DNA of 44,519 bases, from contig JAPLHW010000257.1 in assembly GCA_026389425.1 (NCBI GenBank), positions 1 to 44,519 of the forward strand, written 5' to 3'. A program made the position numbers and the translations under genes. Positions 1 through 44,519 of this stretch are shown one piece after another. Numbering within the stretch: the stretch's first letter is position 1; each line of letters starts with the position of its first letter. The notes under the pieces are model-generated. The model saw nothing but the letters and a program-made list of their open reading frames with translations. It searched no databases and was not told the origin of the DNA. This stretch comes from Coprothermobacterota bacterium. Lineage in GTDB: Bacteria; Caldisericota; JANLFM01.

Positions 1-180
1 GGGTCCCTGGAGAAATCCTGAATGTGGCTTCATAGGCTGATGTTACAGCATAAGAACCCTTTGCTGTAGGCTCTGGTGAATAATTCGGGTTAGCCGGTTT
101 CAACTGCTTAGGTACCAGCATTGTGCCGGCATGATGGCTACGAACGTGCGGAAAAAGCTGCGGAAACTGCCTAGCATTCT

Positions 181-1170
181 ATGGCTTGGAGGCAAGTCGT
201 GCGCAAGAATTTTTTGGGTATTCTATTAGTGGTTACAGCATCAGCCTTGTTTCTGATCGCCTGCGCTTCGTCCGGATCCCCTTATCCTACGGTTTCTCCG
301 AATCCTTCTTCCAGTTCTCCCCCCGCGTCGCCTTCCACCTCACCGATTGCAACTCACACCGCGAGCGTGACGCCAGAAACAAAAAAGGTCGTCGTAGGTG
401 ATATCGAAATGGCCTGCCGTCTTTACGGTCAAGGCGATCCCTTGCTTCTGATCATGGGGTACAGCGGGTCACAAGATCTTTGGGATCCAACCTTCCTTCA
501 GATTCTGGCCGTACATTACCGAGTGATCACGTTTGATAACCGCGGGGCGGGAGCCACCACCACCGGAACCAAGCCTTTTTCCATCGAGCAATTCGCAGAC
601 GACACGGCCGGGTTGTTGAAAGCTCTCGGGATTTCCAAAGCACACGTATTGGGCTTTTCCATGGGCACAAACATCGCTCAGGAACTGGTGCTTCGCTACC
701 CGGACACCGTGAACAAGCTGGTCCTCTACGCCGCTGACCCCGGTGGAGGTTCTGCCATCCCTCCAACCTCGGAGACAATTCAGAAACTCACCGACACATC
801 CGGCTCGCCGCAGGAACAAGGACAGCGATTGATCGAGCTGCTGTTCCCGCCGGACTGGATGAAAGGTCACCCGGAGCGGATTAAGGAGATTTTTTACCGC
901 CCGATGGAGACGGTACCACCGGAAACTATAGGCCGTCAGGCGCAGGCCATTGCCCAATGGAAGGGCTCGATGGATCGCTTGGACCAAATCCGCTGCCCCA
1001 CCCTGCTAGTGACTGGCATGGAAGATGTGATAGTGCTCGCCGGCAATTCCCTGCTGATGGTTCCGAAGTTGCCCGGCGCCTGGCTGGTCCAGCTACAGGG
1101 AGGCGGGCATGGGGTGATGTACCAGGAACCTGAACGCCTGGCCCGCATCGTGTTGCTGTTCCTGGAATAA
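181..1170 (+). CDS. alpha/beta-fold hydrolase, probable lipoprotein
   Basis: 329-aa ORF. Signal peptide ends in lipobox L-I-A-C (ALFLIACASSG), followed by a Ser/Pro-rich linker. Nucleophile elbow G-F-S-M-G and C-terminal GGGHGV catalytic-His region. Confidence 0.85.
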   Translation: MAWRQVVRKNFLGILLVVTASALFLIACASSGSPYPTVSPNPSSSSPPASPSTSPIATHTASVTPETKKVVVGDIEMACRLYGQGDPLLLIMGYSGSQDLWDPTFLQILAVHYRVITFDNRGAGATTTGTKPFSIEQFADDTAGLLKALGISKAHVLGFSMGTNIAQELVLRYPDTVNKLVLYAADPGGGSAIPPTSETIQKLTDTSGSPQEQGQRLIELLFPPDWMKGHPERIKEIFYRPMETVPPETIGRQAQAIAQWKGSMDRLDQIRCPTLLVTGMEDVIVLAGNSLLMVPKLPGAWLVQLQGGGHGVMYQEPERLARIVLLFLE

Positions 1171-1212
1171 GCCAACCTGGAAAGAATGCGCAAGAAATGG
1201 GGTCACGCAAGA

Positions 1213-1636
1213 AATGGGGTCAGGTCTTTACTTTTGGCATTTCGCAGTTGATGGATATTGGCCAGACAACTCCATGAAGCGGTCTGCGCATTCCGTGATC
1301 TTCTCCACCAGCGCCAGCCTTGACCGCCATTCCACAAGGATCCCGCTCTCTCCATAATAAGCGCCCGCAATCTGACCGAAAACAGCGCCGACCGTGTCGG
1401 CGTCATCGCCAAGGTTCACGGCCAGCAACGCCCCGCGGCGAAAATCCAGCGTCTGATCAAATACCCATAGAGCAGCTTCCAAGGTGTCGCGACGTAGCCA
1501 CTGGCCTTGATCTCGGGCGGTGCTTTCCTGCGGAAGGAACCGGCGGCGATTTCAGCAACGACGGGAGCGAGAGGTTCCCGCTGCCACAGGTCTGGTACGG
1601 GGCAGAAACCCGGAGAAAGGATCTCCTCTTTGGAAC
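1213..1636 (-). pseudogene. 3' fragment of an ADP-ribosylglycohydrolase gene (decayed duplicate of 2869..3293)
   Basis: About 424 nt aligns by eye at roughly 80-85% identity with 2869..3293. Residual ORF 1228..1482 reads (L)[13 protein letters not shown]...[19 protein letters not shown], matching the C-terminus of the intact gene. A 1-nt deletion near 1483-1500 breaks the frame and the N-terminal half is absent. Confidence 0.75.
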
Positions 1637-1971
1637 AGTTCGTGGCTCTTTCTCATCCCGAGTGGGTAAGGTCGTCTGATGGCAAAAAGAGGAGCGCTGC
1701 CTAGAAGGACTGGAAGTTTTATTCGAGAGAGCATTGCGACTTGACTCTCCTTGGAGAATCACATAGATAGAGTTCCTTGAAAGCGAAGTGATCATCAAGG
1801 CATTCATCAACTTTCCCCGAGGGAGCCTTTTCTGCTGTTCCGCTTACGGCAAGTCCGTTAAGGCTTACGACACGATAGAGAAGGAATGGAGGCAGCATGT
1901 TCTGGAGAATGGAGTGTTACGCCAGAGTGAGGTCGATGAGACCTCAAGAGCAAAAAGGCTTGACTATCCCT

Positions 1972-1995
1972 GGGACCGCCGCACCCCAGTGCGGC
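1972..1995 (+). repeat. REP-like hairpin element, copy 1 (GGGACCGCCGCACCCCAGTGCGGC)
   Basis: Exact match to the 24-nt consensus seen at 6 other sites. 7-bp stem GCCGCAC/GTGCGGC with loop CCCA. Flanked by 18-20-bp direct repeats GGCTTGACTATCCC(C)TGGG at 1957-1974 and 2025-2044. Confidence 0.7.
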
Positions 1996-2178
1996 ATCAA
2001 CAGTGAAGTGACGGAAGCCAACTGGGCTTGACTATCCCCTGGGGCCGACAGGACTCTTTAAGACCATCATCACCCTGATTACAGGAAAGCTGGACTAGAC
2101 GTGCTGCCGCAGGCTGGTAGGTTGCCCACTTGAAATGAGAAGGAATCAAATAAATAAATCTGTCCCCTTTTTTAGTAA

Positions 2179-2206
2179 TTGACAAGTACCAAAGCAAGAC
2201 TACAAT
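2179..2206 (+). promoter_or_regulatory. sigma70-like promoter of the TA cassette (leaderless or near-leaderless)
   Basis: TTGACA (2179-2184), 16-nt spacer, TACAAT (2201-2206). The ATG at 2217 lies only 10 nt after the -10 box and has no SD. Confidence 0.5.
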
Positions 2207-2216
2207 CATAGTCATA

Positions 2217-2540
2217 ATGAACCCGCTGCGACCACTTGAACTGATATACCCGCCTATCATCAAGGCTCATCTCAAAACCATTGAGCCAAAGTATTTCCCG
2301 CTTATCGGCGAAAGCCTTGAAAAACAATTGCGGTATCAGCCAGATACGGAAAACCGGAATAGAAAACCGCTAAAACGACCCATTACATTTGGCACACAAT
2401 GGGAAGTACGATTTGGGCCGGGGAACATATTTCGAGCATTTTACAAGGTTAACCGGGAAGAATATCAAGTCGAAATACTGGCAATCGGTATCAAAAAGAA
2501 TAGCCGGCTAAACGTCGGCGGTCAGGAGTATGAGATATGA
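2217..2540 (+). CDS. RelE/ParE-superfamily type II toxin
   Basis: 107-aa ORF ending ...WEVRFGPGNIFRAFYKVNREEYQVEILAIGIKK, a RelE/ParE-like pattern. ATGA stop/start overlap with the downstream antitoxin. Low GC (about 42% in one 60-nt spot count). Confidence 0.6.
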   Translation: MNPLRPLELIYPPIIKAHLKTIEPKYFPLIGESLEKQLRYQPDTENRNRKPLKRPITFGTQWEVRFGPGNIFRAFYKVNREEYQVEILAIGIKKNSRLNVGGQEYEI

Positions 2541-2812
2541 GAATCGCATCAGTAGCCGATGTAAAGGCAAAGTTCAGCGGATACATAAAAGAAAGTCAGC
2601 AAGGGCCAGTAGTGGTAACAAAAAACGGTAAGCCCATTGCTATTATATTGTCAGTGACAGATGAAGAAGAAATCGAAAGACTGATTTTGGCGTACTCGCC
2701 GAAGTTTCAGGGGATGTTACAAGTAGCAGAGCAACAGATCCGAGAAGGTAAGGGCCAAAAGCATGGTGTATTTTGGCGTGAAGTAGCCGCAGAGCAGGTA
2801 AAAGAGATGTGA
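2537..2812 (+). CDS. Phd/YefM-family antitoxin
   Basis: 91-aa ORF; the N-terminus MRIASVADVKAKFSGYIKESQQGPVVVTKNGKPIAIILSVTDEEEIE is a typical Phd/YefM signature. Translationally coupled to the upstream toxin (toxin-first order, as in HigBA). Confidence 0.8.
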   Translation: MRIASVADVKAKFSGYIKESQQGPVVVTKNGKPIAIILSVTDEEEIERLILAYSPKFQGMLQVAEQQIREGKGQKHGVFWREVAAEQVKEM

Positions 2813-2889
2813 ACTGCCGCTGAACACCGGCCTGACGACGCCTTCGCCCTTTGGCAACACGCTAAAAGAATGGGGTCAGGTCTTTACTA

Positions 2890-3843
2890 TTAGCATTTCG
2901 CAGTTGATGGATATTGGCCCGACAACTCCATGAAGCGGTCTGCGTATTCCGTGATCTTTTCCACCAGAGCCAACTTGGACCACCATTCCTTCGGAATCCC
3001 TCTTTCACCATAGTAGGCGCCTGCAATCTGCCCGAAGACAGCGCCGACCGTGTCTGCGTCATTCCCTAGATTCACGGCCAACAAAACTCCGTCGTGAAAA
3101 TCCAACGTCTGCTCAAATGCCCATAGGGCGGCTTCCAGCGTCTCCACCACATAGCCACTTGCCTTGATCTCGGGTGGTGCTTTCCTGCGGAATGAACCAG
3201 CAGCGATCTCAGCAATGGCCGGAGCAAGGGGTGTCCGCTGCCACAGGTCAAGGACGGGACAGAAACCGGGAGAAAGGATCACTTCTTTGGAACGGCTCTG
3301 AAGTGCGCCCACGATGAGGCCAGCAGCGTAGCGACAGGCATCCAGCGCGTCAACGGCACCGTGGGTGGTGCGAGAACTATCAGCGGCCATGGCGATGGCT
3401 TCCTCCGGCTTCTGTTCGAAAAACAGGGGTACCGGAGCCAGGCGCATCAGGGAGCCGTTGCCGGCCGAATGCAGGTCAGCCGATCCGCAAAATGGGTTCC
3501 CGCTTTCTCGGAACTGCGAAAGGGCTTCTTGTGTGGTGAGGCCAATGTCCACGCAGCGTCCGTTGCTTCCCAGGTATCCTTCCAGCATCCAGCGCAGGTA
3601 GCGCTCCATCTGGTCTTTGGGGTCAAACTCCTTACGCTCGATCAGGCTTTCAGCCAGGCACAGAGCCATCGAAGTGTCATCGGTCCACTCGCCCGCCTTC
3701 AACCGGAGCTGACCTCCACCGACCATGTCCTTAATCGGTTCAAAGCTTCCGGGATGCTGGAATTCCAATGTCGTGCCCAAGGCATCCCCCGTCGCCAGCC
3801 CCAGCAGACAACCGCGGAACCGTTCCCTCAAGTATATCTTCAT
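2890..3843 (-). CDS. ADP-ribosylglycohydrolase family protein
   Basis: Motifs GCLLGLATGDALG, EWTDDTSMAL and [23 protein letters not shown] place the start at ATG 3843 (MKIYLRERF), which forms an ATGA overlap with the stop of the upstream gene. The 45-aa Arg/Gly-rich N-terminal extension in the ORF track is probably not translated. Confidence 0.85.
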   Translation of the reverse strand: MKIYLRERFRGCLLGLATGDALGTTLEFQHPGSFEPIKDMVGGGQLRLKAGEWTDDTSMALCLAESLIERKEFDPKDQMERYLRWMLEGYLGSNGRCVDIGLTTQEALSQFRESGNPFCGSADLHSAGNGSLMRLAPVPLFFEQKPEEAIAMAADSSRTTHGAVDALDACRYAAGLIVGALQSRSKEVILSPGFCPVLDLWQRTPLAPAIAEIAAGSFRRKAPPEIKASGYVVETLEAALWAFEQTLDFHDGVLLAVNLGNDADTVGAVFGQIAGAYYGERGIPKEWWSKLALVEKITEYADRFMELSGQYPSTAKC

Positions 3844-4958
3844 GCTAGCTGGTGCCTTGCCGCCACCCCGGCTCCCCTTCTTGCCTGGCCAAGGGCGTCC
3901 GCCGCAAGCATGGCATCGAGGACTTTTCCGGGAGTGATCACGCCCGCTTCGTGATGGATGGGCTGACCGGGAGCGCACGCCTTTTCAGCAGCCTCCATTA
4001 GTTTTCGCTGGTCGGCGTTTCCAAGGCCGATGTCCGCAAGCGTGGTCGGCAAGCCGACCTCCTCGCAGAACGAGAAAACGGTTGCTGACTCGTCCGCTGA
4101 CGCGCCTGTCAGTTGGAGACCGGCCAAAACGCCAAAGGCGACTTTTTCGCCGTGGTAGAAGGAATGGGTTTCCGCCAACGCGGTGAGACCATTGTGAATG
4201 GAATGAGCCGCAGCCAACCCGGCGCTTTCAAACCCGATTCCGCTCAGCAGGATATTCGCTTCGACAATGCGTTCCAGAGCTGGCGTGACGATATTTCTCC
4301 GGCTGGCGAGTTTGGCGGCCGCGCCATAGGTCAGCAGGGTTTCATAGCAGAGTTTGGCGATGCCCAGCCCTACCGTTGTGCTATAACCGCCACACTCGTT
4401 CGCCGACTGGGTGCGCTCACAGGATCTGGCCTCGAACCATGTCGACAGCGCGTCTCCCATCCCGGCCACCAGGAACCGCGTCGGCGCTGCCGCGATGATC
4501 TCCACATCCACAAGCACAACCGCTGGGTTCGTTTTTTGATAGCATACGGAATCGAAAACCCCGTCCTTTGAGTACAGCACCGCGCACCCGCTGCACGGAG
4601 CATCGGTCGACGCGATCGTGGGGACGATGATCACCGGTATGCCCGAGCGGTCGGCGGCAATTTTCGCCGTGTCAATGGTCTTTCCTCCGCCCATGCCAAC
4701 AAGCACATCCACATGCTTTTGGGCGATGGTGGCGGACAACCGGGTTACCTCATCCTCGCAACACTCGCCGCGGAATAATTCGATGGGGATGGCCCGAGCG
4801 CTCCAATCGACACCGCATCCGGGAAGAACCTTGTCGTTCACCGAGTGCGACGCCAAGATCAACCCTTGTTTGCCCAGCAACTTTATCAGTGCGGGCAATT
4901 CGCCAATGGCGCCAACGCCTTGGATGTATTTTCCAGGAAAGACTGCTTTCTTAAACAC
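3840..4958 (-). CDS. gldA: glycerol dehydrogenase-like iron/zinc-dependent polyol dehydrogenase
   Basis: Motifs GGGKTIDTAKIAA, GDALSTWFEA, AAHSIHNGLT and HGEKVAFGVL match GldA metal/NAD motifs. Likely start is GTG 4958 (VFKKAVFPGKYIQG), 6 nt after GAGGAGG; the ORF-track start at 4982 is a TTG. Confidence 0.8.
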   Translation of the reverse strand: MFKKAVFPGKYIQGVGAIGELPALIKLLGKQGLILASHSVNDKVLPGCGVDWSARAIPIELFRGECCEDEVTRLSATIAQKHVDVLVGMGGGKTIDTAKIAADRSGIPVIIVPTIASTDAPCSGCAVLYSKDGVFDSVCYQKTNPAVVLVDVEIIAAAPTRFLVAGMGDALSTWFEARSCERTQSANECGGYSTTVGLGIAKLCYETLLTYGAAAKLASRRNIVTPALERIVEANILLSGIGFESAGLAAAHSIHNGLTALAETHSFYHGEKVAFGVLAGLQLTGASADESATVFSFCEEVGLPTTLADIGLGNADQRKLMEAAEKACAPGQPIHHEAGVITPGKVLDAMLAADALGQARRGAGVAARHQLA

Positions 4959-5046
4959 CGAAACCTCCTCAATCAACAACAACCACCCAACACCAACTCC
5001 GAAAGGGTAACCGTTCTGGGGAAGAAAGGCCAGACCCGTTCACCAC

Positions 5047-5638
5047 TTGCTTTACCATGACTGCAGCCTTAAAGGTCGTTTGTCAAAATGTGGCCTGGCG
5101 TATGATCGAAGCCTGCGCTTCGATAAGGTCACGCAGCAGAAAGCTGAACGCGCTTTCAATAAACTGTTTGCAGACTGCACTCTCCCGGATTGGCGTCCGC
5201 CAATTAAAGCTGCTCGGCCTCTTTCCGACTGGATGATGCACTTTGTGTGCCGGGTCGCCGACGACAACCAACTCGTGTACCAGATCCACACGGGGCTTCA
5301 GGAAGGAAACGGCAACGTCATTTATGACTCGAATCCGACACTCCTGACGAATCTCTTTCTGGAATATCGCCAGGCTCGGTTTGACTTGTTTCACATGGGT
5401 TATCCCTATGTGATGGAACTCGGCAATCTCGCCAAGAATTTCCGGAATGTATTCATTGATATGTGTTGGGGGCACATCATCAGCCCGGAGGCTGCCCGGC
5501 GCGCCTTTTTCGAGTGGCTGGATGCCGTTCCCGCCAATAAGATCAGCGCATTTGGCGGAGACTACTGTTTCGTCGATGGCGTCTATGGGCACCAGTTGCT
5601 GGCCCGCCAAAATGTGGCTTCCGCGCCTTTTTCTTCTT
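5047..5638 (+). pseudogene. amidohydrolase-family gene remnant (C-terminal half, 3' end cut by IS630-family element)
   Basis: Translation (...VYQIHTGLQEGNGN...FHMGYPYVMELGNLAKNFRNVFIDMCWGHII...ISAFGGDYCFVDGVYGH) looks like the distal half of a metal-dependent amidohydrolase. It begins at a TTG only 65 bp from the divergent gldA, and the reading frame runs into the IS inverted repeat at 5639. Confidence 0.5.
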
Positions 5639-6752
5639 ATTCCAATTTGCATTCAAGTTGACATTGTGCTATCACCTCGCCATGGAGGTATGCCATGGCC
5701 AGACAGAACCAAATCAGCATGGAAGACCTACAAAGAGCCAAGCAGTTGCGCGATCAAGCCACCACGGCAGCAGAGTATCGCAAGGCCCTTTCTGTGATAC
5801 TGACCGCGGAACTCGGCATGGATGCCGAACAGATCGCGGAGTTGCTGGGAACCAGTCGACGGACTGTTTTTCGTGATCGTGTCAGTATCCACAGCCAAGG
5901 CGACACTCCAAAGAACTGTTGGGGCGGCCGCCGTCATTGTGCGATGAGCATCGCAGAGGAAGATCAGTTCCTTGCTCAATGGATCGATAAGGCCATCATC
6001 GGTGGAGTTCTGACGGTTCCGCCCATTCATGCCGCCTTGGTGAAACGTTTGGGTCGAGACATCCCCATGTCAACAACCTATCGGTTATTGGCTCGTCATG
6101 GTTGGCGCAAGGTGCAACCAGATACCAAGCACCCCAAGAGCGATCCTGCCTTGCAGGACGAATTCAAAAAAAACTCCCCGAAGCTGTGGAAGCCGCCTGC
6201 CTGAAAAACGAAGATCAGCTTCCGCTGCGGTTGATCTTTCAGGATGAAGCCCGCTTTGGGAGGATCAGTGATCCCCGTTCATGTTGGGCGCCTGCTCCTC
6301 ATCGGCCGGTGGTTAATCTGGCTCTGGTTCGGGAGTTCCGGTACGAATATGCAGCGGTCAGCCCTTGGGATGGCAGTCTCGATTTCATGACTGCTGAGAA
6401 GATGAATACGAAAACCATGTCCCGCTTCTTGGAGCAAGTCAGCCAAGCGCACCAAGACCAGTTCATCGTCATGGTGGTGGACGGAGCGTCATCCCACAGA
6501 AGCAAAGAGCTTGAGATTCCCAAGAAGGGGTCGCTTGTTCGACTGCCGCCCTATTCACCGGAGCTGAATCCGGCGGAGCAGATATGGAACCTGCTCAGAC
6601 GCAACTACTTCGCCAATCGCGTCTTTGGTTCCCTGGATGCTGCTACCGCGCAAGCCGAATCTGGCTTGGCAGAGATGGCGGCAGATAAGCTGTCAATCCG
6701 GCAACTGACCAACTGGCCGTGGATTAGTGCCATCTTGAAAACGTAATGGAAT
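5639..6752 (+). mobile_element. IS630-family insertion sequence (about 1.1 kb)
   Basis: Imperfect terminal inverted repeats ATTCCAATTTGCATTCAAG (5639-5657) and CTTGAAAACGTAATGGAAT (6734-6752), 14/19 matching. They enclose a two-frame DDE transposase. Confidence 0.7.
5695..6746 (+). CDS. IS630-family transposase (two frames joined by -1 slip at an A8 run, 6166-6173)
   Basis: ORF 5695..6204 is the HTH part; ORF 6102..6746 is the DDE part (QDEARFG, VVDGASSHRS, LPPYSPELNPAEQIWNLLRR). The second frame is -1 relative to the first, overlapping at TTCAAAAAAAAC. Confidence 0.8.
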
Positions 6753-7042
6753 CAGCATTTTCGCCATTTTGGAGTGAGCGGAGGAGTGTACGCCGATGTG
6801 GCGGGCTTCTTCCAAGTCGCTGGGGATGGCACTTGGTTGTTTCGAACCGATTGGCAGCGTAATCCCTATCCAGCTATTCTCTTGATGGGAATCGATCTTG
6901 ACACCGTAGCTGGACACCACCGGCAATCAGCGTGATCCATCACGATTCTCACCCGCATCTGACTCAGCTCCCTAATTAAACAACAAGCCAAAATACGCTG
7001 CCTTGGGCTATGTGGCACGGGCAGTCATCCTCACAAAAATAC

Positions 7043-7079
7043 GTTTCAGTCCCCTTATTAGCGGGGATGTGGATGCAAC
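7043..7079 (+). repeat. solitary CRISPR-repeat-like 37-mer
   Basis: GTTTCAGTCCCCTTATTAGCGGGGATGTGGATGCAAC: GTTTCA 5' end, internal CCCC/GGGG hairpin, ...GCAAC 3' end. It lies 21 nt from the IS3 left end. No second convincing copy and no cas genes in the window. Confidence 0.25.
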
Positions 7080-7158
7080 CATAGACTGAAACCCTCCCAT
7101 TGGACACTCCAGGTTAGGAGAACCATCCACCGGACCGACGCTTAGAATAGAGGCAACG

Positions 7159-7512
7159 ATGAGAAACCAACGAACCTTCAGCATCGAGTTCAAGCGCCAA
7201 GTGATCGAGGAATGGCTCAGCGGAACCAGCAGCCTAGCCCAACTCTCCCGCCGCCATGCCATCGCCCCCAGCCTTCTCTATCACTGGAAGGAACGATACA
7301 TCCGAGGGAAGCTTTCCAATGAGCCTACCGAGTCAGGAGCTCTCCAAGCCCGCGTTGAGAAGTTGGAGAGGATGGTCGGCAGGCTGACCCTGGAGAATGA
7401 GTTCTTAAAAAAGGGGCTCTCCAGAGCCCTCTCCCCATCGAAGAGAAACGTCAGCTCATCGCTTCCTCCCGCCAACAACTCCCCGGTAAAACAGGGCAAG
7501 GATGCCGATTGA
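7159..7512 (+). CDS. IS3-family transposase OrfA (HTH)
   Basis: MRNQRTFSIEFKRQVIEEWL...LLYHWKERY plus leucine zipper LERMVGRLTLENEFLKK. Slippery TTAAAAAAG at about 7405. Confidence 0.8.
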   Translation: MRNQRTFSIEFKRQVIEEWLSGTSSLAQLSRRHAIAPSLLYHWKERYIRGKLSNEPTESGALQARVEKLERMVGRLTLENEFLKKGLSRALSPSKRNVSSSLPPANNSPVKQGKDAD

Positions 7513-8330
7513 TGAGCCTGGCCCGCAGCACCTTCTACGCCAAGAGCAAAGTGAATCTCCCACGACTCAAGGAGGATGCTGATCTACAGGACTCGATCGA
7601 GCGGATCGTCCTGGCTTATCCCTGATATGGCTATCGCCTGGTGACGCATCAGCTTTAAAGAGAAAGCTCCAGGGTCAATCGCAAATGGGTTCTGCGGGTC
7701 ATGAAAACTAGCGATCTGCTCTATCGAGCAGCGCGGCCTTGGCGGAGGACCATCAACAGTGACCACGTCTTTCCTATCTACGCCAACCTACTCCACAATG
7801 TCCTGGTCACTTCTCCCGACCAGACCTGGGTTTCTGACTTGACCTATATCCGTATCGAGACTGGTTTTGTTTACCTGGCAGTGATCCTCGATGCTTTCTC
7901 CCGAGTGGGGATTGGTTATACCCTCTCTACTCGCCGCTTAGATACCAGTCTAGCCAAGGCAGCGCTGGAAATGGCCCTCAGAGAACGGAAGCCAAAACCT
8001 GGCTGTATTCTTACCACTCGGATCAGGGGGTGCAATATGCCAGCGCCGACTATGTGCAAACCCTAAAAGATCATAGCTATAGGATCAGTATGTCCCACAA
8101 GGGCAATCCCTGTGACGACGCCTTGGTGGAGAGCTTCTTCGAGACCCTCAAGCAGGAAGAGTTTTACCTGACGGAATACCAACCGATTCATGACCTGCGA
8201 GACCGGCTTCCCCGTTTTATCGAGGAGGTCTACAATCGGAAAAGACTCCCTCTTCGCTGAGGAATTTACCACCGAGAGAGTTCGAATCTACCCGGAACCT
8301 GGAAGACAACGCTTGGCGGGAGGGGTGCAC
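7405..8330 (+). pseudogene. IS3-family transposase OrfB (DDE integrase core), disrupted
   Basis: Recognisable WVSDLTYIRIETGFVYLAVILDAFSR, HSDQGVQYAS and SMSHKGNPCDDALVESFFETLK. There are in-frame stops (AYP*YGYR at about 7622, QL*RE at about 7657) and at least two frameshifts (about 8030 and 8255). Confidence 0.8.
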
Positions 8331-8619
8331 TCTCCTAACCCAAAGTGTCCAGTCCTAAGGGTGCAGTCCAGATTCCTTTCACTCTTCAGAGCTTAGTGAT
8401 TTCTTCTTTGCTGACCTCGACTACTCTTGGGATGCCTATATTCATGCATGACGCCTTATCAAAAAGGTGTGCGGGAGAAGTCTGCTTGAATTATGTTTAA
8501 AATGCTTTCTTAACAACTGACCCGATAAAAGGGTGAACTTTTCTAAAAAGGGCCGCAGGCACTCCACCTCCTTTTCCCAACCGCATCGCTAGCCTTGCTT
8601 TTCGATGCATAACATCCCC

Positions 8620-8650
8620 TTGACAAGCAAAAACAGCCCCCCCCATACTT
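8620..8650 (+). promoter_or_regulatory. candidate sigma70-like promoter upstream of the 8930 operon
   Basis: TTGACA (8620-8625), 18-nt spacer, CATACT (8644-8649). It would give a leader of about 230 nt. Confidence 0.3.
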
Positions 8651-8885
8651 CGATCTATCGAAACCACTACCTTATCGAAAAAACCATCCCGTTGCTGCCA
8701 TGGGCACAACCAGTGGTAGTGATGTTTTCGTAGCAGATTTTTCGTGGCGAAAGTACCTGGATTGAAGGTCGCAGATTGCGATAGGATAGATGCAGCTACA
8801 GCTGTAATCTTCTTATCTCAATACGGATCTTGCCTCAGCAGGAGTAGATTAACTTAATTGAGGCCAATGTGTTTAAGGAGTGGGC

Positions 8886-8933
8886 ATGACCGGTAGGCGG
8901 ACTGGGCTGGGGAAAGAAAGCATCCGATCATGA
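8886..8933 (+). CDS. possible 15-codon upstream ORF (MTGRRTGLGKESIRS) coupled to the 630-aa gene
   Basis: ATG 8886 lies 5 nt after a strong SD (AAGGAG). Its TGA overlaps ATG 8930 as ATGA, while ATG 8930 has no good SD of its own. Confidence 0.25.
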   Translation: MTGRRTGLGKESIRS

Positions 8934-10822
8934 AACGATTGCCCATGTTAACCCTCGCTCTCACTAGCAGGGCTAAGGTTCAAAGGATTTATGCTCCCAC
9001 GCCATGGTGGCAGCATGGAAAGCCGATCGAAGACATGCAGTTGAATGAGGCCCTTGCGGTACTCCAGGCCGCAAGGTCGTGCGATATTTGCGCTATATCA
9101 ATAACAGGGGGCGATCCGTTCGCGGTTCCGGCTCTGTTGATGCCAATTCTTAAGGAGATCTCCCAGTCGACGACTGCATGGGTATCTGTTTCGATCCAAA
9201 CGTTCGGTGTATATGCTGTCACAGATCAGATATGGGAATATCTTTGTCAATGCGGCCCCGCCCTTACACTAGTTATTGAACTAGACACGATGGACTCGGC
9301 AACGTATAAGACGATTTACGGCAAGGACGCATTGAAATCGGTTCAAACATTCATTGATAATGCACGTATGCGAAACATCCACGTCAGGATCAGAACGGTC
9401 TTGACTTCCCTCAACAAAGATGCAATCACTCATATTGTCCAGTATGCGAAGGAAAAAGACTGTGACATGTTGCTCTGCGACCTCGCCACTATTATGGGAA
9501 AACGAGAACCGGTTGATTTGTTTATTCCCATCGCAACTGTCCAAGCGATAGTCACACAGAATCTCCAACCCGCAGGCTTCACGGCGAATCCCGGCGGGTT
9601 CGGCCTTCCGATCCAGATGTGGCATCTTTCGGGAAACAGATTACTTGGTCTACAGGCATCATCTTCTTCACCCCTGTATCATCCTGCATGTGCCATGTGT
9701 CAGCAGATGTGCGCAAACGGTGGTTACCCGCTCCTCATCCTGCCAGGCATGTATGTACACCTATGCAACTATAATAGCAACCATGTTGTCCCTCTAGGTG
9801 ACAATACGATCAAGAATCTCAGCCGCGTCCTCTCGGGTTTTTTAGGCCCATTTTCTACTGATACCACCTCAGAAGACAGACGCGGCGGCGGCATTCCGTC
9901 GGGTGCAACACTGCATGAACTGATCAGTCCCGTCGATCAAAACAACCAACAGCTGAAGTTCGCTGCTGATGCAATCGATCTCTCGATAGACAAAGAGTAC
10001 CGAGTGCTTAGTCCCTGGAGGCTTGGCCGGGGTATCGACGCATGGAATCTCACTCGTTGCTCCATCAGAACCCAGGATCGGATCTGGCCACTTCGAAAGA
10101 TGCCCTTATCCGGCATATGGGTTAAACCACACACAGTAGTTTACAGTGTCTCAAGAGAAACAATCACAGTCCCATCCGGGTATATCGGTTTGGTGCTCGG
10201 TCGAGCGACTTGGGCACGACTTGGTCTTCAGGTGTGTTGCGACGTAGCCAAGATTCAGTCTGGCCGAACAGGTCGCGTCCAGTTCCACCTAACGAACAAT
10301 AACAGAATGGCAATTCGTATACTTCCGTACATGTTCATCGCCCAGATCGTGTTCTTCCCGGTAACTGACGCTTATCCATTAAAAGGGGAACAGTACAACG
10401 AAGACGAAGGAGTTTACTCACCGGTGAAGGGACTCAATCTGCAACGCGAGATCGGTCCTTCCGTTCAATTTGGACGATTGATAGCAATCGAAAAAACCGG
10501 GAAAAAAAATATACTCCCTGCCCTGCTCCAAGGGGAGAACGGATCAGTAGATATTTTGAAATTGGCAGAAAGATTCGGATTGCTCAGGCACAGCAGTAGA
10601 ATGTCGGCAGCGAAAAAAAAGACATTGGCGAATCTGACCCGCGATTTAATTGGCCCAATAGTCGGTTTATTTGGCGGAATGGTAGTCTGGTTCCGAACAA
10701 ACCTCCTGTGGGCCGGTATCGTCGCATTTGTTATCATCACGGTGGTGCTTATAGTGGTTATAGTGATTTATTGGAAAACCTCAAACGTCCAAGACGACAA
10801 AGGTGACAAGAATGCTTCATGA
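8930..10822 (+). CDS. fusion protein: radical-SAM-like domain lacking the CxxxCxxC triad + dCTP-deaminase/dUTPase-fold domain + C-terminal transmembrane anchor
   Basis: Residues about 5-200 align by eye to MoaA-type radical SAM cores, but the cluster loop reads LTSRAKVQRIYAP instead of ITDxCNxRCxYCxP; also ISITGGDPF and VIELDTMDSATYKTIYGKD. Residues about 420-490 (VPSGYIGLVLGRATWARLGLQV...GRVQFHLTNNN...ILPYMFIAQIVFFPV) align to E. coli Dcd 99-163. The C-terminus LLWAGIVAFVIITVVLIVVIVIYW is a TM helix. Confidence 0.7.
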   Translation: MKRLPMLTLALTSRAKVQRIYAPTPWWQHGKPIEDMQLNEALAVLQAARSCDICAISITGGDPFAVPALLMPILKEISQSTTAWVSVSIQTFGVYAVTDQIWEYLCQCGPALTLVIELDTMDSATYKTIYGKDALKSVQTFIDNARMRNIHVRIRTVLTSLNKDAITHIVQYAKEKDCDMLLCDLATIMGKREPVDLFIPIATVQAIVTQNLQPAGFTANPGGFGLPIQMWHLSGNRLLGLQASSSSPLYHPACAMCQQMCANGGYPLLILPGMYVHLCNYNSNHVVPLGDNTIKNLSRVLSGFLGPFSTDTTSEDRRGGGIPSGATLHELISPVDQNNQQLKFAADAIDLSIDKEYRVLSPWRLGRGIDAWNLTRCSIRTQDRIWPLRKMPLSGIWVKPHTVVYSVSRETITVPSGYIGLVLGRATWARLGLQVCCDVAKIQSGRTGRVQFHLTNNNRMAIRILPYMFIAQIVFFPVTDAYPLKGEQYNEDEGVYSPVKGLNLQREIGPSVQFGRLIAIEKTGKKNILPALLQGENGSVDILKLAERFGLLRHSSRMSAAKKKTLANLTRDLIGPIVGLFGGMVVWFRTNLLWAGIVAFVIITVVLIVVIVIYWKTSNVQDDKGDKNAS

Positions 10823-11999
10823 CAGTCAACATCTTCACTCAGCGCAAATAGAATTGCATACTTCGCGCCAATATGGTTTGGAGGTGGATCCAAAATTCTC
10901 TGCGCACTTTGCTCATCTCAAGCAGGTGTTCCTTTATGTCACAGACAAGTGCGATCTTCGCTGCCATCACTGTCTCTACAAAGCGAGTCTGATACTCGAA
11001 CGTGAAATGGAGGCTGCCATCGCGGCTCGTCTGCTTGTAACATTTCGCTCAATGGGTGCCTTCAAGTTGACCTTCATCGGTGGTGAAGCCACTAGATATG
11101 GAATCGAATCTAGCCACAGACCTCTACTAGATCTCATACAACTCGCCCACGAGATAGGTTACAACTACATCCGGTTGGACACAAACGGCCATTTTCCTTC
11201 TAATCTTCTGGGAATGCCAGAGTTCCGCCTGCTGGATGAACTTTCTATTAGTATCGACGGCTACAACGCAGCGACCAACGATTCACTCCGCGGTGATGGC
11301 GCGTTTGAGATCACGGTTAACCAGCTACGCCAAGCTGTTAAGGCGGGCTACAGAGTCCATGTTACAGCGTGTGCCACAAGACAGAACGTCATCATCGCAG
11401 GCTCAGTGGCGAACTTTCTCGAACATATGATTCGTTTCTGTGAAGATGAGAAGATTGAGGCGGTCAATTTTCATGGTGTTTTTCGTATGGGGGTACCCAT
11501 GGATACATGGACTGAGGGAACGCATCTCGAACCCCAGGAATGGCTGCGGGGCTATGAGACTGTGGCAAAGAGAATCCAGGCCGGCATATACTCGATACCG
11601 GTACGTTTACCCAGGCACCTCATCGAGAGAGCCCTATTTGAAAGAGCACCCCAGAAATACGGCTACTGCCCATGTAAACTCGGCGAGAGAGTACTTGTGC
11701 ATCCAGATGGGATCATCCGCATTTGTTCCTCACTTCTATGCACACCCTATGGCGTCGCCCGTTACACACCGGAGCGGATTATTTGGGAGACTGTTACGAA
11801 CGAACTCTACCGCCACGACATGAATTCACATACTCCATGCACCAACCAACAAGCCATGTATACGCCCGAACTTGTGCCTCTGTGCTTCTCCTTCAAACCG
11901 GGGCAAACAGAACCGGTCTGGCGAGAACTTGCTCATGAAGGTGTCGTGTCAACCGGACTAGACCCCATTCCTCAACCCGTTTGCGACCAGAGAAAATAG
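10803..11999 (+). CDS. radical SAM enzyme with Cys-rich (SPASM/twitch-like) C-terminal domain
   Basis: Intact VTDKCDLRCHHC (CxxxCxxC), FIGGEA SAM-binding motif and IRLDTNGH. Seven C-terminal Cys (YGYCPCKLG...RICSSLLC...PCTN...LCFS...VCD). The ORF-track start is GTG 10803; ATG 10812 after AAAGGTGA is equally likely. Overlaps the upstream gene by 11-20 nt. Confidence 0.8.
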   Translation: MTRMLHDSQHLHSAQIELHTSRQYGLEVDPKFSAHFAHLKQVFLYVTDKCDLRCHHCLYKASLILEREMEAAIAARLLVTFRSMGAFKLTFIGGEATRYGIESSHRPLLDLIQLAHEIGYNYIRLDTNGHFPSNLLGMPEFRLLDELSISIDGYNAATNDSLRGDGAFEITVNQLRQAVKAGYRVHVTACATRQNVIIAGSVANFLEHMIRFCEDEKIEAVNFHGVFRMGVPMDTWTEGTHLEPQEWLRGYETVAKRIQAGIYSIPVRLPRHLIERALFERAPQKYGYCPCKLGERVLVHPDGIIRICSSLLCTPYGVARYTPERIIWETVTNELYRHDMNSHTPCTNQQAMYTPELVPLCFSFKPGQTEPVWRELAHEGVVSTGLDPIPQPVCDQRK

Positions 12000-12020
12000 A
12001 TCCATGCCGACAGGCATCTG

Positions 12021-12962
12021 ATGATTGGTTCTAATGTCTCTACCGTTGGTGGGATCGATAAGGGTTTCATACAGGCCAAAGAATGGGGCTTAGAGTGCAT
12101 TCAGATATACATAACCCCCTCTCGCACTTGGACAGTCCCCAAACGTGATGCAAAGTCTATTCATAACTTCCTCCAAGCTTGGCAAGAAAGCGGCGGCGTC
12201 GCGGTCGTGGGTCACGTGCCCTTCCTCGTCAACCTTGGATCGCCGAACCCTGTGTTGTTCCACAAGTCCGTCGACAGATTGGTCTGTGAGATCAACAGCG
12301 CGGAAGAACTCCGGATTCGTAACATCATAATGCACCCCGGAGCATGTGGCGGGAGACCCATCGAACAGGCTCTGGATCAGGTTATAGTCGGGCTGAACGA
12401 GGCAATCAGCAGGACCAAATGTTCATCGACGAACATTCTTCTAGAAACGATGGCAGGACAAGGAAGAACCCTCGGCGCTACCTTTGAGCAATTTGCCTAC
12501 ATAACTGAGCACATCGAAGACGGAGAACGCATCGGCGTGTGTTGCGACACATGCCACCTTTATGCATCTGGATACGACATCAGAGGGAGAACCGGTTTCT
12601 CAAAGGTAATGCATGAAATTGGGAACGTACTCGGGATGACAAAGATCAAGGCATTTCACCTCAATGATTCCAAACACCCCCTCGGGTCCCACAAAGACAA
12701 ACACTGCACAATTGGTAAGGGATTCCTCGGCATTGAGGTCTTTCAGGCCATAGTCCAGTCAGAGGCGTTGAGTGTCCTTCCCATGGTGATTGAGAACCCT
12801 GATAGGGATTGCGGTAGCTACAACGACGTTACGCTCTTGAAGGAACTCCGGGAGTCGAGAGACCGCGTTAAAGACCCAGAACCTACCGAGAGAACAAGTT
12901 TACAGACAGAACTCCTGTTAGATGATGCGTGCCGCTTTCGCCGGCGCTTACCGCGCTCATAG
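12021..12962 (+). CDS. nfo: endonuclease IV (AP endonuclease, Nfo family)
   Basis: Aligns by eye with E. coli Nfo with all metal-ligand positions present: GHVPFLVNL, IMHPG, LETMAGQG, CCDTCH, FHLND, DKH, VIEN. Lies 21 nt after the radical SAM gene. Confidence 0.85.
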   Translation: MIGSNVSTVGGIDKGFIQAKEWGLECIQIYITPSRTWTVPKRDAKSIHNFLQAWQESGGVAVVGHVPFLVNLGSPNPVLFHKSVDRLVCEINSAEELRIRNIIMHPGACGGRPIEQALDQVIVGLNEAISRTKCSSTNILLETMAGQGRTLGATFEQFAYITEHIEDGERIGVCCDTCHLYASGYDIRGRTGFSKVMHEIGNVLGMTKIKAFHLNDSKHPLGSHKDKHCTIGKGFLGIEVFQAIVQSEALSVLPMVIENPDRDCGSYNDVTLLKELRESRDRVKDPEPTERTSLQTELLLDDACRFRRRLPRS

Positions 12963-13014
12963 ACCCACCCCAAGCCCAAAACGAAAACCAACCTAACCCT
13001 AAGCAATCTCCCTT

Positions 13015-13887
13015 CTACAAGAAAAGATTTGTCTGTTCTGGTTCATCCCACGGGGAACGAAATCCCCAACCCTCAAACAAGTCGGTCAGTTGCCTCAGAT
13101 CGGGAGTGCGTAATTTCAGTCCATCCAAGTCCAGTTGCAGGTTCAGATTGGTCCGAAGTGCAATCAAGAAACGATTCGTTCGCAATTGATCGAAACTGGC
13201 TTGTATGGCATCCCGCAGTTTCGGTCGTGGGATCACGCTTGCCTTCGCTAGAAGATTCTCGATGTCACCAAATTCCCGGAGTAATGCGGCTGCCGTCTTC
13301 TCACCGACTCCAGACACACCTGGAATGTTGTCAACCATGTCGCCAACCAAACTGAGCAAATCAACCATCTGTGCAGGCGGCACGCCGTAACGCTCAGAGA
13401 CGGCACTGACATCAAGCGCCACATTCCCTTTGCGCTCGGAACGAACCCAACGAATTTGAGGGCCAACGAGTTGGGCGAAATCCTTATCATTACTCGCGAT
13501 ATAGACTCTTGCGCCACGCTTGGCACCTTGGAAGGCCAAGGTCGCGACAACATCGTCAGCCTCTTCTCCTTGTCGCTCCACTATGGGAAAACGCAGTGCC
13601 TCCAGGAACTCTCGAATCTTAGGCAACTGTGCCAACATCTCCACTGGAGCAGGGGGTCGGTCCGCTTTGTAACAAGGAAAAGCAGCCAACCGTTGAACGG
13701 GTGGACCATGGTCAAACACTGCCGCTCCGTGCGTAGGTTGAAACTCAATTAACCATTTACGCACCATCCGGGTGAACCCATAGACAGCATTCACCGGTTC
13801 TCCACTCGGACTAGAGAGTGTCGGCAGGGCGAAGTAAGCTCGATATGTCTGATGATTCGCATCGATCAATAGTAAGGTTTTTTCCAT
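13015..13887 (-). CDS. 5'-3' exonuclease / flap endonuclease (Pol I N-terminal-domain-like, stand-alone)
   Basis: LLLIDANHQTYRAYFA, GEPVNAVYGF, EADDVVATL, IASNDKDFAQLV and the H3TH motif LVGDMVDNIPGVSGVGEKTAAALL. Start is ATG 13887 (MEKTLLLID) or 13905. Confidence 0.85.
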   Translation of the reverse strand: MEKTLLLIDANHQTYRAYFALPTLSSPSGEPVNAVYGFTRMVRKWLIEFQPTHGAAVFDHGPPVQRLAAFPCYKADRPPAPVEMLAQLPKIREFLEALRFPIVERQGEEADDVVATLAFQGAKRGARVYIASNDKDFAQLVGPQIRWVRSERKGNVALDVSAVSERYGVPPAQMVDLLSLVGDMVDNIPGVSGVGEKTAAALLREFGDIENLLAKASVIPRPKLRDAIQASFDQLRTNRFLIALRTNLNLQLDLDGLKLRTPDLRQLTDLFEGWGFRSPWDEPEQTNLFL

Positions 13888-14247
13888 GAGTGTGTAGACT
13901 ATCATACGACGTGTGGGTGGACAACAGATTTATAGATGCACCGGTAGGGTAGGCAACACATTTGTCAATAAGTGATTATTGTAAAGGTCAACACCTTCAC
14001 GAGCTCTGTTTCTGGTCTTGTGTTCATTTTTCGAGGCGTAGAACAGTGTGCAAGCGGTAAGACGTGGATCATCGAGGTGAATAAGACATAGTTTGAGGTA
14101 ACTTCTCCGATTCACGATCGCGTCGGTAATAGCATTCATTTTCCCATTTTCAATAATGGATATGGTCTGAATACACTTCCTCACGGATCTTGCCGGTAGC
14201 CGTGCATAATGCCTTGTTTCTTTAATAGATTTCTACCCCAAAAGGAT

Positions 14248-14264
14248 CTGGAGATACTCTCCAG
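14248..14264 (-). terminator. weak hairpin downstream of hsdR
   Basis: CTGGAGA-tac-TCTCCAG (7-bp stem), about 65 nt after the hsdR stop. On the minus strand it is followed by ATCCTTTTGG. Confidence 0.3.
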
Positions 14265-14327
14265 ACAACTTCCGACTTAAATAAAGCGCAGCGGAATCTC
14301 TATCTAGTGTTGCATTATCTGGTGGCT

Positions 14328-17300
14328 CTATGCCGCTGCGTAGACGCTACGGCCGGCGCCGTAGTAGGCGTCATAGACGTGTTGAAAGATAGCGGTGGTC
14401 TTTTGCTTGAACAATTCCGACGTGTAGGCTCTCGGCAAGCCCTGGTCCAGCATTTTCTCGATGGTTACCCGCACCTCGGCGCGGGCTTGCTGGCGTTTGC
14501 GCCAATCCAACACCAGTTTCCCCGCTTTAAGCGTGGCCAATAGCTTTCGGGCCGTGGCCTTCACCTTTTCCCGGTCCATCTCGCTCATCTCAATCTGTGG
14601 CTTGGTCAAGAGGTCAAAGAGCGCCAGCTCTTCTTCGTTTAATTGTTCGCCCACGCCCCGCTTCTCTTCTTCATTCAGGCTCTGGGCGAAGGCCGTCAGT
14701 TGCTGGAAGAACTCCTCAGCGTTGAGGCTGCCTGCGTTGTAAGCGTCGATCATCGCCTGGAAGCGCTCCAGGTAATCCATGCGAGTACGGTTGAGCCGCA
14801 CCATGGTCATCAGCTTCTGCGCCACTGCGCCCTTCAGTCTTTCGTTGAACGTGCGCTTGTGGCCTGTCTTGAATTTCTCGGCCAGCTTCTCGAAGTCAAT
14901 TTTGCTCAGGTCAATCCACCGCTCGTCGCTGTAGGGTACGCCCGCCTCCCGGATGATGTATCCTTCCGTGGCGATGGAGCGATCGAGTAGCTCTTCCGCC
15001 TGCTGCATGACCTGAGAGATGTCCACCGGGGGCGTGAGGGCGCGGATTTTGTCAGCGATTACCAGCAAGAGCTTTACCTCAGCAGCGAAAGACTGGGCGT
15101 CCGAGTCGGGCAGTACAGCTTGGTAGAGCCGCTGCACAGTATTGGCCTGATCAAGATAGCGGCGTTTGATCTCCTCGGACCCCACCAATGCCTCCACGGC
15201 GTCATCGAGCAGCCCGACGCGCATAAATCCATTAGCGGTCTGGATAGCTGTAAGTTTCACCCCTTGTTCCCGACACATGCCCCGTGTTTCTTCCAACGCC
15301 TGCCGCAACGCCGCCACTAATGCGGACTTATCTTCCACCGGCTTGTTGCCGCCGCCGCCCGCGCCATAGATGGCCAGCGCCCGTTCCAGGTTGCGGAACA
15401 CCCCGGCATAGTCCACGATCAGGCCGCTCACCTTGCCGGGATAGACCCGGTTAGCTCGGGCGATGGTCTGCATCAATGTGTGGTTGCGCATCGGCTTGTC
15501 GAGGTAAAGGGTGGAACAGCTCGGCACATCGAAGCCGGTCATCCACATGGCGCAGACAAACACCAGCCGGAAGGGGTCGTCCGGGTCCTTGAACTTCGTC
15601 TCCAGGTCTTCCTCCACCATGCGCTTGCGGTGCGGGCGAATATCCAACCCCTTCTTTTTCATCTCGTCGATTTCGTTCTGGCCCTGAGAAACCACCACCG
15701 CCATATCGGCCTCTTTCATCCGGGCGATGCGCTCTTCAAGCTCTCGCCGGATATCGCCGACGACACCAGCACGTTCCAGCTGTGAGGTCGCGATCTTGGC
15801 CCTCCAGTGCTTCTTCACCTTGTCGTACATGCGGATGGCCGTGGCCTTGTCGATGCACACCACCATGGCCTTGCCCTGAAAACCTCGCCCGGTGAAATGC
15901 TCCACCAGGTCTTTGGTCACCGCCTCCAACCGCTCATCGCGCGTGATCAGGTGGTACTCGCGGGCGAACTCCCGCTCCAACCTCGTTTCCTGTGCCTCGT
16001 CCAGTTCCGCCTCTTCCAGCAGGCGCTCCATGTCCTGGTTGAGGTTCTCGTTGACCAGTTGCAGTTCCGGGATGCGATTCTCGTAGTAGAGCGGCACCGT
16101 GGCGCCGTCGACAACCGATTGCTGGAAATCGTAGACGCTGGTGTAGTCGCCGAAGACCTGGCGGGTCTTCTCCTCGCCCACGATCAGAGGTGTACCGGTA
16201 AAAGCCAGAAAAGCGGCGTTGGGCAGAGCCGTGCGCATGTTCAGCGCCAGGGTGTCGTACTGGCTGCGATGGGCCTCGTCAGTGATAACGATGATGTCCC
16301 GCCGCTCGGAGAGCACCGGGTGCACCTCGCCCTGCTCGGTGCGGAACTTGTGGATCAGGGTGAAAACATAGCGGTGATCCTCCCTGAGCAACTGGCGCAA
16401 GTGCCTGCTGCTTTCCGCCTGGGTGTGACCTTCGGTTACCACTCCCGCTGATGCGAAGTGCTTGTAGATCTGCCCGTCCAGCTCCTGCCGGTCGGTGATC
16501 ACCACAAAGGTCCAGTTTCCTGGCACTTTGCGCAGCACCTTCTGGGCGAAGAACATCATGGAGACACTCTTCCCGCTGCCTTGAGTATGCCAGAACACCC
16601 CCAGCTTACCCTCCCGCTGGCGGATGTCGGCCAGGGCCTCCAGCGCGTTATTGACGCCCAGGTACTGGTGATTCTTGGCCATCAGCTTGATCAGTCCTCC
16701 GGGCGCTTCCTGGAACAGGGTGAAGTTCTCCACCAGGTCCAACAACCGCTTCGGTTCGCAGACGCGCAACATGGTCTGCAGTGAGACCCGGCCTGTTTCG
16801 TCCTCGCTGTCTACCTTCTTCCACTCGGCGAAGTGTTCCCATCCCGCAGTGATGCTGCCCATCCGGCTCTGGCTGCCGTTGGAGACGATGACCAAGGCGT
16901 TGGGCCAGAAAAGCTGGGGCACGGTGTCCTTGTAGTCGCGTATATTGCCGGTGAAAGCGGTCTCCAGGTGGCGGTGGGCAGCCTTCAGTTCGATCAGGAC
17001 AAGGGGTAGGCCGTTGACGAATCCCACCAAGTCGGCACGGCGGGTGTGCATCTCACCGGTGACCCAGAACTGCGAGCAGAATAGAAAGTCGTTGTTGGCC
17101 GGGTGATCCCAATCGATCACCCGCACCACCTCCACCGTCTCCTCATCCCCTTCGGGATCGGGAATGGATACGCGCACGCCGTTCTTCATCAGGTGGTAGA
17201 CCTCACGATTGGCGGCCGCTGCACTCATGCGCGAGCGGTCGCGGATCAGCTCCTCGATGGCCTGGCGAATCGCATCAGACGGGGTATCCGGGTTCAGCCG

Positions 17301-17480
17301 CTGCAGAGCCGGACGAAGGCGGGCGGTGAGGATCACCTCAGCCTTGGTCTCACGGCCCAGCGCGCTGGCGCCGTGGTCGAACTCGTGATAGGCGTTGAGC
17401 GTCTCCCAGCCCAGCTCTGCCAGCAAAGCGATGGCCGGTTGCTCGATCAAGGCGTCTTCGCTGTAGCTGCTGGGAGTCAT
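14328..17480 (-). CDS. hsdR: Type I restriction enzyme, R subunit
   Basis: 1050 aa. N-terminus SEDALIEQPAIALLAELGWE, Walker A TQGSGKS, DEAH box ITDEAHRSQ, motif VI QTIARANR. Confidence 0.95.
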   Translation of the reverse strand: MTPSSYSEDALIEQPAIALLAELGWETLNAYHEFDHGASALGRETKAEVILTARLRPALQRLNPDTPSDAIRQAIEELIRDRSRMSAAAANREVYHLMKNGVRVSIPDPEGDEETVEVVRVIDWDHPANNDFLFCSQFWVTGEMHTRRADLVGFVNGLPLVLIELKAAHRHLETAFTGNIRDYKDTVPQLFWPNALVIVSNGSQSRMGSITAGWEHFAEWKKVDSEDETGRVSLQTMLRVCEPKRLLDLVENFTLFQEAPGGLIKLMAKNHQYLGVNNALEALADIRQREGKLGVFWHTQGSGKSVSMMFFAQKVLRKVPGNWTFVVITDRQELDGQIYKHFASAGVVTEGHTQAESSRHLRQLLREDHRYVFTLIHKFRTEQGEVHPVLSERRDIIVITDEAHRSQYDTLALNMRTALPNAAFLAFTGTPLIVGEEKTRQVFGDYTSVYDFQQSVVDGATVPLYYENRIPELQLVNENLNQDMERLLEEAELDEAQETRLEREFAREYHLITRDERLEAVTKDLVEHFTGRGFQGKAMVVCIDKATAIRMYDKVKKHWRAKIATSQLERAGVVGDIRRELEERIARMKEADMAVVVSQGQNEIDEMKKKGLDIRPHRKRMVEEDLETKFKDPDDPFRLVFVCAMWMTGFDVPSCSTLYLDKPMRNHTLMQTIARANRVYPGKVSGLIVDYAGVFRNLERALAIYGAGGGGNKPVEDKSALVAALRQALEETRGMCREQGVKLTAIQTANGFMRVGLLDDAVEALVGSEEIKRRYLDQANTVQRLYQAVLPDSDAQSFAAEVKLLLVIADKIRALTPPVDISQVMQQAEELLDRSIATEGYIIREAGVPYSDERWIDLSKIDFEKLAEKFKTGHKRTFNERLKGAVAQKLMTMVRLNRTRMDYLERFQAMIDAYNAGSLNAEEFFQQLTAFAQSLNEEEKRGVGEQLNEEELALFDLLTKPQIEMSEMDREKVKATARKLLATLKAGKLVLDWRKRQQARAEVRVTIEKMLDQGLPRAYTSELFKQKTTAIFQHVYDAYYGAGRSVYAAA

Positions 17481-18217
17481 ACTTGCGGCTCCTTTCCGCT
17501 CTTGTTAAGGACTGCACGACCAGCCGGGGTGGTGCGGTATCGCTGCTCCGGGCTGCGAGGCTTATCGGGGAAGGTCATTTCGACAAGGCCCATCTCTAGG
17601 GCTGGTTTGAGGTAGCGCTCTTCGAAATTTGCTCTTCCTTTTAACTCCAACGCCGCCTGGATCTCCACGCGCGTCATCTCTCTCGACATGATTTCCAGCA
17701 TCTTCAAGACCTCGACAGTAACTTGCCCTGCGACTTGCCCTGCGACTTGTGGGGTACTTGGGGGGTACATGTGCGGCACATGTGCGGTGGATTCCAGCGT
17801 CTCATGAGCCTTTTCATGGGCTTGAACTTGGTGCTGACTTGGTGCCAATTTGGTGCCAATTTGTGCGGTCTTCGGTTCCTCTAGGGCTCCCGCCTGCGCC
17901 CGCACCTCCGGATTCGGATGGAAGATCGCAGTGAAAAAGCCGTTTTCCTCGAAGATCGGCGCCGGACAGCGTTGCTCGCGCGCCTCCTCGCGCATGCGCT
18001 TGATCCCGGTTCCGGCCTTCTCGATGAAAGTGATGCGGTGGAGCAGGTCAGCAATAAGGGCATTGCGGCGGATGCTCTTCCGGCCGAGGTCGGAAAACTT
18101 CATCCCCTTGGGCAGGCCGCCGGGGCTGGATATCTCGATCCTATCTGTGTAGATCTCAACAAAAACATTGGCGCCTTCACCCTCCTGGAGCAGGATGTCG
18201 AGATCAGTAGCTTTCAT
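17477..18217 (-). CDS. HATPase_c_4 / winged-helix regulator-like protein (the family often mis-named RecG-like), apparently shortened
   Basis: IEISSPGGLPKGMKFSDLGRKSIRRNALIADLLHRITFIEKAGTGIKRMREE plus a C-terminal wHTH-like region. Strong SD AAGGAGG before ATG 18217 and an ATGA-type 4-nt overlap with the hsdR start. Lacks the N-terminal AlbA_2 domain expected in full-length relatives. Confidence 0.65.
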   Translation of the reverse strand: MKATDLDILLQEGEGANVFVEIYTDRIEISSPGGLPKGMKFSDLGRKSIRRNALIADLLHRITFIEKAGTGIKRMREEAREQRCPAPIFEENGFFTAIFHPNPEVRAQAGALEEPKTAQIGTKLAPSQHQVQAHEKAHETLESTAHVPHMYPPSTPQVAGQVAGQVTVEVLKMLEIMSREMTRVEIQAALELKGRANFEERYLKPALEMGLVEMTFPDKPRSPEQRYRTTPAGRAVLNKSGKEPQV

Positions 18218-18317
18218 ACTTCGGCCTCCTTGGGAGTATTCAAGCCTACTCGCCCTCGATACTGGAAAGCCAAGCGAAATGTCTGCGAGCTTCGTTCATT
18301 CCACTTCCGCCGCTCCT

Positions 18318-18341
18318 GGGATCGCCGCACCCCAGTGCGGC
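18318..18341 (+). repeat. REP-like element, copy 2 (GGGATCGCCGCACCCCAGTGCGGC)
   Basis: One mismatch to consensus; 35 nt downstream of the RAYT stop. Confidence 0.7.
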
Positions 18342-18375
18342 ATCCTCATTTGGATTTCTTCTCATCCTTTCCATT

Positions 18376-19038
18376 TTAATCTTTCGCACTACTCCACAGC
18401 CAATCCTCTGGTTTTGTTACCAACCCGGCTTTCACGGGGTTCATGACAATGTATTCTCGCGTTGCCATAAAGTGACCTTCGTCTCGGATGAAACGATCCC
18501 AGTACTCCCGATGCCAAATCCGGGACCGCCGCACCCCAGTGCGGCTCATATTCTCATTGATCCACCGCGCCGTATAGTTCTTCCACGACAATACGATCTT
18601 CCCCAAAGGGATACCCTCGCGCGGTTCAATCATTACATGACAATGGTTAGGCATCACAACCCACTGCAACAGGCGGTAACGCTCCCCGTCAAACCGAAGC
18701 CACGTATCTACCACACAAGCGGCGACATCAGGTTTTCGTAAAACGCAGGAACCATGACCTGCATCCAAAAAGGCCTCGATCTTCCGTCGCAGTTGCGTCT
18801 CGCGCGCATCGCGATTCCGGACTTCTTCCTTCAATTCTGCTTGCATTTGTTCCAATGCCGATTGTGGTAGTGAATCAGCCAGACGGTAGGTGATGTGTTG
18901 GATAGCATGTGCTGTATCGAAGTGGGGCAAATAGCCGCGGGAGTACCACCCTCGGGCTGGTTGCTCCCCAGAACGGTAGGCTTCCGTCTGTTCACTGCTG
19001 TTGCCGCACTGGGGTGCGGCGGTCCCAGGGACGGTCAT
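18376..19038 (-). CDS. REP-associated tyrosine transposase (RAYT, IS200/IS605-like Y1 HUH enzyme)
   Basis: SRGYLPHFD, HUH motif MPNHCHVMI, catalytic Tyr region TREYIVMNPVKAGLV. Flanked by inverted REP copies at 18318 and 19003. ATG 19038 overlaps the hsdS stop (ATGA). Confidence 0.85.
   Translation of the reverse strand: MTVPGTAAPQCGNSSEQTEAYRSGEQPARGWYSRGYLPHFDTAHAIQHITYRLADSLPQSALEQMQAELKEEVRNRDARETQLRRKIEAFLDAGHGSCVLRKPDVAACVVDTWLRFDGERYRLLQWVVMPNHCHVMIEPREGIPLGKIVLSWKNYTARWINENMSRTGVRRSRIWHREYWDRFIRDEGHFMATREYIVMNPVKAGLVTKPEDWLWSSAKD
18522..18545 (+). repeat. REP-like element, copy 3, inside the RAYT coding sequence
   Basis: Exact 24-nt consensus; translated on the minus strand as ...SRTGVRRSRI... 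Confidence 0.7.
19003..19026 (-). repeat. REP-like element, copy 4, encoding the RAYT N-terminus
   Basis: GCCGCACTGGGGTGCGGCGGTCCC is the reverse complement of the consensus. It encodes residues GTAAPQCG of MTVPGTAAPQCGNSS. Confidence 0.7.
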
Positions 19039-20216
19039 GTAATCTCCTCGGGAATGGTGATTTCCAGTTCCGACACATCCACCTCGCCGGAGATGAGCCG
19101 GGGCAGCAGCAGGTCGCGAGTACGGCGGAGGGTGGTGTTTTTACGAATCAGAGAAATGACTAGATCCGACGCGGGCGTAGCCAGAGAATCAAAAGCTTCT
19201 GCAATAGAATCCGGTGGCGCAACAGTTGGCTGAGCCAAGAAGTCTCCAGGCTTGAGTCGTTTATGGCTAGTGGATGTGCCGTCTGCGCGCCCTGCAAGTT
19301 TTTCTACCATTTCCGGATTATTGAATAGCCCATAATAAAATGCCGTTGAGTACTTCTTCGGCTCAAGAATAAGATACTCGGTTGAGGCTATGGAACGGAG
19401 GTCGTTGCTCGGTCTTGGTAGCCATACCCTGGGGATATGCGGGTTCAGTTTCGGAACCAATACACAATCAATCGGGACTTCATATTTCCCACTTCTAATG
19501 GTCTGACCTTTTTCAACCGCAGGAAGTTTGCCTGAATCGAATGCAGGAAAACTGAAGTGTTCGAAAAGTTCATTTGGAAAATTCTGCGGTTGAACGCTTT
19601 TTCGACAGAGATTGACAATATCCCCCAACGCAGCTACTTCCCAGCCCTCCGGGATGAGGCCGAGGGGGGAATCGGTGAAGCGGGCGTGCTGGTGGCCGGG
19701 GAAGCGGAACTTGACGAACCACTCGCGGTAGAGGTTCTGCGCCATCTTCTCCAGAATTTTAATCCGCCGCAGGTTGTTCTCGATCAGGTCGTCGTAGGCC
19801 GAGAGAATCGCCGCGATTTTGGCTTGTACTGGTAAACTCGGGAAACGTATCCTCAAACCATAGAGGTAGTTGCGATTAAGTGAAGGCTGTGCACTGCCAG
19901 AATTGAAAGACGCGAAATCAATACTATCGAGTAGGTAATAAACAAAACGCGGATGATTGTCCTTGAAGTCCTTCACATAAAGAACAGTATTATGAGGCCA
20001 ATAGGCGCGTGATGTGTAGTGCGCCTTGCCAAAAGAAGCACCGCTTCTCCCAATTACAACACCGGGGCCACCAGTTTTAGCAGAATCATGGTAACCATTG
20101 ATTCCAGCAGAACCAAGAACTGGAATAGTCCCTGGTCGCCTCTGCTGTTCTGGCAAGTCGTGCCCTCTCTGTAGAGTTATGACCTCACCGAGAGTAATGT
20201 CTCGCCAACTCATCAC
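19035..20216 (-). CDS. hsdS: Type I R-M specificity subunit
   Basis: Two target-recognition domains separated by the conserved spacer LPVQAKIAAILSAYDDLIENNLRRIKILEKMAQNLYREWFVKFRFPG. C-terminal NTTLRRTRDLLLPRLISGEVDV. Start is GTG 20216 or ATG 20213. Confidence 0.9.
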   Translation of the reverse strand: MMSWRDITLGEVITLQRGHDLPEQQRRPGTIPVLGSAGINGYHDSAKTGGPGVVIGRSGASFGKAHYTSRAYWPHNTVLYVKDFKDNHPRFVYYLLDSIDFASFNSGSAQPSLNRNYLYGLRIRFPSLPVQAKIAAILSAYDDLIENNLRRIKILEKMAQNLYREWFVKFRFPGHQHARFTDSPLGLIPEGWEVAALGDIVNLCRKSVQPQNFPNELFEHFSFPAFDSGKLPAVEKGQTIRSGKYEVPIDCVLVPKLNPHIPRVWLPRPSNDLRSIASTEYLILEPKKYSTAFYYGLFNNPEMVEKLAGRADGTSTSHKRLKPGDFLAQPTVAPPDSIAEAFDSLATPASDLVISLIRKNTTLRRTRDLLLPRLISGEVDVSELEITIPEEIT

Positions 20217-20262
20217 TTCCCCTCCAGCAGCTTCACCACATTCTCGGCGATCTGTTCTTCCC
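20213..20262 (-). repeat. duplicate of the last ~50 nt of hsdM, fused to the YhcG-like ORF
   Basis: Aligns at about 80% identity with 21346..21395. It encodes ...EQIAENVVKLLEGK versus the HsdM C-terminus ...[14 protein letters not shown]. Confidence 0.7.
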
Positions 20263-21346
20263 GGGACCGCCGCTCCCCAGAGCGGCTCTCTTCGCCTCTC
20301 TCGCTACAATTGCTGCACTGGGATGCGGCAGCCCCAGACATTTCCAGCCGCCCCCGAGCCAGGACAATCGCCCGATGCAATTTCTCCCGCAGCAATTCCT
20401 TAGGCGGCAGGGAAGTGAGGTATTCAGCGACATGGATGCCCGAACTGCCTAATTCCAGCAGTTCGATCTGTTCCTCTTTCTTGCCAGCGCAGAGGATCAT
20501 GCCGAGCGGCGCCTGCTCGCCCTGTTTGCGCTCGTATCTATCCAGCCAGCGCAGGTACAGCTCCATCTGCCCCTTATGCTCGGGCCGAAACTTGTCCAGC
20601 TTCAGCTCGATGGCCACCAAACGGCGCAAATCTCGGTGGAAGAATAGCAAGTCCAGGTAGAAATCATCCTCATCGACAGTAATCCGCTTCTGTCGGGCGA
20701 CAAAGGAGAAGCCGATGCCCAACTCCAGGATGAAGGCTTCCATCTCGCGGATGATGGCCGCCTCCAGGTCTTTTTCCTGAAACGCGCCGGTGAGTCCGAG
20801 GAAATCGAGGAAATAGGGATCGCGGAAGACCAGATCGGGGGTGAGCCTGTCCTCGTCCCGAAGCGCGTCGAGTTCGATCCGGGCCAGTTCTTCAGGTTTT
20901 TTGGAGAGGGCGGTGCGCTCGTAGAGCATGGAGGCGATCTTCTGCCGCAAGGTGCGGACGCTCCAGCGTTCGATACGGCACATTTCAGCATAGAAGTCTT
21001 TTTGCAGAGGGAGCTTAAGGTAGATGATCTCCTTGAAATGGGACCAACTCAATTGTCTCGACAGCGTAGAGACAATTGGTTCATTAGGAAACGCCTCGAA
21101 AAAGTGCATCATGTGGTGGATGTTTTTCGCTGAAAATCCGCTTCCATATTCCGTCATCAATAGTCTCGACAGCGTAGAGACAATCTGTTCGCCGTATTCC
21201 GCCCGCTCGCCCTTGAGAATCTCTTCCCTGATCCGCTTGCCGATGCGCCAGTAGAGCAAGGTCAGGGCTGTGTTGACCGTGGCAGCCACGCCCTGGCGCG
21301 TCTCTTCGATCATCCGGCGGAGATCATCGAGAAGCGGACGCGACAT
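20213..21346 (-). CDS. YhcG/DUF1016-type PD-(D/E)xK nuclease-like protein with chimeric C-terminus
   Basis: TALTLLYWRIGKRIREEIL, QLSWSHFKEII, FYLDLLFFHRDLRRLVAIELK (D...ELK). TAATG coupling to the hsdM stop and GTGATGA coupling to the hsdS start. The last ~45 aa are encoded by a REP pair plus the hsdM-tail duplicate. Confidence 0.8.
   Translation of the reverse strand: MSRPLLDDLRRMIEETRQGVAATVNTALTLLYWRIGKRIREEILKGERAEYGEQIVSTLSRLLMTEYGSGFSAKNIHHMMHFFEAFPNEPIVSTLSRQLSWSHFKEIIYLKLPLQKDFYAEMCRIERWSVRTLRQKIASMLYERTALSKKPEELARIELDALRDEDRLTPDLVFRDPYFLDFLGLTGAFQEKDLEAAIIREMEAFILELGIGFSFVARQKRITVDEDDFYLDLLFFHRDLRRLVAIELKLDKFRPEHKGQMELYLRWLDRYERKQGEQAPLGMILCAGKKEEQIELLELGSSGIHVAEYLTSLPPKELLREKLHRAIVLARGRLEMSGAAASQCSNCSERGEESRSGERRSREEQIAENVVKLLEGK
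20263..20286 (+). repeat. REP-like element, copy 5 (variant with compensatory stem change)
   Basis: GGGACCGCCGCTCCCCAGAGCGGC: the stem GCCGCTC/GAGCGGC keeps pairing through a double substitution. Confidence 0.65.
20312..20335 (-). repeat. REP-like element, copy 6 (degenerate, inverted partner of copy 5)
   Basis: GCTGCACTGGGATGCGGCAGCCCC, 4 mismatches to the reverse-complement consensus. Confidence 0.5.
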
Positions 21347-22947
21347 TACTCCCCCTCCAGCAACTTGGCCACATTCTCGGCGATGCGATCTTCCAGTTCC
21401 CGCGCCTCGGCGTTGAGAGTTTCCAGTTCCTCGTTCTGCTCCTGTAGCCGCGCCTTGAAGTCGAAGTCGTCCTCAACATGGGCGGTTACGCCCACATAGC
21501 GGCCGGGGTTGAGGCTGAAGCCCTGGGTTTCGATCTCGGCCAGCGTCGCCACCTTGCACAGCCCCGCCACATCGATATATTTGCCATCGGGGAAGTATTC
21601 AGCCACCAGACCGGCGCTGTCGTGCAAGTTTTCGACATCTCCGCCTCGGTAGAAGCGGGCAATATTAGCCAGGAACTCGATCTGGGCCGGGGTCCAGTCG
21701 CGGTGAGCGCGGTCGATCTGACGGTAGAGGTGGCGGGCATCGATAAATAACACGGTGTCGGCGCGGCGGGTGTTGGTTTTGCCGCACTGGGGTGCGGCGA
21801 TCCCAGGCCCCAGTGCGGCAGTCGTGCTTTTGCCGCGGTCGAAGAACCAGAGGATGCAAGGAAGGGTCACGGTATAGAAGAAGTTGGAGCCGACAGCCAC
21901 CATCACATCCACGGCGCGGGCCTCGATGAGTTGCCTGCGGATCTCCAGTTCCGAGCCTCGGGCATCGGAGGCGGAATTGGCCATGACGAATCCGGCTCGG
22001 CCAGTTTCATTTAAAGAACTGTAGAAAAGCTGGATCCAGAGGTAGTTGGCGTTGTCCGTGCGGGGCAGGCCGAAGGGAAAGCGTGGGTCGTCCTTCAGCC
22101 GGTCCTTGTCCACCCGGTCCACATTGAAGGGCGGATTGGCCATGACGAAGTCGAACTTGCCGGTGGAGCGGTGCAGGTCCTCGTAGTAGGCGTTGCCCTC
22201 GCGGATGTCGCCGGCCAGGCCGTGCACGGCCAGGTTCATCTTGCCCAGGCGCACGGTCTCGGCCACCTTCTCCTGGCCATAGACGCTCAGTTCGGTGTCG
22301 GGGTTCCTCTTGTGCTCCTCGACAAAGCGGGCGCTCTGCACAAACATCCCACCAGAGCCACAGGCCGGGTCGAAGATGCGGCCGTGAAAGGGTTCGATAA
22401 TACCGACGATGAGCTGGACAATGGCGGTGGGGGTGAAGAACTCGCCACCTTTCTGGCCCTCGCTCATGGCGAATTGACCAAGAAAATATTCATAAATCTT
22501 GCCGAAGGCGTCCCCCTCGATGTCCATGGGAACCGAATTCATGGTCTTCAGCAGTTCCTTAAGCAGGGTGTTCTCGAAACGGTTATAGCTCTTGGGCAGG
22601 ATATCCCTCAGATCGGGATTCTCCGCCTCGATGGCGCGCATCGCCTCGTTGATGGCTGCGCCGATGTTGGCACCTTCAGGTAGCTTAATCAGCGCCGAGA
22701 AGCGCGCCGCCTCAGGTAGATAGAGTACACCTTTGGCTTGATAGTCCGCCGGGCCGATGGTGCGTCGCCCGCTGCTGGTGCCCTCCAGCTCCATTGCCGC
22801 TGCCTGGAATTTGTAGTCGGCATAGCGTAGAAAGACCAGCCCCAGCACCGGGACGGAGTACTCTGAGGACTTCAGTTTGGAGTTAGCGCGCAGTTCATCC
22901 GCTGCGTCCCACAAACGGGCTTCGATGTTGTTGCCGCTATGATTCAT
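21346..22947 (-). CDS. hsdM: Type I R-M N6-adenine DNA methyltransferase subunit
   Basis: HsdM N-terminal domain ([14 protein letters not shown]...LGLVFLRY), motif [11 protein letters not shown], motif IV NPPF. SD GGAGG before ATG 22947. Carries an in-frame REP insertion at 21781-21819. Confidence 0.95.
21781..21819 (-). repeat. REP-like element copy 7 plus half-copy, in frame inside hsdM
   Basis: GCCGCACTGGGGTGCGGCGATCCC + AGG + CCCCAGTGCGGC. Translated as ...[17 protein letters not shown]... between LWFFDRGKS and [12 protein letters not shown]. Confidence 0.7.
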
Positions 22948-23101
22948 GGCTTCTTCCTCCCCGGTTCTTCATGGATTCTCTTCTGCGTCTCCTCCGGATC
23001 GCGAACGCTCACCAAAGTGCAAACTCTGCGCTCATCACATGATACCAGTTTAGGCAGAAAGGAAACCCGGACTTCAAAGCCATGGTGTCGTTTCTTCCAA
23101 G

Positions 23102-23707
23102 TCAAGGACGAGTGGATGATTCATCGAACATTCCCTTCTTTTCGGCCAGGCCCTCGATCATCTCCCGGGCTTTCTTAGCATTATCAGGATCAGGGAGAGT
23201 GCGATAATTGGTTCGCAGCGCCTCAATCTCTTTCCTGAAACCAGGAGGCAAGGCCGCTTCTTCCTGAGCTCGCCTCAGCTCCTGTTCATACATGCGCATG
23301 AACTGGGGACGCGCGTGGGCTGGATCAGCCATGGCAAATTCGCGGACCCCGAAGTGCTCCAGGGTGCGTCGGACAAGGGGGTGCAAGTCCTCGTATCCTT
23401 CCGCTTCCCAGTGATCATCGAAGAAGACAGCATCGCCGATGCACCTCGAGGCTTTTCCATAGGCCTCGGCAGGGGTGAGGTTGCGTTCCTGGACGATTTC
23501 CAGGGCGGCTCCTCTGATCTCGGCGTAAGAAGGGGAGAAAGGTTTGCCAGTAAAGAGCAACTTCTGGACTGCTATCTTGGCTACCTCAAGGGGTATCTCC
23601 TCCAGCACTTTGGCCCAGATAGCCAGGGTGCCTGTGCTCATCTCCGGGGCATTGTTCCAGGCCTGAGCGATCAAGGTCAGCAGATCCCTCACTTCTTGTT
23701 TAGTCAT
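23102..23707 (-). CDS. phage-type replicative helicase loader/inhibitor-like protein (G39P-like N-terminus)
   Basis: MTKQEVRDLLTLIAQAWNN...WAKVLEEIPLEVAKIAVQKLLFTGKPFSPSYAEIRG resembles the G40P loader/inhibitor family. 4-nt overlap with the upstream gene. Confidence 0.55.
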   Translation of the reverse strand: MTKQEVRDLLTLIAQAWNNAPEMSTGTLAIWAKVLEEIPLEVAKIAVQKLLFTGKPFSPSYAEIRGAALEIVQERNLTPAEAYGKASRCIGDAVFFDDHWEAEGYEDLHPLVRRTLEHFGVREFAMADPAHARPQFMRMYEQELRRAQEEAALPPGFRKEIEALRTNYRTLPDPDNAKKAREMIEGLAEKKGMFDESSTRP

Positions 23708-24708
23708 TTCTGGTTTTCCTCCTTTTTTTCTTCCTCGATCTTCAGGTCTGCCCAGGCTTGGGCTTTTTGGTTTAACAGGAGAACATCTCCGATAGGATTG
23801 CCTTCTTCGTCCAACTGGAGATCGGACCAGGCTTGGGCTTTTTTATTCAAGAAGGGCGGTGAGGCGCCTCTAGCCACGCCATAGCTGCCATTTCCTGGCG
23901 GGTGGTGATCCCGGCCGGGTAATTCCCCACGGCGGAAACACTCCAGCATCCCCAGGACGTTGGTCTTCTTGAAGCCGTGCCCGACCCAGGCGATGATCGT
24001 CTCCCTCCAGCGAGCCAACTCCGGGGGAGAGGAGCCTACCCCCTCTCCCACCGTGGACCATACAACCTTCGGCGGATAGAGACGGGTGATCTCCCGATAG
24101 GCTTCCACGGCTGGCAGGATGGAATCTTTTTGCTTTTGGGAGGAAACCACCGATTGGGGGGAAGGGGGAGTGAATGGGCGAACAGTCGCTGCCTTCTGCG
24201 CTGTTCGCGCTTTCTCTTCTCCCAGAGAATAGGGAGTCAGATTAACGGCAGTCAGAGAGTCAGGAGTCAGAGAGTCAGGAGTCAGTAATACAGCCGGGCA
24301 AGCACCGAAAATGACCGGATCGACTCCAGGAATTTCCGGACTATCTTGCTGGTCTTCTTCGGGAGCCACTTTGGGAGGCGCCGGGATGATGCTCTTTTGC
24401 TCGTTCTTGTGGGGATACTGGTGACGGATAAAGTTGACGATAGCGATGTACCGGTGGCCTTCCACGATGTACCTCCGGATGAAGGCGCCGTTTCCATCGC
24501 GGTTGACAGCGAGTTCATTGAGCAATTCCTCAACGTTCACTTCTTCGTAGGGGAAGATCTCAGCTTCAATGCGTTTCGGCCGGTCTTCTAAACGACCTTC
24601 CCGGTCTGCCAACAACCAGAGGCCGACGAAGAGGAGCCTGGCTGCCTGGCTGCAGGCGGCGAGCCCCTCGTTCTTGAAGAATCCCGGCTTGATGGCTCGG
24701 GCTCTCAT
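23704..24708 (-). CDS. phage replication/replisome-organizer-like protein
   Basis: The N-terminus IKPGFFKNEGLAACSQAARLLFVGLWLLADREGRLEDRPKRIEAEIFPYE is a pattern I associate with prophage replication proteins. Contains a 15-bp tandem repeat (24251-24285, TPDSL x2) and a duplicated KAQAW(S/A)DL segment. Confidence 0.45.
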   Translation of the reverse strand: MRARAIKPGFFKNEGLAACSQAARLLFVGLWLLADREGRLEDRPKRIEAEIFPYEEVNVEELLNELAVNRDGNGAFIRRYIVEGHRYIAIVNFIRHQYPHKNEQKSIIPAPPKVAPEEDQQDSPEIPGVDPVIFGACPAVLLTPDSLTPDSLTAVNLTPYSLGEEKARTAQKAATVRPFTPPSPQSVVSSQKQKDSILPAVEAYREITRLYPPKVVWSTVGEGVGSSPPELARWRETIIAWVGHGFKKTNVLGMLECFRRGELPGRDHHPPGNGSYGVARGASPPFLNKKAQAWSDLQLDEEGNPIGDVLLLNQKAQAWADLKIEEEKKEENQK

Positions 24709-24785
24709 CTCACACCTCTATTGGCGTCTGCCCCCAATGACAGGTTGGAGTGAGTGGGATTCTCCTCGATACTCTTGCTCTTCAT
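24705..24785 (-). CDS. possible 26-aa small ORF coupled to the replication gene
   Basis: ATG 24785 lies 6 nt after AAAGGAGAA. MKSKSIEENPTHSNLSLGADANRGVR; the TGA overlaps ATG 24708 (ATGA). Confidence 0.25.
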   Translation of the reverse strand: MKSKSIEENPTHSNLSLGADANRGVR

Positions 24786-24994
24786 GGCGGTTCTCCTTTC
24801 TTTTTGTCCGGACGGCTCCATCCCCTCTGTGTAGCAGAAAGGAAAAAGACTGAAGATAAGCCATTGGAGGTGCTTCAAAGCAAGGGCCAGAGAGGCTTCA
24901 GAGGATTGGGAAAATGCAAAAAAGGCAAGAATCAGAAAAAAAGAAAATCTTCAATTGTATGGACAGAAGGGGTGTGTCCACTTTCGGTGCCAAT

Positions 24995-25060
24995 GTGGGC
25001 ATGAAACGGAGCCGGTGACTATTGGAAGGACATCATGAACGTGAAAGGATCTACCTGCAA
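24995..25060 (+). repeat. decayed duplicate of the MFS gene upstream region and first codons (partner 25800..25866)
   Basis: GTGGGCATGAAACGGAGC (18/18 identical), then CATCATGAACG and AAAGGATCT blocks shared with 25800..25866. About 75% identity over ~66 nt, period 805 bp. Confidence 0.65.
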
Positions 25061-25130
25061 AACTGAATAGTGAAACTTGTCTGAGGTCAGCTAAATAAAA
25101 GTAGGAAAGCTTCGAGAGGGTAGGACGTTT

Positions 25131-25400
25131 TTACCGGTAGGTTGTCTCAGTACGGCGTGATACTAGTAATACTACAACCAAAGCATCAACATCATAGATT
25201 TCATAGACGATTCTATAATCGCCTACCCTGATGCGATACGACCTTTGGGTACCTTTGATTCTCCGTACCCCATGAGGACGAGGTTCCTCAGCCAGTCCTC
25301 TCACGGCTTCTCGCAAGCGCTCGAGGTCTTGCTTTTGCATTCGACCTTTGAGCTTTCCCAGATCACGGTCGGCAGCCGGCGAAACCTCAAGTCTATACAC
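25131..25400 (-). CDS. RelE/ParE-family type II toxin
   Basis: YRLEVSPAADRDLGKL...PRPHGVRRIKGTQRSYRIRVGDYRIVYEIYD...VVVLLVSRR. GTG start overlaps the antitoxin stop by 8 nt. Confidence 0.85.
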   Translation of the reverse strand: MYRLEVSPAADRDLGKLKGRMQKQDLERLREAVRGLAEEPRPHGVRRIKGTQRSYRIRVGDYRIVYEIYDVDALVVVLLVSRRTETTYR

Positions 25401-25668
25401 GCTTCAGCTCAGTCGTTCCATCGCAACGGTGAACTGCTTCCTCCAGTTCTCGTTCAACTTCCGACCAAGACCGGCCGCCTTTCTCCCGCCATTCTGCCCG
25501 CGCATTTTCGATCGTGGGCAACAATTCGCTGTCTTCCCGGCTTTCCAGCCATTCACGCACTGCATCAGCGACAATGTCGCAAGCTGGTGTGTGGCTCTTC
25601 ACTGCCTCGATTTTTAGCTGTGTATAAAGATCCTCATCGTGGAAGACGACGGTCATCTTTCTTTTCAT
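25393..25668 (-). CDS. ribbon-helix-helix-type antitoxin
   Basis: 91 aa from ATG 25668 (SD GGAGG 7 nt upstream): MKRKMTVVFHDEDLYTQLKIEAVKSHTPACDIVADAVREWL. The 240-aa ORF in the track is an upstream extension antisense to the MFS gene. Confidence 0.7.
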   Translation of the reverse strand: MKRKMTVVFHDEDLYTQLKIEAVKSHTPACDIVADAVREWLESREDSELLPTIENARAEWREKGGRSWSEVERELEEAVHRCDGTTELKRV

Positions 25669-25839
25669 AGCACATCCTCCGTCCTGCCGTTTATACGTCC
25701 ATACGTATTGGCATGGTAACAGGAGGCAGAAGAGTTGTATAGAGGACGACACACAAATCACCTGGTGGGATGGAGGAAGTATACCCAATATCGAACCAGG
25801 TGGGCATGAAACGGAGCTGATTGCTGTTTGTATGGCATC

Positions 25840-27108
25840 ATGAACGAAAAAGGATCTTCCTTGCAACCGCGCACCAGCCTTTTCCCCCTGTTCTTCACCG
25901 TTTTCATCGACCTGCTCGGCTTGGGCATCGTCATCCCCATCTTCGCCCCCCTCTTCCTGGACCCGGTAGGGGGGCTCCTCTCCTTCCAGACCGGCCTCTC
26001 TACCCGGACCATGTTGTTGGGTTTCCTGCTGGCGGTCTATCCCCTGACCCAGTTCTTCGGCGCTCCTTTCCTGGGCGCCCTTTCCGATCGTTTCGGACGG
26101 AAACGGATCCTTCAACTGTCGCTGCTGGGCACCCTCTTCGGATACTTTCTCCTGGCCACCGGAATCCTGCTGAAGAGCCTGCCGCTGCTCTTCATCGCCC
26201 GTGCCATCGATGGCTTCACCGGAGGGAACATCTCTATCGCCCAGTCGGCCATCTCCGATCTCTCCGATGAAAAAAGCCGTACTCGCAACTTCGGCTTCAT
26301 CGGCATGGCCTTTGGCCTGGGCTTCATCATCGGCCCCTTTATCGGTGGGAAGTTGGCTGATCCCAACATCCTAAGCTGGTTCAACTACGCCACCCCCTTC
26401 TGGTTTGCCGCCATCCTCGCCGGGATCAACCTGGTGTTGGTCCAGTTCCGCTTCAAGGAGACGCTGCGCAGCCGCCGGGAGACACCCCTCAACTTCCTTA
26501 CCGGCTTTCGCAACATCGGACGGGCTCTCTCCTTGCCCAATGCCCGGACCATGTTCCTGGTGGTCTTCCTTCTCGCCTTTGGCTTCAACTTCTTCACCCA
26601 ATTCTTCCAAGTTTTCCTGATCCAGAAGTTCCAGTTCAACCAGTCGCAGATCGGCGACCTCTTCGCCTACATTGGCCTCTGGATCGCCATTACCCAAGGC
26701 CTGATCAACCGCCCCTTGAGCCGCCGGCTGGAGGCGCCGCAGATCCTCTCCTTCTCGGCCTTGCTGCTGGCCGTTGCCCTGCCGCTTTTGCTTCTGCCCA
26801 GCCAGTCTTCGATTCTTTTCTTCTTGTTGCCGTTGGTGGCTATCTTCCAGGGATTGACCCAGCCCAGTTCGCTGAGCATCGTCTCCGGTCTGTGCGACGA
26901 GAAGGCTCAAGGCCAGATCCTGGGCATCAACCAATCCTTTCAATCATTGGCGCAGGCGATCCCCCCAATCGTCGCTGGTTTCATCGTCTCCATTGATCAG
27001 AACCTGCCGATCCTGGTGGCCGGCGGGTCGGTGCTGGCAGCATGGGTCCTTTTCCTCGTCTATCGGGCCGGGGTGCGTCGACGGGGACCGGAAGACGTCT
27101 GCGCCTAG
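25840..27108 (+). CDS. MFS transporter (drug:H+ antiporter / TetA-like)
   Basis: About 12 predicted TM segments, motif A GALSDRFGRKRIL, FIDLLGLGIVIPI N-terminus. Start is ATG 25840 or TTG 25828. Confidence 0.85.
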   Translation: MNEKGSSLQPRTSLFPLFFTVFIDLLGLGIVIPIFAPLFLDPVGGLLSFQTGLSTRTMLLGFLLAVYPLTQFFGAPFLGALSDRFGRKRILQLSLLGTLFGYFLLATGILLKSLPLLFIARAIDGFTGGNISIAQSAISDLSDEKSRTRNFGFIGMAFGLGFIIGPFIGGKLADPNILSWFNYATPFWFAAILAGINLVLVQFRFKETLRSRRETPLNFLTGFRNIGRALSLPNARTMFLVVFLLAFGFNFFTQFFQVFLIQKFQFNQSQIGDLFAYIGLWIAITQGLINRPLSRRLEAPQILSFSALLLAVALPLLLLPSQSSILFFLLPLVAIFQGLTQPSSLSIVSGLCDEKAQGQILGINQSFQSLAQAIPPIVAGFIVSIDQNLPILVAGGSVLAAWVLFLVYRAGVRRRGPEDVCA

Positions 27109-27114
27109 ATACCC

Positions 27115-28134
27115 GTGCTCGAGAAGCCTGATCTTACAGACGAGATCATCATGGCCTGTCTCCAGGAGGAGTACGGCCTGCCTGTGGTCCAGGTCGACTT
27201 CCTGCCTCTGGGAGCGGATCGGAATACGGCTGTCTATCGAGTGGTTGCAGCGGATGGAAGGACGTACTTCCTGAAGTTGAGGAAGGGTGTCTTTGACGAG
27301 ACGTCCGTGGCCTTGCCCAAGTTCCTCGCCGACCAGGGCATCGAACAGGTCATACCCGCCATCACAACCAGGAAAGGCAATCTCTGGGCAAGCCTGGAGA
27401 GCTTCCGCCTGATCCTTTCCCCATTCATCGAAGGCCACAATGGCTACCAGGTGAACCTCTCGGATCATCACTGGGTCACACTCGGCATGACTCTCAAGCG
27501 CATCCACACGACAGTGGTTCCTCCAGCGCTTAAAGGATGCATCCGGCGGGAGACTTACACTCCCCAGTGGCGCGAAAGCGTTAAGGATTTTATGGGGCGC
27601 CTTGACGATAGCACTCCAGAAGATCCCATCGCAGCGGAATTGGCTGGGTTCCTACGGGCTAAACACGAGGAGATCCTTGATCTGGTCGGGCGAGCGGAAC
27701 GGCTCGCTGCGGAACTTCAGGCCCGATCTGAGAATTTCGTCCTCTGTCATTCCGACATCCACGCGGGGAATCTGCTGATCTCTGCCGAGGGCGCTCTCTA
27801 CCTGGTCGACTGGGATGAGCCGATCTGGGCGATGAAAGAGCGGGATTTGATGTCCGTGGGCGGCGGCCTGATGGGTGGCGGGCACACTCCGCAAGAGGAA
27901 GAAACCCTCTTCTATCAGGGCTATGGTCCCACCCCGATCGATCCCGTACCCCTGGCCTACTACCGGTACGAGCGGATCATCGATGACATCGCTGTGGATT
28001 GCGATTGCATCACCTCGGGCAAAGAGGGCGATGACGATCGCCGCCAATCGCTTGGCTATTTGAAATCCAACTTTCTTCCCCACAACACCATCGAGATCGC
28101 TTATCAATCGGACAGGACACACAAGAATTGGTAA
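27115..28134 (+). CDS. aminoglycoside/antibiotic phosphotransferase (APH) family kinase
   Basis: Brenner motif and DFG-like region LCHSDIHAGNLLISAEGALYLVDWDEPIWAMKERDL. GTG start 6 nt after the MFS stop. Confidence 0.8.
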   Translation: MLEKPDLTDEIIMACLQEEYGLPVVQVDFLPLGADRNTAVYRVVAADGRTYFLKLRKGVFDETSVALPKFLADQGIEQVIPAITTRKGNLWASLESFRLILSPFIEGHNGYQVNLSDHHWVTLGMTLKRIHTTVVPPALKGCIRRETYTPQWRESVKDFMGRLDDSTPEDPIAAELAGFLRAKHEEILDLVGRAERLAAELQARSENFVLCHSDIHAGNLLISAEGALYLVDWDEPIWAMKERDLMSVGGGLMGGGHTPQEEETLFYQGYGPTPIDPVPLAYYRYERIIDDIAVDCDCITSGKEGDDDRRQSLGYLKSNFLPHNTIEIAYQSDRTHKNW

Positions 28135-28235
28135 ACCGTCTAGCTGATCATCATTGACATCAACCGGGTGGCGCATCCACTACGGCAATATAAAGGGTGG
28201 GGTTTTGAACCATGATGAGGCTAGGTGTCCAGTGT

Positions 28236-28856
28236 TCAGGGATCTTCCAGAGTGGTCGGTTGCGGGAGCCAGCGAGCGATCTCAGCTTGGATGCTCTTGG
28301 GGAAGCGCGCTCCATACTCCTTAAGCTTGCGAGAATCCAGGGCTTCCCATTCCAATTCATCCAGCGGTGGGAGAGCACCGCCAGCCTTCCGGGTCAGGTA
28401 GACCCAATCTAAAAGTGCTTTCTCCGGTTCCGCCCAGAGGATTCCTTGGCGGTTCGCGTAACCCCAAAAGAGGGGGATCTGCAAATGAGAGAAAGCGATG
28501 TTGCCCAGTGGGGTCCCCACCTCCCGCGTTTTCCCGGTGGTAACGCAGGTGAGGGTGAGCGGCATTTGCGAGAGGATGCCCACCTCGGATAGGGCGCTTT
28601 CCCGAGAGATGTAAGCGGGTCGACCAAGAAGGCACGCCAACGCCTCCAAGGTAGGCATGCGCTGGGAGTTGCCATAGAGGCATGGCCCCAGGCGGACCAG
28701 AAGTCCCTTTTGGGTCAAGCGCCATACTGCCTTCCTCAGCGCTTCTGCTTCCAGACCGGTCAGCGCGCGCAAACTCACATCAGTCAGAATGGAGTCTCCC
28801 TGATGTGACAAGTCCTGCAATAAGCGGACCCATTGAGTCAGCGGGAAGACTGCCAT
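28236..28856 (-). CDS. AbiEi-family (type IV TA) antitoxin/transcriptional regulator
   Basis: 206 aa from ATG 28856: wHTH LRKAVWRLTQKGLLVRLGPCLYG plus the C-terminal domain PAYISRESALSEVGILSQMP...AEPEKALLDWVYL. The longer 362-aa ORF is a high-GC extension overlapping abiEii. Confidence 0.75.
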   Translation of the reverse strand: MAVFPLTQWVRLLQDLSHQGDSILTDVSLRALTGLEAEALRKAVWRLTQKGLLVRLGPCLYGNSQRMPTLEALACLLGRPAYISRESALSEVGILSQMPLTLTCVTTGKTREVGTPLGNIAFSHLQIPLFWGYANRQGILWAEPEKALLDWVYLTRKAGGALPPLDELEWEALDSRKLKEYGARFPKSIQAEIARWLPQPTTLEDP

Positions 28857-29653
28857 CAGTCGAGTAATTCCAGGCCAAGGACCGCTGTCGCTCGCAGCAG
28901 ATCCCGGTAGCCATCCTCTTCCAGCGGCCCGCGGTAGCGCTGGGGAAGAAAAACAGCCATCTCTTTGCGCAGGGACGCTACGTTGAAGGAAGCCAGCCGC
29001 TCTTTCAGGATCCGGCCTTGCACTCCGTAGTCGGCGCATTTGGCGCGGACCAGTTCCCGGTTGATAGGGATTCCCCGGCTGTGCAAGAACCAAAGGTCGA
29101 AGAGGTCGCGTCCCTTTGGGTACAATCGCCCGGCAATCGCCACCAGCTTGTCGGCTAGGATCTCTTCCTCGCTCTCTACCCAAACCAGCGCCAAGGGAAG
29201 CCCCGGCAGGGCGAAAGGTAGATGAATCGGTTTTAACTCTCGGGTATAGGAGGGAAAATGGGCAATCTCCAGATTCAAGGAAGTGGAGTCGGCCTGGGCA
29301 GGCGCTTGCAAATGAAGGCGCCAACGCAGTAGGTCTTCTGTCTGCTTCTGGATGCGCAGGGTTATCGTCCCGCCAAAAAGGGGTGAAAGGCCCGCCAAGT
29401 CAGGAGCAAGTTGCCGAAAAAGCGGGTCCAACAGGGAGAAAGGCATCACCGAGGTGAAGTACAGATCGTCGGAATAGCGGGGTCCTTGGTAGACCAGCCG
29501 CAGGGCTGTCCCCCCCTGGAAAGTAAGGTGGCGCGCTTCCTCGCATTGGGCCAGTTCGCCCAACAGATAGATCTGAAGCGCTTCCCGCAGGACGACCTTG
29601 GCTGGGATCCCTTCCTCTTGGGCTCGAGTTGAACAATAGGTGGTCAAATCCAT
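28856..29653 (-). CDS. AbiEii/AbiGii-family nucleotidyltransferase toxin (DUF1814)
   Basis: LTFQGGTALRLVYQGPRYSDDLYF matches the GGTAL...R(F/Y)SxDLDF NTase signature, except that the last Asp is Tyr. 1-nt TGATG overlap with the downstream abiEi. Confidence 0.75.
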   Translation of the reverse strand: MDLTTYCSTRAQEEGIPAKVVLREALQIYLLGELAQCEEARHLTFQGGTALRLVYQGPRYSDDLYFTSVMPFSLLDPLFRQLAPDLAGLSPLFGGTITLRIQKQTEDLLRWRLHLQAPAQADSTSLNLEIAHFPSYTRELKPIHLPFALPGLPLALVWVESEEEILADKLVAIAGRLYPKGRDLFDLWFLHSRGIPINRELVRAKCADYGVQGRILKERLASFNVASLRKEMAVFLPQRYRGPLEEDGYRDLLRATAVLGLELLD

Positions 29654-29756
29654 TTCGGCGCTATTCTAGGACATATTTGTCCCGTTTTCGAGTCAAAGAT
29701 TCAAGTAAAGGCCTGCACGACGGAGTCTGGAGAAGGAGTCGTCAACTCTTCCCCAG

Positions 29757-29793
29757 GAAAAAACTGAGAGGGAGCGGATTTCCACTCCCTCTC
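29757..29793 (-). terminator. intrinsic terminator of the 585-aa membrane protein gene
   Basis: Perfect 9-bp stem GAGAGGGAG/CTCCCTCTC with a 10-nt loop, followed on the minus strand by AGTTTTTTCC. About 30 nt after the stop at 29821. Confidence 0.7.
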
Positions 29794-29820
29794 TCGTGCT
29801 ATTTGGGAATCGGTTGTTCT

Positions 29821-31578
29821 CTATTCCACTGCTTTGCCGCAGCTCATGCAGAAGCGTGAGCCGGGGACCAAGGGGTTACCGCACGCTGCGCAGAGGGTCG
29901 GTGCAAGGTTCTCCACATCCTTCGCTACTTCTTCCACCACGGCCGGCGAAGCGGCAGTGATAGGCTCGACGATGGGCGGGGGGACTGTTTCGACAACCAG
30001 CGGAGGGACAGGAACAGGCTCAACGACTGGTGGAGGTGGAATTGGAATCGTGACTGCCGCAGGGGGCGGGGGGGGCGATGTGGGGCGTGTTGTCACGGTC
30101 TGCCCCTGAGCAGCGCCGCAGGTCGCGCAGAATGGCGCGCCGGCTAGTACCGGTGCCCCGCAGCTTGGGCAGAAACGGGCGCCCGCTGTCGGGGGAGGGG
30201 GAAGGGATGCGGGGGGAGCCCCGTAAGGTGTCCCGGGGGGAGAGGTGGGGGGAGCCCCATAGGGCGTACTGGAGGGAGAGGTGGGAGGAGCCCCATAGGG
30301 TGTCCCGGAGGGAGGCGCGGGCGGGCGGCGTTTGCCTCGCAGCAACAAGAACAGTATCAAGACCACCAATACAGCTCCGCCGGCAATGGCGGCAATCGCC
30401 CAAATCGGTAGCCCACTGCTCGGCGTACCGCCTGGCACTGGGGTAGAGGTTGGAACGGGAATGGTGGTAGGATTCGGTCCCGAAGGAGAGGGCGAGGGCT
30501 GGGTGGTGGGAGGCGGAGGTGGGGTATCGGTGGGGACCGGCGTGGTAGGCTTCGGCGTGGGCGTAGCGGTGGGGGTGGGCGGGGAAGTGGGAGTGGGTTT
30601 CGGCGTGGGCGAGGAGGTGGGGGTGGGAGAAGCGCTTAAGGAGAAGATCACCTCGGTGGTATCGCCTGAAGAAAAGACAATGGTGCTGGCGTCGAGTTGC
30701 GTTCCCACAAGGGAATTGGTGATTTCGCCGGGAAGGTGGATGGTGGTTTCCGTGAAAGTCTCGGAAAGGTAGCCAAAGTCGACCTGCACGCTGTTCCCGG
30801 AAGCTACCCAGGTGCCCGGGTCAAAGGCCATCTCGAAGTCGCTCCATTTGAAGGCGATCTCGTACCGGTCCCCGCCCAGGCTCTTCTTGCTGACATCGCT
30901 GAAGGTGGGCTCGCTCTGGAGGCTGGAGACCATATCCTCGACTGTATTGCCGCCGGGAGGCAAGTAAGCCGTGATGGTGGCTCTGCCGCTCCCATCGGCG
31001 TTGACCCACAGTTCGACATCGTACGTCTCTAGACCCGCTGTTGGGGAGGAAGAGGGGGAAGAGGTCGGAGAGGGAGCCGCACCACTCGTGCTGAAGGAGA
31101 AGGTGGCCGTCGACCCTCCCTTGAAGGAGAGTGTGGAATTGTCCACTTTGGTCCCGCCCTGCTGTTGGAGGATCGTTCCGGGCAGGTGCAAGATCAACTC
31201 GGTGAAGGAGTCCACCATAGTGCTAAAGTCACCCTCCACCGTATCCCCGTTGTTCGTCCAGCTGTTGGGGTCGAAGGCACCAAAAAAATCGCTCCAGGTA
31301 AAGTTGATCTGATAACGGCCACCTCCTTGATCGATCTTCTCCACTCCGGAGAGGGCGGGCTCACTGTTGAGGCTGTTCACCAGATCATCGATGTTTTCCG
31401 TGTTTCCGGCGGGGATGTAGACGTGCATCTGTCCCGTCCCGCTGCCGCTTACCTCCAGCCACAACTCCATGGCAATAGTGGTGTCTGCTGCTGCAGCGGG
31501 CAGCATTGTCCCAAAGAGCGCAAAGACACAAACCAGGGTGATCACTACAGCGCGGAACAAACCCGCGTATCTTTTCAT
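29821..31578 (-). CDS. single-pass membrane protein: duplicated extracytoplasmic domain, Pro/Thr linker, TM helix, Pro-rich repeats and two zinc ribbons
   Basis: Signal peptide MKRYAGLFRAVVITLVCVFALFG. Two ~130-aa paralogous modules (ELWLEVSGSG.../ELWVNADGSG...). PT-rich linker, TM IWAIAAIAGGAVLVVLILFLLL, 3x TPYGAPP(T/A)S, and CPSCG...CATCG and CAACG...CMSCG. SD AAGGAGG. Confidence 0.8.
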   Translation of the reverse strand: MKRYAGLFRAVVITLVCVFALFGTMLPAAAADTTIAMELWLEVSGSGTGQMHVYIPAGNTENIDDLVNSLNSEPALSGVEKIDQGGGRYQINFTWSDFFGAFDPNSWTNNGDTVEGDFSTMVDSFTELILHLPGTILQQQGGTKVDNSTLSFKGGSTATFSFSTSGAAPSPTSSPSSSPTAGLETYDVELWVNADGSGRATITAYLPPGGNTVEDMVSSLQSEPTFSDVSKKSLGGDRYEIAFKWSDFEMAFDPGTWVASGNSVQVDFGYLSETFTETTIHLPGEITNSLVGTQLDASTIVFSSGDTTEVIFSLSASPTPTSSPTPKPTPTSPPTPTATPTPKPTTPVPTDTPPPPPTTQPSPSPSGPNPTTIPVPTSTPVPGGTPSSGLPIWAIAAIAGGAVLVVLILFLLLRGKRRPPAPPSGTPYGAPPTSPSSTPYGAPPTSPPGTPYGAPPASLPPPPTAGARFCPSCGAPVLAGAPFCATCGAAQGQTVTTRPTSPPPPPAAVTIPIPPPPVVEPVPVPPLVVETVPPPIVEPITAASPAVVEEVAKDVENLAPTLCAACGNPLVPGSRFCMSCGKAVE

Positions 31579-31637
31579 GCAAACCTCCTTGCGGCGGTTA
31601 TCCGCCAGGGTAATGGTAAGACTGTCTTCATTCTACG

Positions 31638-31663
31638 ATAAAAGCCGCCGCTGTGAGCAGCGG
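31638..31663 (-). terminator. possible terminator after the M42 peptidase gene
   Basis: CCGCTG-tgag-CAGCGG hairpin, followed on the minus strand by CGGCTTTTAT. Confidence 0.4.
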
Positions 31664-31684
31664 GAAGGGAACGAAGCAGACCGA

Positions 31685-32728
31685 TCAAGTGGCGGAGCCA
31701 CCCTCCCCTTCCAGCAACAGAGCCGACAAGAGGCGGGCAGTAGCCAGCAGACCTTCCTCGTGGGTCCGTTCGTAGAAGTGGGTGGCGAAGACCCCTGGCC
31801 CGATCAAACCGGCGCGCAGGTCGTGGCCGGCGTTCAAGGCAGCGTCGGCATCCGAGCCGTAGTGTGGGAAAACATCCAGCCGGTAGGGGATATCGTGGGC
31901 TTCCGCCGTGCGCATCAATGTCTCCGTCAGCTCGTAATCGTAGGGGCTGACGGCATCTTTAGCGCAGATCGTCACGGCCGTCTCCTGGGAGGTCTGGCCT
32001 TGACCGACCAGACCAATGTCCACCGAGAGGATCTCTTCGACCTCGGCCGGGATCCCTGCTGCAGCACCGTGGCCGACCTCTTCGTAGATGGTGAAGTAGA
32101 AGAAGGCCGCCCGATGCATGGTCTCCCCTTTCAGGGCCTGAAGGACGGCCAGCAGGCAAGCCGCCCCGGCTTTGTCGTCCAGGTGGCGGCTCTTCACAAA
32201 ACCGTTGGGCAGGAAGACCGTGCGCGGATCGAGGGCGATGAAATCACCTACCTGAACCCCCAGCGCCTGGGTCTCCTCGGCCTTGGTCACCCTTTCGTCC
32301 AGGAGGACGCGATAATTGGCCGGCTTCCGCTCCAGCTTGGCGGGCTCGTCGTAGATGTGCACAGACGGTTCGGTGGTAAAGATGGTTCCGGAGAATCGGG
32401 GGCCCTTGCGCGTCAGGACCGTGCAGTTCTCTCCCTCCACCGACTGCATCATGTACCCTCCCACGCGAACAAAGGAAAGTGTGCCGTCACTGTGGATCTC
32501 TCTTACCATCGCGCCCAAGGTATCCAGGTGGGCGGTGGCCAACAGCGGACGCCCCCAGCCGGGAAGCCGGACCAGCAGACCTCCCTTACGAGGAAAGTCG
32601 GCTATCATTCCAAGGTCCCGCAAGATCCCCCCGACCACGGCCATCACCTCGCGCGGGTAGCCGGTCGGGCTGGGGGCGCGCAACAGTCGGGCGAGGCATT
32701 CCTTAAGGTAGAGCATGTCAATGTCCAT
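31685..32728 (-). CDS. M42-family metallo-aminopeptidase (FrvX/YsdC-like)
   Basis: 347 aa. ATAHLDTLGAMVREI, SRHLDDKAGAA, YEEVGHGAA. SD GGAGGG. Confidence 0.8.
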   Translation of the reverse strand: MDIDMLYLKECLARLLRAPSPTGYPREVMAVVGGILRDLGMIADFPRKGGLLVRLPGWGRPLLATAHLDTLGAMVREIHSDGTLSFVRVGGYMMQSVEGENCTVLTRKGPRFSGTIFTTEPSVHIYDEPAKLERKPANYRVLLDERVTKAEETQALGVQVGDFIALDPRTVFLPNGFVKSRHLDDKAGAACLLAVLQALKGETMHRAAFFYFTIYEEVGHGAAAGIPAEVEEILSVDIGLVGQGQTSQETAVTICAKDAVSPYDYELTETLMRTAEAHDIPYRLDVFPHYGSDADAALNAGHDLRAGLIGPGVFATHFYERTHEEGLLATARLLSALLLEGEGGSAT

Positions 32729-33290
32729 CGTTTCCCTCCTTCAAGGTGACGGTCTTCAAGGCTCGATAAACGGGTCCTTGCGGAGTGAGAGTGCTGCTAA
32801 AGAGAACCACTTCCTCAAGGAGGAAAGCAGGCGCCTCTACCGCAGGCCTTTCGTTCAACAGGCTCACCAACCCCTCCAGCCCTCGCGGGGAGCGCTGGCG
32901 GCCGAGGGTGAGGTGGGCATGAAAAGGTTTCTCTTCAGGAGGGATCCGGCGCTGGACCAGCTCTCTCTCCAAGGCCTTGGCGACCTCGGTCATCTCACTT
33001 CTTCCTTGCCGAAAACCCAGCCAGACCACCCGCGGGGAACGGGTCGAGGGGAAGGCTCCCACTTCACCGAGCTGAGCATGAAAGGCAGGGAAGGGAGCCA
33101 GTACCTTCAGCGCTTCCTGTACAGAGGTCAGATCGGCAGGTGGAATCTCACCCAGGAAACGCAGGGTAACATGGAAGTTCTCCTCCTCCACCCACTTGAA
33201 ATCCGCGCCGCACTTGGCCAATCGGCCGGCCAAAGCTTTCACGGCAGGACGCAACAAGTCCGGCAAAAGGAGAGCAATGAATGTACGCAT
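32718..33290 (-). CDS. thpR: RNA 2',3'-cyclic phosphodiesterase (2H family)
   Basis: MRTFIAL start and two H-x-T-x motifs (FHVTLRFLG, FHAHLTLGR). Confidence 0.85.
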   Translation of the reverse strand: MRTFIALLLPDLLRPAVKALAGRLAKCGADFKWVEEENFHVTLRFLGEIPPADLTSVQEALKVLAPFPAFHAQLGEVGAFPSTRSPRVVWLGFRQGRSEMTEVAKALERELVQRRIPPEEKPFHAHLTLGRQRSPRGLEGLVSLLNERPAVEAPAFLLEEVVLFSSTLTPQGPVYRALKTVTLKEGNDGH

Positions 33291-33299
33291 CAGATCCTC

Positions 33300-34346
33300 C
33301 TAGCTTTCGTGGTTTGGAAGCGGCGCCCGTTGAAGCCAACGCCAAAGAATTAAAAGGGCCCAGTTGGCCGCTTGGTCTTGAATCTGTGAACGGTTGCCGG
33401 CCAACTGCAGGAGAGAGCTTCTTACTCCCTCCGGGCCAGCCAAGGCTAAATAGACGGTCCCGACCGGTTTTTCCAAGGTCCCCCCTCCTGGTCCGGCCAA
33501 ACCGGTGATCCCCAGGGCAAGGTCAGCGCCGGCCTGGTGTCGTACTCGCTGGGCCAACTCCTCGGCGACGGAAGCAGAAACCACCCCATCCACCTCCAAG
33601 CTGGAGACGGGGATCCCCAGCAGCGCCATCTTGGCTTCATTGCTATAGACCACCAGTCCTTGCCGAAAGTAAGCCGAGGCGCCTGGCATTTCCGTCAGCA
33701 GGTGGGAGAGCAAACCGCCCGTGCACGACTCGGCCACTGCGAGCTGTAATCCCCGAGCGAGCAAGGATTCTCCCACAGCGAGAGGCAACGTCGAGTGGCC
33801 TAAATAGGAGGATGGGCGGGCTTCTCTCAACCAGCCTTCCAATCGATCCAAGGACTCAACGGCAGCTCTGCCTTCCCCTTCAGCGAGCAACCAAAGGCGC
33901 CATCTGCCCCTGTAAGGTTCCACCTGCACTGGTGGCCAGCCGTGAGGCCATTCTTGCAGGAGAGCTGGAGGGGCGGGGAAGCAATGCAGAAGCCTGGCAA
34001 AGCGGGATGGTCGGCGCTCTTCGAGCAAGGGGCGCAGGGCTGGCCAATCCGGCTGAGACTGCGCAACGAGCAGAAAGGCATCCCCTTCGGTGAGAAAGAG
34101 AGAGGAGTCGCTGATCTCACCAAGGAGCCTCAGGGGTAGGCGAGCGACCAGGGAGCGAGCTCGGCCGGCCGGGTCGCACAGCACTGTATTTCCCCGATCC
34201 AGCCCAATCGATAGTTCCTGGGCGAGCAGGCTCTCCCGCCCTAACCGCACAATTCGGTCAGGGAAATGCCCGGCCTCTCCCAAACCGGCGCGGAAATGCG
34301 TGAGCTCTTCTTCTCCTTCGGACAAGAGAATCAGCGTGCAGTGCAT
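33300..34346 (-). CDS. CinA-family protein with C-terminal PncC (nicotinamide-nucleotide amidase) domain and atypical N-terminal region
   Basis: LAVAESCTGGLLSHLLTEMPGASAYF...VVYSNEAK...GITGLAGPGGGTLEKPVGTVYLAL. The N-terminal ~180 aa do not resemble the usual MoCF-like CinA N-domain. Confidence 0.75.
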   Translation of the reverse strand: MHCTLILLSEGEEELTHFRAGLGEAGHFPDRIVRLGRESLLAQELSIGLDRGNTVLCDPAGRARSLVARLPLRLLGEISDSSLFLTEGDAFLLVAQSQPDWPALRPLLEERRPSRFARLLHCFPAPPALLQEWPHGWPPVQVEPYRGRWRLWLLAEGEGRAAVESLDRLEGWLREARPSSYLGHSTLPLAVGESLLARGLQLAVAESCTGGLLSHLLTEMPGASAYFRQGLVVYSNEAKMALLGIPVSSLEVDGVVSASVAEELAQRVRHQAGADLALGITGLAGPGGGTLEKPVGTVYLALAGPEGVRSSLLQLAGNRSQIQDQAANWALLILWRWLQRAPLPNHES

Positions 34347-34406
34347 CGCTTTGACGATATTTCCAGTTGTCTCACGATAACCTGCAAGATGCCATCGCCT
34401 TCAGCT

Positions 34407-35096
34407 CTAGGGCGGACCGAAGGCCCCAGAGGAGGGACAGCGATCCACGAGCGGACATTCTGGGCAACGCGGTCGCGGCCGACAGATCCGTCTCCCATGC
34501 TCGATTAAGAGAAGGTGAAGGGGAAGCTGGAGTGAAGCCGGAATGTCGTGGTCCAGCCTCTCCATAGCTTGCGTCAGGGAGGTTGGGGAGGCGATCAGTC
34601 CCAGCCTTCGGCCGACTCGTTCAATGTGCCTATCAATCGGAAAGCGAGGCTCCCCACGGGCGAAAAGCAGCACAATGCGGGCAGTCTTCGGCCCCACCCC
34701 CGGCAGGGAGAGGAGGAAGGAGAACAATTCCTCGGGGGTGGACGATTCGGGCAGCTCGAAGCGGCCGAAAGCCTCCTCTATCCGCCGCAGTACGGCCTGA
34801 ATGCGCGGCCCTTTGGTGGGAGCCAGGCCGCCCACGCGGATGGCCTGGATGACCATCGCGGGTGGTGCGTCAACCACCTCCACCCAGCTCGGGAAGGCGG
34901 CCTTCAACGAATCAAACGCTCGATCGCGGTTTTGATCCGATGTGTTTTGCGAGAGGATGGTGGAAATCAGCTCGTCCAGAGGAGAGAGGGTTCTTGGCCG
35001 TTGTGGCGGGCCATACGCGCCCTCTAGACGAGCTTTGATCTCCTGCCATTCAATCGTTTCAGCCGTTAGTTCTCTTCCTTGTTCAACTCTTTCCAA
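34407..35096 (-). CDS. nth: endonuclease III-like HhH-GPD DNA glycosylase with 4Fe-4S cluster loop
   Basis: LISTILSQNTSDQN, HhH LPGVGPKTARIVLLF, catalytic-region PIDRHIERV, C-x6-C-x2-C-x5-C (CRPRPRCPECPLVDRC). Confidence 0.85.
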   Translation of the reverse strand: MERVEQGRELTAETIEWQEIKARLEGAYGPPQRPRTLSPLDELISTILSQNTSDQNRDRAFDSLKAAFPSWVEVVDAPPAMVIQAIRVGGLAPTKGPRIQAVLRRIEEAFGRFELPESSTPEELFSFLLSLPGVGPKTARIVLLFARGEPRFPIDRHIERVGRRLGLIASPTSLTQAMERLDHDIPASLQLPLHLLLIEHGRRICRPRPRCPECPLVDRCPSSGAFGPP

Positions 35097-36580
35097 AAAT
35101 CCCCGAGAGTGCCAAGTGTCTCATCGCTATCGCTGGAACCTTTGCGATCCCGGTCGCTGCGATCACCGCGGTCTCCCCGGTCACGAGGGGAACGTTCGCT
35201 GCGCTCCCCACGCTCACCGCGATCCCGGAAGTCACGTTCGCGGTCTCGGCGAGGGGGCGGGGCCTCCCGTTCCAACTCCGTCTGCTTCATGCTCAGGGTG
35301 ATGCGACGGAGGCTCTTTTTCAGATTGATCACTTTCACCAATACGTCAGCATCCACCTTTAATACGTCTTCAGCGCGAGCTACTTTGTCGTCGGACAGCT
35401 CGGAAATATGCACCAAGCCGGAGATGCCACGCTCCAGCTCGACGATAGCACCGTACTTGCCGAGCTTCACTACTTTTCCCTGAGCAGTCGAGCCAACGGG
35501 GTATTTCAACTCGACCTTTTCCCATGGGTCAGCCTCGACTTGGCGCAAACTAAGTGAGATCTTTCCTTCCTCGGGGGAGAATTTCAAGACCTTCACACTC
35601 AGCTCTTGCCCGACGGCGACAAACTTGGAGGGGTGGCGCAGGGCGCCCCAGGTCAGCTCGGAGATGTGAATCAGGCCATCTACACCTCCCAAATCGACGA
35701 ACACGCCGAAGTTTGTGATGCGGGCCACTTTTCCCGACAACACCAACCCTTCTTCCAGTTTGGTGAAGACTTTATCCTTGGCCTTCTCTCTCTCTTCTTC
35801 TTCGACCTTGCGGGCGGAACAGGTGAACTTGCGGTTCTCCTCGTCCAGCTCGATCACTTTCAAGCGCAGTTCCTGACCCACCGGGCTCCTGCCGCCTCGC
35901 AGCGAGGTTCCCACCTGCGAGCGGGGGACAAAACCCCAAATGCCCATATCGACCAATACACCACCCTTGACGTTGCGCGCAACTGGGGCTTCTAGCACGG
36001 TCTGGTCCGCGAAAGCTCGTTTGATCGTGGTCCAGGCCATCTCATAGTCAGCGCGGCGCTTAGAACAGATGATGTTTCCCTGGTTGTCTTCCACCTTGAC
36101 GACGTAGCAGCTGATCTCTTCGCCCTCTTTGACCACTTCACCAGCCGTGTTGACCGGGGTGCGGGAAAGCTCTTTTAGCGGGATTACGGCTTCGGATTTA
36201 TAGCCGATGTCCACCAAAATAGAGTCGTTCTCCACCTTGACGACAGTGCCCTTGATAATCTCCCCTTCCTTGAAAGTACGGGAGATGTAGGCCTCCATCA
36301 ATGCCTCCGGGCTCTCCTGCGCGGGAGCGGTAGCACGCACCCTGGGGGTAGGTTTCGGCGCTTCGGCCTTGATGGATGGCTCCGGCTCCTCATTCGGAGA
36401 GGCTTCTTCCTCGATGACGAGAGCGGCTTCTTCCTCTACGATGAGGATAGCTTCTTCCTCGATGACGAGAGCGGCTTCTTCCGGGTTTTGGCTGACTTCG
36501 TCGATCTCGGGGGTTGGGGCAGCTTCCTCAATGGGAGCTGCGGCTTCGCTTACTGCTTGCTGGTTCTCCAATTCCGACAC
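35066..36580 (-). CDS. rpsA: 30S ribosomal protein S1 (four S1 domains) with acidic N-terminal and Arg/Asp-rich C-terminal extensions
   Basis: Repeated S1 OB-fold signatures (GEIIKGTVVKVENDSILVDIGYKSEAVIP, VLEAPVARNVKGGVLVDMG, LVLSGKVARITNFGVFVDLGG, GSTAQGKVVKLGKYGAIVELE). Start uncertain: GTG 36580 follows AGGAGA, while the ORF-track ATG 36712 would overlap nadC by 77 nt. Confidence 0.8.
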   Translation of the reverse strand: MSELENQQAVSEAAAPIEEAAPTPEIDEVSQNPEEAALVIEEEAILIVEEEAALVIEEEASPNEEPEPSIKAEAPKPTPRVRATAPAQESPEALMEAYISRTFKEGEIIKGTVVKVENDSILVDIGYKSEAVIPLKELSRTPVNTAGEVVKEGEEISCYVVKVEDNQGNIICSKRRADYEMAWTTIKRAFADQTVLEAPVARNVKGGVLVDMGIWGFVPRSQVGTSLRGGRSPVGQELRLKVIELDEENRKFTCSARKVEEEEREKAKDKVFTKLEEGLVLSGKVARITNFGVFVDLGGVDGLIHISELTWGALRHPSKFVAVGQELSVKVLKFSPEEGKISLSLRQVEADPWEKVELKYPVGSTAQGKVVKLGKYGAIVELERGISGLVHISELSDDKVARAEDVLKVDADVLVKVINLKKSLRRITLSMKQTELEREAPPPRRDRERDFRDRGERGERSERSPRDRGDRGDRSDRDRKGSSDSDETLGTLGDFWKELNKEEN

Positions 36581-36635
36581 TATGCACTCTCCTGCGTTCA
36601 GCCCGCCGGGCTGGGTTTTGGGGGACTTTCCGAAG

Positions 36636-37508
36636 TCAACCTCCGGAGGTTTGGTCCGCCCTCTCAGCGGATATAGTTGGGTCATTCTCCTCGATTTCCA
36701 GGCTGATATCAAGGGCAGCGGCGGAGTGAGTCAGCGCTCCGACCGAGATGTAGTCCACGCCGGTAGCTGCGACGGCAGCAATGGTCTCTTCATTGATCCC
36801 GCCGGAGGCTTCCAATACCGCTCGGCCTGCCGCTCGCTGCACGGCATGGCGCATCACCTCGGGGATCATGTTGTCCAACATGATCCAATCCGCCCCACCG
36901 GCCAACGCTTCCTCCAGTTCGAGAATCGTCTTAACCTCGATCTCCACCACGAGCGAAGGTCGAGCGTGGGCTCGAGCCCGCTCCAAGGCGGGGCTTATTC
37001 CTCCCGCGGCGGCGATGTGGTTGTCCTTGATCAGAATCATGTCGTAAAGGCCCAGGCGATGGTTCCGCGCCCCCCCGATGCGAACAGCGTACTTCTCCAG
37101 ATCCCGCCAAAGGGGAGTGGTCTTGCGTGTGTCCAGCAAACGGGCTCGAGTCCCCTCCAGTTTGGCGCAGAGACGGGCTGTCAGGGTGGCGATGCCAGAG
37201 AGGTGCTGCAACAGATTGAGGGCTGTGCGCTCACCAGCCAGGATGGCACGGGTGCGCGCCTCCAGACAGCCGATGACGACGCCCTTCTGGAGATGTTCCC
37301 CCTCCTCGCGCAGGTTGAAGGTCTTGACCTGCGGGTCGAGCAGGCGGAAGACCTCCATTGCCATCGGCAGGCCGGCGAGGACGCCTTCCCCTTTGGCGAA
37401 AAGGGTGGCACGACTCACCGCATTGATTGGGATCAATGCCTGGGAAGTGACGTCGCCCGAGCCGATGTCTTCCTCTAGGGCGGCCTGCAGTCGTTCCTTC
37501 AGGTTCAA
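36636..37508 (-). CDS. nadC: nicotinate-nucleotide pyrophosphorylase (carboxylating)
   Basis: EDIGSGDVTS, GERTALNLLQHLSGIAT, LLDTRKTTPLWR, IKDNHI, MLDNM, EASGGIN. Likely TTG start at 37508 overlapping the nadB stop (TTGA). The 495-aa ORF in the track is an upstream extension antisense-overlapping nadB. Confidence 0.85.
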   Translation of the reverse strand: MNLKERLQAALEEDIGSGDVTSQALIPINAVSRATLFAKGEGVLAGLPMAMEVFRLLDPQVKTFNLREEGEHLQKGVVIGCLEARTRAILAGERTALNLLQHLSGIATLTARLCAKLEGTRARLLDTRKTTPLWRDLEKYAVRIGGARNHRLGLYDMILIKDNHIAAAGGISPALERARAHARPSLVVEIEVKTILELEEALAGGADWIMLDNMIPEVMRHAVQRAAGRAVLEASGGINEETIAAVAATGVDYISVGALTHSAAALDISLEIEENDPTISAERADQTSGG

Positions 37509-39112
37509 GAGAGGATCACTTTCTCTTCTCCGTCGTAGCGGAGACGGATGTGCCGATTCCAGTGAAGGTCGTCGCGAGCTGGGAAGTCCTCCCGCTGGTG
37601 AGCTCCGCGGCTTTCCTGACGGGTCAAAGCGGAACGGGCGATACGGCCGGCCAGCATGGCGGCGCTGGCTGCGCGAAATTGGCTTGGCGCGGTCAGAACA
37701 AACGGGTCCATGGCAGCCTCCCAGCCGGCCAATTGGGTGATCCCTTCTTCCAGGCCTTGCCGACTGCGGAGAATGCCGACTTGTCGCTCCATCAAGCGTC
37801 GGAGCTCCTCCAAGCGGTAGGGGGTAGCGTTGTCCTGCCTCCTCGCGAAGCCGGCTGCGGGTATTTGGGCAGAAACGGGAACTTGGGCTTGCCCCTCCAA
37901 GAAGCGGGCCAAGCGGGCGCTGAAGACGAGCCCCTCCAGAATGGAATTGGAGGCCAGGCGATTGGCTCCATGCACCCCGGTGCAGGCACATTCGCCGACC
38001 GCATACAACCCGGGCAGCGTGCTTTGACCCCACAGATCGGTCCCTACCCCACCCATCGCGTAGTGCGCGGCGGGAGAGACCGGCACCCATTGACGGCGCG
38101 GGTCGATCCCCAAGGAGAGGCATTTGTGCAGGATCACTGGGAAGCGTTGGGCGATGATATCTGCACCGAGGGGGGAGAAATCGAGGAAGACGTGGTCGCT
38201 TCCCTCCCGCTGCATCTCCCGAAAGATGGCCGCGGAGACCACATCACGTGGGGCAAGCTCAGCCTGCGCGGCGTAATTAAGCATGAAACGCTCGCCGGCG
38301 TGGTTGCGCAAGATGGCTCCTTCCCCGCGCACCGCCTCCGAGATCAGAAAACGGGGCGTTCCTTGATGGGCGAGGGCGGTGGGGTGGAACTGGACGAACT
38401 CCAAATCGGTGAGCTCTGCTCCGGCTCGATAGGCGGAGGCAATGCCGTCGCCGATCGCCCCCTCCGGGTTGGTGGACGGCTCGTAGAGGAAGGAGTAACC
38501 ACCCGAAGCCAGGACCAAGGCGGAGGTTTCCACGATGAAGGGCGATCCGCCAGCCCAGAGCACGGCTCCCTGGACACGGCTCCCCTCAAGCGATTCCGGC
38601 GACCCCAGGATGTCAACCAGGGCGGTATGCTCCAGAAAGGCAATGCGCGGGCAGAGAGAGGCTTGACGATAAAGGGTCTGGATGATCTCGTCGCCGGTTC
38701 GGTCTTTGGCGTGCAATACACGTCTGCGCGAGTGGCTGGCCTCTCGCCCCAGAGCCAGACGCTCCCCCTCGCGGTCGAAGGCCACGCCGAAACGGAGGAG
38801 ATCCTCGATGACGCGCGGCGCTTCCTCGACCAGTACATCAACGGCTGCGTTGTTGCAGAGGCCAGCACCGGCGGCAAGCGTGTCCTCGCGGTGCAAGGAG
38901 GTGCGGTCATCCGTTCCAATGGCGCAAGCCACCCCCCCTTGCGCCAAAGAGGAGTTACTGACGAAGGCCTCAGCTTTGGAGATCAACAGTGAGGTACCGG
39001 GGTATTGCAGGGCGAAGAAGAGGCCAGCCACCCCAGTGCCGATCACCAATACCTCGGACTGAAGACGAGGGCAGTCCAGGAGGGAGCTGCGAGCAAGGAG
39101 AAAGCGTCTCAT
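37505..39112 (-). CDS. nadB: L-aspartate oxidase
   Basis: FAD motif VLVIGTGVAGL, AQGGVA, HPTAL, RGEGA, and GANRLASNSLLEG-like GANRLASNSILEG. ATG 39112 forms an ATGA overlap with the nadA stop. Confidence 0.9.
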   Translation of the reverse strand: MRRFLLARSSLLDCPRLQSEVLVIGTGVAGLFFALQYPGTSLLISKAEAFVSNSSLAQGGVACAIGTDDRTSLHREDTLAAGAGLCNNAAVDVLVEEAPRVIEDLLRFGVAFDREGERLALGREASHSRRRVLHAKDRTGDEIIQTLYRQASLCPRIAFLEHTALVDILGSPESLEGSRVQGAVLWAGGSPFIVETSALVLASGGYSFLYEPSTNPEGAIGDGIASAYRAGAELTDLEFVQFHPTALAHQGTPRFLISEAVRGEGAILRNHAGERFMLNYAAQAELAPRDVVSAAIFREMQREGSDHVFLDFSPLGADIIAQRFPVILHKCLSLGIDPRRQWVPVSPAAHYAMGGVGTDLWGQSTLPGLYAVGECACTGVHGANRLASNSILEGLVFSARLARFLEGQAQVPVSAQIPAAGFARRQDNATPYRLEELRRLMERQVGILRSRQGLEEGITQLAGWEAAMDPFVLTAPSQFRAASAAMLAGRIARSALTRQESRGAHQREDFPARDDLHWNRHIRLRYDGEEKVILS

Positions 39113-40020
39113 CGGACGGCCATCATCCTCTCTAGGGCTCGTCGGGCTCCTGCTTCCCATTGGGGGGGCACTGTCACCTGACCGCTTTCCTCGACCAAGC
39201 ACCGCGTCAAGCTTGCCAAGTCGGTCATCTTCATGTTCGGGCAGACCAGCAGCGGTGAGGCCAGGTGAAACCTTTTACCGAGGTTCTCTTTGCGAAGACG
39301 GTGCAAGAGGCCTTCCTCCGTGCCGATGATGAAGTCGGTGGCTGCGTCATGATGGGCGAAGCGGAGCATCCCTCCCGTGCCCAAGACCTGGTCGGCCAGG
39401 CGGCGTACTTCTGGCCGGCATTCCGGATGCACCAGGACCAAGGCCTCCGGATGCTCCCGGCGCGCCCGCTGGATATCCACCGGCAGCAGGCGGAAGTGGG
39501 TGGGGCAGAAACCCGGCCAGAGCCAAATCTTCTTCGCGGTCTGCTCGGCCACCCAGCTCCCCAACCCTTGGTCGGGAAGAAAGAGAATCTCCTCCGAGGG
39601 GACTGCCTCCACCACGCGCAAGGCGTTAGCCGAGGTGCAAATCCAGTCGGAGGCGGCTTTCAACTCGGCGGTGGAGTTGATGTAGGTCACCACCGCAGCG
39701 TTCGGGTGTTCCACGCGGGCTTTGGCCAGGGCTTCCGTGCCGGCCATCGAAGCCAGTGGGCAACCGGCCTGGGGAACGGGCATCAGGACACGTTTGCCCG
39801 AAAGGATGGCAGCGACTTCAGCCATAAAATTGACGCCGCAGAAGACGATCAACGGCTCGCTGGATCGCTGTGCTGCCAGAGAAAGCTCCAAGGAATCGCC
39901 GACGAAATCAGCGACATCCTGCACTTCGGGGAGCTGGTAGTTGTGGGCTAGGATCAGTGCCCCTTTCTCCTTTTTCAAGCGGAGGATCAGAGGGGTATAA
40001 CCTGCATGTTCTTCGCGCAT
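39109..40020 (-). CDS. nadA: quinolinate synthase
   Basis: ILAHNYQLPEVQDVADFVGDSLELS, VFCGVNFMAE, INSTAELKA, VHPEC. ATG 40020 (MREEHAG) lies 6 nt after a TATAAT box; the ORF-track start at 40062 is a TTG. Confidence 0.9.
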   Translation of the reverse strand: MREEHAGYTPLILRLKKEKGALILAHNYQLPEVQDVADFVGDSLELSLAAQRSSEPLIVFCGVNFMAEVAAILSGKRVLMPVPQAGCPLASMAGTEALAKARVEHPNAAVVTYINSTAELKAASDWICTSANALRVVEAVPSEEILFLPDQGLGSWVAEQTAKKIWLWPGFCPTHFRLLPVDIQRARREHPEALVLVHPECRPEVRRLADQVLGTGGMLRFAHHDAATDFIIGTEEGLLHRLRKENLGKRFHLASPLLVCPNMKMTDLASLTRCLVEESGQVTVPPQWEAGARRALERMMAVR

Positions 40021-40026
40021 TGCTCT

Positions 40027-40054
40027 ATTATAAGCTAGATTGCGAACAGGCCAA
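40027..40054 (-). promoter_or_regulatory. sigma70-like promoter giving a leaderless nadABC transcript
   Basis: On the minus strand: TTGGCC (40049-40054), 16-nt spacer, TATAAT (40027-40032), then 6 nt (AGAGCA) to ATG 40020. Confidence 0.5.
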
Positions 40055-40067
40055 GGTAACAAAACAT

Positions 40068-40205
40068 GCTGCCGCAGGATGTCAAGCTGCTGCAGGCTGT
40101 GCTGTTCACCGGGCCATTCTTCTCAAGGAGGCAAGGAAAATGACAGAACGTGCTGCCGCAAGTTATCAAGCTGCCGCAAGCTCTCAAGCTGCCGTAGGAA
40201 GCGCC
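40068..40205 (+). repeat. five copies of an 18-nt unit (GCTGCCGCARGNTNTCAA) in two clusters 84 nt apart
   Basis: Cluster A 40068-40103 (2 units, noncoding). Cluster B 40152-40205 (3 units, codons 5-22 of the Lon-like gene: AAASYQ AAASSQ AAVGSA). Confidence 0.6.
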
Positions 40206-42677
40206 AGGGAATTGCGGGTGGAGGAGCTACGAGCCGCATCCAGCATCCAGGAGATGGGTTTCGAAAATACCAGCCAGGTACCTCCGCTGCAACGCACGAT
40301 CGGCCAGGATCGAGCGATGCGCGCCTTGGAGGTAGGGCTGGGGATCGACGCGCCCGGATTCAACATCTTCATCTCCGGCCGCAGCGGGACGGGTCGGACT
40401 TCGATCGTTCGCACCCTGGTGGAAAAAGTAGCCGCCGGCAAGCCGGTCCCCCCAGATTGGATCTACTTGTACAACTTCACCAACCCGGATCGCCCGCGCG
40501 CCTTCTCCCTTCCCCCTGGGCAAGGCGTGTTCTTCGCGGGAGCTGTGGAAGGGCTGGTCAACGCCTCCGCGGTCGAACTGCGCAAGCTCTTCGAGTCCCC
40601 CCTCTATCTGGAGCAACGCCGCCGGCTGGACACGGAGGCCGGCCGCCGCAAACAAACCCTCATCGCGCAGCTGGAGAAAGATGTCTTGGCCCATAGCTTC
40701 ACCTTGGAGTTCACCCCCCAGGGAATCCTCACCATCCCTACCTCCGCACAGGGAAAGAAGCTCTCCCCAAAGGAGTTTGACGAACTCCCGGAAGAGACCA
40801 GGGCATCGTACACTAGCCAAAGCGAGGGTGTTCAGGAAATGCTGCAAGCCTCCATGCTGGAGGCACACAAAGTGGACCGGGAGATGGCCGACCGCGTCGG
40901 CCAGGTGGAACGGGAGATGGCTGTTTCCCTCCTAAGCCCGCTCTTTCTAAAGATGAGAGAGAGCCCGCAGCAATGCTCGAGGGCGGGCGCTCCCCCTTTC
41001 GAGCCGCTCTGGGGATGGCTTCAAGAGATGAAGGAGGATCTGGTCGCTCATCTCTATGATTGGAGAGAGAAAGAAGGCGAGCCCATCCCTAAGGCAGCCG
41101 AGATCTCTCGCTATCGGGTGAACGTCTTCATCGACCGCACCCGTCAAGTCGGCGCCCCGCTGATCCTGGAGATGAATCCCTCGTACTACAACCTCACCGG
41201 CAAGATCGAGTTCCGGCCGGCCTTCGGCACCTACATCACCGATCAGACGATGATCAAGGCGGGAGCGATGGTCCAGGCTAACGGCGGCTATCTGGTCCTG
41301 CCGGCTCAAGAGCTGCTGGCCTCCCCCTTCGCTTGGGAAGCGCTGAAGAGGTCCTTGCGTCAGGAGCAACTACGGGTGGAAAACCTGAGCGAGTTCGCCG
41401 GCGGTGTCCCCACCGTGACCTTGCGGCCGGAGCCGATCCCCCTCGATCTGACCGTAATCCTGATCGGCCAGCCCGAGCACTACTCCATCCTGTACAGCCT
41501 GGATGAGGACTTCCGGAAGCTCTTCAAGATTCGGGCCGATTTCGACCTGGAGATGCCCAGAAACCAAGAGACGATTGCCGATTATGCGAGCTTCCTACAT
41601 GATCTGGCGGTAACTGCAGAGGATAGCCTGTGGCAGGACGGTCCACCCAGTGGTTCCGCAGCAGCCCTTGAGCATTGCTGCGGGTCTAAGGGCAGGGCTC
41701 AAACCCGTTCGATGCCGTTCCACGCCGGCGCTGTAGCGGCCCTGGTGGATTACGGCTCACGGCTGGCGGAGTCGCAGCGCAAGCTTTCCGCCCGCTTCGC
41801 TGAGATCTCCGACGTCGCTTTCGAGTCCTACTATTGGGCTCGGCGAGCGGGAAAGGACCAGGTCCAAGCCGAGCATGTGAGCCGCGCCCTAGAGGAGAAG
41901 GCTTTCCGTTCACGCCAGGTAGAGGACAAGATTCAAGAATCGATCGACCAGGGGACCTTGATGATCACCCTCGAGGGAGGGAAGGTGGGGCAGATCAACG
42001 GCCTCTCGGTCTATGCGTCAGGCGGGTACAGCTTTGGCCGCCCCAGCCGGATCACCGCCCGCACCTACCTAGGGGAGGAGGGTATCCTCCATATCGAGCG
42101 CGAGACCGAACTCTCCGGCCCGATCCACAGCAAAGGCGTGCTGACGCTGGCCGGCTACCTGGGGGGGCAATACGCCCAGGAATTCCCTCTCTCCTTTTCC
42201 GCTTCGATCACCTTTGAACAGCTTTACGAGGGGGTGGAAGGGGACAGCGCGTCCTCCGCCGAGCTCTACGCCCTTCTTTCCTCGCTGGCTGAGGTGCCTT
42301 TGCGGCAAGACGTAGCGGTGACCGGCTCGGTCAATCAGTATGGCGAGATCCAACCGATCGGTGGAGTCAACGAGAAGGTGGAGGGCTTCTTCGCCGTCTG
42401 CAAAGCCAAAGGATTGACCGGGCGGCAGGGAGTGATGATCCCGCCTGGGAACGTGCAAAATTTGATGTTACGTGATGAGGTGGTGGAGGCTGTGCGGGGT
42501 GGCTTCTTCCATGTCTGGGTGGTCCGCACGGTCGATGAAGGGATCGAACATCTGACCGGACTGCCCGCCGGGGAGCGCTTGGCGGAAGGAGGCTTCACCC
42601 CGGGCAGCGCTCATGAACTCGTCTATCGCCGTCTCGGCCGCTTTGCCGAACGAATGAAAGAATACGACGCCGGATAA
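40140..42677 (+). CDS. LonC-like (Lon-family S16) protease with degenerate AAA+ module
   Basis: ATG 40140 after AAGGAGG. P-loop-like GRSGTGRTS (Arg in place of the Walker A Lys), a long helical insertion, and a C-terminal Lon protease domain (GKVGQINGLSV, GVEGDSASSAELYALLS, GGVNEKVEGFF). The 935-aa ORF in the track extends upstream across nadA. Confidence 0.8.
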   Translation: MTERAAASYQAAASSQAAVGSARELRVEELRAASSIQEMGFENTSQVPPLQRTIGQDRAMRALEVGLGIDAPGFNIFISGRSGTGRTSIVRTLVEKVAAGKPVPPDWIYLYNFTNPDRPRAFSLPPGQGVFFAGAVEGLVNASAVELRKLFESPLYLEQRRRLDTEAGRRKQTLIAQLEKDVLAHSFTLEFTPQGILTIPTSAQGKKLSPKEFDELPEETRASYTSQSEGVQEMLQASMLEAHKVDREMADRVGQVEREMAVSLLSPLFLKMRESPQQCSRAGAPPFEPLWGWLQEMKEDLVAHLYDWREKEGEPIPKAAEISRYRVNVFIDRTRQVGAPLILEMNPSYYNLTGKIEFRPAFGTYITDQTMIKAGAMVQANGGYLVLPAQELLASPFAWEALKRSLRQEQLRVENLSEFAGGVPTVTLRPEPIPLDLTVILIGQPEHYSILYSLDEDFRKLFKIRADFDLEMPRNQETIADYASFLHDLAVTAEDSLWQDGPPSGSAAALEHCCGSKGRAQTRSMPFHAGAVAALVDYGSRLAESQRKLSARFAEISDVAFESYYWARRAGKDQVQAEHVSRALEEKAFRSRQVEDKIQESIDQGTLMITLEGGKVGQINGLSVYASGGYSFGRPSRITARTYLGEEGILHIERETELSGPIHSKGVLTLAGYLGGQYAQEFPLSFSASITFEQLYEGVEGDSASSAELYALLSSLAEVPLRQDVAVTGSVNQYGEIQPIGGVNEKVEGFFAVCKAKGLTGRQGVMIPPGNVQNLMLRDEVVEAVRGGFFHVWVVRTVDEGIEHLTGLPAGERLAEGGFTPGSAHELVYRRLGRFAERMKEYDAG

Positions 42678-42679
42678 CT

Positions 42680-42739
42680 CCGCAGCGACGGGGACAACAG
42701 CAATGGGGACAGATTTCAAATCTGTCCTCATTGCTGCGG
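42680..42739. terminator. long hairpin between convergent genes (possible bidirectional terminator)
   Basis: GCAATGGGGACAGATTT / AAATCTGTCCTCATTGC (17-bp arms, one G-T pair, 42700-42734), plus an outer CCGCAGC/GCTGCGG pairing. No clear U-tract. Confidence 0.5.
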
Positions 42740-42748
42740 AGGGTGACT

Positions 42749-43186
42749 TCAACTTGGGGATCTTCCGTCACTCCGGGAAGGTGCGCGAATCCTCCGGTCG
42801 ATGAATTGCCATCGACATCCGGCGTACAAGAGGAAAAAGGGGATCATTCCGACCCATAGCCAGGTGTTCCAGAATAGCCAAGGCAAGAAGTAGACCGCGA
42901 CCATCCCTATCAGGATGGGTAGAAAGGCCGCCCAGACGATGAGGGCCTGAGGCCACCGCAGCAAACGCCAATGGACGAAGAGGGAAAGCCGGAACAGGTC
43001 GAGGATGAAAGTGCCACCGATGGGAATGGCCAAGACCAGCCACTCTCTTCTGGGAAGATTCCAGGCCGCGCTTAAGATCACCACCGCAGTCAAGAAGAGG
43101 ATCAAGCTAAGGGTGGAGAGAACTCGGTCCAATCGCCGCGCTTTCTCGATCTGGTAGAGTCGCAGTTCATCCATCTCGCTTGCCAT
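42749..43186 (-). CDS. hypothetical integral membrane protein (3-4 TM helices)
   Basis: 145 aa with hydrophobic segments LSLILFLTAVVILSAAW, LVLAIPIGGTFILDLF, ALIVWAAFLPILIGMVAVYFLPWLFW and LWVGMIPFFLLYAG. Confidence 0.55.
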   Translation of the reverse strand: MASEMDELRLYQIEKARRLDRVLSTLSLILFLTAVVILSAAWNLPRREWLVLAIPIGGTFILDLFRLSLFVHWRLLRWPQALIVWAAFLPILIGMVAVYFLPWLFWNTWLWVGMIPFFLLYAGCRWQFIDRRIRAPSRSDGRSPS

Positions 43187-43261
43187 AGACCTCCGGTCGA
43201 CCCGGGATGGACCAGCCGGGAAAAGATTCAGGCGCCATTCTTCAAGCTTCCCCGAAGAAGT

Positions 43262-44519
43262 TCAAGGGTTCGCCTGAAACCTCCCTTCCATAGTCATTGC
43301 CAACGGCGTGTTGGCCGGAGGCGTCCCCCACTTCCACAGAATGTAGTCCACCAGGGTCTGGTTGTCGGAGAGGCCCAGGGGGGTCACCTGACTTGCCTGG
43401 GTGAAGACCGTGAAGGACTCTCCCCCGCTGGCCAAATAGGAACTGGTGGCCACCCGGTAGACCTGGTCCGGCAGGATGGGCGTGCCATCCTCCAGGGCGA
43501 GGGATAGAACGCGAGACCCTGCCGGGTTGGCCGCCCGGTAGGTGTAGCGAAAGCCGGAGATTTGCAGCATATCCACGGCATTTTGGTTGGGCGGCCATTG
43601 CTGCTCCAGGAGTCCCAGGATCTGGGCGCCGGTCAGTTCCACTGTGACCAGAATATTGTTGAACGGCTGAATTGCATAGCAATCTCCCCAGGATACTTGA
43701 TGCGGGTAGCTTGGGTAGTTTAGATCGGAGCGGATCCCACCTGCATTCATGATGCCGATCTGGGCCTGCGCTTTCCAGCGGAAGGCGTCAGCGATCAGAT
43801 CTCCGATCGGGGACTCAGCGTTCCACTTGTCACCGATTGGGATGGGTCCGGTCACGGAAGCAACCACCTGATCCTGAATCTTGGCGATCTGGGCGTTGTA
43901 GCCATCTACCGTTGAAGTGATTCCCTGGTCGGGGATCAGTCCATCATCCTGGATCAAAGCCAGCTCTTGTGCACTCCAGACTACCCCGCCATTCAACCGG
44001 TCGATTCGCCAGCGCGAGATGCCCAGGGCCAGGCCGGCGTAATTCTGTTGGAGGATGGGAATCCCGTTGACTGTACCGTTGAGGAGGGTATGGGAATGAC
44101 CGCTGGCGAGGAGATCCACCCCTTTCAGGCTCTCTGCCAGGTTGGCCACTTCGCCGGTAATAATGGGAGAGCCTGGTGTTTGCTCTCCTCCAAAGTGAGC
44201 CAGGACCACCACCATCTGGGCTCCTTGGGAACGCAATTGTGTGGATATCTGATTGATGATTGGAGCGGGATCCAGGAACTCCAGCCCATTCAGGTTCCCC
44301 GGCATGACGATGTGGGGAGTCTCCAGTGTGGTGGCGCCTACCAGGCCGACACGGATCCCCTTCACTTCCAGCATGGCGGAGGGTTGGATCCAGGCGGGTC
44401 GCTGATCGCTCCCCTCTAGAAAGATGTTGCAGGAAAGCCAGGGAAAATGGGCCTGGGCAATCCGCTCCTGCAACACGGTCTGCCCCCAGTCGAAGTCATG
44501 GTTGCCGAAAGCTGAAGCC
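43262..44519 (-). CDS. 5'-nucleotidase / UshA-like metallophosphoesterase (5' end outside the window)
   Basis: The frame stays open to the window edge, reading ...FGNHDFDWGQ. GHSHT motif and the 5'-nucleotidase C-terminal domain (GGIRSDL..., YRVATSSYLASGG). Confidence 0.8.
   Translation of the reverse strand, partial: ASAFGNHDFDWGQTVLQERIAQAHFPWLSCNIFLEGSDQRPAWIQPSAMLEVKGIRVGLVGATTLETPHIVMPGNLNGLEFLDPAPIINQISTQLRSQGAQMVVVLAHFGGEQTPGSPIITGEVANLAESLKGVDLLASGHSHTLLNGTVNGIPILQQNYAGLALGISRWRIDRLNGGVVWSAQELALIQDDGLIPDQGITSTVDGYNAQIAKIQDQVVASVTGPIPIGDKWNAESPIGDLIADAFRWKAQAQIGIMNAGGIRSDLNYPSYPHQVSWGDCYAIQPFNNILVTVELTGAQILGLLEQQWPPNQNAVDMLQISGFRYTYRAANPAGSRVLSLALEDGTPILPDQVYRVATSSYLASGGESFTVFTQASQVTPLGLSDNQTLVDYILWKWGTPPANTPLAMTMEGRFQANP

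Follow-up and report, generated by a model that had tools for sequence, protein, structure and literature searches.

The locus reported here is compared with viperin and other radical SAM enzymes, defensive dCTP deaminases, signalling defence systems and pyrimidine hypermodification pathways. Defensive dCTP deaminases known so far have the zinc cytidine-deaminase fold and not the Dcd fold, signalling defence systems typically swap their effectors, and pyrimidine hypermodification toolkits include ThyA-like, Dcd-fold, dNMP kinase and NUDIX-type enzymes. Here we analyse three adjacent genes, ORF1 to ORF3, within a 44,519-nucleotide stretch of DNA from a Coprothermobacterota bacterium (the window). 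The module is described in none of the curated families, PADLOC models or papers searched, in agreement with the original prediction that it is undescribed. Its link to nucleotide and DNA chemistry, in a defence and mobile-element context, is supported by the observations below, and the module is most likely horizontally acquired and anti-phage.

Layout and conservation of the three-gene module

The three genes are co-directional and tightly spaced, as had been claimed (Table 1). ORF1 and ORF2 overlap by 20 nt if ORF2 begins at GTG, or by 11 nt if it begins at the alternative ATG at 10812 (395 aa), and a gap of 21 nt separates ORF2 from ORF3. Significant homologues exist for each of the three products, which shows that the genes are real and that the ORFs did not arise by chance. 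Position 8886, originally given as the start, does not begin ORF1 but a short ORF upstream of it, 15 codons long and in a different frame, whose own ATG stands at 8886 and whose TGA overlaps the ORF1 ATG. The operon lies in a block of low GC content (0.48-0.515 across 8-14 kb versus 0.53-0.60 on both flanks), with IS630-family and IS3-family transposase fragments upstream and a Type I R-M locus (hsdR, hsdS, hsdM) downstream, which bears out the setting first described. A stand-alone 5'-3' exonuclease gene is located 52 nt downstream of the operon and is convergent with it.

Table 1. Coordinates of the three genes and of the ORF1 domains in the window.
Feature	Position	Strand	Product	Evidence
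ORF1	8930..10822	+	630 aa
ORF1 residues 1-307, pseudo-radical-SAM (MoaA-like) domain	8930..9850	+		NCBIfam, alignment, Foldseek
ORF1 residues 321-500, Dcd/dUTPase-fold domain without Dcd catalytic residues	9890..10429	+		Pfam, TIGR02274, alignment, Foldseek
ORF1 residues 571-616, C-terminal hydrophobic segment	10640..10777	+		Kyte-Doolittle
ORF2	10803..11999	+	398 aa from GTG
ORF3	12021..12962	+	313 aa

ORF1-ORF2-ORF3 is a rare, conserved, transcription-unit-like module. The order Dcd-fold protein with a transmembrane (TM) anchor, radical SAM enzyme, endonuclease IV (Nfo) is shared by the window and loci L010, L082, L083 and L084, and two loci cut by contig ends (L001 and L087) match it as far as their sequence reaches. 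A lack of co-conservation of the trio had been named beforehand as a refuting outcome, and it is contradicted by the recurrence of this order on another five or six divergent contigs from metagenomes. Identity to the window proteins is 33-37% for ORF1, 56-60% for ORF2 and 45-55% for ORF3, the host GC content of these loci spans 0.34-0.51, and a neighbour-joining tree groups their ORF2 homologues in a single clade.

Domains of the three proteins

ORF1 is a membrane-anchored fusion of two catalytically disabled nucleotide-enzyme domains. The N-terminal domain scores 43.6 bits with the NCBIfam MoaA model, far under its cut-off, and ORF1 reaches 18.9 bits with Radical_SAM, under the gathering score. 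It lacks CxxxCxxC: four family sequences extend far enough to cover the motif (window ORF1, P0002, P0123 and P0126), and in each of them alignment places SxxxVxRxY where active relatives have CNxxCxYC. The domain still has its GGDP SAM motif as well as four cysteines towards its C terminus (C254, C257, C261 and C279), three of them invariant in the family alignment and the fourth retained at a close-by position. Foldseek matched the ORF1 model to MoaA across about 320 columns (TMt 0.58) and to Dcd and Dcd-Dut proteins (TMt 0.55-0.65); the predicted structure is of low confidence overall (pLDDT 57) and reaches about 80 in the MoaA-like domain.

Pfam DCD matches ORF1 at residues 331-476 (E=1.8e-13), and TIGR02274 gives 53 bits, short of its 92.8-bit cut-off. 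By alignment with E. coli Dcd (1XS1), S111, D128 and E138 correspond to A426, Q443 and H453; six family members have likewise lost these residues, and every relative has Q or A in place of the Glu. A role for ORF1 as a dCTP deaminase was rejected on these grounds, the catalytic Ser, Asp and Glu being missing throughout the family. In a 19-residue Kyte-Doolittle window (maximum 3.45) ORF1 has one clear TM helix at about 592-615 with a weaker helix before it, and a hydrophobic C-terminal stretch was seen in every homologue sequence inspected. The proposed fusion of a Cys-less radical SAM core, a Dcd fold and a TM anchor is confirmed, with the correction that the Dcd-fold part is not a deaminase. 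The full architecture is represented by only three clusters, including that of the window protein, among 1.84 billion representative proteins. ORF1 homologues lie upstream of the ORF2 homologue in L001, L082 and L084, and L010 and L083 carry a Dcd-fold protein with a TM segment and no Cys-less domain. That domain is thus optional, and an active/inactive radical SAM pair, as first proposed, is not the core.

ORF2 looks like a catalytically competent radical SAM enzyme with one conserved four-Cys auxiliary site. The predicted triad is intact, C50, C54 and C57 being present in CDLRCHHC (Radical_SAM, E=3.3e-10), and CxxxCxxC and five further cysteines are invariant or nearly so across 40 homologues. 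The tail does contain the seven cysteines that had suggested an auxiliary cluster, but only C289, C308, C346 and C361 (together with C190) are conserved in the family, and no SPASM domain was detected in ORF2 by domain search. The AlphaFold2 model (pLDDT 91.6) gave SkfB, SuiB, CteB, BlsE, viperin, anSME and MoaA as its top Foldseek matches, all at TMq ≤ 0.54, with DesII also among the matches. Every curated-family score of ORF2 is far under its cut-off.

ORF3 is an endonuclease IV. It scores 261 bits with TIGR00587 (cut-off 129.65) and matches Nfo chains in the PDB with E-values down to 4e-49. His, Glu or Asp occupies all nine positions (H65, H105, E142, D176, H179, H213, D226, H228 and E258) that align to the metal ligands of E. 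coli Nfo, as had been foreseen, and these are conserved in all radical SAM-linked Nfo homologues that cover them.

Partner genes across the wider ORF2 family

In the wider family the core is an ORF2-family radical SAM enzyme with an AP endonuclease, either exonuclease III (Xth) or Nfo. A co-directional AP endonuclease was found within 5 kb at 46 of 90 loci (Xth at 31, Nfo at 15), and Xth and Nfo together at none of the 90. That two unrelated folds sharing one activity fill this place points to a requirement for AP-endonuclease activity. The EEP-fold partners are genuine exodeoxyribonuclease III: four of the six tested score 231-292 bits (cut-off 99), and those of L030 and L009 fall under it at 74 and 93 bits. 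Among non-LysR loci with full flanks 25 of 38 have an AP endonuclease and about a third do not, and none of the 17 LysR-type loci, which come mostly from Clostridia MAGs, carries one.

Besides the AP endonuclease, loci of the family carry dTMP kinase (143 bits, also matching the PADLOC viperin-associated kinase VakA), Dcd-fold proteins occurring singly or as a tandem of three, thymidylate synthase, NUDIX and CYTH, and these partners converge on deoxypyrimidine metabolism. Effector-like proteins are also present and are exchanged between loci. The effector-like slot, held in the window by the Dcd-fold protein with its TM segment, contains a PNP_UDP_1 protein or an alpha/beta hydrolase in U281-type operons, the former matching the PADLOC CBASS 'PN-superfamily' effector (77 bits). 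Defence genes adjoin several loci: Type I R-M near L006 and L034, Type IIG near L069 and SIR2-HerA near L031, with pAgo and PDC candidates present among the flanks of 23 loci; as a count without matched background, this is only suggestive. No ORF2-family module was found in phages.

Explanations and comparison with known systems

We favour, with a probability of roughly 0.4, a viperin-like system in which a deoxypyrimidine nucleotide is altered. ORF2 would be the catalyst, probably directing SAM radical chemistry at a pyrimidine deoxynucleotide (dUTP/dTTP/dCTP class), and the analogue so produced would block or damage DNA synthesis. Nfo would handle DNA ends or lesions as the obligatory DNA-side partner, through its AP-endonuclease or 3'-repair-diesterase activity, either keeping the ends of host DNA extendable by stripping 3'-blocking residues or cleaving DNA that contains incorporated analogue. 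ORF1, non-enzymatic for both parent families, would be the membrane component; its most likely role is to bind the substrate or product nucleotide and to regulate, localise or carry out the response, and it is probably a trimer like other Dcd-fold proteins, ligand binding and trimerisation both being assumptions given the low-confidence model.

This anti-phage reading is favoured because the trio is conserved, ORF2 looks competent, an AP endonuclease recurs beside deoxypyrimidine partners, the effector-like slot is swapped, and the family occurs in a defence and mobile context and was not found in phages. An analogue-making enzyme with Nfo cleaning 3' ends is the best available reading, a modification or repair cassette being the alternative. 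Against the favoured reading, the structure search gives ORF2 a generic radical SAM likeness only, and part of the family loci lack an AP endonuclease. Moreover, phage DNA shares the cytoplasm with the host ends and would be unblocked by Nfo as well, so that self-protection logic alone is not compelling.

Among the rivals, signal-and-effector abortive infection survives best, though we consider it unlikely. Here ORF2 would make a small nucleotide-derived signal, which the pseudoenzyme domains of ORF1 would bind before its C-terminal helices damage the membrane, and Nfo (Xth elsewhere) would act as sensor or trigger, reporting abnormal DNA ends or lesions on infection. The retention in ORF1 of two nucleotide-enzyme folds, other motifs and the TM tail after loss of the catalytic residues is consistent with a receptor-effector, as are the CBASS-like PNP protein and the hydrolase in its slot, such swapping being typical of signalling defence. 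However, many family loci have no effector-like gene and only kinase, NUDIX, CYTH or Dcd-fold partners, we know of no signalling system with an AP endonuclease as sensor, and PNP_UDP_1 could instead be an MTAN-like 5'-deoxyadenosine nucleosidase serving the radical SAM enzyme.

Comparably unlikely is a housekeeping-type repair or nucleotide-pool operon, in which ORF2 would sanitise damaged nucleotides or, in the manner of spore photoproduct lyase, use radical chemistry to repair DNA lesions, Nfo would complete the repair, and the neighbouring nucleotide enzymes would be ordinary DNA-precursor genes. Base-excision-repair partners (Nfo, Xth and the PADLOC OGG-type gene directly upstream in L010), MutT-like NUDIX proteins, dTMP kinase and the convergent exonuclease of the window argue for it. 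Family members also occur in tiny Patescibacteria and DPANN genomes, where the adjoining dTMP kinase and Nfo could be housekeeping genes, which also counts against an analogue-making system. Yet the exonuclease and OGG are not conserved across other loci, the distribution is patchy and rare, the window operon has low GC and IS flanks, and R-M, SIR2-HerA or pAgo genes are neighbours. Moreover, it is not obvious what a membrane-anchored double pseudoenzyme or exchanged effector-like proteins would do in repair, and L041 has two dTMP kinase copies, one of them therefore extra.

It is distinctly improbable that ORF2 and the nucleotide enzymes place an unusual pyrimidine in host DNA or the dNTP pool as an epigenetic mark, with Nfo processing intermediates or unmodified foreign DNA. 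The ThyA-like, Dcd-fold, dNMP kinase and NUDIX set does resemble hypermodification toolkits, and R-M loci adjoin in several genomes, but the module has no conserved glycosylase/transferase or DNA-binding modification enzyme, the window trio has neither kinase nor ThyA-like gene, and no copies were found in phages, the usual home of such pathways. A small nucleoside natural-product pathway, with radical SAM tailoring as by BlsE or DesII plus self-resistance functions, is very improbable: both enzymes are structural matches of ORF2 and the partners act on nucleotides, but the structural similarity is of a generic kind (TMq about 0.5), the set of three genes includes nothing for glycosyl transfer, export or further tailoring, and AP endonucleases are not known as resistance genes for such products. 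The least credible explanation is that the genes form a maturase cassette for a RiPP or a cofactor, whose precursor peptide would have escaped recognition. In its favour, the top matches to ORF2 in NCBIfam and Foldseek include sactipeptide and SPASM maturases, and a 15-codon ORF precedes ORF1. Against it, maturase scores are far under cut-off (e.g. 55.8 versus 625 bits), no SPASM domain is detected, the sequence of the upstream peptide shows no conservation, the conserved partners work on nucleotides and DNA, and there is no conserved peptidase, transporter or RiPP recognition element, only one weak PqqD-like match near L007.

Compared with known systems, the ORF2 model resembles viperin, MoaA and the twitch/SPASM enzymes at the generic level of radical SAM similarity, and PADLOC pVip matches ORF2 with E=1.6e-11. 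No PADLOC model of the defensive dCTP deaminase type matches ORF1, and the precedent originally drawn from those enzymes does not hold as homology: they have the zinc cytidine-deaminase fold and ORF1 the Dcd fold, so the relationship is one of analogy.

Layout and conservation of the three-gene module

The three genes form a module that is real, conserved and very rare. ORF1, which encodes a fusion of a MoaA-like domain, a Dcd-fold domain and a transmembrane segment, overlaps the radical SAM gene ORF2 by 11-20 nt, and 21 nt separate ORF2 from ORF3, the endonuclease IV (Nfo) gene. The ORFs and their spacing are thus as the original prediction described them. The start coordinate given there, 8886, is not the start of ORF1 but the ATG of a 15-codon ORF upstream, in another frame. 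A perfect AAGGAG stands 5 nt ahead of the ATG of this short ORF, whose TGA overlaps the ATG of ORF1 (ATGA). A 13-codon ORF likewise ends in ATGA at the start of the fusion gene in the fetched locus L001, with a peptide unrelated to that of the window. An upstream ORF with such an overlap is absent in locus L010, and none was found 5' of the corresponding gene in L083.

Coordinates of features in the window (contig JAPLHW010000257.1) and in fetched loci carrying ORF2-family genes
Locus	Feature	Coordinates	Strand	Remarks
Window	ORF1	8930-10822	+	630 aa
Window	ORF2	10803-11999	+	398 aa from GTG; 395 aa from ATG at 10812
Window	ORF3	12021-12962	+	313 aa
Window	15-codon upstream ORF	8886-8933	+	peptide MTGRRTGLGKESIRS
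Window	ADP-ribosylglycohydrolase	2890-3978	-	Pfam 265.7 bits
Window	5'-3' exonuclease/FEN, Pol I N-terminal-like	13015-13905	-	296 aa
Window	Type I R-M locus	14328-22947	-	hsdR, hsdS, hsdM
Window	HATPase_c_4/Fic-like_C protein	17477-18217	-	extra gene in R-M locus
Window	IS200-like Y1 transposase-domain protein	18376-19038	-	extra gene in R-M locus
Window	YhcG/DUF1016 PDDEXK nuclease	20213-21346	-	extra gene in R-M locus
Window	Protein with signal-like N-terminus	29821-31578	-	585 aa
L001	13-codon upstream ORF	735-776
L002	U281	9139-9984
L010	OGG-type gene	564-1154		196 aa
L049	Tandem Dcd-fold paralogues (two or three)	9751-11238
L055	Tandem Dcd-fold paralogues (two or three)	9228-11437
L064	Single Dcd	7448-7984
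L079	Tandem Dcd-fold paralogues (two or three)	9749-11241

The proposed low-GC block between IS remnants and a Type I R-M locus was borne out. GC is 0.48-0.515 over 8-14 kb of the window, compared with 0.53-0.60 around it; fragments of IS630-family and IS3-family transposases lie upstream of the trio, and downstream come a convergent, stand-alone 5'-3' exonuclease gene and then the R-M locus. No riboswitch or other RNA was detected upstream of the trio at gathering score when the whole window was searched with Rfam, and a promoter and terminator scan gave signals no higher than shuffled expectation. The best named relative of the NadB of the window host is from a Caldiserica MAG, at most 56% identical.

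Several neighbouring genes were recorded alongside. The 5'-3' exonuclease gene begins 52 nt past the ORF3 stop, convergent with the operon and within the same low-GC block; it was rejected as a part of the system, as it adjoins the module in no other fetched locus. Three extra genes lie between or beside hsdR, hsdS and hsdM. Farther away, the 585-aa protein carries two ~150-aa domain copies, a TM segment, two CxxC...CxxC motifs resembling zinc ribbons, and long linkers rich in Pro, Thr and Ser. The ADP-ribosylglycohydrolase gene is ~1.7 kb from the IS630-family fragment, and it and the trio may belong to one mobile or defence-rich region.

The original prediction was to fall if the three genes were not co-conserved; they recur in order in unrelated genomes. 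A word-indexed search gave a single homologue of ORF1. Exhaustive searching by HMMER across 1.84 billion representative proteins brought only three representative clusters with the full architecture, that of the window protein among them; two further Dcd-fold+TM proteins lacked the N-terminal domain, and one more match was a fragment. The trio is present in order in the window and in L010, L082, L083 and L084, the ORF1-like gene of L082 and L084 being cut at the contig start. Contig ends truncate it in L001 (ORF1-like gene, radical SAM gene, contig end) and L087 (radical SAM gene, then Nfo, with the 5' end cut). In L010 and L083 the first gene encodes a Dcd-fold+TM protein that lacks the N-terminal domain, which is therefore dispensable. 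Identities to the window proteins are 33-37% for ORF1, 56-60% for ORF2 and 45-55% for ORF3, at a GC of 0.34-0.51, and in a neighbour-joining tree the ORF2 homologues of the trio loci fall into a single clade. In L010 the module is preceded by a gene that scores 128.7 bits with the PADLOC OGG model and has no Pfam match. OGG is an ancillary gene of type IV CBASS; the gene was rejected as a component because it is absent from the other loci.

Anatomy of the three proteins

ORF2 belongs to the radical SAM superfamily (PF04055, 40.8 bits against a gathering score of 29.5). Its CDLRCHHC triad (C50/C54/C57), noted in the original prediction as intact, is invariant in 40 homologues; C190, C289, C308, C346 and C361 are also conserved. 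The predicted seven-cysteine, auxiliary-cluster-like tail stood in part: the tail is Cys-rich, but only four of its cysteines are conserved and they do not form a SPASM motif, nor was a SPASM domain (PF13186) matched in ORF2 at E <= 0.1. From the sequence, a single auxiliary cluster of twitch type is possible.

Every curated NCBIfam model scores ORF2 far under its cut-off. Accordingly, ORF2 was rejected as a viperin or pVip (NF038283, 38.9 bits against 180) and as a MoaA (TIGR02666, 43.8 bits against 284), and the PADLOC pVip model reaches 42 bits over the core barrel only. The AlphaFold2 model of ORF2 (pLDDT 91.6) was matched by Foldseek to SkfB, SuiB, CteB, BlsE, viperin, anSME and MoaA, a generic likeness with TMq <= 0.54 (0.45-0.50 for viperin).

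Residues 1-307 of ORF1 are MoaA-like by profile, MoaA (GTP 3',8-cyclase) being their best profile match, and by fold over the full length, and all three radical SAM cluster cysteines are missing. The CNxxCxYC of active relatives is replaced by SxxxVxRxY in all four family sequences that reach the motif. In the alignment the domain keeps a GGDP/GGEP SAM motif and three invariant C-terminal cysteines, with a fourth retained nearby. These lie at the place of the substrate-binding auxiliary cluster of MoaA. Unlike MoaA, the domain forms one protein with a Dcd-fold domain and a TM tail. No molybdenum-cofactor genes lie near ORF1, and the domain was rejected as a MoaA (TIGR02666, 43.6 bits against 284; cluster cysteines absent in every member). 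A PDB sequence search with this domain alone gave no match. ORF1 and ORF2 show no significant similarity, and a recent duplication of ORF2 was therefore rejected as the origin of this domain.

Residues 321-500 of ORF1 adopt the beta-barrel Dcd fold shared by Dcd and the bifunctional Dcd-dUTPases, with sequence likeness to residues 81-165 of E. coli Dcd. Here the original prediction held for the fold. Assignment as a deaminase was judged by the catalytic Ser111, Arg115 and Glu138 (E. coli numbering) and an equivalog score over cut-off. E. coli S111/R115/D128/E138 align to A426/R430/Q443/H453; in all other relatives (5-6 aligned) the Glu138 position is Gln or Ala, and the Asp128 position is always Gln. 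The score was 53 bits against 92.8 (TIGR02274), and the domain was rejected as a dCTP deaminase. It was likewise rejected as a trimeric dUTPase, for which the motif III catalytic Asp (GxIDxxYxG) was used: the aligned position is Gln in all members (KIQSGR), and dUTPase models score 15-21 bits against cut-offs > 100. With the catalytic residues lost, the domain is therefore no canonical dCTP deaminase or dUTPase, and it further differs from these enzymes in being membrane-anchored.

Towards its C-terminus, at ~592-615, ORF1 has a strongly hydrophobic helix, and all homologues examined carry a hydrophobic stretch at this end. Both the Cys-less radical SAM core and the membrane anchor of the original prediction are thus present. 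The structure model of ORF1 (pLDDT 57) is too low in confidence for detailed reading. ORF1 offers a clear case of two enzyme folds taken up as probable ligand-binding modules.

ORF3 is an endonuclease IV (TIGR00587, 261.1 bits against a cut-off of 129.65; E down to 4e-49 with Nfo chains in the PDB). Aligned to E. coli Nfo, whose trinuclear site has nine metal ligands, it shows the expected residue at all nine positions (H65, H105, E142, D176, H179, H213, D226, H228 and E258), in agreement with the prediction of a complete metal site. It differs from the Nfo of base excision repair in sharing an operon with a radical SAM gene, in an extra 45-residue C-terminal tail past the Nfo core, and in a Phe where E. 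coli Nfo has Tyr72. Moreover, Asn takes the place of E. coli Nfo His7 (GSNVS in place of GAHVS) in 9/9 Nfo proteins linked to radical SAM genes: ORF3 (residue 5, window 12021-12035) and those of L010, L031, L039, L041, L069 and L082-L084. Judged from sequence, this Asn may mark a dedicated Nfo subclade.

The wider ORF2 family

The module sits within a broad, unnamed radical SAM family whose hallmark is an AP-endonuclease partner. More than 340 homologues of ORF2, at 45-60% identity, are spread over Proteobacteria, Clostridia, Bacteroidota, Acidobacteria, Planctomycetes, Chloroflexota, Patescibacteria, Asgard, DPANN and Bathyarchaeota. We fetched 106 loci from genomes and metagenomes, applied our own ORF calling, clustering and profiles, and compared the partner families with Pfam, NCBIfam and PADLOC. 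An AP endonuclease gene lies co-directionally within 5 kb in 46 of the 90 loci with a full-length enzyme (exonuclease III, Xth, in 31 and Nfo in 15, never both), and in 25/38 full-flank loci outside the LysR-type clade, which comprises mostly Clostridia MAGs. Four of six EEP-fold partners tested are Xth at 231-292 bits against a cut-off of 99, the two divergent ones falling below it. The common operon with the 281-aa protein U281 exists in two forms, rSAM-U281-PNP-Xth and Nfo-rSAM-U281-PNP. Because two unrelated folds with the same activity replace each other, there is strong evidence that AP-endonuclease/3'-diesterase activity is part of the ORF2-family system.

The remaining partners include a dTMP kinase that also matches the PADLOC viperin-associated kinase model, thymidylate synthase, NUDIX and CYTH proteins, U281, and Dcd-fold proteins, which occur singly or as three tandem paralogues and mostly lack Glu138. 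Only one of the tandem paralogues retains a counterpart of Glu138, and the position of Asp128 holds D, H or Q; their sequences suggest heterotrimers in which most subunits are not deaminases. L064 has one Dcd, with Gln in place of Glu138, yet it scores 111 bits on the Dcd equivalog model. U281 occurs in L002 and 11 other loci (alignment A9), in the common operon rSAM-U281-(PNP or hydrolase)-Xth. It has no Pfam family, a conserved motif C-I-H-I-T-G-x-x-R-A-L-A-D-P-F-H-R-x-x-C and a weakly winged-helix-like C-terminus (PDB 3b73, E=0.009). BLASTP and profile-profile comparison ruled it out as a diverged ORF1 domain.

Several gut Clostridia MAGs (among L068 and L070-L077) have the ORF2-family gene broken into two or three ORFs, in a LysR + CYTH-like + rSAM arrangement near genes for a serine recombinase and a cytosine methyltransferase. 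Pseudogenes, recoding or assembly errors may account for this.

Several loci have known defence genes within 8 kb: Type I R-M in the window, in L006/L015 and in L034, Type IIG in L069 and SIR2-HerA in L031, with pAgo and PDC candidates elsewhere among the flanks of 23 loci. These neighbours, counted without a matched background, are no more than suggestive. A phage origin was rejected, since neither a pattern search of IMG/VR nor a tblastn search of INPHARED found relatives; plasmids yielded only distant radical SAM proteins and no close family member.

Proposed role and relation to known systems

ORF2 lies in the structural neighbourhood of viperin and MoaA, its constant companion is a DNA-end or AP-site nuclease, and the family partners converge on dUMP, dTMP, dUTP, dTTP and dCTP. 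In the reading we prefer, at a probability of roughly 0.4, ORF2 would turn a deoxypyrimidine nucleotide into an analogue that disturbs DNA synthesis, as part of an anti-phage system. Nfo or Xth would handle the consequences in DNA, either by stripping 3' blocks for host protection or by cutting substituted DNA. ORF1, which keeps the SAM motif, the auxiliary-cluster cysteines, the Dcd fold and the membrane anchor, would be a binding, regulatory or effector subunit with no catalysis of its own. While the gene anatomy and the associations are direct observations, we infer the substrate, the product, the direction of the Nfo role and the anti-phage function.

A bolder reading is doubtful. It would make ORF2 the first radical SAM family with an immune output at DNA, not RNA: either a 3'-blocked or base-damaged deoxypyrimidine triphosphate, or hydrogen abstraction from DNA sugars leading to oxidised abasic lesions. 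Nfo and Xth would then be an interchangeable executioner or antidote, and ORF1, with its cluster-less MoaA-like domain and catalytically dead Dcd-fold domain as a pair of pseudoenzymes, a new kind of ligand-gated membrane component.

Other explanations were weighed. One slot of the family operons is variable and holds an alpha/beta hydrolase or an N-extended PNP_UDP_1 protein, the latter matching the 'PN-superfamily' effector of CBASS in PADLOC (77 bits); a scheme of signal and membrane effector, with ORF1 as the membrane protein, is nevertheless improbable. An operon for repair or pool sanitation is about as improbable. A DNA modification system appears quite unlikely, and a pathway to a nucleoside natural product very unlikely. 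A RiPP or cofactor cassette can be dismissed almost entirely: ORF2 was rejected as a SPASM/twitch peptide maturase (best maturase model StsB, 55.8 bits against 625; no SPASM domain).

Nucleotide-analogue immunity is so far known from viperins, which terminate RNA chains. Were the module a defence system, such immunity would extend to DNA synthesis, and there would be a functional reason for an immune operon to have its own AP endonuclease. A new radical SAM nucleotide product could serve as a polymerase inhibitor. Because the ORF2 family carries no curated name, a single biochemical assignment would annotate many genomes.

PADLOC-DB v2 has no model for the module, with only weak pVip matches for ORF1 and ORF2 and none for ORF3 or the 5'-3' exonuclease. 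The original prediction knew of no described system combining these parts; our literature search, covering part of the journals, also found neither a radical SAM + AP endonuclease module nor a Cys-less rSAM-Dcd-TM fusion. Its appeal to defensive dCTP deaminases as a precedent for ORF1 is reduced to analogy. AvcD and its relatives are zinc enzymes of the cytidine-deaminase fold with a kinase-like domain, not Dcd-fold proteins; PADLOC models of these deaminases do not match ORF1 at E <= 0.1, and the only conceptual link is defence via the deoxypyrimidine pool.

Among described systems, pVips with their kinases and Ophion come closest in concept. Like pVips, the family has one radical SAM enzyme from the structural neighbourhood of viperin and MoaA, nucleotide kinase partners and a defence-island context. 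Unlike pVips, ORF2 has a distinct Cys-rich C-terminal domain and the family partners point to deoxynucleotides, not ribonucleotides; an AP endonuclease partner is not a known feature of pVips. Ophion comprises a radical SAM protein (OpnA), a PHP phosphoesterase (OpnB) and a PRTase (OpnC), with HMM score thresholds of 500/350/450 bits, respectively; reported in Gammaproteobacteria and validated against jumbo phages, it is proposed by its authors to act through modified nucleotides (bioRxiv 10.1101/2025.09.30.679545). The module encodes neither a PHP nor a PRTase protein, Nfo and the Dcd-fold+TM protein standing in their stead. Both nonetheless consist of three genes, of which one encodes a radical SAM enzyme related to viperin yet distinct from it, one a phosphoesterase and one a protein of nucleotide metabolism.

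Follow-up and report, generated by a model that had tools for sequence, protein, structure and literature searches.

A membrane-anchored fusion of radical SAM-like and Dcd-like domains lacking canonical catalytic residues, encoded with a radical SAM enzyme and endonuclease IV

The fusion gene and its neighbors

The window analyzed here is the whole of a 44,519-nucleotide stretch of DNA from a Coprothermobacterota bacterium (assembly GCA_026389425.1, contig JAPLHW010000257.1, forward strand). Within it, a gene for a large fusion protein is followed by genes for a radical SAM enzyme and an endonuclease IV, Nfo (Table 1). The three genes sit in a low-GC island that also contains a type I restriction-modification system, and frameshifted transposase genes and IS elements surround the locus. 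A scan of the sequence for promoters and terminators gave counts that were not above those of shuffled sequence.

Table 1. Features of the fusion gene and the two genes that follow it, in window coordinates
Feature	Position	Strand	Basis
Fusion ORF, 630 aa: radical SAM-like domain, Dcd-like domain, helical linker, membrane anchor	8930..10822	+	ORF list, domain searches, AlphaFold2, Foldseek
Pseudo-radical SAM domain, MoaA/viperin fold, residues 1-315	8930..9874	+	Profile and Foldseek matches
Remnant of the CX3CX2C cluster loop, residues 7-25, LTLALTSRAKVQRIYAPTP	8948..9004	+	Alignments with active relatives
Retained GG(D/E)P SAM-binding-type motif, G60 G61 D62 P63	9107..9118	+	Alignment
Retained auxiliary-cluster (twitch/MoaA-type) Cys motif, C254, C257, C261, C279	9689..9766	+	Alignment
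Dcd/dUTPase-fold domain without canonical catalytic residues, residues 331-496	9920..10417	+	Pfam, NCBIfam, PDB, Foldseek
GRATWARLG, equivalent to E. coli Dcd G109-G117; Ser111 to Ala426, Arg115 is Arg430	10199..10225	+	Position mapping
Gln443 (Dcd Asp128/dUTPase motif III Asp) to His453 (Dcd Glu138)	10256..10288	+	Position mapping
Predicted helical linker, residues 504-572, poorly conserved	10439..10645	+	AlphaFold2 secondary structure
C-terminal membrane anchor: weakly hydrophobic segment 573-588, then strong transmembrane helix 592-615	10646..10774	+	Kyte-Doolittle
Active radical SAM partner, 398 aa, overlapping the 3' end of the fusion gene	10803..11999	+	Pfam, alignment, PDB matches
Intact CX3CX2C motif of the partner, CDLRCHHC	10950..10973	+	ORF translation, homologue alignment
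Nfo (endonuclease IV, 313 aa), conserved as the module's third gene	12021..12962	+	NCBIfam, PDB

The radical SAM partner matches the Pfam Radical_SAM model (E 3.3e-10), and its cluster ligands C50, C54, and C57 are invariant among 30 homologues. Its best PDB sequence matches are viperin-like enzymes, MoaA, and viperin, and it scores 38.9 bits against the viperin model NF038283, for which the cutoff is 180. The product of the third gene scores 261 bits against NCBIfam TIGR00587 (nfo; cutoff 129.65) and matches the EndoIV structure 1QTW at E 2e-40, with conservation of the stretches that we take to carry the His/Glu/Asp metal ligands. This conserved third component had been missed in a first-pass annotation of the DNA, which was made from the sequence alone.

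That annotation had proposed that the fusion is partnered with the active radical SAM enzyme next door, and adjacency backs the proposal. At five independent loci, a gene for the fusion, or for a Dcd-like membrane protein in its place, adjoins the radical SAM gene, and the two overlap or are closely spaced. The order of fusion (or Dcd-like membrane protein), radical SAM enzyme, and Nfo is seen in the window and in loci L011, L012, and L046; in L001 the first two genes are side by side, and the contig ends in or just after the radical SAM gene. The fusion thus marks an uncharacterized three-gene module with a radical SAM enzyme and endonuclease IV.

The fusion itself is rare. A search of 1.84 billion representatives returned a family of six clusters, that of the window protein included, and a scan of JGI metagenomes for further members found only a contig encoding the already known P0125. 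Full-text literature searches returned no account of the fusion, of a module combining a radical SAM enzyme with an AP endonuclease, or of the Dcd-like clade described below. P0002 (630 aa) and P0123 (631 aa) share the length and the N terminus of the window protein, and the reading frame is intact at 625-631 aa in three lineages with mutual identities of 31-46%. Despite that divergence, the losses of catalytic residues described below are present in all family members, and conservation drops from the two domains to the linker and anchor (10-27% identity). Together, these observations argue for selection on non-catalytic functions. Were the fusion a functionless remnant of a once-active radical SAM/Dcd fusion, the missing catalytic residues in both domains and the IS elements and broken transposase genes around the window locus would fit; a frame kept in three lineages, conserved motifs in both domains, conserved gene order with the partner, and a confidently predicted fold make such decay highly improbable.

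Structure prediction used an alignment of 128 sequences and gave an AlphaFold2 model with a mean pLDDT of 82.6; a two-sequence input yielded a pLDDT of 43 and was discarded. In the 128-sequence MAFFT alignment, the auxiliary-cysteine region of single-domain relatives was misplaced under the Dcd domain. A dedicated alignment of the N-terminal domain was therefore used for comparison of these cysteines, and the misplaced rows were ignored.

The radical SAM-like domain

Assignment of the N-terminal domain to the radical SAM fold, which the first-pass annotation had proposed together with a Dcd-like fold for the following domain, agrees with profile matches, the AlphaFold2 model, and Foldseek. The Pfam Radical_SAM model (PF04055) matches residues 32-171 of the window protein at E 0.0018, with 18.9 bits against a gathering cutoff of 29.5; the orthologue P0123 passes that cutoff with 44.1 bits. 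NCBIfam MoaA models match the fusion at about E 1e-11, with TIGR02666 scoring 43.6 bits against a cutoff of 284.05, and a family profile of the domain matches Staphylococcus aureus MoaA (1TV7/2FB2) at about E 1e-9. With the fusion model as query, Foldseek returned MoaA at E 3.6e-11 over 317 columns, viperin with target TM scores of 0.67-0.73, and also SuiB. Both the partial (beta/alpha)6 TIM barrel and a GGE-type SAM-binding motif are present. The profile of the domain aligns with that of the partner family (95% probability over 239 columns, with a shared CxC...C twitch-like motif). An origin as a simply inactivated second radical SAM enzyme is unsupported, as the second radical SAM protein found in another subtype of the partner loci is only weakly similar to the domain (74% probability over 83 columns).

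The cluster-binding loop of this domain has lost its cysteines. When aligned with 17 active MoaA/viperin-like relatives, which carry the motif LTxxCNxxCxYCPPxGE, the fusion has Ala15, Arg19, and Ala22 at the three cysteine positions, and the 128-sequence alignment places these positions identically. These are the substitutions that had been read from the sequence at the outset, as had the persistence of downstream radical SAM landmarks: ISITGGDPF (residues 56-64), VIELDTMDSATYK (115-127), and RIRTVLTS (153-160) all align with conserved motifs of active relatives. P0002, P0123, and P0126 show the equal loss, no family member has a cysteine at any of the three positions, and comparison across the family revealed no alternative conserved three-cysteine motif near the N terminus. 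We considered whether a frameshift or an N-terminal truncation could hide the cluster loop and rejected the idea, as three orthologues share the same start and the same cysteine-less loop. Without a CX3CX2C cluster, reductive cleavage of SAM does not take place.

Other features of the fold are kept. Neither G61 nor P63 varies in the family or in the 17 active relatives, and the four-cysteine motif of the fusion (CX2CX3CX17C) lines up, at the level of sequence, with the CxxCx4Cx~17C motif of active relatives. C254, C261, and C279, as well as C178, are invariant in the three fusions. Retention of the GG(D/E)P and four-cysteine motifs suggests that the domain may still bind an iron-sulfur cluster. 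AlphaFold2 confidence is low around the auxiliary cysteines, which we read as a loop that probably needs a cofactor. Two of the five loci (L011 and L012) encode only a Dcd-like membrane protein without a radical SAM-like domain; this domain is therefore dispensable and cannot be essential to the module.

The Dcd-like domain and the membrane anchor

The second domain is readily recognized. Pfam DCD (PF22769) matches residues 331-476 at E 1.8e-13 with 51.3 bits, over the gathering cutoff of 27, and NCBIfam dCTP_deam (TIGR02274) matches residues 394-496 with 53 bits, under its cutoff of 92.8. Foldseek matches the model to Dcd and Dcd-Dut structures (E 7e-12, target TM scores of 0.69-0.80). HMMER aligns residues 396-480 with E. 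coli Dcd residues 81-165 without gaps (E 2.8e-7), and this alignment agrees with the replacement of Ser111 by Ala and of the catalytic Glu138 by His, and with the retention of Arg115, that the first-pass annotation had described. Its suggestion that orthologues be examined for the same substitutions is answered by the absence of the canonical catalytic residues from every orthologue. Among five family members, the Glu138 position is occupied by H/Q/Q/Q/A (Ala in P0125), and the Asp128 position, which corresponds to the motif III Asp of trimeric dUTPases (PF00692), is Gln in all five. The Ser111 position varies as A/S/S/A/T and the Arg115 position as R/F/R/R/R, so that Arg115 is kept in four of the five; the Arg110 equivalent and Lys441, which is equivalent to Dcd Arg126, are invariant. 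A KIQ(S/A)(G/E)R motif is strongly conserved. In the window protein Trp131 is also replaced, by Arg, and the C-terminal lid region is acidic. With these changes to the pocket (Asp128 to Gln, Trp131 to Arg) and to the lid, binding of a nucleoside triphosphate is not assured.

Description of the fusion as a double pseudo-enzyme thus stands insofar as the canonical residues are gone from both domains, but the radical SAM-like domain, with its GG(D/E)P motif and four cysteines, is not simply dead. The four-cysteine site could bind a [4Fe-4S] cluster for electron transfer or for substrate, and the Gln/His pocket of the Dcd-like domain could catalyze another reaction. Such non-canonical catalysis would be consistent with the invariance of four cysteines in the three fusions and the alignment of the auxiliary-cluster motif with that of active relatives, with conservation of KIQ(S/A)(G/E)R and the presence of Gln or His at position 453 in four of the five proteins, and with the predominance of Gln at this position in a large Dcd-like clade, which may reflect function rather than decay. 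However, position 453 is Ala in P0125, the Ser111 and Arg115 positions vary, and the domain without its CX3CX2C cluster cannot cleave SAM reductively. E. coli Dcd mutants with Ala or Asp in place of Glu138 are inactive; crystal structures of these variant or mutant enzymes appear among PDB titles. On balance, we regard non-canonical catalysis as quite unlikely.

Loss of Glu138 extends well beyond the fusion family, being common to most of the 57 nearest non-family Dcd-like proteins. Of these, 26 carry C-terminal hydrophobic segments, and 24 of the 26 lack the catalytic Glu; none of the five relatives with canonical Asp128 and Glu138 has such a segment. The Glu-less Dcd-like domain is therefore part of a large non-canonical clade, much of it membrane-anchored, and does not represent a recent loss. 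Plasmid tblastn searches with the Dcd-like membrane part of the fusion and with the Dcd-like membrane relative P0260 returned only canonical or Glu-retaining dcd genes.

The membrane tether that had been noticed in the window protein corresponds to a hydrophobic stretch at residues 592-615, where the Kyte-Doolittle score peaks at 3.45; each of the five full-length relatives has a counterpart. Identity between the fusions is 17-27% in the linker and 10-22% in the membrane-helix region. This arrangement raises the question of whether the protein is a nucleotide-gated membrane effector, in which the Dcd-like domain would sense a nucleotide, either the product of the neighboring radical SAM enzyme or a phage-altered dNTP, and the C-terminal helices would then disrupt the membrane, as in CBASS/Pycsar. 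The co-occurrence of hydrophobic tails and Glu loss among the nearest relatives points in this direction, as does the fact that the Dcd-like membrane protein is the constant partner, with the radical SAM-like domain optional. Moreover, in the commonest other subtype of partner locus a tail-anchored accessory alpha/beta-hydrolase with a hydrophobic C terminus occupies the equivalent place, and neighbors of the window locus include a restriction-modification system and IS elements. However, one or two poorly conserved helices resemble an anchor more than a pore, the conserved AP endonuclease would be left without a role, and we know of no signalling nucleotide made by a radical SAM enzyme. We consider a membrane-disrupting role unlikely.

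Module context and possible function

The partner belongs to a family of more than 340 homologues, and a bona fide xth or nfo gene lies beside it in about 30 of 44 loci (about two-thirds), with endonuclease IV and exonuclease III interchanging across the family. If the adaptor reading given below holds, such an association would hint that the radical chemistry yields a product which gets to DNA. Genes for nucleotide-handling enzymes often accompany the nuclease genes; the other neighbors comprise thymidylate kinase, HAD, CYTH, HD, and APH-like kinase genes, and several of the loci lie among housekeeping genes. The 288-aa accessory protein of the commonest subtype was considered as a homologue of the fusion domains and rejected (hhalign probability below 1% to either domain).

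Links to known defense systems were sought with PADLOC. A scan of 145 flanking proteins from 36 partner-family loci gave only a handful of defense-type matches, a modest defense-gene content. In PADLOC-DB 2.0.0, no model matches Nfo, P0124 (a Dcd-like membrane protein), or any accessory protein of the other subtypes; the radical SAM proteins of the module give only weak pVip matches (for the fusion, E 4e-4 over the barrel core only, under threshold). Viral sequences in IMG/VR, scanned for relatives of the partner and for those of the Dcd-like membrane protein, yielded none; thus, a phage origin is unsupported.

We place at about even the chance that the fusion is a conserved accessory subunit of the three-gene module that is non-catalytic for both canonical reactions. 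In the most likely form of this role, the protein would bind nucleotides and, without catalysis of its own, act at the membrane as an adaptor for, or regulator of, a viperin-like module. The nucleotide-sensing or scaffolding role suggested in the first-pass annotation is plausible. Folds, residue losses, retained motifs, the anchor, rarity, synteny, and the interchange of the two nucleases are observed, whereas we infer that the protein binds a ligand and physically contacts the partner, what the radical SAM enzyme acts on, and any role against viruses. A Dcd/dUTPase-fold domain is normally an obligate trimer, and the Dcd-like domain could form an oligomeric (deoxy)pyrimidine-nucleotide-binding module that acts neither as a deaminase nor as a dUTPase. 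The cluster-less radical SAM-like domain might dock onto or regulate the active enzyme next door and may supply an auxiliary iron-sulfur cluster, and the C-terminal helices would tether the complex to the cytoplasmic membrane. For the active enzyme, viperin-like radical chemistry would be most likely, with a nucleotide or the deoxyribose of DNA as substrate, and endonuclease IV would handle the resulting abasic or 3'-blocked DNA ends.

A broader and more tentative reading, which we think possible but doubtful, takes the fusion as the mark of one subtype of an unrecognized system spread horizontally across bacteria (CPR included) and archaea (Asgard and DPANN). The radical SAM enzyme of such a system would make a deoxynucleotide that terminates chains or is otherwise toxic, or would inflict a radical lesion on foreign DNA, and an AP endonuclease would be required, with endonuclease IV or exonuclease III interchangeably protecting host DNA or turning lesions into breaks. 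The double pseudo-enzyme would be its nucleotide-sensing control or effector subunit.

If the adaptor role is correct, two nucleotide-enzyme folds have jointly become a membrane adaptor that does no catalysis. This would clearly exemplify pseudo-enzyme evolution, with the retained auxiliary cluster site and the conserved KIQ(S/A)(G/E)R motif as testable features. It would also mean a conserved, apparently undescribed link that ties a radical SAM family of viperin/MoaA type to both of the classical AP endonucleases, which are not homologous to each other; possible outcomes are an antiviral nucleotide pathway or an enzymatic route of DNA damage or repair, either of them new. At about 4 kb, the three-gene module is compact enough for direct cloning and testing.

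Among known systems, the best solved-structure match for the N-terminal domain of the fusion is MoaA, a GTP 3',8-cyclase that acts on a nucleoside triphosphate and shares with it the partial TIM barrel, the GGEP motif, and a C-terminal cysteine motif that, in the fusion, may hold a second cluster. Unlike MoaA, the fusion lacks the radical SAM cluster cysteines and has CX2CX3CX17C in place of CX2CX13C, and position mapping in the alignments puts Thr8 where MoaA has the GTP-binding Arg17. TIGR04347, named "pseudo-SAM/SPASM" and considered here by its NCBIfam name alone, offers a precedent for a radical SAM fold that lacks the canonical cluster motif; its model gives no match to the fusion and a weak one to the partner (31 bits against a cutoff of 525), and both clade and architecture differ.

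Viperin and the prokaryotic pVips resemble the module in the fold of the N-terminal domain of the fusion and in the PDB sequence matches of the partner. Both pVips and vertebrate viperin are linked to nucleotide kinases; at L022 and L028, thymidylate kinase genes adjoin the partner family. The vertebrate enzyme, too, has a membrane anchor, but that of the fusion is C-terminal and lies on the catalytically disabled subunit. Both the fusion and the partner fall under the thresholds of pVip and viperin models, and we know of no viperin with an auxiliary-cluster domain or a linked AP endonuclease.

Dcd and Dcd-Dut enzymes share with the fusion their fold, an ungapped core, and, in the window protein, equivalents of Arg110, Arg115, Gly130, Gly133, and Asn141. 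The differences are the replacement of Glu138 by His, Gln, or Ala, of Asp128 by Gln, and of Trp131 by Arg, and the attachment to a radical SAM-like domain and an anchor. The dUTPases of staphylococcal phages show that a dUTPase-fold trimer can act as a nucleotide-dependent signalling switch rather than in metabolism, although they stay active, are soluble, and act on a repressor. CBASS and Pycsar effectors (Cap15 and PycTM) place a cytoplasmic nucleotide-binding domain before C-terminal membrane helices and are encoded beside a nucleotide-transforming enzyme, an arrangement from which the present module departs in the unrelated fold of its putative Dcd-like sensor, in having no cyclase, and in including an AP endonuclease.

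Fold and catalytic residues of the fusion protein

The 630-residue fusion protein (P0001) is a conserved, membrane-anchored protein of two nucleotide-enzyme folds, each without its canonical catalytic residues. Pfam matches a dCTP deaminase-like domain at residues 331–476 (E 1.8e-13) and Radical_SAM, below threshold, at residues 32–171 (E 0.0018). The NCBIfam MoaA models (about E 1e-11) and dCTP_deam (E 3e-14) all score far under their curated cutoffs. Structure prediction confirmed both folds. The model from a 128-sequence alignment had a mean pLDDT of 82.6 (a two-sequence alignment gave an unusable 43), and in Foldseek searches against the PDB the predicted C-terminal domain resembles Dcd and Dcd-Dut (E 7e-12, target TM 0.69–0.80) and the predicted N-terminal domain resembles MoaA (E 3.6e-11, 317 columns) and viperins (target TM 0.67–0.73). 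By sequence profile, too, the N-terminal domain is closest to MoaA (about E 1e-9), then to viperins.

The first-pass annotation had claimed that the cluster cysteines and the Dcd-like catalytic residues were replaced, and both parts of this claim held. Alignment with 17 active relatives (motif LTxxCNxxCxYCPPxGE) places Ala15, Arg19, and Ala22 at the three cysteine positions, as does the 128-sequence alignment. An N-terminal extension of the fusion was ruled out because three relatives share its start position and the same cysteine-less loop. Fusion residues 396–480 align without gaps to Escherichia coli Dcd residues 81–165 (HMMER; E. coli numbering is used below), such that Ser111 becomes Ala426, Asp128 becomes Gln443, and Glu138 becomes His453, with Arg115 kept as Arg430. 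The deoxyribose-contacting residues Asp128 and Trp131 are both substituted; no variation is seen at Arg110 or at the basic residue (Lys441) that occupies the Arg126 position. The fusion thus lacks the cluster motif that defines a radical SAM enzyme, and it falls outside MoaA, viperin, Dcd, and dUTPase on both cutoffs and catalytic residues; its sole family assignment is the fold-level Pfam DCD.

The radical SAM-like domain retains the GG(D/E)P motif and four cysteines (C254, C257, C261, and C279) that form the twitch/MoaA-type auxiliary-cluster motif of its active relatives; C178, C254, C261, and C279 are invariant across the three fusions. These retained motifs suggest that the domain may still hold an iron-sulfur cluster, though it would be unable to cleave SAM. 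That the fusion keeps some non-canonical catalysis strikes us as quite improbable.

Rarity of the family and a wider Glu-less clade

The fusion family is very rare. When 1.84 billion cluster representatives were searched exhaustively with an HMM, the family members returned were P0001, two other full fusions (P0002 and P0123), two stand-alone Dcd-like membrane proteins (P0124 and P0125), and one N-terminal fragment (P0126); the next match falls to E 5e-22, within generic MoaA-like and Dcd-like proteins. The substitutions are shared among these orthologues, and no family member has a cysteine at the cluster positions. Glu138 is replaced throughout (H/Q/Q/Q/A), and Asp128 is Gln in all members, inside a conserved KIQ(S/A)(G/E)R motif. 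Ser111 varies (A/S/S/A/T), and Arg115 is present in all but one of the five (R/F/R/R/R). Pairwise identity between the three fusions is 31–33% in the radical SAM-like domain, 41–46% in the Dcd-like domain, 17–27% in the helical linker, and 10–22% in the membrane anchor. Judged by these regional identities, both disabled domains are under constraint, and a decaying relic, which would account for the lost residues, is exceedingly improbable.

A strongly hydrophobic C-terminal helix (residues 592–615), preceded by a weaker hydrophobic stretch, is found in all five full-length relatives. An anchored Dcd-like domain could also be read as a nucleotide-gated membrane effector, which we consider unlikely.

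We compared the 57 closest non-family Dcd-like proteins. The canonical residues Asp128 and Glu138 occur together in only 5 of them; Gln occupies the Glu138 position in 37. C-terminal hydrophobic segments occur in 26, of which 24 lack Glu, and in none of the 5 canonical proteins. These counts point to a recurrent architecture in which a putatively non-catalytic Dcd-like domain is joined to predicted membrane helices. The loss of Glu predates the fusion event. We found no literature description of this large Glu-less, mostly Gln-type clade, nearly half of which has membrane-like tails.

Two further Dcd-like loci were observed. A Gln-type protein (P0153; locus L045, 418–3374) has UPRTase-like and guanylate-kinase genes to one side and a HAD hydrolase gene to the other; this is a further nucleotide-handling cluster centred on a Glu-less Dcd-like protein. 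On Bradyrhizobium quebecense plasmid pBq66S1MBa (L049, 4717–7648), a gene annotated 'dcd', with His at the Asp128 position and Glu138 kept, is the last gene of an operon that is led by MerR and includes two hypothetical genes, flanked by patatin-like phospholipase, PLD-like, and transposase genes.

The operon and its partner family

The fusion is tightly linked genetically to an intact viperin/MoaA-like radical SAM enzyme and endonuclease IV (Nfo).

Features of the fusion module and its surroundings in the window
Feature	Position	Strand	Remark
Low-GC island	5695–24708		GC 0.49–0.54 vs 0.58–0.63 in flanks
IS630-like ORFs, split	5695–6746		in island
IS3-like ORFs, split	7159–8260		in island
Fusion ORF	8930–10822	+	630 aa
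Intact radical SAM partner	10803–11999	+	start overlapped by fusion gene
Endonuclease IV (Nfo)	12021–12962	+	above NCBIfam nfo cutoff
5'-3' exonuclease (Pol I N-terminal type)	13015–13905	−	stand-alone; convergent with nfo
Type I restriction-modification operon (hsdR, hsdS, hsdM)	14328–22947	−	three other genes interleaved
Fic-like_C/HATPase_c_4 gene	17477–18217		interleaved in type I operon
IS200-like Y1 transposase	18376–19038		interleaved in type I operon
YhcG/DUF1016 PDDEXK nuclease	20213–21346		interleaved in type I operon
Two adjoining ORFs (201 and 334 aa)	23102–24708	−	island edge; no Pfam match

In the partner's CDLRCHHC motif, Cys50, Cys54, and Cys57 are invariant in 30 homologues, and the stretches of Nfo that carry metal ligands are conserved. 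The adjacency to the active radical SAM, proposed earlier as the fusion's partner, recurs at four other loci: fusion, radical SAM, and Nfo in L046; a Dcd-like membrane protein, radical SAM, and Nfo in L011 and L012; and a fusion followed by a radical SAM gene ending at the contig end in L001. Since a Dcd-like membrane protein takes the fusion's place in L011 and L012, the module can do without the radical SAM-like domain; its constant members are the Dcd-like membrane protein, the radical SAM enzyme, and Nfo. The profiles of the radical SAM-like domain and the partner family align with 95% probability, including a common CxC...C twitch-like motif. The 5'-3' exonuclease is probably outside the module because neither L046 nor L011 has one after nfo.

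More than 340 partner homologues were found at 44–60% identity; among solved structures, fungal viperin-like enzymes, MoaA, and viperin match the partner best. Across 31 genome loci, the family spans bacteria (Alphaproteobacteria, Methylococcaceae, Flavobacteriales, Clostridia, Nitrospirae, Acidobacteria, Chloroflexota, and Saccharibacteria) and archaea (Iainarchaeum and Promethearchaeota). An ExoIII-type nuclease or Nfo lies within a few genes of the radical SAM gene at roughly 30 of the 44 loci. A single ExoIII-type nuclease was checked in full; it clears the xth cutoff (99) with 262 bits. ExoIII and EndoIV both have AP-endonuclease and 3'-diesterase activities. The exchange of one AP endonuclease for a non-homologous one of like activities is an argument that the system depends on this activity.

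Other neighbours recur as well. The commonest subtype (L003, 8001–12032; L006, L007, and L013–L024) is a conserved four-gene operon of radical SAM, a 288-residue protein, a tail-anchored alpha/beta-hydrolase, and bona fide exonuclease III, none of which matches a PADLOC model; the C-terminus of the 288-residue protein weakly matches winged-helix regulators, and the protein has a conserved CxHITGEMRALADPFHR motif. Other subtypes (L022, L026, L028, L029–L032, L033, and L040) have such neighbours as thymidylate kinase with HAD, CYTH, or a second radical SAM accompanied by HD, an AlaRS-catalytic-domain-like protein, and an APH-like kinase.

The closest active relatives of the fusion's radical SAM-like domain sit in nucleotide-related or conflict-type settings. 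One protein from the representative search (P0132, 1111 residues) joins a PycC-like cyclase region, a TIR domain, and a MoaA-like radical SAM domain of the closest clade; another relative is coupled to a HAD-nucleotidyltransferase beside a HerA-like gene.

Genomic setting and proposed working

The low-GC island also holds the fusion module, with housekeeping genes on its flanks. A transposase and a DNA methyltransferase lie near the L046 module, and a type I system adjoins the radical SAM operon in L007. In L012, a 196-residue HhH-type OGG-like glycosylase (564–1154; PADLOC 'OGG', E 6e-38; no Pfam family) lies immediately upstream of the genes for the Dcd-like membrane protein, radical SAM enzyme, and Nfo. 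In the wider partner family, few of 145 flanking proteins match defence models and some loci are embedded among housekeeping genes; these results leave a defence role suggestive for the fusion subtype alone. No relatives were found in the viral contigs searched.

We give about even chances to the fusion being an adaptor or regulator. The Dcd-like trimer would bind a pyrimidine (deoxy)nucleotide, and the radical SAM-like domain would dock or regulate its active relative, possibly via the auxiliary cluster. The radical SAM enzyme would transform a nucleotide or attack deoxyribose, and Nfo would clear the resulting abasic or 3'-blocked ends.

A full-text literature search found no description of the fusion, its membrane anchoring, or the association of radical SAM with AP endonuclease, and the module as a whole stands a real chance of being a new type of system. 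Its parts have precedents: the NCBIfam family TIGR04347, going by its name, for a cluster-less radical SAM fold, and dUTPase folds that act as switches.

Follow-up and report, generated by a model that had tools for sequence, protein, structure and literature searches.

REPs are by definition extragenic, and their mode of spread is still poorly understood. REPIN/RAYT systems are likewise described as extragenic, and as vertically inherited (Bertels and Rainey, 2011; Bertels et al., 2017; PMC5581495). REPs can, however, also sit inside genes: Di Nocera, De Gregorio and Rocco (2013, BMC Genomics 14:522) described in-frame intragenic REPs, present as single units or dimers, that add approximately 7-50 aa to the encoded protein, and argued that they are neutral because of their position in loops or linkers (PMC3733652). 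A REP dimer in Oter_3011, an N-6 DNA methylase of Opitutus terrae, is among the cases in their supplementary table (PMC3733652). The Rickettsia palindromic elements (RPEs; Ogata et al., 2000, Science 290:347; cited in PMC3733652 and PMC3184786) are in-frame selfish palindromes whose host genes remain functional and whose encoded peptide lies on the protein surface. An in-frame intragenic REP is thus a known kind of event, and the novelty implied by an earlier, sequence-only reading of the locus analysed here was too strong, since such insertions had already been published (PMC3733652). Here, we describe a REP inside the hsdM gene of a type I restriction-modification (R-M) operon that also carries a RAYT, and compare this locus with the systems above.

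An in-frame REP insertion in hsdM

The window (the whole 44,519-nt stretch of DNA that was analysed, contig JAPLHW010000257.1 of a Coprothermobacterota bacterium) contains the following genes at the locus:

21346-22947, minus strand: hsdM, methyltransferase subunit of a type I R-M system, 533 aa, motifs I and IV intact
20213-21346, minus strand: DUF1016/YhcG gene for a PDDEXK nuclease, inserted between hsdM and hsdS
19035-20216, minus strand: hsdS, specificity subunit
18376-19038, minus strand: RAYT (REP-associated tyrosine transposase, Pfam Y1_Tnp), in the same operon as hsdM
14328-17480, minus strand: hsdR, restriction/translocase subunit, with which the type I operon is complete

By its domains, its motifs and its operon, the ORF at 21346-22947 is assigned to the HsdM subunit of a type I R-M system. 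HsdM_N and N6_Mtase domains are found in the 533-aa product (Pfam, E = 4e-20 and 7.6e-80), motif I (DPACGSGG) and motif IV (NPPF) are both intact, and the invariant HsdM residues are D193, A195, G197, G200 and N271-F274. The predicted fold matches 3khk (E = 1.5e-29) and also 7vs4, and hsdS and hsdR lie on the same strand as hsdM, as they should in a type I operon. Members of the 90% clusters to which the proteins belong bear the labels 'bacterium', 'Coprothermobacterota bacterium' or 'Chloroflexi bacterium'.

Within this ORF, the stretch 21781-21819 (plus strand) reads GCCGCACTGGGGTGCGGCGATCCCAGGCCCCAGTGCGGC. The sequence-only reading had recognized it as a REP that is translated as part of HsdM, and its translation in the 533-aa ORF is indeed the one given there. 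The insertion and the parts of the element are:

21766-21816, minus strand: 51 nt (17 codons) inserted with respect to the empty-site consensus, HsdM residues 378-394
21780-21807, plus strand: full 28-nt REP unit TGCCGCACTGGGGTGCGGCGATCCCAGG, which contains an inner hairpin of 7 bp (GCCGCAC-TGGG-GTGCGGC)
21808-21820, plus strand: 13-nt inverted partial REP arm CCCCAGTGCGGCA

The consensus of the empty site is GGC AAG CGC AAG ACC GCC / CGC GCC GAC, where the slash marks the point of insertion. LWFFDRGK-xKTx-RADxVLFIDAR is found in approximately 100 of the 120 closest orthologues and in 70 of 80 species-representative loci, all of them 516-517 aa long and without the segment, and the HsdM of the window therefore has 17 extra residues. 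Approximately 170 close orthologues read GK(R)KTA/RAD where the window has its Ala/Pro/Gly-rich, 17-residue loop. The orthologue alignment thus bears out the earlier proposal of a true in-frame REP insertion of 15-18 aa that left the frame open in the loop between LWFFDRGK and VLFIDAR; it also places the boundaries, with the junctions uncertain by approximately 3 nt. Deletion of an ancestral segment from the other proteins was ruled out by the approximately 170 orthologues and a sister family that are without it, and by the identity of its DNA to dispersed REPs. A candidate target-site duplication (GGCAAAAGCACGAC versus GGCAAAACCAACAC, 11/14) was weak, and we rejected it because it is partly REP stem, because it is missing at the locus L004, and because Y1 transposases are not known to make such duplications.

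Base pairing of the arm at 21808-21820 with 21780-21792 yields a stem of 13 bp that encloses a 15-nt loop. The hairpin has a computed DNA folding energy of -19 kcal/mol (z = -4.6 to -5.4), and the 101-nt RNA fold of the region is computed at -48.2 kcal/mol (z = -3.5). A REPIN is defined by two complete inverted REPs with a short spacer between them. The element in the window consists of one full unit and the 13-nt inverted arm; complete inverted doublets fill the same hsdM loop in L085, L090 and L086. A role of the hsdM REP as a transcription terminator was dropped because a terminator scan flagged nothing terminator-like at the REP on the coding strand. Within 17000-23500, there was no match to Rfam.

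The REP family and its RAYT

The 18-nt REP core, GCCGCACTGGGGTGCGGC, is present in seven copies in the 44.5-kb window (allowing at most two mismatches), compared with 0.07 expected, and none of 100 shuffles matched this count. In four metagenomes, the REP word depth at 21756-21812 was hundreds of times that of the flanks. Copy count, depth and hairpin fold together are those of a short, GC-rich, multi-copy palindrome, as expected of a REP.

Six of the seven copies sit at most 3.5 kb from the RAYT, an ORF whose homologues carry the names RayT or REP-associated tyrosine transposase. This Y1 (HUH) transposase gene is bracketed by inverted REPs (18310-18342 and 19002-19034) that are 91% complementary. 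The hsdM REP, 2.7 kb away in the same operon, had been proposed to belong to the family that flanks the RAYT, and indeed its unit at 21780-21807 matches the complement of the copy at 18315-18342 at every position (100%). Translation of the REP at the 5' end of the RAYT ORF also yields the peptide AAPQCG, again as the sequence-only reading had it. Further copies in the window are:

18519-18548: REP inside the RAYT's own ORF
20260-20289 (minus strand) and 20305-20338 (plus strand): degenerate, inverted REP pair in the DUF1016 tail, translated as SGAAASQCSNCSERGEESRSGERRSRE
1969-1998, minus strand: the sole window copy at a distance from the operon

The 3' end of the DUF1016 gene contains its inverted REP pair in frame, together with a duplicate of the hsdM 3' end; these REPs are missing from the orthologue in L002 and L003. 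The 62-nt surroundings of the distant copy (1961-2022) are similar to the RAYT 5' region. Several copies are found within hsdM, the DUF1016 tail and the RAYT ORF, and not in the extragenic location by which REPs are defined. The REP unit is free of stop codons in all six frames, and no consistent GTAG, CTAC, CGTC or GACG tag adjoins the seven window copies. A RAYT is also located within the type I operon in L004, L085, L009, L024 and L090.

Integrity, transcription and selection

The locus was checked for a frameshift and none was found, as independent Logan contigs from lake and sediment samples align without a gap and with 0 differences (run X1 over 21758-21988, run X5 over 21779-22041). An RNA contig from the metatranscriptome X9 covers 21654-22001, likewise gapless and with 0 differences, although DNA carry-over is possible in such contigs. 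A protein from a second MAG, P0368, has the same 17-aa architecture, and the same insertion junctions are found in L001, L002 and L003. The inserted hsdM is thus intact and transcribed. Judged by dN/dS, it is also under purifying selection, with values between REP-bearing relatives (0.07-0.09) equal to that between uninserted orthologues: the values for the window are 0.078 against L001 and 0.073 against L002, compared with 0.088 between L001 and L002 and 0.073 between the uninserted L005 and L006. The frame is kept, the host gene is under selection and the insert, predicted to be a disordered loop between strands, would lie on the protein surface; this is the combination that characterizes RPE-type elements.

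Structure of the loop

In the AlphaFold model, the insert site is the turn between two β-strands at the end of the catalytic domain; segment 378-393 has a pLDDT below 50 and is located between strands E364-370 and E398-403. The model used was obtained from an alignment that included the 3khk sister family (pLDDT 74.7, pTM 0.72), and a model from 38 close homologues alone (mean pLDDT 51.7) was set aside. The 17-residue insert is predicted to be a disordered, surface-exposed loop. The equivalent loop in the 3khk sister family varies in sequence and length, and among 114 sequences of this family it contained sequence variation and 4-aa indels only, with no repeat inserts. The loop is not mentioned in the PacII structure paper.

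Array variation and recurrent insertion

Syntenic relatives contain 2.5 and 3.5 REP units at the same hsdM site, in frame, compared with 1.5 in the window. The REP arrays add 17, 39 and 52 aa to the protein, and other orthologues have inserts of 19-47 aa. An allele with a longer array is also present in these metagenomes, to judge from a loose end at 21788.

Insertions in this loop were found in approximately 25 of 201 sequences, and few other HsdM sites carry any. In Anaerolineae, Pirellula, Bacteroidota and Pelobacter, the same hsdM loop is occupied by hairpin repeats of other families. These other inserts form strong hairpins, and several are dispersed repeats within their own loci; the loop has been struck by several kinds of repeat in several phyla. 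The inserts of the AAPQCG type are scattered on a poorly resolved tree (a Fitch count of 9 changes), a distribution that fits a single event followed by losses and several independent gains equally well. The earlier suggestion of a hotspot for RAYT-mediated rearrangement holds in part: array variation, the longer allele and the recurrent loop insertions across phyla speak for rearrangement, with the RAYT as its presumed agent in view of co-location and array variation. Cleavage of this copy by the RAYT and an effect of the hairpin on the mRNA, both raised in the earlier reading, would be speculative.

Discussion

The most likely explanation for these observations, to which we assign a probability of roughly 0.7, is that selfish REP DNA is tolerated in a permissive surface loop of HsdM. 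A REP of the family served by the same-operon RAYT would have inserted into hsdM in a REPIN-like form, that is, as the full 28-nt unit with its 13-nt arm, and the point of insertion would be the turn of the β-hairpin that closes the catalytic domain. The insert would have survived because the REP is stop-free in every frame, because 51 nt is a multiple of three, and because the loop is surface-exposed, variable and unstructured. HsdM would have gained a flexible 17-residue loop and kept its function, the loop being presumably neutral for the enzyme. The element would then behave as tolerated selfish DNA, with changes in unit number (1.5, 2.5, 3.5) and only in-frame versions seen. Insertions probably recur because the loop is the most permissive place in an otherwise highly constrained gene, so that selection would be the cause of the hotspot. 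For the REP family of the window, proximity to the RAYT and the match between ACCGCC.GC and the REP may add a bias.

The last point could be taken further. Targeting at the DNA level, where the RAYT, or replication or repair acting on hairpins, prefers a GC-rich site that resembles the REP 5' flank and lies near the RAYT, would make recurrence a matter of mechanism and not of protein tolerance. The left junction, ACT GCC/GCA C, is common to the window, L004 and L085 despite a differing architecture on the right side, but the insertion points of the unrelated families that use the same loop in four other groups, presumably by means of other enzymes, scatter over 3-4 codons and do not fall on one nucleotide. 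The target ACCGCC.GC shares a short match with the REP (ACCGCCGC), and ACCGCC(C)GC matches the REP flank GGGACCGCCGCAC. REPs are clustered around the RAYT, and the HsdR of L004 and that of L090 have a REP at one identical position; on the other hand, L009 and L024 have a RAYT and REPs beside an uninserted hsdM, and in L073 the locus's own repeat is found in several other loops of the same HsdM. We consider targeting a rather unlikely explanation.

An adaptive insert appears improbable. In this case, the loop would alter the HsdM surface, with consequences for anti-restriction evasion or HsdR assembly, or the mRNA hairpin would tune translation or stability. The peptides inserted in different lineages are unrelated to one another, copy numbers vary freely, most orthologues are without any insert and the loop is predicted to be disordered, all of which argue against an adaptive role. 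As for the RNA, the 13-bp stem is stable, but nothing terminator-like was flagged on the coding strand and there was no Rfam match. The insert does persist while the gene is under purifying selection, and relatives share a conserved last REP unit even though dS is approximately 0.7 elsewhere; RAYT recognition or recent turnover would, however, explain this conservation equally well.

Array length differs between relatives and the longer allele is present in the same samples, as would be expected if unit changes other than multiples of three toggled hsdM, and with it the whole system, in a phase-variation switch. Such a switch is nevertheless very improbable, as the length differences among the alleles seen are all multiples of 3 nt, the metagenome contigs aligned at the locus contain no indels, and the units, irregular and 28-66 nt long, are unlike simple-sequence contingency repeats. 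Finally, high-copy repeats such as these REPs, at hundreds of times the depth of their flanks, can cause misassembly, but an assembly artefact or a dead gene is extremely unlikely in view of the contigs from several independent runs and the RNA contig that cross both junctions without a difference, the shared architecture of P0368, the shared junctions in L001, L002 and L003, and a dN/dS of approximately 0.08.

The tolerated REP in the HsdM loop might be part of a wider picture, which we put forward tentatively, namely that the HsdM β-hairpin turn is a cross-phylum landing pad for hairpin repeats and that, jointly with this, a clade of RAYTs rides in the type I operon. The HsdM of the REP-bearing family is approximately 85% identical in amino acids across phyla, and the family would move horizontally. 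RAYTs located between hsdS and hsdR, with REPs in the RAYT ORF, may seed hsdM, hsdR and the DUF1016 gene as well as new hosts. If this is true, the defence operon would be a vehicle for the spread of both REP and RAYT, and a natural system in which in-frame variants of protein length record the gain and loss of REPs. Should the association of the RAYT with the R-M operon be borne out, it would also counter the view of RAYTs as purely vertically inherited, domesticated genes.

Several consequences follow from the locus itself. Insertion, expansion and possibly loss of a REP can be traced codon by codon here, against hundreds of near-identical empty orthologues and with the presumed mobilising RAYT nearby. 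The loop would be a natural permissive site in a widespread HsdM family of more than 8,000 orthologues, and could serve for tagging or engineering the protein. Repeat-derived segments of this kind can go unnoticed when defence genes are annotated in MAGs.

Compared with the solved HsdM structures, namely 3khk (M. mazei), PacII M1/M2 (7vs4) and EcoR124I (7bst), the protein is the same in fold, in motifs and in the order of its domains. The alignment with 3khk runs through the loop, where 3khk has a shorter turn rich in lysine and arginine, and none of the three has a repeat-derived insert at this position. The RPEs are 100-150 nt long and restricted to Rickettsia, and no dedicated RAYT is known for them; their sequence is unrelated to the hsdM REP, and the likeness is therefore one of mode of action and not of membership. 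The REP family of hsdM differs from the superfamilies of Di Nocera et al. (2013) in that it is without a GTAG/CGTC tag (PMC3733652), and the window insert, at residue 378 in a β-hairpin turn, is at a different position from that in Oter_3011 (residues 444-496; PMC3733652). In contrast to the REPs of that study, there is a RAYT in the same operon here, the same loop is used in many lineages, and array length is variable. The locus resembles the REPIN/RAYT systems (PMC5581495) in having a single RAYT with inverted REPs, and in the inverted doublets that form long hairpins, here in the hsdM inserts of L085 and L090; unlike in those systems, the REPs are inside coding sequences, including the RAYT ORF, and the RAYT is part of a type I R-M operon.

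A REP element in frame within hsdM

The sequence at 21781-21819 of the window, GCCGCACTGGGGTGCGGCGATCCCAGGCCCCAGTGCGGC, belongs to a REP family with a unit of about 28 nt, TGCCGCACTGGGGTGCGGCGRTCCCAGG, none of whose six frames contains a stop codon. With at most two mismatches allowed, the window contains seven copies of its 18-nt core, GCCGCACTGGGGTGCGGC, starting at 1978, 18324, 18528, 19003, 20269, 20312 and 21781; only 0.07 copies were expected, and seven were reached by no shuffle. The REP at 21780-21807 and the copy at 18315-18342 are 100% complementary (inverted repeat pair I3). Immediately 3' of this full unit lies CCCCAGTGCGGCA (21808-21820), the first 13 nt of the unit in inverted orientation; pairing between the two gives a 13-bp stem without mismatches and a 15-nt loop. 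The DNA folds at -19 kcal/mol (z = -4.6 and -5.4) and the mRNA at -48.2 kcal/mol over 101 nt (z = -3.5). The element lies in a type I restriction-modification operon, in which stops and starts overlap along the genes downstream of hsdM:

21346-22947, minus strand, hsdM, a 533-aa ORF with HsdM_N and N6_Mtase domains; contains the REP
20213-21346, minus strand, DUF1016/YhcG nuclease gene, downstream of hsdM
19035-20216, minus strand, hsdS, downstream of the DUF1016 gene
18376-19038, minus strand, Y1_Tnp gene (REP-associated tyrosine transposase, RAYT), homologues of which are annotated RayT or REP-associated tyrosine transposase
17477-18217, minus strand, truncated gene with HATPase_c_4 and Fic-like C-terminal domains, between RAYT and hsdR
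14328-17480, minus strand, hsdR, the last of the downstream genes listed

Inverted REPs stand on both sides of RAYT (pair I2), and six of the seven window copies lie within 3.5 kb of it. The sequence-only reading had described the element as a full REP plus a half REP, correctly, given the 28-nt unit followed by a 13-nt inverted arm; its translation of the REP-bearing hsdM segment matches the 533-aa ORF exactly, and the AAPQCG peptide that it placed at the RAYT N-terminus is found there, where the REP at the 5' end of the ORF is read as PGTAAPQCG.

Elsewhere in the window, a 430-nt stretch is duplicated (1213-1641 and 2869-3298, 84-85% identity), overlapping the 3' part of an ADP-ribosylglycohydrolase gene (2890-3978). 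A lone REP nearby lies in a 62-nt stretch (1961-2022) that resembles the RAYT 5' region and is 89% complementary to 18976-19037. An ORF for a zinc-ribbon protein (29821-31578) carries G-rich tandem repeats within its coding sequence at 30206-30627, with periods of 36 nt and 18-39 nt.

Comparison with the empty site

Among the 120 HsdM proteins closest to the window's (79-87% identical, with labels from many phyla), about 100 are 516-517 aa long and have an uninserted turn, and the 23-residue spacing of uninserted proteins is found in 70 of 80 loci from species-representative genomes. The empty-site DNA reads GGC AAG CGC AAG ACC GCC / CGC GCC GAC, while the window reads ...ACT GCC / GCA CTG GGG CCT GGG ATC GCC GCA CCC CAG TGC GGC AAA ACC AAC ACC CGC / CGC GCC GAC. 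The extra DNA thus amounts to 51 nt, or 17 codons (window 21766-21816, HsdM residues 378-394); bases common to the target (ACCGCC.GC) and the REP flank (ACCGCCGC) leave the junctions uncertain by about 3 nt. Logan contigs of the independent DNA runs X1 (21758-21988) and X5 (21779-22041), and of the metatranscriptome run X9 (21654-22001), cross the element with 0 differences and 0 gaps, leaving an assembly artefact unsupported, and the 17-aa architecture recurs in P0368, a partial protein of a second MAG. Both the insertion, 17 aa relative to the uninserted majority in the orthologue alignment, and the open frame that had been proposed for hsdM are therefore borne out.

Three relatives (L001, L002, L003) are syntenic with the window, with AbiEii, MFS, ParE, CinA and LigT neighbours in common and the DUF1016 gene likewise between hsdM and hsdS. 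Their junctions are those of the window, but the arrays between them comprise 2.5 and 3.5 REP units and lengthen the protein by 39 and 52 aa. In runs X1 and X5 a loose end at 21788 agrees with the longer array, so these samples contain alleles of more than one length. Alleles always differ in length by a multiple of three; a frame-shifting switch is unsupported, since every allele is in frame.

HsdM motifs I (DPACGSGG) and IV (NPPF) fall in invariant alignment columns. Among REP-bearing hsdM genes, dN/dS is 0.078 (window vs L001), 0.073 (window vs L002) and 0.088 (L001 vs L002), at dS of 0.36-0.82; between two uninserted orthologues it is 0.073. The shared junctions suggest that the insert in the three syntenic relatives was inherited, in which case hsdM would have been under normal purifying selection since the insertion.

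Place of the insert in the HsdM structure

With a shallow alignment, the AlphaFold model reached a pLDDT of 51.7; addition of the sister family around PDB 3khk raised this to 74.7, with a pTM of 0.72. The best structural matches of the model are the HsdM structures 3khk, PacII 7vs4/7vru, 3lkd and EcoR124I. The insert coincides with residues 378-393, the one long stretch of low confidence in the catalytic half (mean pLDDT 30 for 381-390); as this stretch is flanked by the strands E364-370 and E398-403, it is predicted to form a beta-hairpin turn where the methyltransferase domain ends. The segment of 3khk aligned with this turn is a shorter loop rich in lysine and arginine, and across the sister family the turn varies in sequence and carries small indels.

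Recurrent insertion at the same turn

The same REP family occupies this turn in other HsdM proteins in differing arrangements: two units in direct orientation in L004 (P0015); a complete inverted, REPIN-like doublet with compensatory changes in the stem in L085 (P0025), P0034 and L090; a left part resembling the window's, with a long spacer and an inverted REP, in L086 (P0102); and further arrangements in P0017, P0050 and P0068. With the loop removed, REP-bearing HsdMs do not cluster, and their nearest neighbours are uninserted sequences; REP-bearing P0034 and uninserted P0078, for example, are 95.6% identical. Parsimony on a neighbour-joining tree requires nine changes, albeit on a poorly resolved tree, and one old REP insertion followed by deletions and losses is a possible history for this family. 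Other repeat families in the same turn are clearly independent insertions.

Other repeat families at the same HsdM turn
PPRPAGEGPGVRG: nine closely similar sequences, six labelled Anaerolineae (L087)
Hairpin repeats: L064 (Anaerolineae), L065 (Pirellula), L073 (Bacteroidota), L079 (Pelobacter)
Repeat: L055

These repeats fold at -27 to -66 kcal/mol, and several are found again elsewhere in their own loci; the insert in L051 resembles a simple tandem duplication. Inserts of at least 4 aa are present at this turn in about 25 of 201 aligned HsdM sequences, as against about nine in a second variable stretch (core positions 423-438) and a handful elsewhere. The chance of 8 of 20 independent events falling in a 5-residue span of 516 is about 1e-11, in a post hoc test. 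The second, weaker insertion-prone stretch (window residues about 440-455) has inserts in P0015, P0068, P0102, L015, L045, L047 and L073, some of them repeat-like, such as TSGRGAGGEG.

Insertion points at the turn are spread across three to four codons; in L073, a Bacteroidota MAG, a single HsdM carries the same repeat family in frame in three or four of its loops (core 214, 262, 373 and 423; peptides such as LTPxPSPKGR); and in L009 and L024, RAYT and REPs adjoin an uninserted hsdM. These three observations favour a selection filter, through which an insert would survive only if it is in frame, free of stops and placed in the most permissive loop. The closeness of RAYT and the target microhomology are possible added biases for the AAPQCG family.

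REPs in other genes and RAYT in the operon

The 3' end of the window's DUF1016 gene (20260-20338) contains an inverted degenerate REP pair in frame, ...SGAAASQCSNCSERGEESRSGERRSRE..., that is present in L001 and absent from the L002 and L003 orthologues. Nearly all RAYT homologue ORFs (P0122-P0150) start with PGxAAPQCG from an upstream REP. A REP inside the RAYT ORF (18519-18548) is read as SRTGVRRS, and the same homologues (50-77% identity) have one to three copies at this spot. In L004 (15401-15427) and L090 (about 10367), HsdR carries an in-frame REP at the same linker position, read as CRTGVRRS and GRTGVRRS, which is absent from the window, L001, L085 and L024.

RAYT is found in the type I operon in six loci (window, L004, L085, L024, L009 and L090); in four of these its immediate neighbours are hsdS on one side and hsdR on the other. 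Two further members of the RAYT clade (L088, L089) are located elsewhere. The truncated AlbA_2/HATPase_c_4/Fic-like gene (window 17477-18217) adjoins RAYT in the window and L090, and RAYT may have disrupted it. A phage integrase and ParDE are beside the operon in L090.

The gene inserted between hsdM and hsdS ends in a copy of the hsdM 3' end (...IAENVxKLLEGx; 20211-20275 vs 21344-21408, 78% nucleotide identity), and a different inserted ORF in L009 (9212-10663) ends likewise, which suggests cassette insertion duplicating the coupled hsdM/hsdS junction. MAGs labelled Desulfomonilia, Syntrophales, Armatimonadota, Chlorobiaceae, Acidobacteriota, Anaerolineae and Bathyarchaeota encode HsdM proteins with 80-87% identity to that of the window, pointing to very wide horizontal spread of the operon.

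Interpretation and comparison with known systems

The simplest account, and the most likely, is that a functional HsdM tolerates selfish REP DNA in a surface loop that is permissive to insertion. The RAYT encoded in the operon would presumably mobilise the REP, with local turnover of the array. An adaptive role of the loop or the mRNA hairpin is possible, though required by no observation here; a terminator scan gave no support for a terminator role of the hsdM REP, and no support was found for a known RNA family at the element.

We found no earlier description of one loop struck repeatedly across phyla by unrelated repeats, of in-frame array-length variation, of REPs inside a RAYT ORF, or of a RAYT embedded in a type I restriction-modification operon widely shared between phyla. 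Elsewhere, RAYTs have been described as mostly vertically inherited (PMC5581495). In copy number, hairpin and a RAYT flanked by REPs the window fits the REP/RAYT system; its REP, however, has neither the GTAG nor the CGTC tag and is not extragenic. A catalogue of in-frame intragenic REPs, which lists a REP dimer within an Opitutus terrae N-6 DNA methylase, is accompanied by the argument that their location in loops or linkers makes them neutral (PMC3733652). Rickettsia RPEs, as cited in PMC3733652 and PMC3184786, are the classic palindromic selfish DNA inside coding genes, and the window element works like both these and the catalogued intragenic REPs.
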